Shown here piece after piece: positions 1-54,638 of a stretch of DNA of 54,638 nucleotides. The stretch's first letter is position 1; each line of letters opens with the position of its first letter. The DNA comes from Catajapyx aquilonaris (taxonomy: Eukaryota): contig KZ538295.1 of assembly GCA_000934665.2 (NCBI GenBank), positions 310,001 through 364,638 on the forward strand, written 5' to 3'. The notes beneath the pieces are model-generated. The model was not told the origin of the DNA and did not search any database. It saw only the letters and a program-made list of their open reading frames with translations. Position numbers and translations under genes: made by a program.

Positions 1-3000
1 TTTTTAAATTTTTGGAAAACATCAGCACCCACACGAAATTTAGAGTATGAAAAAACGCTCGTAGCATTTTTTTTTGTTGCATATACCACATTTGCAGCAA
101 AATGAAGCATATCGATAATAATACGATACATTGCGATTTGATTGCCTCGATTAAAATTTGCATTGGCATTTGTGCTTATTCACTCAACATTAATCTAAAA
201 ATAAATGATGTCAGCGTTTATATGTGAAACAAGCGATTCCACGCCTTAGAACAGGAAAAAAATGTGTGCTAGATGAAATGCCATGTGTCTCGTATATCTG
301 TGGAAACATTCACGTGCAGGGGGCCCGTCTGGTTTTAATTCCTTTGAAGATGCGACGCAGAATAATCGGAGGAATTTTCTTACGTTGCTTGTAATTTCTT
401 CCGTGTTTCTCGCTCTCGATTAGTATTCTTCAGTTTGGACTCAGACCAAGTCCCTTTTATTAAAACATGTCACTTTTGGTATTGTGGAATTTTTTTCTCT
501 CACTTGTTTTCCAACCGTGTGCTCCTTGCTGGTTACGTTTCACGGGTGTGACAGACGGGTCGGAAAACTTGGGAAATATTTCAAAGGAACACGTCTCTTT
601 TTAGTGCTGATAATGAGTATGGAGTAAGAAACGTGGCTACATGTCAGCAGGCGTTTGTTGGATCAGCTCAGACATCAGCAACGTCAGCAGTTTGGAAATA
701 GCATTTATGTTGGAGAGATTAGATTATGCATAATTTTTGTACGAATATGATAGCGAAAATGGCGTACACATGAAGTAAATTTGGATCAGTGTAGGTGCAA
801 TATGTTTAGTTACGAAACCATGATGTCGTAAGGTTCATTGTTTCATAATTTGCAAAAAAGTACTTTCTGGCAGACCAAATTCGCAAAAAAGGGGTTTGCA
901 AAAAAACGTCCCCCCCCCCCTCTCAAAAATAATCAAAGAATACTGTCTACTCAGCGGCCAAAGAACGCGTTTCCTATTACTTGGATTGCATGCACGAGAC
1001 CGTGAATGATAAAGATGGGATGGTTGGAGCATCGAACACTTCCCTTGGAACTTGTCGGGAGATTGCGAGCCCTTTATGATAACGATTTTTGTTTCTTTAC
1101 AAAAAAAAAGAAAAAAAAGCCGATTCCAAAAGTGTACAAAAGTACCCATAGTAGATATAAAAAAGCGCAGTTTGCCTGCCGAAACAGAATTATATGGCTT
1201 CCGATGCGAATTTTCTCGAGCCATGTATTGTCGCCATCAGACTTTTTGGAAAGGATGGGAAGAGGAAAAAAAAAAAAGTGGCGTCGCAAAGCAATACAAA
1301 AGGTTATCTTCTGCTTTTGAAAAGCTAAAATCGTGGGCAATAAATATTAAAATGTGCTAACACGTATGCTTTCTTTTTTTTCGGGGAATGACAAACAGCG
1401 TCTGACAACTGCGGTTTTGAAGTTGGCAGAACCACGTTGTTTGTTATTAGTTTCGCAGCCATTCTTTGCTGCTTACACAAATATGCATCAACTTCCCCGT
1501 GTGTGAACTCTGATCCCCCTGCATATTGGGTCGGTTCATAAACAAGAATGGATTTACAATCCGGCCGGCAGAGCGCAACACTATCGCACATAGGCGGCAG
1601 CACCGTCGGGCAACATCGGACATAATTCAATCCCCCCTGTTTGCACTTTATTTGTGTCCCCATCATTTTTCGTCCCCTTTCTGATGGCAAAATGCGAAGC
1701 GGATATTTGTATAGATGGGGATGTGGAAAAAATGGAGAAAAGCGTTGGCAAAGCGGAAACCTTCGCCGATCATTGTGAATCGGCGATTTTCACGCAAGGA
1801 ATGGCTACCCCAAAAAGTTGGCCATTTCTCATTGTCTTCTTGAAATTCGGTCGGGCATTGAAAAGAGCGGCGGCGGACTCTCCGGATTTATTCGAATGGC
1901 CGTAGGGGTTAGAATTGGGAGGGGTCAGTCTCTATTTTTTTCTTCTTCTTTTCTGAAGGATAAAAAATGACAAAAAAGTATCTGATTCCAGAACCAGTGT
2001 GAGCAGTTGGGAAGGACCCGTGGCCATTCTTCGGAACCGATTTGCCAGAAGCGATGGGCAATAATTCAGGATGACGGCTTTCTCTCTGGTTGTGTAAATG
2101 GCCCAGCGATATATATCTATTTTTTGGATAGAGGAGGGGGGTGATTGGAGCTTTTAGTGTTTAGTGATGGATGCTCCATTAGTTTTCTTCGGTTGCGCAA
2201 GAATAGGCCGGCCCCGCACATATTAGACATCAATTTTGCCAGTGAATACTGCCCAAGTTGTATATCATTACTGGCCAATCGGTTCGATATAGCCTCATTC
2301 TTATAGAACTGCAATTTTTTTTTCTTCAAAAAAATTGAATAAGCAGTGCTCATACTAATTATCAGCGCTTGTTCTGGTTATATTTTTACGCATCTCCTTG
2401 ATTGCGAGATTCAGCTTCCACACACTCTGGGGGCGATAGAGCTCTCCGATTATGCAAATAAATGAGATCACCCACCTCCCTCCACACACTTGCAGTGCAC
2501 TATTATGTTACCAATCGTCACTTGTTTACATACGCGCCTCTGATGAGTGCCCATGATTGTACCCTTTATTTTTCAAATCACTTATCACCCATCCCACGCA
2601 TCATGTTCAACAACACTTCATCATGTGCTTCAGAAAATTCTACGATTGTTACGTCACTTTTTTCCGGGGCTCATTATTCGAGTATGGAGGGGGGGAAATT
2701 CAGTAAATCAATGTTGTGTAACGTATCGCTATCGGAAGTCAAGAGACGAGAGGGGGGGGGGGAGACTGTTCATGATCATTAGAATCCGGGGCACTTATTT
2801 CGGCAAGGTTGGGGGGCCCCCGCACAGTTATGGATGATAGCTAGTTCCGGAGCTCATTTTGGGTTGGAGCTCCATCAACGGCTTCACCTGCTCCAAGTGC
2901 CGCCATAATGGAGCGCGATTCGAGAACCACTTACCTTTCCAGGCTCCATAATGGCCTCCATGTGGCGGACTATTTCCAGAGTTTGGGTTACGAGTTTTGT

Positions 3001-3456
3001 GGGAAAGGGCGCATGAAATGGTATTCAAGGCCCCCTCTCCCCGGATTTGTGCTCCTGTCCAGAAAGAATCGTCAATGCTTTTTTCCCCCTCCTCTCATAG
3101 TAAGGGAGGGAACAAACTTTTAGTGCAGAGGCTGTTAACCGGAGTTTAAGTATCTGTTTGGTGAGGGTTGTTCTTCTCGCTGTTTTTTTTTTTTTTGTGT
3201 AGCAGTTAAATAGTGAGCGTGTCCTGCATACGGCGCTAATGAAGTGTTGGTGGGGACATAGTGAGTTGAGACATTGTGGGCACATTTGGGGACGGTTTTA
3301 TGTAGAGGGGGTCAGACTAGGAGTAAGACCAGTGTAATTTTGGGAGTTATTAACTTCTGATGAAATTGTGAGTATAAATCTGCCAGGAAGCGAATTAGTT
3401 AGTGACAGTCACTCAAATTGAGCCAAAAGGTACTCTAAATATTGAATGAAACTATA

Positions 3457-3669
3457 CAAGGTGTTTCAACTTTTTGACCGAACAGTCATCGGAAATATTG
3501 CACTAAGCTGCTACTTTGTAAGCAGTGTATGCCATTTCAACCTAAGATTCGCAGGGAATATTCCCCATTCCTCCGACAAACCAGTTGCAAGTCACTGCTT
3601 ACAAAGTAGCAGCTTACAGTGCAATATTTCCGATAACTGTTCGGACAAAAAAGTTGAAACACCCTACTG
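3457..3669. mobile_element. MITE family A (Tc1/mariner-like), copy 1
   Basis: ~70-bp terminal inverted repeats beginning CAAGGTGTTTCAACTTTTT, TA at both flanks, no ORF of note; second copy at 50399-50614. Confidence 0.8.
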
Positions 3670-6633
3670 TATACGCGTAACTCTAAGCAGACAATTTAGA
3701 GACGAAATTGATTTACACGCTTTCTTAGCTGAACCTCTTCAGATGTTGATATTAGTTTTTTTTGCTGGGAGTAGGAAGCGAATAAAAACGATCATAAATA
3801 GCACTTTATGATCCAACTTGGGTTAGCAACGCTCAATATTGTGCTTAATTACAGTGATTATGTTTACGAAACACGACCTTACATGAATCGGCGACTCACA
3901 ATATTATTGGTCAAAAGCTAGATGCACTTTTATCAAATGGTGCAAAAATAGACGATGATATTTTATTGACAATTAATTCAATATTGAGTATCGCGAATTA
4001 ATTACTGTACTTTCATCATTTCCGAATGATTGTTATTGTTGATACCGACACTGCGACTTTTCTAGTAACGACAACATTTTGGAGACTTGCAAATCTGGAT
4101 GGTCAAATGTGAAAAGCGTGTAACACTGCATGAATTGCCTGGGAAATGTGGGACAAATGACCTGAGCATACACCAAGCCCTCTCTATCTGGGAAGTGGAG
4201 TCAAACAACATCCGAAGTGTGAAAATGTGGGTCGAAAAATAGAATAGGGAAGGAGTGAGAGTTTGAAAGAAAGGAAAAAAAAAGTTGAGGGAATCCGCTT
4301 TTGTTGGAAGTGTGTGTGTTGAGAAGCACAGGTCCTGTCAACGTGTTCCAAGTGCGTATATGAGTTTAGACGAAGCGGATCTGGAAGAACCTCAGCAGGG
4401 TTTAGACAAGTGCCCTCCCCAGCATCCGCAGGTGTAAGAAAACGACGACATGCATATGTCGACAGTTCCTCTTTACCTCTGTATGTGTATAAAAAGGGGG
4501 GCAGAGAAGATATTTTGAGGCATTTATTTGTGTCTGCAGAACAACGTTTAATGAAACTAGGAAGTATTAATCACACGGGCGAATCAGGGGCCCGCCTAAT
4601 TTATGTGCCACATGGTTTGCTTATCCTGGACGGCGTTTATCCCCGTCCTCTGGTAATATCCACTTAGCAGGCCAGGAGAAGAGTCAGGCAAAGAGTTCAT
4701 TAGAGTGGTGCACAAAAGGGCCACAAGGGGAGGATCTGTTGTGGACTCCCCACCCGCTGGGTACAGGGGGACCGGCGGGGCCCAGGCTAAACCCGCGCTC
4801 CGTTTACTAACTGCCATGAGACGAGCTGTACCCCCCAATGGGCCAAACACCTGCACACCAGACCACCAAACAGCCTCAATTTTCCGGTAAACACAGGCGA
4901 GCCAATGACGTATTTCCGCCGGAGATGTGACGTCACCTACTAGTTGCAAAATATAATTTAAATATTGTACACACCCAGCCAGATTAGTCAACCCACAAGA
5001 TGCGGTGAAAAGTAGGTCAGAGTTCACTAGAGCCTAGTTGGAAAGCAAGGGAACCTCCTACTACGTAGTAAAAAAATTGCCCAAGTAATAAACTGTAAGC
5101 TGGCGCGGCCATTAAGTTTCTAATTTGTTGTGAGAGGCGGGAGTTGCCAGGCCCTCTGCTTTTCCTGCTGCTCTTCCTTCCCTCCCTGGGCCTCGAAGCC
5201 GGGGAGCAATTTCCTGCAAGGATAAATCATTATTCTTCCTTGGACGCAATAATTGCTTGAGAAGTGCCCTCTCTCGCCTCCACGCTAAGTTCCCCTCCAC
5301 CTAGAAAGGAAAGAGCAAATCAGGCGTCCCTTAATGAAGAGAAGGTGGTCGGACATCATGGATGTCGCCTTCCAGGTTGCTGTGTGTCCAACTATATAAG
5401 ATATCCTTGTAAGAAACGAAGCCAGAAGAGATGGGCAGAATTCCAGCCGGAAACCCCAAACTTTTCCCGGAAACAGGCACCTGCCTTCTTTGAACCGGAG
5501 ACAATTTACCTTGAGGACCACCGACCAAATTGCGACCGTTTCCTGCTGAATATTACAGGGAAAATTTTTTCCGCGCACATTTTTTTTAACGTTTATCTCA
5601 ACCAGAGACTGGGGTAGCAGCAGGCCCGTACCGAAGCTTGAATGTCAGTAATAATCTTATTATTAGCCACAGTAGGCCTATTTTTGCGGGAAGAAACTGG
5701 ACTCAGGCCAAGGAGTGGTGAATGAAAGTTGTGGGACCCCCGGGTTTTTTGGGCAGGGAGGGAGTTAGGACACATTGTTGCAGAGGGTCGAATTAGGTCA
5801 CATCATTCATAAAGTGCTACTCTTTCATATCGGGAGACCTCCTTTCCTAGACTTGTATATGCTGAAGGATAGGCGTGTGTATCCGCTGAAGAATAGTGTG
5901 TATCCGCCGGGACAGATGGGTTCGGTTGGTACAACGTGCCGCTACCCCTGCCATATTCGGTCTCCCGATATGAAAGTCATTTCGCATAATGTTGTGATTT
6001 TCTGAATGATTTGGCCAGCAAACGTTGCATACTTGTCAGGATATATTGGCATCATTGCTGGTTGCTTCGTTATTGTTGCAAAGTTTTATACAGGTCTGGT
6101 TAGAGCATGTCGCTGATATTGTTGCGTGTATCTCACCATGGGTGTGGTTATAGGTCAGCATCGGCAGGTTTTAACGCGATTGTTGCACACTTGGCAATAT
6201 GGTATACAAATTTTTAGTGTTTAATTTTCTTTGCAAACTGGTCAGATTACACCTCTGGCCCGATGCACCTATACCATATATTCTTGTGTTGAGGGAATGT
6301 GGGCCAGCATTTGCGTCACTGAGGCGGCGCTTGCAAGCTATACAGCAAAAGGTGCTATAGGCTCGTACTATACACACCGCATCACCGGCCCGCGGAATGG
6401 CGCAGGCGTGTCGAGGAGGAAAGATAATGGCCCGACACAATTAGTTGGCGCGTGAAAACGACCGGGACAAACAAGTCTGTGACATGAAAGCGCCGGATGC
6501 GTCGTTTGTGCCCCGGAGAAATGCGACTCTACCCTGGAATTGTCAACCTTGGGCTTAATTGCAGGTCGTCGGTGGAACCGTAATGTTTTGTAACCGTGGA
6601 AAATATATTTTTCTTCTTCTTCTCTTTGGCAGC

Positions 6634-6893
6634 ATGTCGTCGAAGCGGAAGTCGCCGCCGTCGAAGCTGGCGGAGGCGGAGAGTAACGGCGAAGGGTCCG
6701 GTCTGGCCGTAGCTGGCAACGACGCCCACGACGACGACGAAGCCTCCTTCGCCGACACCGACTTCCAAGCAGCATACGAAGAAGCTGGACTCAAGCTGTC
6801 CGACTTTTCAGACGGCGACGATCCAGAGGATTGTCTGTCCGCACTGCCGGTCAAGAAGCAAAAACTTCTTCGACCACCCAGGAGTCTCAGCAG
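6634..6893 (+). CDS. SoxD: SoxD coding exon 1 ([12 protein letters not shown]...)
   Basis: ATG at 6634 just after a pyrimidine tract and AG (6631-6632); donor CAG|GTACAT; phase 2. Confidence 0.85.
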
Positions 6894-9800
6894 GTACATA
6901 TATAACTATAAAAACGTTCGAGTGATTTTCACTCATTCCGCTTGATTTGACTCCCACTCGTTTTGAGTCAAAATCATTCGAATGTGAAATTATCACTCGT
7001 ATGAGTCACTGAAAGAGTAGTTTCCCGCTCATTTTCACTCTTCTTTCGAGTAATATTCCACTCGATTTGAGTGAAAGTAAATATTTGCTTTGCGATTTTT
7101 TGAGTGAATTTTTCACTCGCAAATTCTTAGAAAGTAAGCCTACGTCCGCAAATTTTGTAATGTAAGACATTTTTTTGGGCAATACAGTCGAGGCGATACG
7201 GATTCTGAATCGGAGGCATCGTCCGCTGAACTTCGAGCGTTGTCGCCGTACGAGAACCTGCTGAGATCGCCCGGTCCTTGCCACGCACGTCGGTCAATGG
7301 ACGACGTGCTGAAGAAACTGACCTCCAAGATGAACAACAGCACCATTTGCGAGGAACGTGAACGTGCACGTGCTGAGCGTGAACAAAAGGAGAAGGAGCG
7401 AGCTTCAGCATCCCCTTCTTCAAAGTAAGCTTATGCGCTGATCATTGTTTAATAATTGTTATATTATAATTATTATGGATCTTTTAGTGGGAAGGAGTCA
7501 TCAGCATCTGGCGAGGCTTCTCAGCAGCCGTCCCATTTGCTAGCGGACAGTCCGGCTTTAATGCAGGCCTTAGCCGTGTCCTCTGTCAGCGAAAAAGAGC
7601 GCAGACTGTCCGAAATGATCACAGAACTGCAGCAACTCAGGGACCAGCTCCTGCACCAGCAGCAGCATCAAATGCCAATGCAACCACCACCACCAGCGGA
7701 CACCCATCAGTCGTCGGACGTCCACAACCACACTTACCAACAGGACAACCATTCCGAAATCACCGCAAAGGTAGGTGGACCATCTCTCCGAATATTCCGA
7801 CTTGACTAATTTGAAGCGGGTTGCATCTCGGTTTGCAAAGTTATACATAAAACCAGCCCCATTTTCTCGAGAAGGCTTAGGTCGTGTTTATATACATCGT
7901 GGGCTTACAGCGTAATATAACTACGGGGGGGGGNGGGGGGGGAAGCGGCGTCACACTCTGCGCGTTAAGTCCCACCCACAGGTGCCATTGAAAGCGGGTA
8001 TTTGCAGAAGGGTATTAGAAGCCCGTCTATTAACAGATTAACCTTGCCTCGATGCGACAACAATGCCTTTTTCCTATACACACCACAAGTTACATCTTTC
8101 TCCTAATAGGCTTATTCTCTCCGTCAGATGTTTGTCCGACCTTATAGTACCACTGTTTCTGTCACAATCTGGGTGTGGCAGGAGTGTGCAGACAGGGTGC
8201 GCCATCTACGCGTGAAGAATAGTATTCCGTGGTAAATTAGCGGGCCATCCTTTATTTGCCAAATGTGCCAAATTTTAGCAACTGTTTCACTACTTTTTAA
8301 AAATATTACATGCAGTATATTTTAAGAAGACGGGTTATTTGTCACGGGCGTGACAATGAACATGGCAGTGAATCGCTTAAGCGCCTTGTGACTTCCCAGT
8401 TAATTATCCGATAACCCTTTGTTAGTCTGCATAAACAAGGCAAACAGTGTGGTTGGAGCATAACGCTGCCTTATCTTCTGTAGCGAGAGATTGGCGAGGC
8501 AGCAAAGGAGAACACAAGAAACTTGTGGGTATATCACACAGGGAAACCAACCCCGGGTTGATATTGACACAGGAGAATTGAATGGGGGCTGCAGCTTCCC
8601 TCGGTTCCAGGCAAAGGAAGATTTGGTGGAAACAAGGCGGGCTTTGACATCACAACGCCGGATGAGTCTTCGTCATTTTGACAGGCCTGCCCTGGAGCCC
8701 CTTTGTGGAGGGGGGGTATATAGTTGGATTGAACGTGGGGGGGGGGGGGGAAATGGCGGGGGAGGGGGGCTGTCCTGTCGAAGTGCTTCAATCCGATTGC
8801 CTTATTAGTCTCAGCTTCCATAGGGATCAAGGGATATAGAGAAAACCGCAGAGATCGGGACTCGGGACATTATACCGGAAGGAGACTTTTAATGTTGTCA
8901 AATTGCGGGTTTCTAATCAGCGCCATCTAGTGACAGGGGCGTACGCAACAATATGGGCGGCAAGGGCGTATGAAACAGTTTACCACGATTTGTTGGAAGA
9001 ATGTGTAACATGTCGATATTCTAAGCAACTATTAGTTGTAAAAAAAACATAGGGCATATGCAACAAAATTGCCATCGGTTGGACAGAATCTTTAACGTGG
9101 CTGTTGCAAATCATTATTAAAAATGAAAGAATTGTAGTGATAAAACGATTGTTTTTTTGCCACATTGAGCCCCCCCCCCCCATATTTACATTAAACGCAA
9201 ATGACTAAAAAATGGGATTGGTGCCCTCCATGTCAAGGACTGGGTCACTCGTTATTCTAGAGAATCCGGCGTTGATATGAACCGTGTCGATTGTCGTTGC
9301 TTCGTCTGAGAAGAAAGATGATTCATGTCAAGATCTATCGGGTTCACCGCCTGCATCTATCCAAGGTCCGTTGATACATTCTCCATCAGGTCTACAGGGC
9401 GCGGCCCCAGTTTGCATAACAAGTCTAGCTTCGAAAGTGTTACGTAAAAACCGGACATTAGGCGGCTACAGAGACACAATTACCTTTTCGAGGATTTTTT
9501 TTCTTCAAATGGATGTTGACAACTGGACAGGATTGAGGGTTAATAATAGAAATTGTCTCAATTTCGAGTCCTTGCTGAGAGTTTGGGTACGGGGAGGACT
9601 TATGTGATTTGATGGGTCGAAACCTTGACCTTAATCATCACTGTTATTGTGGCCTTCATGTCTAAACCATAGCAAGTTCTGGTTCAATTCGTGACCATTA
9701 TTACCAACGACGCCTTTTAATAATCTGTGTTCCAAAGATCGGCGATTGTGCAACATTTTAAACAGATAAGCAAACTTATGCTACACTCGATGATTTTTGC

Positions 9801-12800
9801 CCATTGTCAGGGCCGGATTTTGATTTCGTAAAATCTTCAAGACTCAACCAATGGAAACAGCTGGGGTTGGTTTCTGGCCTCAAATCCTGGGCCTATTAAT
9901 AGCCGATTTTGGCCGATCCGTGCATATTTTTCTTACCTTGTCACAGGACATGGCTGTTGTGTACCTTTTAGTCGTCATATTTTGGTCCAGCGGAAGTAAT
10001 TCACTACATTTTTTTTTGCACAGCTCTCTTCAAACGCAGATTTTTTGCAACGTTGGATTCTACTTTTGTCCGGATGATGATACGCGAATGTGCGAAAAAC
10101 GGTTAAAAGGCGTCGGGCGGAAATTGCGACGCCCACTTACTTGCGCCAAAGATTCTGAGAGTTTTTTCGGAGGTGTCACTTCACAGTTAAACATCTACTT
10201 GTCAACCTTTTATGACGTCATTGGAAAGGTTGGGTAAAAAATATGTGGTCGCGTGGACGGAAGTTGGGAGGGTTTTTGATCGCGGAAGTTCCCACACCCC
10301 CGCCTTGTAAGAACCACGTGCTGCTTTGCAAGGCTAAGAGGTTTTGGGTTGGTGACATGCACCAGAAGTTGCAGACATCCTCTTGCACCATAGGATGTGG
10401 GTGAAACTGAATCTTGCACCTTGACATGTACATTCAGAGTTGAGTTACGGGTGACGGACGGGTAGTGTCGGAGGAAACGAACATTTGGGCGTGTAATTAT
10501 TTCGTGTTATTTTTAACAATAATTTTTTAAAATGTGTCTCGGTCAAGGACGAGTCCAAGGATGCGGATTATGCGTAAACAGTAATTTTTTAACTCAGATT
10601 GTGGATAATAATACAGGGTGGTCCGGTTGGTGGGTATAGGAAGAGCTATTGAAGACATTGGGTGATCTTATGAGGCTCAATGAAAAACCTGCACGCCCTT
10701 GGAGAGTATCTTCTGATCAGGAAAGAGAAAATAATTAGCTACTCAAAAAATGTGGTGCATATGTACACCGTGCTTACAAAATATGTAATTTTCCCTAAGA
10801 AACCATACAAGTTCAAGGTATATGGAGACTATTAGTATGCGAATCTCATCAAGAATTTCAGCGTCATCGTGAACGATTTTATGAAGGAAATTAGTTGAAA
10901 TCATTAACCATGTGAAATTTACTTGGTGCAATATTACATTTATTAAACGTGATTAGTGCGATAATTACATGTAATTTAAGCACACGCATGTTACTGGATG
11001 ATAAATTATGTGTCTTGACCTGACAAAATTCTGTGACTATATACTGAGGGGAAGATATTTCCATGCAAACCATTGAGTTTCATCCAGCAGGCTTCATCCA
11101 ACTTTCCGCAAATATTCTGACCCCCCCTCTCTGGGGTCACCCATCTTAAAAGCCTCCAGGAACATATGACACCGATGTCTGGTCCTAAAAATATTTCCAC
11201 ATTTGCTCCCCGAAAAACGTGACGAGGTGGGCACATTAAAAGTGGTGTGGGACGCCCTTCTACTACCCAAACCGACAGCCCCAGTGCATTATAAACTGAG
11301 AGGAGGCGCCAACAGAAACCAACACACAGTTGTCCCTTCTTTTCCCATTTGCCCCCTTCTAATTTTTTTTTTTCTTTTTAAGAGAAGCAAAAGGGGGGGT
11401 TGAAAAAGGCAGCACGAGCCTTCTTTTTCTCAACTTATACACCTCGGCCATTATGGAAACTTATCTCCGCCCGCGCACATGGCACACCCAGAATGAGTTA
11501 TAGAAGAATATGAGGGCCCGTCATATGTTTGTGGGAGCTGCCGCCAACCGACTTCCTAAGAATAGAAAAAGACGGAGGAGTAGAGGAAGAGGGCAGGGTA
11601 GGATAGAAGAAAAAAAATTTTAAAAAGGAAAGTTAGTTCCACAAAAAAAAAATCCCTTCCATTCGGTCGCCGAACCGATTATCGGCATTCTTGGGGTTAG
11701 AAGCCACTCTAAACTGAGGCTTTGCTAACGCCAGATTTATGGGGAGTAGGGATTGGAGTAAGTAAGGGCTTCCTGCATTGTCGCTTGTCGTCGGTTGTTG
11801 GGGGCCATGGTTGGATTATAGGAATGCGGGGCGACGATAATTTACGGCTGTTTATGGACGTATGACGTGGTAGTGATGGCCTGGAAAAATGCGACCTGGA
11901 ATTTTTTTGGGATGCAAACTTCATGTGGAGTTAGATATGTGCTTACGGGGGTTTTTTTTTGGGGGGGGGGGGTTACATACAGGCTGAATTTATTAAAAAT
12001 TTTATTCATAGTTGAAATTATCGCTCAGAAGAATTTGTCGATTGTTAGCACACGGCGCAAGAAATGGACAAAAGGTGTATATGTTGCAAAAAAAAAAAAA
12101 AGTGCGAATGAAACTGTGTGAAGCTGCTCGTAAAACTATTTTTAATGATGTTAACAGCTGTTTACCACATTTAAAAACAACGGACAGTGTTTATAGTGTA
12201 GTTCGGACATTGGCGGGAATAGATGGTTTAAACAAGCGTGTTGTTGTCAACAATGTTGCAACCACTGCATGAAAATCGGATGAAGTTTTTTTTTTTTTTG
12301 AACAAAATTAATGTGGAAGCTCTTGGTATGCGGCGAGTATATTTTTGACAGTTACCTACGCATTGGCCACCCAAACATTAGTGCGTCATAGGGTGGGTGT
12401 TCATCATGGTTATTCCGGCTTGTATTAATCACGTCAGAGCAATTATACAGCAGGGTCATGTCACACCTGCTTTGCGCAGGTATGTTGCTTGGTGAGGCGA
12501 ATATATCAATGTGTCATTATAAATTATATTGGAAGAACTATCTTCTCGAGTAAGAACGAGTGGGTGTTAAATATACGGCGCCAGTATTTTGTAAAATCTA
12601 ATACTTTGTGTACATTGCACATATTCTGGAAAGTGAAACAGGATTTAAAAAGTGGCTTGGATCCCAAGTTGCAGGCAGGATTTCCATAATGAATCGCGTT
12701 TGCATAATCTGCATGCAAAGCAGTTTAGGTGTCATGTAGATTATGTCGCATTACTTGCGACACACACATCAGTGAGATAATGCTGTTGCGTTTGAAAAAA

Positions 12801-15800
12801 AAAGTGAGCAATTCGTACTGCACATATTATATACAATCCGGATTTGTATTCTTACCAGAAAATTATTTGGTCGTCGACATTCAAATTTTTTTTACGTCAT
12901 TTTGTCCCTCATTTAAATTTGAAAAATCTTGACGTGACGTGATGCGTCCTGCTCTTATCACGCTTGCCACGCATTTGGCCCCAGCACCTTCTTGTGTCGG
13001 TGACGCGTCTTAATTTCCACATGGCCCAAACCGACACCAGGACCCTGGCTCTTTTCAACTCAACCTAACTCCTGACACACCCAGGGATAATCCGAAAATT
13101 CACTTCACGTGTGTTCCATGTTATTCTCCCACAGAATCGCATAGTGTTATATAGGCTTCTGTGGTTATATTCTTAGCCGCGAGATTGGAAACTTGTCATT
13201 TCTCATCGGATCCTTTGGGAAATATCTCTTCCTCCCTCCCTTACAAGCAAGCAAAAATAAAAATAAAAATTGTAGGCCCAACGTCACACGGTTCGCGCCT
13301 GCAAATGGGGCGGGCGCGACGCTTTATTACCGCAGCTTTGATCTTTTATGAAGGTATTATTTATGGCCGACTATTATTTACTGGCGGACAAGCAGCAGTC
13401 CAAAGAAGCGCAGCTGCAAAAGTTGAATAGTTCTCTCCGCCATCAAATGACAGGCGCCATTATTAGTTGTGAAATGACACCTTTCATATCATGAGGAAAG
13501 GGGGTGGCTCTTTACTCTATATATGTTTTCTTTTTGTGCCACTCTTGAGAAGAGTGCTGCTCTATTTTGGGGATTTGAGCCAACCTCTCAAGAATTTCGA
13601 CGTGAGACCTGCAATCCAGAGATATTTGCGCTTTTGCCTTTTTGCATGTCACAGGTGCTTTGAGTTGGACATGTGTGTCATGAAGTGTTACATGCCAGAT
13701 TGTAGCATGGAGATTCAACCATAATGATGAAATATTTATATGTAAGCAAGTTTCACTATTGGAGCCATGGACTAAAAATGGCGCCCATTACAGCGATTTG
13801 AACTCCTGTCAGTTGTGTTGGAAATTCATGCAAAACATGCGTACACATTACTTTGAAGTTCTGATCTGATAAGTTGAATTACCCAATACCTGCTGCATTT
13901 CAATTTTTGCTGCTTCTCATTGGCTAATTCATATCGAGTGCGACCAGAAATTGTAGAATTAAAATTCTCTTTTATACGTACACACGGTTTTCAAACTATA
14001 TCCACTCATAGAAGTAGCACTTTTATGAAGGTGTGCACCATTTGCTGGCAACATCCTGCTTCCAATGGCTTCCATTCGTGCCAAATGGTTGCCCTTGGGT
14101 TGCTCATCGGTTTCCGGTCGGTTGTCTACCTCCTTTTTACACACCGGTTACCCGAATTTTACACCGCTCGTGAATGAAGCGATGTATGCCTTATACACAG
14201 TGTGTGTGTATAGCACCTATTTTGCTTCATAATTAAAGGTAATATTGGTGTAATTTCCAGATTTTGGGCAGCGCTGTTGATTAGAAAAGTGTTAAGAATA
14301 GGGCTGGAACAAAATGTCACATAGCGTACCACTGTATTATTCTCTGCCAGCGTGTGGCCCATTCAATACTATTTTTAAGCATAGCTATCGCTATTTTTAT
14401 ATTAGGTCTACTTCCCATTCTCTATTTTGCCGGTAGCCTCCACCGCAAATTAGAAAACCACCACAATCAGAAATACGACTTCTCATTAGTAAACCGCCAC
14501 GCGTCAATGCAAATTAACCCAGAGTTTAAATTACAAGAAGTGGAGCCTATTAACTTATGTCACCAACCGGTCATAAAAAATTCTTTCTAGCATTTAATTT
14601 TCAATGGATGGGCCTTTCCAAATAAAAGTTTAGGAATCTATTTATAATCCGGGTCGGACTAAATCTACGCACGGAGGTGGGATAGGCACGTAGGTACACA
14701 AAAAAAATATTATGAAGAGGTCTATGAAGCCAAGAGAGCCTCGAAGGTGGTTGAGCTTTGTGAATTGGCAAGAGGGTATAGTGCATCTGGCCTACACCTA
14801 TTTGGACCGACAGGAGAAAACGGTTCCGGTGCCGTATGTCTTGCCACACTCCGTTTATTGTACTTCGTTAGGAGAAAGAAGTTTGGCAATTTTTTCGAGA
14901 CGCGACAAGGCGTGGAAGATCGGCCCCACCACCACCCCTCCTCAGCATACCCATCCTTTTTTTGAAAATATACCAAGGGAAACAGCATTCCTTTTGGCTC
15001 GAGTCACCATCTTCCAATTTGTGTCTCAGCTGCGGCTTTGGCGACACATCTGGGGGAGAAAAACCTTTTTCCCGATATGCGCCGGTACATGTGCATCGTG
15101 GTGTGGCGACTTTACGGGTAATTTACTGGGCAGTTCTTCGACAATCCGACCTTCAACTACACATAGCCACTGCAGATCCTTTAAGAAAACTTTTTCCACC
15201 ACTTTCCTTGTTATAGTCGTGCGATATCACCACCAGTTCAAAAGTTAGTGAAAGGGTTGTTTGAAACCCTGTCTGGGAAAACAAACCGAGGAGGGATCTC
15301 CCCCCCCAATCCCATTCCAAGTGTTTTCTCGCCACTGGTCCATGAAAGGGAAGCTGTTGAAGCACTGAAGGAATGTCTTTGTGGCCTATCTCTGACCTCT
15401 GAAGAACTGTGAGGGTTGCTCGAGCCATAGGGTTGGGTGGAGACCGCCTCTAAAATTGAAGAAAGTGTAGGTTTGTCCTCTGATAGCGTACAGGCTGGCC
15501 CAGTACTCACGAAAACGGCCATTTTAATTTACTACACATCTACCGGTCACGCATGCGCATTGTCACGGCCATTTGCGCATGAGCAACACCCGTTCTAGCA
15601 CCTGCGCATGCGCGACACGCCCATTTCAATACCCACGCGTGCGCATGAGCCGCTCATCAACTCCCTCGTTTTACACCGGCATAACCCACCCTGTAGGCAC
15701 GATAGGCTTAATGGGAAGTTGTCTGGGCTGTGAAATATTGGTGAGCCCAACCCTTTTCACCCGCAGCCATCCGGATTAACCCCGACACCCCCCACCACAA

Positions 15801-18800
15801 TGGCCGTCCGCCCCTCTCAATTAAGCAAAAACCCCCCTTGGAATGGCGCAACAATGCCATGGCGCACCTGATCCCACGCCCAGAGAAGGCGGCGCCTAAG
15901 TCACTCCCGGAGCCTCCCCAAACTCCCCCTTTTGTTCCCGCAGACTCCTCTTTGTGTCCTGGATGGGCCAATCCCATCCCAGTACACATCAGTCGGTGGG
16001 TTGGGCTCACCCACTCACAAACCACCCACTCAACCACATATACTCGGGGAGCTGGTATCGATTGTGCGCTAAGGATCGTAGATAAGGAGGTCAAGTTTGA
16101 CCCGTGTTTTTTTAATGGCGGAATTTTTACGATGGTACAATTTTTTGGGGGGGAGGTTGACGCCTGTTGGGCGCAGTTACTACCGAATTATTGTATAGCC
16201 AGGTCGTATAAGGTGCTCATTTGGCGTCAAGTCTCGACTCGGTTCGCCTGGTCGCTTATGCAAATAGCTGTGGGTTAATTCCCCGGGCCGATGACCATCA
16301 CAATCAAGAGTTGTGGATGCCGTTGGAGCAGCAGTAAAGGGCCTGGGGTTCCTGTATATGAAACAGCAAGCATGGCACAGCAGCGTTGAGGCACGAACCA
16401 ATCTGGCTCGTCACCTCGCTCGCATTTTGATGGCCCCCCGGGTCTGCCACCGACAAAGGCGCTGTCTCTGATGGAAACCTCCTCATCTTTCATGTTTCCA
16501 TACATATCTAATACTTTCGCTCACGCGATTCGATGGCGGAATTAATGCTCCAGTGTTGTGTGATTAAAGCCGACAAAGCGGAGCGGCGGGACTCCGCTGG
16601 GAGGGAGACACAGAGAGGACTCGCGGACTGACAGAAATGCTTTCGCCTCTGTGACAAGCTGAGGCAAACAGTCTCTCTCTCTCTGCTGGGTTTCCCAAGC
16701 TTGCAGGTTGTGAGTGTGTGTGTTGCGTACGGTACGTGTGTGTGTGGGAGAGGAGCCTTTGTAGCCCGCCAACTTCATTTCGATTGGAGGCTACCCTCTA
16801 GGGACAGGAAGGACTTTGGATCAGGTCGCTGCTTCCTTGTGCGCCACTAAAGATCCGGAGGGGCGGCTGCGATTGGTCTTCCCCAGGAGAATAGGTCGAC
16901 CAGGGAGCCAATCCAGGGAAGATGCAGTTGGCAGGAATCTAGGAGAGATATGAGGGGAAACTCATGCGAACATTTGACCTCAGGTCACCTGCAAATCAAA
17001 CCTAATGTTTGACACATGGAAATAACTGTATATAAGAAGAAATAATGCTACTAATCTCCTTATTCTCTCCGTCTGTTGACTCATCGGCATAGTTTTCGCT
17101 TTCCCCGTTCAACAATATAGCGGTCAGAAAGTCCCACTTCAATGGAGGCGAGACACGCGCTGATTGTGTAGCACCCTGGTGGGCTTTGTCCGCGCAGTGA
17201 CTCATCACCAACGTGCATGTATAGTACTACTTTCCCACTGAGAGCAGCAGTAGTGTGCAGACATGGAACCTATGCGGCAACTGGTAGTGGCCTATCGTAC
17301 GACGTCCAAGTGCGGGGGTGGGCCGGGCAATGTTGCCAAAATTTGTCCACGAGTCCGCTGCTAGTAATTTAGTCTCACCCTGTATTTTGCAATCGTCTGG
17401 TGTACCGTGTACGGTATATATTACCCACAGTACAGAGGGTTGAGGTAGGCTCGATTCGCAGTTAGTGGTAGGCCTGATGATGGGTTTAATTGGGGATATT
17501 TGACAAATGAATGTTGGGAGATAATCTGTGGACCCATGCAAATAAAATCATTATTAGCCGTGAACTGGCTCCCCGGTTTGTGTTTCCAATAATTTTGAAA
17601 CAAATGATGTTTCTGGCAATAATGCGGTTCACACGTCACAAAATCGCAAAATAATGCCGGGCTGCGTGTTGTGCAAATTTGCACTGTTTAATCTGCCCCA
17701 CCTCGGTGTACCAATTCTAGTTATATTATGGGGATTATTACCAATCGTCATTGTACTTTAGTAAAATGGGAGTTGTTTAGACCTGTGCAATATTTTTTGA
17801 TGTATTTAAATTTTTCATTGTACGCAGAAACTTTTTTTACTGTACACTTTGTAATATTATATGACTTCTTCGATCTGTTATGTATTGGGAAAGGGAAATT
17901 CTCATGGCGCTTTCTGTCAAAATTATTATTATTATTTCATCTATAGTATAAGGTAAGCAGAATTGTCGTACCGAAATAAAATTGGGCATTTTTTAAAGAT
18001 TATTACGATGATTAAAATAATATCCGGATAGCTGATTATCAGGTTTCATTTGATATGCCATGTACATATTCATATCAATTAGTTGTGGTCATGGGTTTAT
18101 AATAATTTGTTAAATACTTGAATAAACATGGGGATGATGGGTAATATGTTTGGGTAAAACACATGTTTGTTAAACATCCTGCAGTTATCGCTTTCATTAT
18201 TATTATGTGCATGTGGGATTATTGACATATATATGCTCACGTTGTGCAAAGCCACGTACAGATTCTTTTGCACTCTGAATATTTTACAAGATAAATCGCC
18301 AAAAACGCAAGTCATCATTTATGCATCACGATGCTGTAGTCCAGGTTCATTGATCAGTTTATCTACCCTGCTGGTTCATATAAATTTGCTTGTTCCTGTT
18401 ATTTGATCTGAACGAACTGAATAAAAATTTTCATCGACTTAGATTCTAAGCTAATCACGAATTGACCCTGCGACCAGGCATATCATGTTTTCATTATGCA
18501 CACACACAATTTCTCCATACGGGCATTTCTATATCTGAAGATATGACCTGAAACTCTGATAACTCATTTTATTATAGACTTATGAATACATTATCGGAAC
18601 TGCATGCAAGCTTGCAACATTATCAGATTAATCTTGCAGCTAGACAGTGACTTGTAAAATTTTCTAGTCATACGTAATATTGGCACAACGGCTTAGATCT
18701 TTACGCAAAAAAAATCGCTGTCTTGTTTCCGTCTTAGCCAGTGTTATTTTTGTTCTGCAAAGCTGTTCCGACAAGATTTTTTTCTTCTTCAAGATCTCGA

Positions 18801-21800
18801 AGACACGACACTAATGACTGTCGTAATGAAAAGCTATTAAAACGAAGCAAAAAAAAAAATTGCGACAGAAAAGACTAATGAATTTATAGATAACTGTTTT
18901 GAGATAATGAATGGCTCTTTGCCCATCACTAATAGGATCAGTTGTTAGACGTCGCATTGTATTTTGGGCGTCCCCGCTTTTGCTATTCACCGCCAACTCC
19001 TAATTAGCACCTCTTGCATAATTCAGGTGATTACACGAATTAATAACGGGGCATTTTTATATAGGGTCGTCGACCTTTGTACCTTTTTTCTCCTCCAGTT
19101 ATTTTTCTTTCATATTCGATACACGTGACATGCTGGGGGGGAGGTCAGCTCAACACAAAAAGGCCATCGCAAATCCTGGCTACGTTAGCGCGATAATATT
19201 TAATATTTGTTCAACTTGTGTAGGAAATCCGGTTTGGGTGAAGTCAGCTCGTGGAAATAATAAAGACGTGCAGAATACTCCAAACATGCGGATTTTTTCC
19301 TCTCTAAAAACGGAGTCGAGACACTTGCAGCCATTAATTCGAGGGCGCCAGGTTTTGACAGTGTTGTGAGATTCGGATGAGGTTCTTGTATGAGCCATGG
19401 CGCACTTACTGAAAAGCAGACTTCCGCCAAGCAGTGGGGGTGTGACAAATACAGGGTTTCTAAAAGCCTTGCATGGCATAAATATGAAAAGGTAGGGAGG
19501 GGGGAGGAGGGCTTAAAGTATTGGCAGTTACATAAACACCACTTTCTGCGGTTGAAAGGATACAATCAGCAAACTTAGAGTCTGGACCTGAAAGCATTCC
19601 TTTAGGTTTGGGTTATAAAACTGAACGTAACTTGAGCTCTCGGTTATTGGCTTTTGTCATTGATGGTGGCTTGGAAAAAGTCAACAAGTTGTCATCATGT
19701 AGACGATTCGTTGTTTTTTTCCCCCCCACTATAGTTTTTTCGAGGTGAGATTGGACGCATAATGGCGGCCGTGTCATCACTTCATTGTGCAACTTCCGTG
19801 CCAGATTCAGCTTCCAAGACAAATTTTCCTGCTTCACTGAAAATGTCTGCTTGAAGACCATTTTTTCCTCTCAGAGTTCATACAAGGGTTGGCTATCATT
19901 ATCAGAACAACAGCAAAAAAAAAAAGCGCGATAAGAGATAGATGGCGGCGCTTTTGCACGCCACCATTTTCGATCCGTTGCCAATCAGTTTCATGGCTTA
20001 GTCGAACCCAACCCCCCCCCCCCTCTCTCTGCCGCTAAAAGTAGTGCTATTATACGCGAACCAATGATCCAATTGATAGAAAGTGCTGGCAGATAGCGGG
20101 ATTGGCGGTATCATTGGAGCGTGGCCATTTGCTACTCCCGGCCCGTCGCGTTAATTAGACGATCATTGCATTTTGCTCGCTGTTGTACACTCCAATAATT
20201 AGGCTATTGATTAACCACTGTCCGATACGCTAATTAACGCTGCGATCTATGCATCCATTTGTATGTAATTAAAGCAAGAGAAATTCCATCCCACGTTTTA
20301 GCGCATTATAGCCCTCCCCCTGCTGTGTTAGATCTTGCCAATTGGGAGTTTGAGCCCTCCCAAACGATCATGTTATAACTGCAATCAAACCTGATTATTT
20401 TTGCAGCGGAAAAATGGATAATGGTGGAATTACGGGCGAAATTCACCTTTGACCCTGCGTTTTCCAGCCGTCGTGTATGTTTAGCACTTCTTTTTCGGAT
20501 GTGATTAATTACGTGGGCGGGCGATAAGGTATTATGGTGATTGGAAATAGCTCTTGAGTTTTGCAGCCCCCAGTTTTTATTTAACAGCATGTGCTTCGGG
20601 AGGCCAGGTTATTGACTTTACTATGTAGTCAGCTTAGATTATTGCCCATCAAGTCATTCCTGGTGTTAGTAGACGCCAAGTTCCTTGGCCCGTCCCCCTA
20701 TCATCCTCAGTTAGAGGCTGTAACTGCGAAGAAAGTGAGTCCTTCAACTCCCCCGGCCAGAAAACCTCCACAGAAGACACATTGTGGAGAGAGACAAAGG
20801 CCGTAAATCTCTCTCCAAGTAGACTTCGAGAATACAAGTGTGCCCCTTCTTGGACCCATATTTTTTTTTTTTAACCAACTCATATAAGAGGCTCGGGTTT
20901 CGAAAAACAATAAAAATCAGCCGGAGTTTCCTGCTTGTTAATTGAGGCGCCGTGATTTCTCTCTCTATTTTTTTATTATTTTAAAGTCGAGCTTGATGAA
21001 CAAAAGTGGCCATTGTGGTGTTCCAAGGCGATGTGACGTCATGCGACAATGAAGCGTGGGAACAGATTATTGGAAAATGTCGTGTAAACCAAGGGAGCGT
21101 TTCTAATGCTATTTTTATTTGCTGAATGTGTACAATGCAGCAGCATCAAGGTGAAGAAGGGGGCTGCAGCTACTGCACATCAAAGGGCACAATCAGCCCA
21201 CTTAATCCTCTTCATGGGTGTAAGCAGCAGTGTAGGTGATATCACCAATCCGGAAATGTCAAACCACTGCAGGCGACCCAAATAATCTGGTGTGGGGGTT
21301 GGAGGAAAAATATGTTACAAAAAGAAAACAAAGGAAACTGGAAGGGGGGGTTCTGGCCATTAGGAGGCACAAAGAGGCCTTTCTTTTCTTGGTGGGCTCC
21401 AGACAGGATTTTTACGCCTTGCCCATGTGGTGCCCAAGCTTGCTCCGGGGGCAGGAATGTCAGCCAAGCTGTTTTCCGAGATGACGTGATTTTTGGACCC
21501 AACAAAACTGCTGCTGGTTCTGCTCATGTCGCGCACAATGCAAATGTTGGCCAAACTAAAATTTAGTGGCCATCATGCAGCCAGTGAATATCCCTCAAAA
21601 GATACATTCATACAACATCATGATGAACGATACACACTCCTACAGATCAAATTTCATGGTCGCAATGCATCATCAGGGGGATTAGAATGAGATATATGCG
21701 TCTGGGTGAGATATTTGTTGAATAACCAGGCACAGATGACCATCAAAAAAAAAAAAAATCTGAACAAGGCTGGGCTCTATCTGGAAGCCATTACGTTGTT

Positions 21801-24227
21801 GCATGTAGGATAAATTGCGCCATATTGTACTATATAGTTCAGTATGAAAGACGGAAGAAGGGTAAAGAGTGAAAAAAAAGAGAAAAGAAGTGGAGGAGGT
21901 GTTGATGTTGACCACAGCTGGAGCTCGTTGGCTTCTTCTCGCCTTTATGCCGCTACTCATAATGGAAGTAATTTATAACCTCGTGGAGTTATACAAGCCA
22001 GCTTTGTTTGTCCGGGTGGTTTTCGGTGGGGGCCGCCCCTCTCTTCCGCTACCCCCTTGGGTGGGCCATACCATCCACACCCATGCGATGAGGATGATGA
22101 TGATGATGGCCAGGGATATTCTTGATTTTGGGGTCACTGCAATATTTCATTTTTCTGTTGCAGGAGGAGCCAAGGTCGCCTCTGACGGAGAGGCCACCAT
22201 CGTCGGGACCGTCGTCGCCGCCGGAGAAGACCCGTAGAGATTCGTCGTCGTCGACGTCGTCTGCTGCTGCGGCTGCGGCTGCGGTTGCTGCCATGCGGTC
22301 GTCGGAGCAGCTGCTGCATCACCAGCATCGTCTGCAGGAGTTGCAGGTTGGTATGCAGGTGAATATTACAGTAGCACGAATGTACACGTCTGTTCGTCTC
22401 TACATAGGAACAGATCTCATCGCAGTATGGAGGGAAAGGGTTGGGTCTCCCGGCTGCCGCGGCGCAACCTTTGGTCTTTCTGCCCTTCTTGGAGCAGATG
22501 CAGTTGCGGGGGCTGGCCCCGGGCGTGCCCTCGCCCATGCCGCCGATGCCGCCGGTCAGCTGCACCCCGACTCCAGTGTCTGCTGCAGCAGCTGTTGCGG
22601 CGGCCAAGAATGCCGGATTGCCGCCAACGGTATATGTTCGTTCTTAATACAAATCTGGTGGTGTTGAGAGCTCCGTCGAGTGTGTCACTGACCGTTGTGA
22701 TTGTCTCCGCAGTTGCTGCCGCAGTTGCCAGCGTGGGTGTCGGCCACGGCCCAGTTGGCCCACCTGTCCGGAGCTGCTGCGGCTGCTGCTGCGGTGGCGG
22801 CCAGCAGCGCTTGTTCCGCAGCTGGAGCCACGACGATCACCACCACGTCGCCACTCAACGGCTTCAGCAGCGGAAGATGTCCGCCGCCGTCGGTAACCCC
22901 TCCAGGCGAATCGGGTTCCACCGGCAGTAACAACAACAACAACGACGACGACGCTCCGTTGAATCTCTCCAAACCCAAAGGCGCGCCCGGGTACCCAATC
23001 GGAGGCCGTGGCAGTCCCCGTGAAGCACCGGACCATCCAATGCAGGCGCCAACTCCGCCCAAGATGCAGGTACCGCCCGGACTTGTTCTTCCTCAGAGCC
23101 TGCTGCCGTACGCGGCTGCGGCGGCTGCAGCAGCTGGCTTACCACCTCCGCCGCATCCACACCAGCATCCACATCACCATCATTTGGGACCTCCAATGCA
23201 GTCCGGGAAGGACTGCCTTAGCTCCTCGGGGCTGAGTTCACCGTTAGGGGCTGACAAGGCTGCTGCGGCTGCGGCGGCTGCAGCTGCCGCAGCAGCAGCA
23301 GCGTTTCACCTACCGATGTACCTTCCCCCTGGAAGCCACCATCCTCCGGGTATGGGCATGGGCATGTCTCTCGGCGGGGGTATGAGCATGCCGAATAGCA
23401 AGGCGGCTGAAGACGCCCTGAAGGCAGCGAAAGAGGACGACTACATCGCATGTCAGATGTGGGGCGACCATAGTCCGGGGTTGAAGCTGATGGAGGAACG
23501 CAGCGATAAGGCGAAGATGTACGGCGCCAAGATCATCCGTCAGCAGAAACGCGAGGCCGAGAACAAACCGCACATCAAGCGGCCAATGAACGCGTTCATG
23601 GTATGGGCCAAAGACGAGAGGCGTAAGATACTAAAGGCATGTCCGGATATGCATAACTCCAACATCTCCAAGATTTTGGGTGCCAGATGGAAATCCATGT
23701 CCAATGCGGAGAAGCAGCCGTATTACGAGGAGCAATCGCGTCTGTCCAAGCTGCATATGGAGAAGCATCCGGATTACCGCTACAGGCCGAGGCCCAAGAG
23801 GACCTGCATTGTTGATGGCAAGAAGATGAGGATCTCTGAGTACAAGGCACTGATGAGGCAGCGTAGGCAGGAAATGAGGCAGCTCTGGTGCAGAGACAAT
23901 GCTGTGGCTGACCTCTCATTCTTCCTGCCTCCTGGAGGTGGACCACAGGTTGGTCACCCGGTTTGACCATCACAATAATTCCTGAGACTAACACTTCGAT
24001 ATTTGCAGGGGTCAGACATGGGTGGACTTGCATCGTCATCGTCGTCTCCTCCGACCAATGGCACCGGCACCTCCTTGGCAGGTGGTGGGCCTCACCACCA
24101 CATGCATCCAGACAGCATTCCAATGTTGGACAGACTCAAGTACTCTGGAGATGGCAACCATCTCGGGGACCAGCATGATGACCTGTCCTCGCCTGAGATG
24201 GACGACGAACCAAATGGCGATGTGTAG
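6634..24227 (+). CDS. SoxD: SoxD-group HMG-box transcription factor (Sox5/Sox6/Sox13, Sox102F-type), whole gene model: join(6634-6893,7188-7424,7488-7770,22164-22346,22408-22629,22713-23948,24009-24227), 2640 nt, ~879 aa
   Basis: HMG box [41 protein letters not shown]...[15 protein letters not shown] is SoxD-diagnostic. N-terminal [17 protein letters not shown], the coiled coil [21 protein letters not shown] and PLNLSKPK also match SoxD. All six introns are GT-AG and phases are consistent (2,2,0,0,0,0). Confidence 0.93.
6905..7130. repeat. GAGTG/CACTC-rich interspersed element filling SoxD intron 1
   Basis: Many short inverted GAGT/ACTC motifs; shares TTCACTCTTCTTTC...CCACTC-ATTTGAGT-AAAGTAA with 51147-51197. 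Confidence 0.6.
7188..7424 (+). CDS. SoxD: SoxD coding exon 2 (contains [15 protein letters not shown])
   Basis: Acceptor TACAG|T, donor AA|GTAAGC; in frame with exons 1 and 3. Confidence 0.88.
7488..7770 (+). CDS. SoxD: SoxD coding exon 3 (leucine-zipper/coiled coil, Q-rich)
   Basis: Acceptor TTTTAG|T, donor [31 protein letters not shown] resembles the Sox5/6 dimerisation coil. Confidence 0.9.
8918..8932 (-). promoter_or_regulatory. CTCF-like binding motif
   Basis: Minus strand reads CACTAGATGGCGCTG, matching the core CTCF consensus. Confidence 0.45.
15515..15652. promoter_or_regulatory. Cluster of NRF1/Ewg-like (GCGCATGCGC) and YY1/Pho-like (GCCATTT) motifs, promoter-like
   Basis: Four GCGCATG(C/A)GC-type motifs at ~15550, 15574, 15603 and 15640, interleaved with CGGCCATTT/CGCCCATTT at ~15516, 15566 and 15618. 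Confidence 0.45.
22164..22346 (+). CDS. SoxD: SoxD coding exon 4 (EEPRSPL...HRLQELQ)
   Basis: Acceptor TTTTCTGTTGCAG|, donor CAG|GTTGGT (in-frame alternative CAG|GTGAAT after 22358). Confidence 0.82.
22408..22629 (+). CDS. SoxD: SoxD coding exon 5 (EQISSQYG...[11 protein letters not shown]...GLPPT)
   Basis: Acceptor CATAG|, donor ACG|GTATAT; phase 0/0. Confidence 0.82.
22713..23948 (+). CDS. SoxD: SoxD coding exon 6 (PLNLS motif, poly-Ala tracts, complete HMG box ~23565-23800)
   Basis: Long ORF 22701-23966 containing the SoxD HMG box; acceptor CCGCAG|, donor CAG|GTTGGT. Confidence 0.95.
24009..24227 (+). CDS. SoxD: SoxD terminal coding exon 7 (acidic C-terminus ...[13 protein letters not shown])
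   Basis: Acceptor TTTGCAG|, phase 0, TAG at 24225-24227, followed by AT-rich UTR-like sequence. Confidence 0.8.
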   Translation, partial: GSDMGGLASSSSSPPTNGTGTSLAGGGPHHHMHPDSIPMLDRLKYSGDGNHLGDQHDDLSSPEMDDEPNGDV

Positions 24228-24742
24228 TTTATAATTAATTAAAAAAATATAGTGTGTCTTGTACATAATTATGCTCGTTAGGAAAAAAAAAAGGGTGCGA
24301 GAGTAGGAGGGGACAGCCAAGAAATGTGTTCTTTGAGGGTGTGCGGAACACGACAATGCGGGAACTGAATAACCCAGTGCCATACCTTTGTACTGTATTG
24401 TTTAGGTTTAGGGAAGGAAAGAAAGTGACAAAAAAATTTAAAACAATCCAAATGGTAGGAGCTGCTTGATTGTTGATGCTTGTAGACTATGTGGAGAGAA
24501 TTTTTCTTTGGAAAAAAAGGGCCCAAGGTCACTGCATTTTTTGAGTTATACCTTTTTTTTCATGCTGTGATGATGCTTTGTTATACAGTGATTAACTCCC
24601 TGCTCCATTTTTTTTTAAAGGACAAAAAAAATGACTAAATATTAAGAGTGGTTATTGGGGTGGGGCGGGTGGGATTGATGGGTACAAGGGAGTGTCTTGA
24701 ATGTTTCTTTTCACTTCTCACATTCTGGTGTGGTTTCAAGTC

Positions 24743-24745
24743 GAG

Positions 24746-24778
<33 letters not shown>
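24743..24778. repeat. (GA)n microsatellite in the presumptive SoxD 3' UTR
   Basis: Imperfect GA run visible directly. Confidence 0.85.
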
Positions 24779-27013
24779 TGGACGCAGTTATGTGAGGACT
24801 TGGAATGTTGGTGTTGGGGACCAAAGGTCACTCTCCGAAGTGTTAGAGACTGTGTATTTAAAGAAAAAGAAAGAAGAAGAGTAGGAAGAAGAAAGAAAGA
24901 AAGAAATGTGTGATTTTCACACGTAGATGTCCACATTTTTTTGGTTGGTTTTTTCTTTTGTTATGTTGATGTGGTATATACTCCCCCATTTTTAATATAA
25001 AAAAACGAACCCTGTTGATGGATCCACTTCAACTTTCCCATTGTTGTTGCAGCCAAAAAAAATTTTTTTTTTGTCATAATTAGAAGAATGACCAGAGTGG
25101 TGCTGTTGTTGCAAAAGAGGATGTGTTTTACTGCCTCATGGACATGTTCATGTTTTTTGTGGTAGACTTGCTTTATAACTGCCTATTACCCCCTTCCCAT
25201 CCACCCAACCCCCTTCCCACTTCCCCCCAAAAAAGAACCTTATTCATGACCTCCCTCCCCCTAAAATATAATCTGTTGAATGTGTCCCCCTTCACTGTAT
25301 GGTACTTAAAAGATTGAAAAAAAAGGAAGTCAGACTGTACGTCACATCGGTCTTGTACAGCTAACCTTTTAGAAGTGAGAGAGTAAAATTGTTGGAATCC
25401 TTATTATTGTTAAGTTTTATTTTGGGCTGCGATTCAGATAACACTTCCTGATGGTGATAGGATGAAAGGTTTTTAACACTTATCTCTTGCAGAAGAAGCA
25501 GCTTTGATGATTATGCTGCATACCCTCACAAGTCATGGCAACCAGATAATCCCCATGTGTAATGCAGCACCTGTTATAACAACTCTTGGCCTCCATCTCA
25601 TGGTATGTCATTATATCTTTGATTCAATGCAACGACCACATTGCATTCATCTATGAGGCGATGAAAGAAGATGGCCTCGACTCTAACAGGAGCCCACATG
25701 GTGTCACTGGTTGCTATGGCAGTCTAAATGCAATGCAATGATGCTAAATAAATATAAAATGACTGTGCACAGCAAGTTATGTCTCATTCATTACCATTAA
25801 TAATTGTCTCGGCCAAGGCTTCAGAAGTTCAAAGTCTGAGGCTTCTTACACATGGAATGACATATCCTGGCAGATATGCATCCCTCCGCGCAATTTTCGG
25901 GCCGTTTACATCGGCAAGTTTTATTCGTAATCTACGCGAGTCACTTCCTGTGACGTAAGCAGGAGTACGTGTCGAAAAAAAAAAATCTATGTGAGGGGAA
26001 AAGAACTGCAACACATCCATTTTACTCCAACACGATGTGACAGCTTCTGATTCAGATTTTAGGCTAGAAAATATTTGACCCCACCCGCCCGGCTTACAGC
26101 TGACTGCAATAAATGAAATACGCTAATTGTTTTTAAAAGCACGCTTTCTGATCCACACATCACAACATAAAAATGCTGGTGCAGTACACAAGCGAGATGC
26201 ACCATTCATTTTGTCAAAGGTTATCTCTCGACATCCTCTCTGATGTCAGCTCTTCTGTCGACCTGGATTTATTTAGAGGAGACATGATGCCTGTAAACGC
26301 AGCCAGTTCCATTCAGGGGTTGGAGTAAACTCTCCCAAGTGTATCACAACACATTTAATTAATTAATTAACAAGAAGTCCAATAGGACGATTGGACCAGC
26401 AGGATATTAGACATGGTTAAAATACGTCCAGAAGGCACGTGTGTTGTGTGTAGACAATAGATTTTGGAGATTTTGAACTGCCCCTGTCCAATCTTTCTTT
26501 CCCTGCCTGGAGTTGCATCGAGAAGGTTCTCGCTGATGACGTATCATACATCTGCTCCATATGGTAAGCATACATATTGCTGGGGGATAGTACTGAATGG
26601 ATTGTGCGAGTACGTATACCATGCCATTGAATCAGTCAAGCAGGTTCACTAGTGAAATACTGCGGCATCAATTATATTGAGTGTTATTGTTTCTAGGTGA
26701 GACAAAAGAAGGCCAGAATCTTTGCGATCGAGGACTGCATCGACACTGATCGACGCTCCATCGACGCTGACTGTCAAAATGGTCCTCGGACAGTGTTGTC
26801 GACATGAAGCATTTGACGACCACCATTAGGCTACAACTCTGGTGAGTACCTGAGCTGCAAGTCCGACAAACACGACCCTCTGACCTCTTCCATGATCCAT
26901 CCCCTCCAATTCCCGTGGTTTTTCGGTGGAGATTGTAGCTGCAGTGAATATTGAAGCTCCCGATTTTTTAAACTAATGCTACCTTGGTAGTTTGAAATTT
27001 ACGAATTTGCGAA

Positions 27014-28044
27014 TCTTCTATCATTAAAATTTTTGCGGACTATGTATAAGCGATAAGCCATCTGATTGGTCAGCCTCTTATTGTTGTTACCGCACGCTTA
27101 CTATTGGCCCCCCTTCATTGTTACTGCGGCATTACCATGACACCTGTAATAATTGGCCACTGTTCCAAGCACTTTGGTTCCAAGCATGCACAACATTTGG
27201 GGGAAGTAGCCCCTCAGTTGTCAGCTGACTTCCGATGAGTTAACAACATGAACAGTCTCTGCCACGGTCTCTGCCGTCACCTCGACCCTTCCCTGTTCCA
27301 TCCACACCCGTCCGTCCCCCCCGATTCGGTCACTGCATATCTTTAAAAAATTGTTGTATGCGCGGGTGAAGAAATGTATGCCCTTTCGAATGTTGTTACC
27401 TTAGTATGTTAATATTCGTGAGAATTAATTAGCACTTACTTCTATGACTCAGAGTGTCAATAGTCACGTTAATCAGGCATTTGGATAATCACGATGAACA
27501 TGTCCAATGCTAATCATACACATACACATGTGGAAAAAAAATGTTGGCGGCCCTTTGTTTGGAACGCTGCAGTGCGTTGATGACCTTTTGTTTGGAACAG
27601 TGCAGTGTTGGCAGCCCTTTGTTTGGAACGGTGCAGTGTTGGTAACCCTTTGTTTGGAACGCTGCTGTGTGTTGGTGACCCTTTGTTTGGAACGTTGCTG
27701 TGTGTTGGCAACCCTTTGTTTGGAACAGTGCAATGTTGGCACCATTTGTTTGGAACGCTGCTGTATGTTGGTGACCCTTTGTTTGGAACATTGTTATAAT
27801 GGGAAATTCAATTGCAAAATCAATTGTGTTTGAATTTTGAACGGCTTCTAATATGGAATCATGGACGGGGTTGGGGGTTGTGCATATGATTGGGGGGTGG
27901 GCATCATCACTGGCTGTAAGTCTGGAGGGATTAACAATGTGGCCTCCACCATCCCAGGCGGCAGGCCTAGAAAAAGCGAATGAAGAGAGTGGCCTTCTTG
28001 GCCTGCACCATAGAAAAATGTGAGCGAAGCGAGGGTTTTTCTAG
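27014..28044 (+). mobile_element. Putative non-autonomous Helitron-like element
   Basis: 5' A|TCTTCTATCATTAAAA; 3' GCGAAGC mini-hairpin followed by CTAG|T; internal minisatellite. The 5' boundary is tentative. Confidence 0.5.
27543..27793. repeat. Minisatellite, 8 copies of a 31-33-bp unit (GTTGGTGACCCTTTGTTTGGAACGCTGCTGTGT)
   Basis: Direct tandem repeat. Confidence 0.92.
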
Positions 28045-28295
28045 TCAATCTTTAAAATGGCTCCAGGTAATTGGAATGTGTGGGAATGGCAGCATTTGCA
28101 ATAGGCTAATGGTATAGAATATATGCCCCATTTTTCGAGTCATAAACTCATAATAATTAACTAAAACTGGCAACTGATGTGTTCATCCGAGCTGGCTCAT
28201 TGAACCCACTGTCATGAGGCTCCACTAGAATTTATTGAACTCGTTACGTTTCAGTTTGCGAATTATTTGACTCAAATATTGGCCATTGTACTCGT

Positions 28296-28803
28296 AAAAA
28301 TGGATGTCTTAACAGGATTTATTTTGCTGTGTGACAGAATTACTTTTATTGGGCATTCTTAATATTTCATGAAATGAAACTGTTTTTAGATGTGTCATCT
28401 GAGTAGTGAACCTGGGCTCGGAAGCTGAGAATTTGCAATATTTATTTTTCATTTGAAATGGCCACAGGAGGCATAGGAACCTTCCAGAATGTATCCCGAT
28501 TTTTTAGACAATAGTATAGACTATAGACGATGGCCATTTTTTGAGTTAGGCCTACCATACATATTCATGGCCATCGTCTACCATTGTCTGAAATATTGAG
28601 AATAATTATGGAAGGTTCCTAGTGCATTCTGTGGCCATTTCAAATGCGAAAATGGCAAATTCACAACAACTTTCGAGGAGCCCAGGTTTTCACTACTCAA
28701 AGGACATGTATTAAAGCAGTTTCATTTCATGAAATATTAAGAACAACATCCAATAAAAATTATCCTGTTACGCAGCAAAATCGATCCTGGGACACATCCT
28801 TTC
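28296..28803. mobile_element. Foldback/MITE-like inverted repeat with ~240-bp diverged arms
   Basis: TTCTTAATATTTCATGAAATGAAACTG, CATTTGAAATGGCCACAG, TAGGAACCTTCCA and TAGACGATGGCCAT are all mirrored as reverse complements around ~28550. Confidence 0.8.
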
Positions 28804-31509
28804 TGCACCATTCTTCAACTCCATCAATGAATAACGACATGCTAGAATTTTGAGTGAAATGTCAACTTGCACCACCCACCCGTCATTTATTGGCAAACTG
28901 GAGTACAGTGATGTGTAAAATGTTTAATGCTCCTGATTTGATTGACATGTAAAATTTTAAAAATTAAACCAGTGCAGTGGTAGGTCTGTCAAATGCATTT
29001 ACCCCAATATTAAGGGTAAAATATATTCTGGTTTCATGCAGCTCTTAATAAGGTGCTGTGGCATTATGGTCATTCCTTTTTCTCAAGCAAACAATCACAG
29101 CTCTTCAGGATGGCGACTATTTTGCAATGATACCAAATTCAAAATTGGTTCATTTGAAGACCAACTTGATAAGCAATATTACATGAAGGTGCAGCCTACC
29201 TTTGCTGGAGTGCTGTAAATATCAAATTTGCATTTTTACTGAATTTGGAGGTGTGGAATATCCCCTTCAGTTGATGCAAAATTGTACTTTTAAATACTAA
29301 AAGAGGACATAAACCCATTCCACAATTTATTAGTGACTTGTTGCCTGACATTTTGATCTCATGTAATCCGCCCTTTGCAGAAGCAGCCTCGAACATCTGC
29401 GTTGCTCAGGAGATGTGACTGCTGCCATGGACAACTCATTTGGCAGAGACACTCCAGCAACAAACATGGTCATCTCATTTCATCGCCTGCCCACAGCGCA
29501 ATTATGGTTCTTCGAGTGACTTGAGATGCCAACACTGCCACACTTGATGAGTCCTTTTCATTTATTGGTGCCTCAGGTGTTAATTCGTTATACTTTGGGA
29601 AGTCACTGTAATCTGTACATGGGCTACCATCCATGGAAAATGGCCTGGCAGTGCTAATTTGTAGTTGCATTATAGAAACATTAAATGTGGCAGATGGAAC
29701 CAATGAGTTGAGTAGCATTTTGCATATGGTAAGTGGCAGACTTCTCACAAAATGTGGTGTTGCGTGTTGTGTATTCAATTCAAAGAATACTTAGGCACTT
29801 GATTGAACCTATGAGGATATGGTTACTTTGCAAGTTAACGAGCAATGGCAATGGCATGGTGACATTGATAGCTGTTTTCCTCAAAGACTAGATTTCGCCA
29901 TGAAAATGCACGCATTAGTCTTTCAGTTCAAGTCTTCCCTTCAATGGCATTTTTCTCGTAACTAATCTGCTTATTATTTAGCAGTGTCTTTTTAGTGGCT
30001 ATTTAAATATCTTCAGGGCACCACTGCACTTGCCAAACGCTGGTGAAGTTCACCTAGTACGAAAATCAGCTGCATGTCCATGTCGCAAATATGAATCCCC
30101 ATTGTCACAAAGCAGTGCCATGAACTGTGTTCACCCTGCCTCACGACAACACCTGGGCATATGTGGCTTAAGAAGTTTCATGTTGCTATCGCATGACTTT
30201 TGGCACTTCTGTGTATTGCATAACAATGGATTGCACTGATTTTATTTCGCATTCTTGTTGATTTGATTTCTTTAGGCTGGAGGAAGAGCAGCAGTGATTT
30301 CCAGGACAGTTGTTGCCAGAGGAGGATGCCCATTGAATTAATCGGATGGGACTAGGCTTACAATCAACAGATAGAAAGCTGACCTTGCTCTGCACTCATC
30401 CCAATGTTTGCCCTGCCCATTGGCCCTGGGTTCAAACTTTGTGTGTGGTTAAAATTACGCCCCGAAGTTGACGTGTTTATCTGACTAAAATGAGAGTCCT
30501 TTTCGTTGGAACATTTGTGAGATTCTGAATGTGTCTGTAGAGTATTAGAAGTTACAAAGTGATTTGCAAATATGTTTAAAGCCAATATTCTAAAATTCAT
30601 CTTCTTATCTTTACAGGAACAACCGATGAGCTGATGTCCAAATGGAGTCGACGAGTGCCGCGTGTCATTGTTTTGGTCAATCACCTGTCACTTCGAGGCT
30701 TGCTAATAAACAACATTTCCCCCCAATACCATGTGACTTGAAAAATTCATTATTGTTCAGATTCCGAGGAGTAATTGCCGTTGGGGAAGGTAGGAAGTTG
30801 TGGATTGAACCTTCTTGGAGGAAATGATAATAATGACACCATATTTAATGGATCACAGATTGGAAGTTGAACCTAAATTTAGGTTACCCAATTTTCCGCC
30901 TTCAGTGCGAAACGGTATGTGCAGGACATGCAGTGGAAGGGCTTCCCTGGGAGGATAGGGGAAGGGGAGGGCAATGTCGCTTACATTGCCCATGGGGTGG
31001 GGCCTGGGTGGGGCACCCCATGGCCATCGTCCCGAAGCCTCTCTCCCTGGCCATCAGCGAATAGACGGAGGGAGGAAAGACAACGGAGCACTGTTATATA
31101 CTGTTATATACATTACACAAAAAGGCAATACAGATGTACGTAATAACAAGGGTAATAATAATAATTGTTGTTCTGACTGCTGCTCTTTTCCAGGAGGTTC
31201 AAAATAACAGTTATGGTTTAGGCTGCTTGGTCCTTTCCAGCCTGTGCAATAAAGATGTCCACAATAATAGTTGCTCCTCTGATTGCTGCTACACCTATTC
31301 CAGATGTACCAATCAGTTATGTCTGAGGCTGCCCAACAATCTAAAAAATGAAAAGTATAAGCTTATAAATAGTAATTTCACTCCAGGAGAAAATTTCATT
31401 ACCTATTTCACAATGAATTTTACAGGAAATACATAATGCTACATGTAACTAATTTTCTCAAACACTTGATATTAAGAACTTGGTCATATTTGATCAATCA
31501 TCACAATGC

Positions 31510-33130
31510 TGTCAAAACATCAAGTGATTGTCTACGAAATTTTTAATGGCAGCAGCAGGCTACAAATTCAACCCAGAACCTTTGCATTGCCAATTCCTGA
31601 TCATTATCATCATCACTTGACCCAATCAAGATCTCAGTAATTTATTGCCTTAAAACAATTTCAACCTAATCAGTTGTGCAGATGAGTCAAAAAAAAACCT
31701 TTCCCTTGACTTAATTGATAGATGCAAGATAAAGGAAGTGAATGGGGAATAAAAACCAATGGATCCAGGTATGACTTATATTGAATTAATATGCGAATTA
31801 TGAAAAATTTCCTAGAATTGCTCAAGAACGCAATAAACATGTTGGATGTGTGTCAGCCAAAAATCTTCATTTAAAGAGAGTTACTTTATTATTTCCATTA
31901 GGATTAAATTATTCACATCTGTAAACAATAATACAAGGTCATTTCTGCAGTAGTATAGAGGAAATGTGATAGTTTGCAAAAAATCTTACGAGCTGTCACA
32001 TTTTGATCCCGTTACATATGCACTCAATGAACTGACAGTTGCTCTTCTCTTAGCATAATAATTTTTCATGAAATCGCCCCAGTATAACGTATTCAAACTC
32101 GACGTTGCGAGCTACAACTTTCACCACTGTGTCTTTCGCACATGAATGACCCCACAAGCAAGTTTCAACCAAATCGGAGGTATCCGACCTTCCCTTCCCT
32201 TGTTAGTGGCACTTGCTTTGCCATTACTACTTAGTCTTTTACACACCTGCATGTAACAGTGGTTATCAAAAAAATTAGCTACTAATCATATTAGGTTCCA
32301 TTGCCACACAATCAAGTGTTTTGTGTTAGAGATTTTAAATGACATTAGTACACATACCCTTCGTAATGTAGCAGTGCGATATCCTTTAATAATAATCTAG
32401 TGAATAAGCTAGGTCTTACGCATACCTGTCTTGTTTACTTTTAATTTCTATCCTCGCCATTGAGGTCTTACTACCCTTTTTTTACAGAATGGAAGGTTTT
32501 TGTGATAATTTATGTAATGGCATTCTGGCATCAAAATATGACAGGTTGTAAAATTGTTTACAAACTGTCATCACATTTCTATACTGCAATGCCACTACAT
32601 AAGTGTTCATGTAACTGAGCTTGAATGATCCCAGTTAATGTATGCCAAGTCATATACTACTGCAGATATTTGTATTATTATTCACAGATAACTGCACATT
32701 AAGTTGCCACAACTTAATGTGCAGTGCTGAAGGCATTAAAGTAATTATTTAAATGAAGTTATTTGGCTGACACACATTCAATATGTCTTTTCAGTTCTTG
32801 AGCACTTTAAGCCCATTGCACCTAATTGGCAAATTAATTCAATACAAGTCGTAACTTGATCCATTGGTTTTTATTCTCCATCACTGAACTTCCTACTTGT
32901 CTTGCGTCCATTCTTTTCAGTTCGCCAGAGTCAATTAATTCGCCAATTCAGTCAAAGGAAAGGTTCTTTGACACATCTGCTGAACTGATTAGGTTGAAAT
33001 TGTGTGTTTGGCAATCCCTGAGACCTTGATTGGGTCAAGTAGTAATGATACCATTGCAGGATTTGAAGCACAGAAGTTCCTGACGTGGCCTATTCACTGC
33101 CCACAATATTTTATTGCTGACTAGATGTTG
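31510..33130. repeat. Old long inverted repeat: arms ~31510-32020 and ~32520-33130
   Basis: Collinear reverse-complement blocks: ACTTGACCCAATCAAG, ACAATTTCAACCTAATCAGTT, GAATAAAAACCAATGGATC, ATGTGTGTCAGCCAAA, TCTGCAGTAGTATA. Confidence 0.8.
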
Positions 33131-33162
33131 ATCTTGCAAAGGTTCATCCAGTCTCGTATATG

Positions 33163-33225
33163 CAGTGGCGTCGCTAGTGTTGTTGTCACCCGGTGCGGCA
33201 ACTCATGGTGTCACCCGCCCCCCCT
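33163..33225 (+). mobile_element. hAT-like MITE terminus fragment
   Basis: CAGTGGCGTCGCTAG start with repeated TGTCACCC subterminal motif; partner end not clearly found. Confidence 0.35.
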
Positions 33226-33359
33226 CCCAAGGGCCAGGACCCTCTCCCGTGCCCGACCGTACAGAATACTTGGTTATTTTTTAGTACTAATGAAGCTCTC
33301 ATGTATATCACTGATTGCCATGTGAATAGTTGTCATGAAAAGAACAAAATTTAAAGGTG

Positions 33360-33500
33360 TACGAGGTGTGATCGAAAAGTTCCCGGACTGTGTTCATGAA
33401 AACATTAACATTTGCCACCTTTAAAGTAGTCACCTTGGACACGTATGCAACAATTCCAGCGAATTTCCCATTTTTGGAAGCACCAAAAAAATTGCGCAAC
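33360..33500 (+). mobile_element. Truncated mariner-like 5' end
   Basis: TACGAGGTGTGATCGAAAAGTTCCCGGACT resembles mariner TIRs; no transposase follows. Confidence 0.5.
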
Positions 33501-33642
33501 AGTAATAATAATTAATAATAATTCATACCCCGTTATCAGCCGGCGGCTCTTTAGGGGGGAAATTTTTGTTTTGACTGGAACTTCATTTTATTTGCTTTTT
33601 GGGATAGGATAGGGACGGAAGGAAGCGGCTGTGGCCTGTTTT

Positions 33643-33823
33643 TTTATACCGCGGGAATTTTCATACCACGTGAATTTTCATACCACGGATATTTTCATAC
33701 CACGTGAATTTTTATACCACGGATGTTTTTACACCACGGATATGTTTATACCATGTGAATTTTGATACCACGGATATTTTCATACCACGTGAATTTTTAT
33801 ACCAGGGAAATTTTTATGCCACA
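33643..33823. repeat. Minisatellite, ~10 copies of a 17-bp unit (ATACCACGTGAATTTTC)
   Basis: Direct tandem repeat with alternating GTGAA/GGATA variants. Confidence 0.9.
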
Positions 33824-33834
33824 ATTTTTTTAAA

Positions 33835-33960
33835 CCCTGTAATGCCCCTTGGGTCATATCTGGCACACCATTTAGTGCAATTTTTATATTTCCTGTAACT
33901 GAGGTGCCAAATGTCACTAAATGGTGTGCCAGATATGACCCAGAGTGGAGCATTACAGGG
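33835..33960. mobile_element. Small hairpin MITE with CCC...GGG ends (piggyBac-like termini)
   Basis: ~45-bp TIRs CCCTGTAATGC...TGGGTCATATCTGGCACACCATTTAGTG and its reverse complement. Confidence 0.7.
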
Positions 33961-34189
33961 ATATATCACATGAAAAGAAATCATAACAGGGTTTGTTTTT
34001 TTTGTTTTTGGCAGAGGAATATTTTTTAAGAATATACAGAAACACAAAGTATCACCATTCTTTTACTTATTAGCACACTAATAAGGCAAAAAAATGTAAC
34101 CTAAATCAAATATTTTATGGTGATTGTTGAATTTTGTGGCGCCCTTTCTTTACAATAAGTACATGCTGGAGAGAGTGTCAGTATCGAAG

Positions 34190-34255
34190 AAGCGCAGTGG
34201 TCGAGTGGCTAAGGGGCTTTCTTCGTAACCTGAAGGTTGAAGGATCGAATCCTGA
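34190..34255 (+). other. tRNA-like Pol III promoter cassette 1 (A and B box), left arm; mirrored at 36229-36292 on the - strand
   Basis: A box TGGTCGAGTGG (TGGTCTAGTGG in the mirror copy) and B box GGATCGAATCC at tRNA spacing; no acceptor stem. Confidence 0.6.
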
Positions 34256-34391
34256 AAGAAAGAAGTCGTTTCTTTTTATCGCTGTGGACCTTTCTCGCTG
34301 TTACTTGGTCTCTCGTTTCACATTTATTTCTCTATGAAGTGCATCTGGTAAATAGGCTAGACCCTTCCAACACTCACACTCTCGTTGCACC

Positions 34392-34460
34392 AGAGCGTGG
34401 CTGTGTGGTAACGCATCAGACTCTCAATCGGGAGATGTGGGTTCAAATCCCTTGTCTCCT
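34392..34460 (+). other. tRNA-like Pol III promoter cassette 2, left arm; mirrored at 36023-36092 on the - strand
   Basis: A box TGGCTGTGTGG, anticodon-like loop GACTCTCAATC, B box GGTTCAAATCC; poor acceptor stem. Confidence 0.62.
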
Positions 34461-37400
34461 TGGTTGAGAGTCAGAAAAAAAATTTGCAGCCGACATCTCT
34501 GGCCAAGATGGCGACTGTTCCTTCGCAGTTTCCCCAACACTTCTTCAGAGGTGTCGGAGGAGCAGCGAGGGGGGGGAGGGGTTGAGAGGAGGGGGAAGAG
34601 GAGGAAGGGGGAGAAAATTTTTTTGGAAATTTTTAAGACACCTGCTTAATGGGAGGGGGCGGTCACTTTTTTCGAAGAAAAAAAGTTAAAAAATATAAAG
34701 TCATCAAAATGATCAAGTGGCTCCGCTTGTGTCGTCCATCCCGGCAGCCCCCACCCTACGCACCCCATAGTCCCTACATTTGTGTTATACCAGGGAGTTA
34801 CATTCTCAAACCTATCACCCCTCCAAATATTTAAAACTACAATTTAAACTATAGGACCTATAAAATCACAAGCACATCCAAATTAATCAGCACACTTTTT
34901 AGAGCATTTCCAATGTTTTGTTGCAGCCTGACCTTTGACCTGAAAGGCCCTAATATTAGGTTTTTGGTCTGTGGCCAGGCCCTACCTCGGTCTCCATCTG
35001 TCGGAGCTTTCGTAATGAGACTGTACAGAGCACAGTACTTAGATATACAGTATATCTCTCGATGTGAGGTAGTATGCCCCTAGCCAAACGTAGTGGCAGG
35101 TATCATTATCTATGAATGTGACGTAGGCGAGTGGTCACCTCCTTGGGGTCATCAGGACGGACATGCGGCATCACTGTTTCGTGGCATTGTGTATGGATTA
35201 TTAAAGTAATAAATTCCAACTACAACCCGCTACAAACCCGCTTCTGCTGTGCGTGGAGATGCGCATATCGTCGACGCGGCTTTAGATAGGCAAATTTTGG
35301 TGTAGGCTTGGTGACCTTCATGTCTCCTTGACCTTACATATTCCCCCCTTTCCACCCCCGCCCCGCTACCCACAAGGACAGGCGGACTGCTACATTTGGC
35401 TAGCAGGCTAGGAGTATACTACCTCACATCGAGAGATATACTGTATATCTAAGTACTGTGCTCTGTACAGTCTCATTTCGAAAGCTCCGACAGATGGAGA
35501 CCGAGGTAGGGCCTGGCCACAGACCAAAAACCTAATATTAGGGCCTTTCATGTCAAAGGTCAGGCTGCACCAAACCATTGGAAATGCCCTAAAAATTGTG
35601 CCGATTCATTTGCATGTGCTTGTGATTTTATAGGTCCTATAGTTTAAATTGTAGTTTTAAATATTTGGGGGGGGTGATAGGTTTGAGAATGGAACTCCCT
35701 GGTATAACACAAATGTAGTCACTATGGGGTGAGTAGGGTGGGGGCTGCCGGGATGGACAACACAAGCGAAGCCACTTGAAAATTTTGATGACTTTATATT
35801 TTTGACATTTTTCTTCGAAAAAAGTGACCGCCCCCTCCCATTAAGCAGGTGTCTTAAAAATTTCCAAAAAATTTTTCTCCCCCCCCCCTCCTCTTCCCCC
35901 TCCCCCCCCCTCTTCGCTGTCTCCTCCGACACCTCTGAAGAAGTGTTGGGGAAACTGCGAAGGAACAGTCGCCATCTTGGCCAGAGATGTCGGCTGCAAA
36001 TTTTTTTTCTGACTCTCAACCAAGGAGACAAGGGATTTGAACCCACATCTCCCGATTGAGAGTCTGATGCGTTACCACACAGCCACGCTCTGGTGCAACG
36101 AGAGTGCGAGTGTTGGAAGGGTCTAGCCTATTTACCAGATGCGCTTCAAAGAGAAATAAATGTGAAATGAGAGACCAAGTAACAGCGAGAAAGGTCCACA
36201 GCGATAAAAAGAAACGACTTCTTTCTTTCAGGATTCGATCCTTCAACCTTCAGGTTACGAAGAAAGCCCCTTAGCCACTAGACCACTGCGCTACTTCGAT
36301 ACTGACACTCTCTCCAGCATGTACTTATTGTAAAGAAAGGGCGCCACAAAATTCAACAATCACCATAAAATATTTGATTTAGGTTACATTTTTTTGCCTT
36401 ATTAGTGTGCTAATAAGTAAAAGAATGTGATAATTTGTGTTTCAGTTATATCAGGTAAAAAAGGCATATTCATTATACAGTATGTTATCAGAAACCATTA
36501 TTTTCGCGGCTTTTCCAGTTTTCCCCGCCACTTCTTCCACCCTTTTCTCCCAGTCTCCCACTCTGCGTTACTGAGCTAGTCAGGGTGTGACCCGAGGTCA
36601 TGGGTCACACAATGTATTGTATACTGTATAAAGCATAATAAATTATAATCATATGCATTATGTGTACATTATTTAGTTAGTACAGTGCAGTACACAATTT
36701 GCTGTGTATACCATGCATACACATTGTTTTTAGAGCGCTTAAAACTTGTCATAGATAAAATCCTGCTCTATTGAAAAAATACTTGTGGATCGCTGCGAGA
36801 GCCAATAATAAATTTATATTAAGAAATATGGAGAAAAATATAACTATAACGCTGCTCAAGTATATGTGCAGGAAGCGCTCACCTACAATCCTGTATAGTG
36901 TTGACGAGTACAAAATGAAGGATTAAAAATTGCCAAAAAAAAGTATCTAAAAATATGAACGTGGATCAGTTAAAAGAAAACATAATAACTTAATAATGTC
37001 GACTGCTCGAAACATTTATTATGCACATTTAATGGGAGGTTCCTGGTTACAATTAAGCATTGCGAATGGTTCAACGAGATTGATAGTACCTGATGCAGTT
37101 GTGAACTGGGTTGTCTGAAAATCAGGTATGACGCACATTCTCGAGATTCAATTTTTTTGCCATTATTAGCTCCATATTAGCCACTAGACCAATGAAACAC
37201 ATGACAAATATCTACTGCATATGCGGGTAATTAGCTATAGTACTGTAATACAGGCCAATGTTTAACTCGAACGAATACTTGAGTAACGGATTTTAATGTT
37301 TAGATGCAATGACATGCTATAAAATTGAAGCCTTTTTGATTCTAAATTTTCTTAATAATATACTGTACTTGCCTCCCTGAAGACCTGGCACACCGAAATT

Positions 37401-40038
37401 ACTCGTAATTGACCTGGAATCTCAACGAGGAAGAATTTATTGAGGGATAATTAAGGTTCTTCATTAGCAAGCTTGTTTTTGTTTTTTCCGATCCACAGAT
37501 ATGGGCACAACGCGCATTATATGAAAAAAAGTTCGTCTGTTTAATCGCACATAAATACGTATAGATGTAGATTCTGCTAGGTATGACGGTGATGACGGTG
37601 CTTCAATATTCCTTCGAGCGTTCCTCTCTGCATTTCTTGCTCCTCCTCCTCCAGGGGGTTTATGTGAACCTCTCTGTCCTGCATCTGAGCAATGTAGCAG
37701 TCTGGTGTTCACGATAGTGCTTGTGTCCCAACAGCGTCGCACACACCCATTCCACATGATAAATAAAGTGCATTAGGGATATGATTACCCTGGCACGTAA
37801 AATGCGCCCCAATTTGACTGCTAGTACTACATTCCATTAACAGACTTATTTGAGTTAATTGCCCCCCTAATTAACCTGATAAAAATTGATATTAGTTGTG
37901 TTACAATCTATGTGCTGGTGTATATTGTCACGCACTCGGTGCCTGCATCTCCTCCTTGCAGCGGTGACGTCAAAAACGACGTGACGTAAGGTGTTACTCG
38001 TTAACCTTTCAACATTATTAACTGCTGCATCGCTGCGCTGGTACGCGGCCAGCTGGAAAAATAAGGACCAAAGTAAGCCAGCGTATGACTGTCGTGCAGA
38101 TATATTTATTCAGGCAAAAGTTGGATGCCGTTATGGTTATCCTGATGTTGAGATTGGAGCGTGGATTGGAGCCATACCTCTGCAGGCGCTCTAAGTAAGT
38201 AAAGGTCAAGTTATTGTGAAAGAATTTTACGACTTCTATTTGCCCTCTTTGACTATACATAATTATGACGTATATCGACACGATTCATTTCATCTAATAT
38301 CTAACAAACGTGATCAAAATGGGGCGGTCTAAACGCACAATATTTAGGATTTACCAACTTAATACAACTTATTTATTCACTAGCCTGTAGATTACAACAT
38401 ATGTTCCACTTGAGAAAAGGATTCTAAATTTGCACTTACTTGCACGTAGCCTACTTTTCATTACAGTATGCCTTCTTCATTGCCAACTAGACTTCAAGTA
38501 TAATTATCATCTCGCCTCTTCTGCATCCCATTGTCATCCTGCGTAATAAAAATGTGTTAAAACATGCTCATTATCTTGCAACGTACTTAACAATAAGCGC
38601 TTACCATATACCCTGCTGGGTGTGCAGACAAGTACTTCCTGCTCTTTCCATGTACATGCAAGTAATGCACACGTTTGACCAACTCTGAAACCAATGACCT
38701 CTGCAGTCCTATACGCTAGCAACTACTTCACTCGTAGTACTTACATATTATTTCATCCTCATATTTCTCTCACTCACATACTTCTGACGAGTGACACTGA
38801 ACTCATGTAAAACATGCTACTGTATCTCACAAAAAAATTAGGAAATCTTATCCTGATATTTCAGAGCTGCCCTTGCTGCACTCTTGTTCGCCGGGTTACC
38901 TACATTTCAGGATAAAAGATTGTATTGCTGGATGCAGCATGCTACTGTAGTTGATTCTTATAAATAAGTAAATAAATAAATTGTGATTAAGTTTGTTCTA
39001 GCGTTGTAGAGCATGAAGAATGTATAATTCTGCTCTAAACGGTTGTGAGCTAAGATCAGTTTCTTATTTAAATGGCTGCAAATAAAATAAAATAAAACGC
39101 AAAAAGGTCGCAGTTGTGGAGGAATTTAGTATTTATTATTGGAACTATTACACATTAATAGACTGTTTATACTGTACATATGTTGATAAAAGTCAGGTAA
39201 ATCACATTGAACTTGTCCGATATTCATTCACAGCAATCACATGCATCTGGCTTAATAATTTATTGTTACTTATCTCTTCTTCTATGAATGAAGTTTATGA
39301 AGAAAAAAAAAGGCTGTATACAGATAGTGATGGTGTAAACTTGTGAAGCAAATTTTTTTAAATCATTTAGTGAGCAACTAGAAGATCATGTATATATTTT
39401 TTATCTGACAGGGGGTGTGGGAGGCAGGCAGAGAAGAATATTCACTCTAAGCAGTAGAAAATCCCTGCAGTGAAAGTAAGCGTGTATCATATCATTTTAT
39501 CCTTCACATCACAATATCTTACCAAAGGCAGCCCGTAAAAGGACATTAAAATTGTCAGGAAAATTTTGAGTCCTCTGTCTGTATTTTTCGAAGCGAATAT
39601 GTCACAAGATCAAGATATTATTCATTTTGAGGTGTGGAAGGGGGCGACATAACATCTAATACTGAACAGGAATATACGACACGCGTCACTTTCACGGTAA
39701 AGAACTGCAAACCCAGGACATTCTTTTCTTTCCCAAACAGGAACTGGATTAGATCATAAAAAATAAAGACTCAAGTAGATCCCTTCTTTAAATATTATCC
39801 ATACGCCTTAAACTTTTCTCAGGGTATAACTGGGCCATTAAAATTCAAAAATCCTCATCCGAACCCAAATAAAATATTAATAACAATATTTGTCGGTGGG
39901 GGAAAAAAGGGACAATCTCCCAGACCAGCAGAGAGAGAGAGAGAGTGGACCCACTTGACCTTCCAAAATGGGAATACCCGCACCCGGCAAAATTATAATT
40001 AACTGTCATGCAGCACATGCAGTTTTAAAGGCATGTGT

Positions 40039-40179
40039 CTACCGTAGACAATGCCACATTGCGACAGACTTTCGCACGTTCTGGGTCATATCCTGCCAGT
40101 GATCTTGCTCTGCTCCTTCTTCATGAGGACCGACCACGCAAGTTCCCAGGACGTCGCTGGGCTGGTCCACAACACACAC
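40039..40179 (-). CDS. Syt: Synaptotagmin terminal exon (C2B end, WHxL motif)
   Basis: Acceptor TGTCAG|; HWQDMTQNVRKSVAMWHCLR*; TAG ends at 40039. Confidence 0.9.
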   Translation of the reverse strand: MCVVDQPSDVLGTCVVGPHEEGAEQDHWQDMTQNVRKSVAMWHCLR

Positions 40180-43087
40180 CTGACAGGTCAAAAGGTCAGT
40201 TAGAAAATTATGCAGCACTATTCTCCTTTACAAGTGACAGCATTTTTGCAAAATAGGAATGTAAACTGGAAAAAATGCTGACTGGACAAAATTCTTGCAG
40301 TAAATTTTTGTACAACTGACCTCAACACATGTTTGTGATAAACTGGCAGAGGGCACGCTGAAGGTAAAGGCTTCGTTCCAGACAGGATTAGCTGAGGCCT
40401 TCCTTGCTGATGTCTTCTTCTTCTTCAACCTTTTACCTCCCACCACTAGATAAACTTTGGCAAACGGATCTGCAGAAAGGAAAATATGGTTTTAAACAGG
40501 ATTTTAAATAAGCACGTTTCCCCTTTTAAACTGACACAGAACTAGACAATTAAATGGACAATGGACATAACATATTGGCAAAAAAAAACAATATTTACAA
40601 ATTAGAAAAGGTCACAGCACATTATTTAGCAAATTCAACAGCGATAAATGGCAAAGTAACGATTTTCAATCCCGTACAATTTCGAATAAAACAACAAGAA
40701 AATGTGAGTTTAACTTTACCACGTACAAAATTATAATAATACTATTACTTTTTGGTGGTTATTCATATAGGAACAACCCATCACTAAAAAGTACTGTGGT
40801 TCATAGCAAGATCAACCCTGGAAGTAATCCTTTGCAATCATTACAGAGAAATAAAATAAAATATTTCTGACCTACTTCATTTTTTCTTTCCAACCTGCAA
40901 TAATAATATTATTCAAACCAAGCTCACCGACAGTTTCCTTGTTGGATGGCATGAATAAGTTTCTGGCCTTCAACAAAACCACGGTTAGACGCTCAGCAGA
41001 TGGGAGGTAGCTCAGAGAAAACAGCACTTCTTGCATCTCTCCAGGTGGCTGTAATTCACGACAGAGAGTTACTTACATAGTTTAGATATTTTAAAGCAAA
41101 TTATTTGGCGCACAACCTTCTTGTTCTTGGTGATTTCCGCCCAGACCTCGACGTTGGCAGTGACCTCAAAGTCCTGCAGGTTCATGTGGACCTCACCGAT
41201 GACATCATTCCTGGAATACCGATCGTAGTCAAAGACCTGCATCAGGAGCGTCTTGTCCATCAGATCCTCCTGGGACACCGGGAATTTAAAGTGCTCGTCG
41301 AAAAACGGGTTCGGATCGTTCCTGTGAATTGACGTCTGTCTCTTCCGTCCGTCCACTTCCGGCAGCATACTCAGACGGACGTAGGGATCGTTGAAGCCAC
41401 CCTGGTCACTCCCAGTCAAGTTGTGAGCTTGAACAACAATTATTGTCAGTCGGTGGCCCGTGACAATGTTATAGTACCCACAACATAACTTCTCAAAAAG
41501 TTAGGCGGTGACCTCTGGCTCCATTAATGTCACACATACCTTCGATCAGATGCACGTGCAGGTCGGACTTGTCGAAGTCGAAAGTGAGCCTGAAGTGCAG
41601 GCGTCCCAATGGGGGTGACCCGGGTGGGCAGCATCCGAGGAAGACCGTGGTGTCCTTCCTTTGGTAGAGGTCAAGTTGCAGGGCCCCGATGGGCGAGACG
41701 GGCCCGGGGCTGATGGAGGAGTTGGCCGATGCCCCTGAGGTGTCTGAAGGGGTGGGGGACTTGGGCGGGATCAGCAGTGGGGAGAGACACCGGGGCCGCC
41801 CGTGGTGTCCAGGAGAGGACTGGCAGCCTCCACCTCCGGACGAAGAGGAGGCCAGGGAGGCCAGGGAGGACTGCGAGGGAGAGGAAGGCGTCGGGTGTTG
41901 CTGCCCGTGGGCAGGAGAGGAGCAGGATCCGGGCAGGGAACGGATGTCCAGGGAGGCCGCCCTCTGCTGCTGGTATTGCGGAGATGGTGACCTGCATCCT
42001 GACCTCCCGCAGTTGCCGCCGCCGGGAGGGGACAGGTCAGCGCTGCGACCCTCAGGAGTGAACGTCCGGATCGCAGGAGACGACCCGCGATGGCCCTGCG
42101 TTCATAAAACAAACAAACAAAAAATGTAATTTCGACAAACTTGGCAACACTGCCCCATCAGATAGATGGCGCGCATCCCCCCTCTCTGTACACTACTGCC
42201 ACTGTCAGGGTCATACGGCGGAAAGCGGTACTACATTATTCACAATCAATCGACCTTCTTTTCCGCTTATGTCAGAGTGCTGTTTAAGCGGCTGTCAACC
42301 CGTAGCCTTTTGCTCAATTCAATTGATGGGCCTTCCGCTCGCCTTATGGACAATCACGGCTCCAAAAATTAAGTTTGGTGACGTCTCTCATCCCTGAATC
42401 CTCTGGTTCCAGGCAAGCGTTGGTGGAAAATCGACGTCAGTTGGGGGAAAATGGGGACGAGGCGTGGGCGGGATGAGAGGTCAGAGATTGTCGCTTGAGT
42501 GAAAACTTTGGCACACACGGATTCTGCTTTAACGGATATTTGGATATTGGAAGTTAGCGCAGTGTTTCCCTTCCCGAGAAATCCCTTCAGGGCTATATGG
42601 TAATACGTAAAACACTGTAGGTACACTGTGGTACTCTTAATGTGTGTTCAAAAGGCTGTAGTATAATATGCCACTAACAGATGGCGCTCATTTACCTCTG
42701 CACACTACTGCCACTCGACGAGAAAAGTGGCAACTACATGCACGTTGGTGTTGAGTCACCGCTTGTGGACAAAGTCACGACTAGCCATTACCATATATGA
42801 TTGTTAATTACTTGTTAATTACTTGCCTGTCTGGCCACACTCTCGATGCTGCTTTGCGATGAGATTGATGGCGTCCTGAAGATACGGGATGCCGCGGATG
42901 AGGGCTGCTGTTGCTGGTGGTTGGACCCCTGGTTGGCCCCGGGGCCGGAGGGAAGGGAGCGTGACTGGTGGGTCAGCATCGCCCCGGGGCTGGAAGGGCA
43001 GCAGTCAGGGGAGTTGGCCTCTGGAAGGCTGCTGTATCCAGACTGAAGGGGCTGCACCACATGCTTCTCCTTCGCCACGCAGAACTC
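40039..43087 (-). CDS. Syt: Synaptotagmin-family tandem C2 protein (resembles insect Syt-beta / Syt13-15-like class), 5'-partial: complement(join(40039-40179,40321-40469,40928-41048,41117-41427,41540-42095,42827-43087))
   Basis: C2A: GRLHFRLTFDFDKSDLHVHLIEAHNLTGSDQGGFNDPYV...VFDYDRYSRNDVIG. C2B: FSLSYLPSAERLTVVLLKARNL...KRLKKKKT...NPVWNEAFTF...WHCLR*. Intron phases are consistent. Subfamily assignment is from memory only. Confidence 0.9.
40321..40469 (-). CDS. Syt: Synaptotagmin exon (C2B polybasic region)
   Basis: Acceptor CTGCAG|, donor GAG|GTCAGT; DPFAKVYLVVGGKRLKKKKT...NPVWNEAFTF. Confidence 0.92.
40928..41048 (-). CDS. Syt: Synaptotagmin exon (start of C2B)
   Basis: Acceptor TTACAG|, donor G|GTGAGC; FSLSYLPSAERLTVVLLKARNL. 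Confidence 0.92.
41117..41427 (-). CDS. Syt: Synaptotagmin exon (C2A core)
   Basis: AAG acceptor, donor AAG|GTTGTG; DPYVRL and DYDRYSRND motifs. Confidence 0.92.
41540..42095 (-). CDS. Syt: Synaptotagmin exon (S/P-rich linker plus start of C2A)
   Basis: Acceptor CGCAG|GGC, donor GAAG|GTATGT; stop-free frame GHRGSSPAIRTF...RCLSPLLIPP...LHVHLIE. Confidence 0.88.
42827..43087 (-). CDS. Syt: Synaptotagmin exon (linker, EFCVAKEKHVVQPLQ...SIESVARQ)
   Basis: Acceptor TTGCAG|GAG; GC donor CAG|GCAAGT keeps frame with the next exon. Confidence 0.78.
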
Positions 43088-46000
43088 CTGCAATTAATAA
43101 TAAATAAATACATAACTTTAATAAATAATAACAATCCCTACATTTCAATGCTCTTTTTTCAGCATAAACTGGTATTGTTGAAGCTTGATCCATATGCGGT
43201 AATGAAGTATTAGTTTTTCACGACCTAATTAAATGCGAGCACAAAGGCGAAAAAAATACTCCAGGGCAGGCACAGCTGAAGCCTTTTATGAATGGAAAAG
43301 TTGGATATAAAATCCCTGGAAATAAACCTTCTGCCAGCAGGGACTGGATTTAACCACGTTTTTTACGTGTATATAAACATGCATAGAAAGCCAGAGCACA
43401 TGTTTCGCTTGAATGGAACTGAGGAAAAGTTTTCCCCCCTATACGTTGCTGTCTATTGAGATTGGACCTAATATTAGCCTTAATGCTTCAGACGGTCGGT
43501 ATATACGATGAAATGAGCGTTGTCGTGCCAACCGATCGCAATCTCAGCGGCCTTTGACTCTCGCTTTGACTAGTGTTCAAGCGATGTGAAGAAAAGGCCT
43601 GGTGAAAAGAGGTTCGAAATAAACTCACGCCGCATTAATTTTGAGCAGTGATTTTGCTCAGGGTGCCCATGGCAACACGGGTATAATCTCACTCAAACAG
43701 GTCAGCATTGAAAATAATTTAAAAAAAGCACTGGTACCACCTATAAGGTCACATCATGCTAAGTACTAACTAAAGAAATGGTACAAACTGCCATGAACTA
43801 TTGCTGGTGAATGTTTAAAAAAAACAATCTAATTTTCATGAATTGCAAAAATGTATCAGCATAACTAATATTTTTCAAAGGATTTTCCTCCTTCAAATTA
43901 CCGATTGTACTTGGTAGTATTATAAAAATTGTCCATGTTTATGTGTGGGTTGGGTTGCGTCATGCTAGGATGAATGCAATGGAGGTGGAAGATATACTTT
44001 CAAAAAAAAATAATTAAAGAAAATGTACAATGCAAATTTATTTCCGGCGTGTACTTCATTAATTTCGAGTGTTCTCCTTCAACACAGGGTATACCCCGCG
44101 GTGATGCAGCCACATGAAGCCTCACAACATTACTGTGTTTTTGCAAATTCATATCGATTTCGCCTTGAGAACAGCAGGTGAGCTTCACTGTGCAAGGATT
44201 GTTTTTCAAGTTCAAGGTGTAATAACATGACCTACATTACAACGGCAACAAACATTTCGAGTTGGCAAAAAAAAGCGACACTTATTTACCTAAAATTTAC
44301 ACTATAATCCACTTAGCTGCTGCACACTCCAAATATTTGCGTACAACCCCGTACTATTATAGTGCAAATTCAATGACTTATTTAAGTACATCGTGCTTCA
44401 CAGTTGGGAGGCGCATTATTGTTCATTCCAGCAACCACTTTAAAAATAAGCAAGACATGTAATCACACTGTAGCCCAAATTGTTTGTAGTAAATCAGTCA
44501 TTTAAACTGGTTGAAGGCAAACAGTACGTAACTTCTCCTATTTTCACACTGAGCACTGTATAGTGGTGAAATGGAAATCAATCCTACTTGTTGGCAGCCT
44601 GAGTCTGAAAAATCAAGACAGGTCTTTTTTTCCCTATCCCTTGAGGGAATCCCCCACAAGTTTATTCGAAACCTGTATAACAATTTAGTTGAAGCGTCTC
44701 AACGGACCCGTTGCAGTAAGTGGTTTTCGACTTTTTGAAAAAACGTAGCTATAGGATCTTAGTCCTATGGCTTTGCTATAGGCTCACGACCTCCAAATGC
44801 CTGAGAACAAATCAATTTTTTAAACGGATACACAGTTGCTACATTGTCCACACAAAGACGTTCAAATAATGAAGTTCAATAAAACTGGCAGATACTATTT
44901 GCGTATTGCGTTGCAGAAACAATTCAACAAAGTCAGGAAAGTGCGCAGTCCCATCCTATAGAGGCCTCATTTGCAAATTGCACGTACATTTTGTATATCA
45001 TAGTGACAGAATTATTTTGAAGATCACGCAGGCGCTGCCGGATCCACAGAAAACCGCATATTCAATGATATAATCTAGGTTAAATTGGGTTTGCAGTCAA
45101 GCTCAGAGCAGATGTTCCAACTTTTAAGGCAGAAATATTTATAATAAATTGTTGCTGTCATGTACTTGCTAACCTTTCATTTAAAAAGTTGAAGAAATGA
45201 ATCAGTCATAATTTAGTTATAATGACTAATGATCCAATACTAACGCTGTGAATTAAAATTTTCCGAGAATAGCCTCTAACGCGCTGATGTCACAACGTAA
45301 ATTTCAGTGAACATTCTAGTAGGTTAGTTATCATTTTTTTATAGTACAGTGATGCCAATTTTGCACACTAAAATCCCTTTTGTGTCCCACCCTGTTGCAC
45401 TTTATGCCAATTTTATTTTTATTTTTATCTGCCCTGCTCCTATTTCACGCCAGGAGGCCTTAACTCGCTAAACTGGGTTAGGGGAGCTCATTCTCTTCGC
45501 AATTTACTTTCTTCGTTGACTTGACAACTCTGCAACATACACCTGCATTGATCCACTCTTTCTTGTCACCCCTTGTTTATCCCACCCTCTCTATACCTTT
45601 GCCTGCCAATATTTTAGCGTCAACATGACCGCCCCAATTGAGTCACGTCTCCTCTTGTAGATACCTGACGTATCTGCCATTTATCTTCCCTATACAAAAA
45701 GGTGCTGCTCTATACTTTGCTGTACATAATGTTACAGCGTACTTCCCGAGTGAATAATATCTCTGCACTTTGTGGGTACTCATATACGCTCGAGTGCTCG
45801 AATAATTTATGGAGTACTCATTGTAGTAAATCCCACGCACGTCTACAAGGAATTATAGCATAACTCGACTGAAATATGTGCGTCATACAGTCCTCTCCTT
45901 TTCATCCCCTTGAATTCCGGATTCTCCCCATAAAATGCGGTTCCCTTTTATCCGGATCCACTTTCCCTTAAGGCTCATCCTTTTAGAACCCGTATTGATC

Positions 46001-48939
46001 AAGGTCTGGAAAAAAAATGTGCTTGAAACCTCTACACGTGTCCAATTTTCCATGGACATGCTCAACACTCTACTAAATGTACCTTTGCAGCCTCACTGCA
46101 TAGGCTTCACTATATGCTACAGATGAGAGCGTATAAAAGAGCACTTGAGGAATGGACGGATCGATTGCGCTGTGTGTGTGTGTGCTAAAGCCCTGCGGTT
46201 TCTTCATACAGCGCTTCATTTTTAATAATGACTGAACCTTAGGGGCGAGTGTAATTAGGAAGTATTATACTGGCAGTTTAAAAAAATTGCTAGTCCTCCA
46301 AGAAGGCGCTGATTTGCGTAACCCTTTGGGCGTAATTTTATATGACGAAAGCTATTATGCAATTATGCCTCGTAAACGTAAGGAGAAAGTAATGAGCACA
46401 CGAAATTCAATACGATAAATGACAATAGCGCAAGTCTGGATGAAAGGACGTTGTAGTATTACAGCACGAAAGGGCCTTTTGTTAACTTTGATATGCTGCA
46501 GAACAATAACTCGTGGCTTGGATCAGCAACAAAGAGAACATTTTCTTCCACGAAAAGTAGTTCTATCGAATCCTCAGATTATATTCTCCTCAATATTACA
46601 TTCACCGTATAGGAACAAAATGTCCTTTGTGTATTTTCTGACATGTTCTGTAACATCTGTACGTAATAAGGGCAAGATAACTGGATAACAACAATGCTTT
46701 GGGGACATGTCACATAAACTGCGCAAAAGCATCTTGGAGAGAAATAGACCAGAACAGTCTCCAACTTGACAAATGGTGCAAGAACTCTCTTTTTTTCATA
46801 TATGAAGCTTTTACGACGCACATATGAAGCATGAGACCAGCATCTAGACCGCAAAAAAAGAAACACTCATCTGAAGATGTTTCCGACCGCTTTTTCTTTG
46901 ATTCACTTCTCGACCCCCTGGAGATTCCACCTATATAAACTGAGCCCCCCCCCCCCCTAAATTCAGAGAAATAGGAACTGACTACATCCCCAGGAAAAAC
47001 AAATCAAACAAATGGCTCTCTGTCCAGATGCTCGCTCAAAAACACATCAATCCTTATAGTGTTTGCACAAAAAATTTACAAAAATAAAAATACCGGAAAC
47101 ACACATACTCAAAATGTCAACATTTATGGCCCAACCGTTATAAAATATTTAACTGCTATCTTCTCCTTCAAAAACTATTAAACATAAAACAGTAAGCTAA
47201 AAATCATCTCATTTAGAAGATTCCACTACTTGTCAAAAATATTCAGCTCAAAATAGACGGGCTAGCAATAGACTTAATAGGTTTGGAAACCCTTTCTTTA
47301 CTATCGGAACTAGGCAGCCTTTAATAAGTTCAGCTGATCCAAAGTGAGCAGCAATCAGTCCTATTTTGCATCCCGATTGATTATTCATCGATCACTCCCC
47401 CCACCCACTTCTTTCTACTAAATCCTTTCCCGCAACACAGTTTAGGTTTCCGTGTTCCTTGAAGACTAGTTAAGCGAATACTCTAGGGAATGAATGCCCT
47501 GGAATTATCGATTTTACCTGCTCCAAAGTGTGTGTGTGTAGATCTGAGCTCCTGTTATAGGAGGGGGGTTTGGGTTGCAACCTGTTGGAATGTGTGGCTC
47601 CAACTTCACAACAATGCCTTTCCAATTAGAGGCGACAAGGACATTGCATTGTGAAGAGCAACAGATGGTAGCAAAAATGTGGCTGTTCCATTGCCTGAGG
47701 TTACACGCTATGAGGGTTCAGAAAGAATGTGCGGTTTGGTTGCGGAAATGAGGCGCGGGGTTGCCTGGGAAAGGGCTTTGGGATAGGATCGGATTGAAAT
47801 GAGCGTTGTCAGGTCGGGTTACATTGACGCAAAATTTTCATACAAAAGGTGGGGTTCACACGGGTGTCGTTGTCGCTGTCTTTATAACAAAAGGACTATA
47901 AATAATTTCGACATATTAATGCACACAACACGATCAGTTTCATGTTGGCACTCGTTTGTTTGTCATCATCAATAAATAGGCCTCTGTATAATTATGCAGT
48001 AAATATTATTAAAAAATATATACCGGCAAGACTTCTTGCTACACGTTACAAATTGTAATATATTTAAATTTAAGTCAGCTACACTCCAATTTTTTTGGAT
48101 GTCTCATTGTTATTGTAATTAGAGCTACAACAATGGTGACATCCTTTGACCATTGCCAAAATACGATAAACATTAAACTTTAATTGGCGGGTTACTGTAC
48201 AACGGGTAAAGTACTAATTGAAGCTTAATTAGGTGCAGGAAACGCAAACTGTAATCCAACACTTAGATGGATTTACGTCAGTTTGTACTGTACAAAGTGC
48301 CTAACTTTCGCCGCAGTTACGTGTTTGCTGTAATATTATCACGAAAGTGATGTGACCTGTAATGAGATCTGAACAGTGTTGAAAGTTGAAGAGCAACTAT
48401 AAAAAAATCACGCCTGCATAATTTTTGCCTGTATTCATTAACCTACCTCATAAATTATTATTGAAGAATTTATTGATTTCGGTTGAGCAGCATTGCATCG
48501 AACATACCTATACAGACGTACAAATGCAACAGGTCGTGTAGTATAAGTGACAAAAAAAAAGTGCGGAAGAAATTACAAAAAGCACGCATATTCCCGACAC
48601 CGGAGATGAAGTTGCTGGTGTCGAGCACTGGAGAAAAACTTTTTGAGTAATTAGACCCCAACTTTTCACCTTTCCTCCTCACCGTTTCCACACTTTCGCG
48701 AATAAATTGCCCGACGATGTTGCTTCTGGCTTCTGATGCGTTTTCCTGTCCTCAAAGGAGCAGTCTCCCGTAATAAATCGATTACCATCACACGAACCCT
48801 ACAAGCCAGGTATTTGCACCTCCCCCTCCCCCATCCCCCTTCCATCAAGAAAATTGCATCTCACTCCCTCAATACAATATTCATGCACACTATACGTACA
48901 GAGTGCTTGCACTGTTCAAGTTTCCAGTTGAAAACTATG

Positions 48940-49076
48940 GACGAAATTGCCCTATACGGAATTACCCTGCACTGACTTACCCTGAACGAAATTACCCTGA
49001 ACGGAATTACCCTGCACGGACTTACCCTGCACGGACTTACCCTGAACGGACTTGCCCTGAACGGAATTACCCTGGA
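48940..49076. repeat. Minisatellite, ~9 copies of a 15-bp unit (AATTACCCTGAACGG)
   Basis: Direct tandem repeat; explains the YPERN/YPART repeats in ORF 48903-49163. Confidence 0.9.
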
Positions 49077-49120
49077 TGGTCGGAAATGGCCGGAATTATC
49101 CTAAAAATAACTGGAAAAAA

Positions 49121-49183
49121 CCTAGATTCGAACCCAGCATTTTCAATAATTATAACAGACTGAACGCCTAAACCAATCGCGAC
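49121..49183 (-). other. Degenerate tRNA-like A/B-box cassette
   Basis: Minus strand reads GTCGCGATTGGTTTAGGCG...GGGTTCGAATCT. Confidence 0.4.
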
Positions 49184-49270
49184 AAAAATTAGATTCACTT
49201 TTAATTGTCCGACCCTTAATTACTGAGCTGAATTAAAAACAGGTTTCACCTTCTAAAACTATTCAGTATT

Positions 49271-49600
49271 CAGTGTGCATTTCTTCACTCTAAAACATAT
49301 ATCAATAAAATTTTAACTCTATAAAGCACAGTTGGATCGATTTTAAGTCGAAAAGTGAACCGGTTGGAACTGGATTGAATATGTTTTTTTAAAGCAATAA
49401 ATCTGACTAACCATAACTTAAACGATTTTTTTTTCGAAAAAAAAGCAATAAAACTATTTAGTGTGCATTTCTTCACTCTAAAAAAAATATAAGTGAAATT
49501 TTAACTCTAAAACACAGTTGGAGCGAATTTTAGTTGAAAAGTGAACCTGTTTGAACTGGACTCAAATATAGGAAATATTGAATGATTTTTTTAAAAAGCA
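49271..49600. repeat. Tandem duplication, period ~189 bp
   Basis: AGTGTGCATTTCTTCACTCTAAAA...AATTTTAACTCTA...CACAGTTGGA...GAAAAGTGAACC...GAACTGGA occurs at ~49272 and ~49460. Confidence 0.85.
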
Positions 49601-50398
49601 AGTTACACTTGATTTTATTTTTTAAATTTCTACCAATTCTCACAATTTGAAGAGTAAAAAAAGACCAATTCAAATTGTGTGGTTGCCAGGGTGAACAATC
49701 CGCCTGAACTGAGCCAGCTTATTGTGTATCCAATTAGCACCCCCCCTCCATATCTCATTGCATGGTTAACCTAATCCGGGCCCCGCATTGTTGGCCTGGA
49801 GAGTGTCACATGTCGCATGCTACGCAGCAAGATCCGGACTTTGGAATAATCCGGGGTTAGGGATTAACCAAGCCCTTCAGTATGATCCTCACCTGTTGCT
49901 CCGAGGCGGGGCTTCGAAACCTCCGGAGCCCCGCCAACCGACTAGACTTGCTCCCGGACACGGCTGCGTCCGTCTAATTGTCCGGATTTTCTAAATAAAA
50001 AAAAGAAACCCCCGGAGATGACCCCGGAACAAACTGTTATTCACACGCCACAACAATGTGTCAGATGTTGACCCGCTGACTTGACCCTCCGGACGGCAGT
50101 AGCCAACATCCCTCTCTGTGCTTCACCCAAACCCGTATTGATCACTCACTGGCTGCTGCTGCTGCCCGGATGCTATTCTACCGACTCCGGGTGACGTCAC
50201 AGGCTGCGCTTGCCACTTTCGACGCGACCTCGCGCCACCAGCGGGGTCGGGGTCAGGTCACCGACCCTTACTCAGTTGAGGTCAACTGCCCACGAAGCTC
50301 ACACACAACAAAAAGTTTATTGGTTTCTCCGCCGACCGGATTTAGAACGAATCCTACAGAATTGGCTCGACGTGACTCTGTCCCTACACGTGTCGACC

Positions 50399-50614
50399 TA
50401 GAGTGTTTCAACTTTTTTGTCCGAACAGTTATCGGAAATATTGTACTATAAGAGCTGCTACTTTGTAAACAATGATTTTGCAACCTGTTTGTCGGAGGAA
50501 TGGGGAATATTCCCTGCGAATCTTAGGTTGAAGTATAGCATACACTGCTTACAAAGTAGCAGCTTAGTGTAATATTTCCGATAACTGTTCGGACAAAAAA
50601 GTTGAAACACCTTG
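50399..50614. mobile_element. MITE family A, copy 2 (opposite orientation to 3457-3669)
   Basis: Same TIRs; internal GTCGGAGGAATGGGGAATATTCCCTGCGAATCTTAGGTTGAA is the reverse complement of the copy 1 core. Confidence 0.82.
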
Positions 50615-50637
50615 TTTAGTTGTTAGTCTACCGTATA

Positions 50638-50844
50638 CAGGGTGGTCCAAGTTCAAGTGTCGTTTTATAACGGCGATTAATAGAAGCGCTTAACGATGAC
50701 GTAGCAGCGACGTGTAAAATTGCCCACTTCGATTGCACCGAAGATGCGCCGAAGTGGGACATTTTACGCGTCGCTGCTACGTCATCGCAAAATCACTGCT
50801 ATTAATCGCCGTTATAAAACGACACTTGAACTTGGACCACCCTG
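50638..50844. mobile_element. MITE family B (Tc1/mariner-like), near-complete palindrome with TA target duplication
   Basis: TA|CAGGGTGGTCCAAGTTCAAGTGTCGTTTTATAACGGCGATTAATAG ... exact reverse complement ...CCCTG|TA. Confidence 0.88.
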
Positions 50845-50939
50845 TATAGTTACCACAACAGGTTCACTCTCTACATGGCGGTCATGAAACACACGGACTC
50901 ATCAACTGGTTTACTACTATAATTTTTTTAAAAAAAAAT

Positions 50940-51225
50940 CGAGTGTTTTTCCACTCTATTTGAGTAATTTTCACATTTTTTTCTACTCGATTTGACTATC
51001 ACTTTTTTTTTAAAATGGAAATCACTCGATCACTCGAACTCAAACTGAGACATCATTTCAAGTTGACTGTATTTTCCGCTCAATTTATTGACCGAAATGA
51101 CAACTCAGATTTGAGCGAAAAACAACACAAATTGAGTGAAATGGGTTTCACTCTTCTTTCAAGCAATATATTGTCCACTCAATTTGAGTTAAAGTAACTC
51201 TTTGCGGAGCACAATTCACTCATAA
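50940..51225. repeat. Second copy of the GAGTG/CACTC-rich element
   Basis: Shares sequence blocks with 6905-7130. Confidence 0.55.
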
Positions 51226-54200
51226 ATGGACGGTGTTTTACAAGAATGCGTCAACCCACATTAGTTTTGAGAAAAAGGGTTTTGAAGGTCATACCTGTGA
51301 AATTAATTCATTGTTCTTTTTCGGTCATTTATGGCAGAAGTATGCAGATTTTGTCACCTTCACTTTAACTGAATGAAGTAGGCCTACTATCCCCTTTGGA
51401 TGTATGTTCCTGTGACATTTTTGTGGGTTGACCCATTATTGCATAACATCGTCCAAGTTTGCAACATTGCTCGTTTTTTTTGTGTGAAATTTTCACTGAA
51501 CATTTATAGAGATAGTCAAGAGAGAATCAACAGTTGTGATTGCTGTTTTAAGTGGTTGCTGGAGTGAACAATGCAGGAGTATACTTACTCTTAGCCGAAT
51601 CATTTTTAGTGTTCGTGGAGTGATTGTTAGCCTCCTTTTTCCTTCTTGAGTGGCCTACTACTAGTGGAAATCCAATATTTTCATATCCTAATTGCGTAAT
51701 TTATTTTGTGAAATTCGGTGTCGATTTGCGATTGGTTGCTTTTGAGGGATACAGATATCTTGATATATGTACAGTACTTCCGCACGAGTGGTTTTCCTTC
51801 CTGGCCGTATAATTTCCCGGTCCTAGAATTCCGACGCAGACTTCCGTCCTGTTGATTTCTCTGCAGAAACGCGTTCGGGTGTAATTACACACGGGTTGAG
51901 ACGGGAGGGGGGGGGGGGTGCCCGACAAGTGTTGTAATTACGTGCNGGGGGGTGCCCGACAAGTGTTGTAATTACGTGCTAGCTTGCCAGGACGTTTAGG
52001 AGCGGGTTTGATAACAGCCTGCTTTTTTGTGTGTACATGTATAGAAAAGGGCAGTGCTTGTTAAGGTTTATTTGATACGATCTTTGTGGCGGTCACTGGT
52101 GGAGAGGTTCTGAACTAGTGTGTGTTATCGCGGGAATGGAAATTGGGTAGCCTACTGGCAACAATAATTACCGAATTGCTTGCGTTAATTACCTCCATTT
52201 ATTAATGTGTCGAAATATTTACGATGCTCGAATATTAATTTTAATGGCTAATTTAATAATGCACCAAGTAATAATAGAATAACTGCAATAACACTGCAAC
52301 AAATTCATAATTAATTTTGGTTCATAATATGTCGTGATAAGTGTATGGAAAGCTACCAGACTAATATTAATTAACGGACTAACAGTAGCAAGCTTTGTTA
52401 ATGCGTTAAATCACTATAAATTTTAACGACTAATTAGGTTTGGTCACTCATCAAATCCCATGACTTCAGAAAAATAATTGTCAACTAATTCATCAGGGTT
52501 GTGTTAGTTATTACAGTAAAATAACAGGCCCAATAATAAATAATTATTTATACTTCTGTGTAATACTGTATATAATGGCGTAATGACTGTATGTATAATA
52601 CATCATATTAATAACAGCTACTTGGCTAATTAATCTCCCAACTGACAACAGACGTGACGTCCATTGCAGGACATAGCCTACATAAATTTATTGTAGATGA
52701 CTTCACCAATAATAATATTACTGCTTTTCACATGATCAAAATGCCACTCCTATACAGTACAGTGACCCATTACAATATTTTAATTAATTATAATATATTT
52801 ATAATTCTGGCAATTTATTCTGATTGGTTGATATGTTGAGTGACCAGCCAATATTATGAACAAGAAGAGACTGCTATAGATATTAACAAAACATGATGTG
52901 ATTAAAAAGTGATTGGTAAAAAGCAGACATAATTATAAATTTTTAAAACCATTGCTTGCTTTAAATCTCGCTTTTTGTACCTATCTATAAAAGCACATTG
53001 CAATAATGCAAAGCCATTTATCACCCCCCAGCATTGTATTGTGTTTGAAAGTGTGGCGCTCATGTGTACAATACGCTTGTCACGTCAATATACGCTTGGG
53101 AGCTAGATCAAACAGACGTTTCGCTCATGTAGAAAATAATACCATTTTGTTCTCTCTTTTTTCTCTCTCTCTTTCCATCCAGAACCAATGTTGATGACCT
53201 GGAGTCTAATGCCCTCCTGAAGAGGTCACGACCTTTTGAGAATCAATGCTATTCACGTCAGGTAGTAAGTCCCCTTTTATGTCTCCCAACTCCAAACTTT
53301 CCAGTCACTTTGTAGCGACAACTTTAACTACAGTACTTCGACTCTGGAGTTGCCAACGACAAGAATAATTGAAGGGACTGACTGTAAGAGCAGTAAAGTT
53401 GTCCTGTATAAAATTCCAGACACAATACTAGAATTAAAGTGCAGCAAATTAGCTATGATACTTTCTTTTAAAGTACAGGATGATTCAATTGAACTTTCAG
53501 ATTCGGTTCGCCATACAGGATCATAATTTGGTGCGTTAATGTGTTTTCATAACCTGACTTATCTACGTCGCCCGAGGCCATCGCATATATTGACCGGAAC
53601 CCAATCCCGGTCATAATTGTGCAGCCACTGGCTTCACTGTGAGCTACAATCGTCAAATAGAAGCCCCCCCATCTACAGCCTCTCAATCGTGCACAAACCG
53701 CCTCTCAATTTCCGGATCCGGATAGGTACGTGCAATTTGGAAGGGTCGAGTTTTTGGTTTCTCGACCGATCGTCTGGGGAGACTCATGTTACCACGTTTT
53801 AACGAAAAGGCAGAAAATAACCTTAGAAGACGCTCATGTTTCTAAAGTCATTTACATATAATAATCCCATTATGATCACACCAAAGAATAACTCGATCTA
53901 CTGAGTGTACAGGTTTTAACTAATTTTGCTTTTTCAATTAATAAAGTTTAGCTCTGATTTAATGGCCTGTTGTTAGAAAGTGTCATTTTGATGAAAGGCT
54001 CTTGTGCCTGATGGTCTAGTGATTGCTTACGTTTCATTACTTGCAGTGTTTTCGTAAGAGTTAGGTTATAGAGAAAGGCATCAGCAATATCCACAAGTGC
54101 AACAAGCAGATTGCGTTGCGAAAGTTCTAGCAGGTGCTATAGGATTATTAGAGCCTTTTATTGAGCCAATAATCCACCGTAGTGTAAAATCGTCTCACAT

Positions 54201-54638
54201 GCAATGCCGGTGTGCAGTTTGATAGTTGGGAAGATTATGCGGAGTCTACCTTATACAGTATAGAATATTATTATTAGAGCATAGGTGACCTTCGAGATGG
54301 CCACGTGTTAGTCTGTAACTTATGCAGTGCAAAATTATTTCATTTCATACGTCCTTGATGAAGTTATACCAGACGGTACTGTATCATCGCCGGTGTGGCT
54401 TGGGAAGCAAATATTAATTATTGAATTAATGACTAATCTAGGTCAAGCGAATGTGGGTCATCAACTTCAGTATATCGCCAGCACTTTTTAATCCACGTAA
54501 TTATGAATGTAAGCCTTGGCAGTGTGATAAAAACAATTATCTAAAAACACGCCTAGTGGAGCGTATCTTGAATCACATGGTGTTCCACTATGATCAGTTT
54601 AAAAAGTAGCAGAATGAATCAGCCTAATTACTTTGTGT

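Follow-up and report, generated by a model that had tools for sequence, protein, structure and literature searches.

Between the convergent SoxD and Syt-like genes of Catajapyx aquilonaris lies a 2.4-kb palindrome with tRNA-like Pol III cassettes in its arms, which raises the question of whether the locus is a regulatory or RNA-producing site or a copy of a repeat. We addressed this in a window of 54,638 nucleotides (contig KZ538295.1, positions 310,001 to 364,638; all coordinates below are those of the window), in which the stop codon of the Syt-like gene is 3.6 kb away from the palindrome and that of the SoxD gene about 10 kb. The named matches of the SoxD gene point to an insect-like arthropod, probably a hexapod. 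We conclude that the palindrome is an ordinary dispersed repeat rather than a regulatory locus of a special kind. It is probably a copy of a foldback-like mobile-element family that is non-coding and present many times, and in our best reading its arms are mosaics assembled from interspersed modules of high copy number, SINE-type heads included.

Architecture of the palindrome

BLASTN aligned the left arm (34032-35085) with the right arm (36451-35406) at 94.99% complementarity over 1,058 columns, in agreement with the kilobase palindrome described in the first-pass annotation: inverted arms at 95% surround a loop of 320 nt, or of 296 nt if an extra 14-nt inverted pair (35080-35093/35390-35403) is counted. 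The left arm occupies 34024..35093 on the plus strand (well supported from 34032 inwards, less so over its outermost ~8 nt and its innermost 8 nt), its reverse complement, the right arm, occupies 35390..36461 on the minus strand, and the non-coding, unstranded loop or middle domain occupies 35094..35389. Together they form a 2,438-nt unit, ~88% of which is made up by the arms (~1,054-1,070 nt each).

The arms differ by 5%, contain indels relative to each other and align in five collinear inverted blocks of 507 nt (99%), 89 nt (92%), 157 nt (89%), 268 nt (96%) and 47 nt (G-rich, 79%). Identity is uneven, 99% over the outer 507 nt and 89 to 96% further in, which is not the pattern expected from simple decay after insertion. 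Divergence is strongest in a G-rich low-complexity tract (34556..34614, plus strand; right counterpart 35875-35927), which was all that TRF reported in each arm, tandem subrepeats being absent. The inner part of the arm, module C (34785..35085, plus strand), also occurs in other upstream contexts. Within the window, neither BLASTN (E 1e-3) nor, on the masked sequence, a more sensitive search at word size 7 revealed a further copy of the arm, the top match of the latter being 22 nt long (E 0.23).

Pol III cassettes in the arms

We scanned the window for an A box and a B box by their consensus motifs, with at most one mismatch each and a gap of 20-50. The two cassettes per arm announced in the first-pass annotation were recovered where expected, in the left arm on the plus strand (A 34190/34198 to B 34242, and A 34398 to B 34440) and in the right arm on the minus strand (A 36293/36285 to B 36241, and A 36085 to B 36043). 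The observed gaps of 31-41 nt correspond to a tRNA-like spacing, every A/B-box pair of the window sits within the palindrome, and none of 30 first-order Markov windows contained one. That all four cassettes face inward results from the symmetry of the arms and is not an independent feature; likewise, the matching positions of the two modules in the left and right arm are due solely to one arm being a copy of the other.

Module 1 of the left arm (34190..34277, plus strand), apparently a tRNA-like relic, comprises an A box at 34190-34200 or 34198-34208, a B box at 34242-34252 and a T5 run at 34273-34277, and the A box of its right-arm counterpart (36206..36293, minus strand), TAGCGCAGTGG, fits the consensus perfectly. 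Module 2 of the left arm (34394..34481, plus strand), a degraded tRNA-like unit, has its A box at 34398-34408 and its B box at 34440-34450, with a run of A8 behind them at 34474-34481, and the module in the right arm (36002..36089, minus strand) combines the boxes with a match to Rfam tRNA below the gathering score. The T-run that had been noted at ~34472-34483 is in fact this A8 run with TTT directly behind it on the plus strand; the T-runs 3' of the cassettes are the T5 at 34273-34277 and a T7 at 34618-34624.

Module 2 matched the Rfam tRNA family with 24.4 bits over 56 nt, under the gathering score of 29, carried CTC at the anticodon position and gave a cloverleaf in ARAGORN at the 80% threshold only, while module 1 gave neither an Rfam tRNA match at E<=1 nor a cloverleaf even at the 70% threshold. 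With 0 tRNA genes found by ARAGORN in the window and an Rfam score under the gathering threshold, we rejected the cassettes as functional tRNA genes. Module 2 was predicted to fold into a long hairpin (-44.1 kcal/mol, z -5.3), and the fold of module 1 had a z-score of -1.8. Judged from their sequence, the A/B boxes of these presumably tRNA-derived, SINE-head-like modules are well kept in both arms.

Coding capacity

The palindrome had been described as devoid of a transposase-like ORF, and indeed none of the five arm or edge ORFs matched a Pfam family. Among the 18 neighbouring ORFs, Pfam recognised nothing but the pair of C2 domains in the Syt-like gene, so that a transposase domain was found in neither set. 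A 156-aa arm ORF had no scoring match among 27 candidates from public protein sets, the loop contains no ORF of at least 80 aa, and exact arm-sequence patterns gave 0 matches in metagenome contigs.

Copy state of arms and loop

We placed contigs of four public sequencing runs on a 2.4-kb stretch consisting of the left flank, the left arm and the loop. X1, X2 and X3 come from one sample, possibly that of the assembly itself, and X5 from a different sample and study; 1,649 (X1), 1,917 (X2) and 1,889 (X3) contigs were placed, all short (~80-250 nt) and none spanning the stretch. Summed depth per 81-nt bin reached 1,415-34,502 in the arm, against 23-33 for single-copy contigs, an excess ranging from tens of times to about a thousand times over single copy, where summed contig depth is not copy number and all copy figures indicate an order of magnitude only. 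The bins of the cassette modules had a depth of 4,190-21,329 against the same 23-33, which suggests more than 100 copy-equivalents. In the loop centre (35187-35267), depth was 366-637, about 16-20 times single copy, and both arm/loop junctions together with the loop centre lay at ~16-23 times.

The junctions themselves were recovered. A contig joining the left arm to the loop (35056-35139, 0 mismatches) had a depth of 416 in X1 and 746 in X2, and the opposite-strand joint between loop and right arm (35085|35405) was present in X2 (depth 550, side 18) and again in X5, in a 193-nt contig of depth 3.7, of which 39 nt belong to the inverted side; X5 contained a further opposite-strand joint at 34609|34929. 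The presence of both arm/loop junctions in run contigs, and of the inverted one in an independent sample, indicates that the inverted structure is real somewhere in the genome. The palindrome thus exists as a unit in multiple copies, and its arm modules, which exceed its loop ~10-40-fold in depth, are much commoner than that loop, implying that most arm-like copies are solo, differently paired or combined with other middle domains. The first-pass annotation had named an already described, high-copy arm occurring mainly solo, with no small RNAs or TFIIIC occupancy at the site, as evidence against its own reading. This applies in part: the arm modules have a high copy number, and the majority of them lack a connection to this loop, as depth drops from thousands in the arms to 366-637 in the loop centre.

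Variant copies were also seen. In X1, X2 and X3 alike, the loose ends "before" 34785 carried one common foreign sequence; a copy without the 400-nt middle module (~34389-34788) is represented by a joint that connects 34373 with 34789 over 13 intervening letters, effectively 34388 with 34789; another variant skips 35054-35313 (260 nt); and diverged versions of the loop appeared as loose ends at 35189. The A-run behind module 2 differed in length between copies. The earlier suggestion of a foldback-type or composite element that lacks a transposase and has tRNA/SINE-like heads in each of its arms is supported by the multi-copy arm/loop junctions, the inverted one of which recurs in the second sample.

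Termini and flanks

Immediately outside the arms, AGGAATATT (34015..34023, unstranded) and AGGCATATT (36462..36470, unstranded) match at 8/9 positions in the one copy examined. By our own rough estimate, the chance of such a duplication near symmetric termini is 0.05-0.1, and we regard this 9-bp target-site duplication, imperfect, possibly due to chance and seen in a single copy, as a candidate. The left flank (33915-34029) is itself ~5-fold repeated in the run contigs, so that the amplified unit may exceed the palindrome.

Comparison with known elements

In passages of PMC4079207, foldback elements are described as having long terminal inverted repeats (TIRs) and a variable non-coding middle domain, as being mostly non-autonomous and as existing in many rearranged forms; those named there include FB, Tetris and Galileo of Drosophila and elements of sea urchin and Chironomus, and target duplications of 8-10 bp are given for foldback elements, Tetris included. 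The palindrome resembles the elements so described in its long inverted arms, its short, non-coding and variable middle domain, its multi-copy state, its deleted or rearranged forms and the lack of a transposase in the copy, and the candidate 9-bp duplication falls inside the 8-10-bp range given for Tetris in those passages (PMC4079207). In contrast to classical FB, Galileo and Tetris, its arms lack internal tandem subrepeats as judged by TRF, and unlike foldbacks they contain tRNA-derived Pol III cassettes; a search of the full-text literature returned no paper describing such cassettes in foldback elements. The likeness to the named families is one of structure and description. Foldback elements would further be expected to be flanked by target duplications of a fixed length of 7-10 bp and to have an autonomous relative or a transposase of the Mutator/MULE or P superfamily.

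The modules share with tRNA-derived SINEs the A/B boxes, the degraded cloverleaf of module 2, the variable A-run and an abundance of hundreds of copy-equivalents by depth. They differ from SINEs in that they occupy identical internal positions in both arms without target duplications of their own, in that module 1 lacks a cloverleaf, and in that neither module reaches tRNA-gene thresholds. The Culex "Twin" SINE is reportedly a complex or dimeric tRNA-derived SINE. In the relevant sections of PMC3531059, SINEBase defines SINEs as being under 700 bp, gives a consensus range of 75-662 nt and assigns a tRNA origin where a stretch of 60 nt or more is at least 60% identical to a tRNA species.

Origin of the palindrome

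Several of these observations could also be read differently. The arm might be a solo, ~1-kb composite retroposon-like repeat that became palindromic by local inverted duplication or by head-to-head nested insertion and then reached ~20 copies within a larger segment or larger repeat, not by its own transposition. The ~10-40-fold excess of arm over loop depth, the ~5-fold repetition of the left flank, the occurrence of modules in other contexts, the A8 run of varying length behind module 2, the intact A/B boxes and the lack of a clean target-site duplication at the palindrome ends would all fit such a history. Against it, the arm/loop junctions and the loop have a similar depth, 16-23 times single copy, the diverged loop versions fit a family evolving as a unit, the arm exceeds the 75-662-nt range and the under-700-bp definition quoted from SINEBase (PMC3531059), and the arm limits show neither target-site duplications nor tails of the SINE type; we therefore consider this origin rather unlikely. 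A false joining of high-copy repeats into an inverted structure by the assembly at this locus appears very unlikely. Arms made of high-copy repeats are indeed hard to assemble, the run contigs are too short (~80-250 nt) for any to span the structure, the placed stretch of left flank, left arm and loop does not include the right flank junction, and X1-X3 may be the assembly's own sample. However, the arms differ by 5% plus indels, unlike fold-back read artefacts, both arm/loop junctions occur in run contigs, one at 0 mismatches, and the inverted junction occurs in the independent sample X5.

A foldback-like family remains our preferred reading, even though the imperfect candidate duplication, the repeated left flank, the missing tandem subrepeats, the excess of arm modules over the loop and the uneven identity of the arms count against it. 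In this case, a transposase encoded at another locus would act, or would have acted, in trans to move the unit as DNA, possibly with a 9-bp target duplication as reported for Mutator/foldback elements, and the A/B-box modules would be passengers or former building blocks of the arms. A dual mode, in which arm-loop-arm moves as a DNA foldback and the Pol III cassettes of the arms are live SINE source genes that retropose alone, would explain both the ~10-40-fold excess of arm modules and the near-consensus A/B boxes in both arms; we regard it as a long shot, and if true, it would make the palindrome a class I/class II hybrid that spreads Pol III/TFIIIC sites as inverted pairs. That long TIRs should contain two different Pol III cassettes, both near-consensus, is in any case a small curiosity.

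Hairpin RNA and boundary function

Long palindromes are known to cause instability and, where they are transcribed, to give rise to siRNAs. The predicted hairpin of this palindrome has 1,018 arm-to-arm pairs and a longest perfect helix of 186 bp, and according to this model a single-stranded read-through transcript would fold into a ~1,018-bp hairpin that could feed Dicer. For such a hairpin to form, Pol II would have to read through from the convergent neighbours; the first-pass annotation had likewise called for Pol II read-through, in agreement with the ends of the Pol III products at T5 (34273) and T7 (34618), which make these products short and keep them from meeting across the loop; the A/B-box modules would yield at most short Pol III RNAs of ~85 nt and ~230 nt. 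Hairpin-forming transcripts of the MariN1 element of Tupaia are processed to siRNAs, as stated in part of PMC4408798, and Drosophila hpRNAs are presented in part of PMC10317233 as hairpin-RNA loci giving endo-siRNAs. Read-through of the palindrome would be expected to form a long, nearly perfect hairpin, but unlike those of hpRNA loci its arms are TE-derived, not copies of a target gene, and it is one of about 20 similar units.

Transfer RNA genes and extra-TFIIIC sites can act as chromatin boundaries. The palindrome resembles them in having four B-box cassettes within 2.1 kb and differs from them in that the cassettes are not functional tRNA genes and are part of a dispersed repeat. A selected locus between the SoxD and Syt-like genes, serving as a source of hairpin RNA and endo-siRNAs or as a TFIIIC boundary, is what the four good A/B-box cassettes, the predicted ~1,018-bp hairpin, the site between convergent genes and, in the part of PMC4408798 concerned with MariN1, the siRNAs from hairpin TE transcripts of Tupaia might lead one to expect. 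We hold it to be highly improbable, since the palindrome unit is present ~20 times and its modules hundreds of times, with this copy not singled out, since Pfam and a protein search revealed no homology of the arms to any protein gene that they could target, and since Pol III transcription would terminate at T5 or T7 without giving double-stranded RNA. For annotation, the 2.4-kb palindrome between two developmental/neuronal genes is thus a dispersed repeat copy to be masked, not a regulatory element or RNA gene. The host is a poorly sampled arthropod, in which the family may merit attention as a possible source of instability or, if transcribed, of siRNAs.

Rfam matches and small motifs

Between 33500 and 37000, Rfam at E<=1 returned six rows, which are three inverted pairs and all under gathering scores: two module-2 tRNA matches, two mir-4899 and two mir-2011. 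Membership in mir-2011 (28.2 bits against a gathering score of 80) and mir-4899 (23.5 bits against 85) was rejected. No ribozyme or other Rfam family was matched in this interval at E<=1, and this lack of a ribozyme match argues against a Penelope-type element with hammerheads. The mir-2011 pair corresponds to both strands of one hairpin MITE at 33845-33950.

Two short motifs had been reported as present in the arms. AAGATGGCG does occur once per arm, but the DR1-like TGACCTTTGACC is exact in the left arm alone (34929), and both are treated here as chance occurrences. The small terminal hairpin, TTATTAG-CACA-CTAATAA, is present at ~34068-34085, as a short AT-rich stem without demonstrable significance.

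Structure of the inverted repeat

A kilobase palindrome had been reported at this locus by the first-pass annotation, and our analysis bore this out. Within 34056-36427, a repeat search returned five collinear inverted blocks of 507 nt (99% identity), 89 nt (92%), 157 nt (89%), 268 nt (96%) and, G-rich, 47 nt (79%), which BLASTN joined into two arms, 34032-35085 and 36451-35406, with 94.99% identity over 1,058 columns. The inverted repeat is thus real and well beyond chance. The arms enclose a loop of 320 nt, or of 296 nt when an extra 14-nt inverted pair at the loop edges is counted, and neither BLASTN nor a sensitive search found further copies of any part of the palindrome in the 54.6-kb window. 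The palindrome has no coding capacity: none of the five open reading frames (ORFs) that lie in the arms or at their edges matched Pfam, and the longest ORF in the arms (156 aa) gave no scoring match among 27 candidates from a large protein collection.

Repetitiveness in public reads

Five public sequencing runs were listed, four of one sample and one of a second sample and study, with no RNA run among them. We placed the contigs of runs X1, X2, X3 and X5, the last representing the second sample, on positions 33000-35405, which comprise the left flank, the left arm and the loop. This 2.4-kb stretch attracted 1,649 (X1), 1,917 (X2) and 1,889 (X3) contigs, whose identities fell into the 99+, 95-99 and 90-95% classes, indicating many sequence variants. 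With long contigs at depth 23-33 as the single-copy reference, thirteen bins of the arm showed summed depths of 1,415-34,502; since summed contig depth is not copy number, these values are read as orders of magnitude only, and the arms amount to tens to about a thousand copy-equivalents, varying by segment.

The palindromic core was also found to be multicopy. The centre of the loop (35187-35267) had a depth of 366-637, and a contig crossing the junction of left arm and loop (35056-35139) without mismatch had a depth of 416 in X1 and 746 in X2. An opposite-strand joint, 35085|35405, which is the exact loop/right-arm junction of the window, reached a depth of 550 in X2 with 18 nt on its short side, and it recurred in the independent sample X5, where a 193-nt contig extends 39 nt into the inverted side. 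Taken together, the depths of the junctions and the loop centre indicate that the core is present about 16-23 times and not once.

Rearranged forms were likewise seen among the run contigs. One variant joins approximately 34388 to 34789 and is devoid of the 400-nt middle module, another omits 35054-35313, loose ends at 35189 represent loops that have diverged in sequence, and X5 has a further joint of opposite strands at 34609|34929. In X1, X2 and X3 alike, a foreign upstream context begins at 34785, and two contigs of about 9.3 kb at single-copy depth (31-33) terminate in a copy of 34152-34240.

Global alignment of the arms revealed substitutions and several indels, most of which fall within the G-rich tract or the inner half. 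Identity was uneven: the outer 507 nt agree at 99%, the inner half at 89-96% (34032-34562 versus 34563-35085). At the outer differences 34203, 34315 and 34334, the majority of the family in the run contigs has the right-arm letter, while at the inner differences the right-arm letter never reaches the 10% listing level. Each arm hence has private changes relative to a large family; those of the outer part belong mostly to the left arm and those of the inner part mostly to the right arm. The split and the uneven identity suggest that the arms underwent gene conversion or have a recombinant origin, rather than having decayed uniformly.

tRNA-like Pol III cassettes

We scanned both strands for A and B boxes with at most one mismatch each and 20-50 nt apart, using consensus motifs. 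As the first-pass annotation had proposed, each arm carries two cassettes. Module 1 runs from the A box at 34190/34198 to the B box at 34242 in the left arm (+) and from 36293/36285 to 36241 in the right arm (-), where its A box fits the consensus perfectly; module 2 runs from 34398 to 34440 (+) and from 36085 to 36043 (-). All four point inward because the arms are symmetric. Such pairs were confined to the palindrome within the window and occurred in 0 of 30 first-order Markov windows.

A functional tRNA gene was ruled out for both modules: ARAGORN called no tRNA gene in the window, module 2 scored 24.4 bits with the Rfam tRNA model, under the gathering score of 29, and module 1 had no match at E<=1. 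Lowering the ARAGORN threshold to 80% produced a degraded cloverleaf for module 2, with CTC at the anticodon position, and none for module 1 down to 70%. When its 3' extension is included, module 2 is predicted to favour a long hairpin of -44.1 kcal/mol (z -5.3), and the fold of module 1 is unremarkable (z -1.8). At 34384-34484 and 35999-36099 this extended module 2 is predicted to form a near-perfect hairpin of about 60 nt, with a 12-nt inverted pair at 34416-34427/34464-34475; its shape resembles a miRNA precursor, yet mir-4899 scored just 23.5 bits, where the Rfam gathering score is 85.

A T-run had been placed at 34472-34483; on the + strand, this is in fact an A8 run. Downstream of the modules, T-runs of at least 4 nt first occur at 34273-34277 (T5) and 34618-34624 (T7). 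Of two motifs attributed to the arms, AAGATGGCG occurs once per arm, and TGACCTTTGACC is exact in the left arm only. Module 2 has an A-run tail of variable length. Set against the SINEBase definitions (PMC3531059), the arm modules are SINE-like in their internal Pol III promoter and apparently in abundance, which by summed depth would exceed 100 copy-equivalents, and module 2 also in its variable A-run tail.

Classification and rival explanations

Foldback elements are characterized in PMC4079207 by long terminal inverted repeats (TIRs), a variable noncoding middle domain, mostly nonautonomous copies and many rearranged forms, a description that the structure of the palindrome matches. The same source assigns them mostly to the Mutator superfamily, with Galileo in the P superfamily, and gives target duplications of 8-10 bp. 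A systematic scan of both ends yielded a single candidate duplication, AGGAATATT (34015-34023) versus AGGCATATT (36462-36470), identical at 8/9 positions and bounding an element at 34024-36461 with imperfect outermost ends; by a rough estimate, chance would give such a pair near symmetric termini with a probability of 0.05-0.1, making it a lead and not proof. The arms differ from those of classical foldbacks in that no tandem subrepeats were found in them, and none of the papers listed by full-text literature searches describes foldbacks whose TIRs contain Pol III cassettes. The foldback-type or composite structure suggested earlier is nevertheless supported by the long arms, the multicopy junctions and loop, and the rearranged variants. 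Most likely, the palindrome belongs to an already known class, that of foldback-like nonautonomous elements with SINE-derived content.

The fact that the arms exceed the loop 10- to 40-fold, with a repeated left flank, would also fit a solo, composite, retroposon-like arm that was inverted locally and later copied inside a larger unit. We consider this unlikely, since both junctions and the loop have similar multicopy depth and diverged loop versions exist. Misassembly at the locus is very unlikely: although no contig spans the whole stretch and the placement covered the left flank, left arm and loop, both junction sequences were found in reads, the inverted one also in the second sample. A dual-mode family, with arms acting as live SINE source genes and the paired form transposing as DNA, seems highly improbable to us, and a selected hairpin-RNA or TFIIIC-boundary function is extremely doubtful, as the window copy is not distinguished among about 20.

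As a foldback-like nonautonomous element, the palindrome would move as DNA by means of a transposase encoded elsewhere, and SINE-type modules may have built or invaded the arms before arm duplication or homogenization. If Pol III fired, both arms would give identical short sense RNAs, one of about 85 nt terminated at T5 and one of about 230 nt terminated at T7, which would be unable to pair with one another. Read-through by Pol II would yield a transcript predicted to fold arm to arm into a hairpin of about 1,018 bp, whose longest perfect helix measures 186 bp. Such a transcript could be diced, by analogy with a hairpin-forming MITE in Tupaia whose transcript is described as diced in PMC4408798.

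Genomic context and neighbouring repeats

A SoxD-type HMG exon corresponds to the ORF at 22701-23966 (+); its closest named relatives are from insects (cockroaches and a termite, 49-55%; beetles, 46-48%), the top match being unnamed (79%). These relatives place the window in an arthropod, probably a hexapod. C2-domain exons of a synaptotagmin-like gene lie on the - strand, with the stop of the last exon at about 40042; two C2 domains were the only Pfam matches among 18 neighbouring ORFs. The SoxD-type gene (22701-24227, +) and the synaptotagmin-like double-C2 gene (40042-43093, -) converge on a repeat-rich intergenic region of about 16 kb. The palindrome therefore sits between two convergent genes, about 3.6 kb past the synaptotagmin-like stop and 10 kb past the SoxD exons. 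The window has two single N positions, at 7934 and 51946.

A left-flank contig (33915-34029) had a depth of 156-187, so the neighbourhood is repetitive too. A hairpin element of about 126-131 bp at 33832-33962, with TIRs CCCTGTAATGC.../...GCATTACAGGG and inner 34-nt arms that are 94% complementary, behaves like an inserted MITE: in several contigs, 33831 is linked to 33963 by no more than TAA or TAC. Its bin depth was 24,000-37,000, versus 23-33 for single copy. Its weak Rfam match to mir-2011 (28 bits versus a gathering score of 80) probably reflects just hairpin likeness. Adjoining this element on the left is a tandem array (33641-33822) made of 10.7 copies of a 17-nt unit, with a higher-order unit of 51 nt (TTTTTATACCACGG...). 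The commonest repeat of 33000-35405 was 33486-33647, with summed depths of 78,000-195,000 in X1-X3 and 3,884 in X5; a short core found in many contexts is marked by loose ends at 33594-33606 and at 33637.
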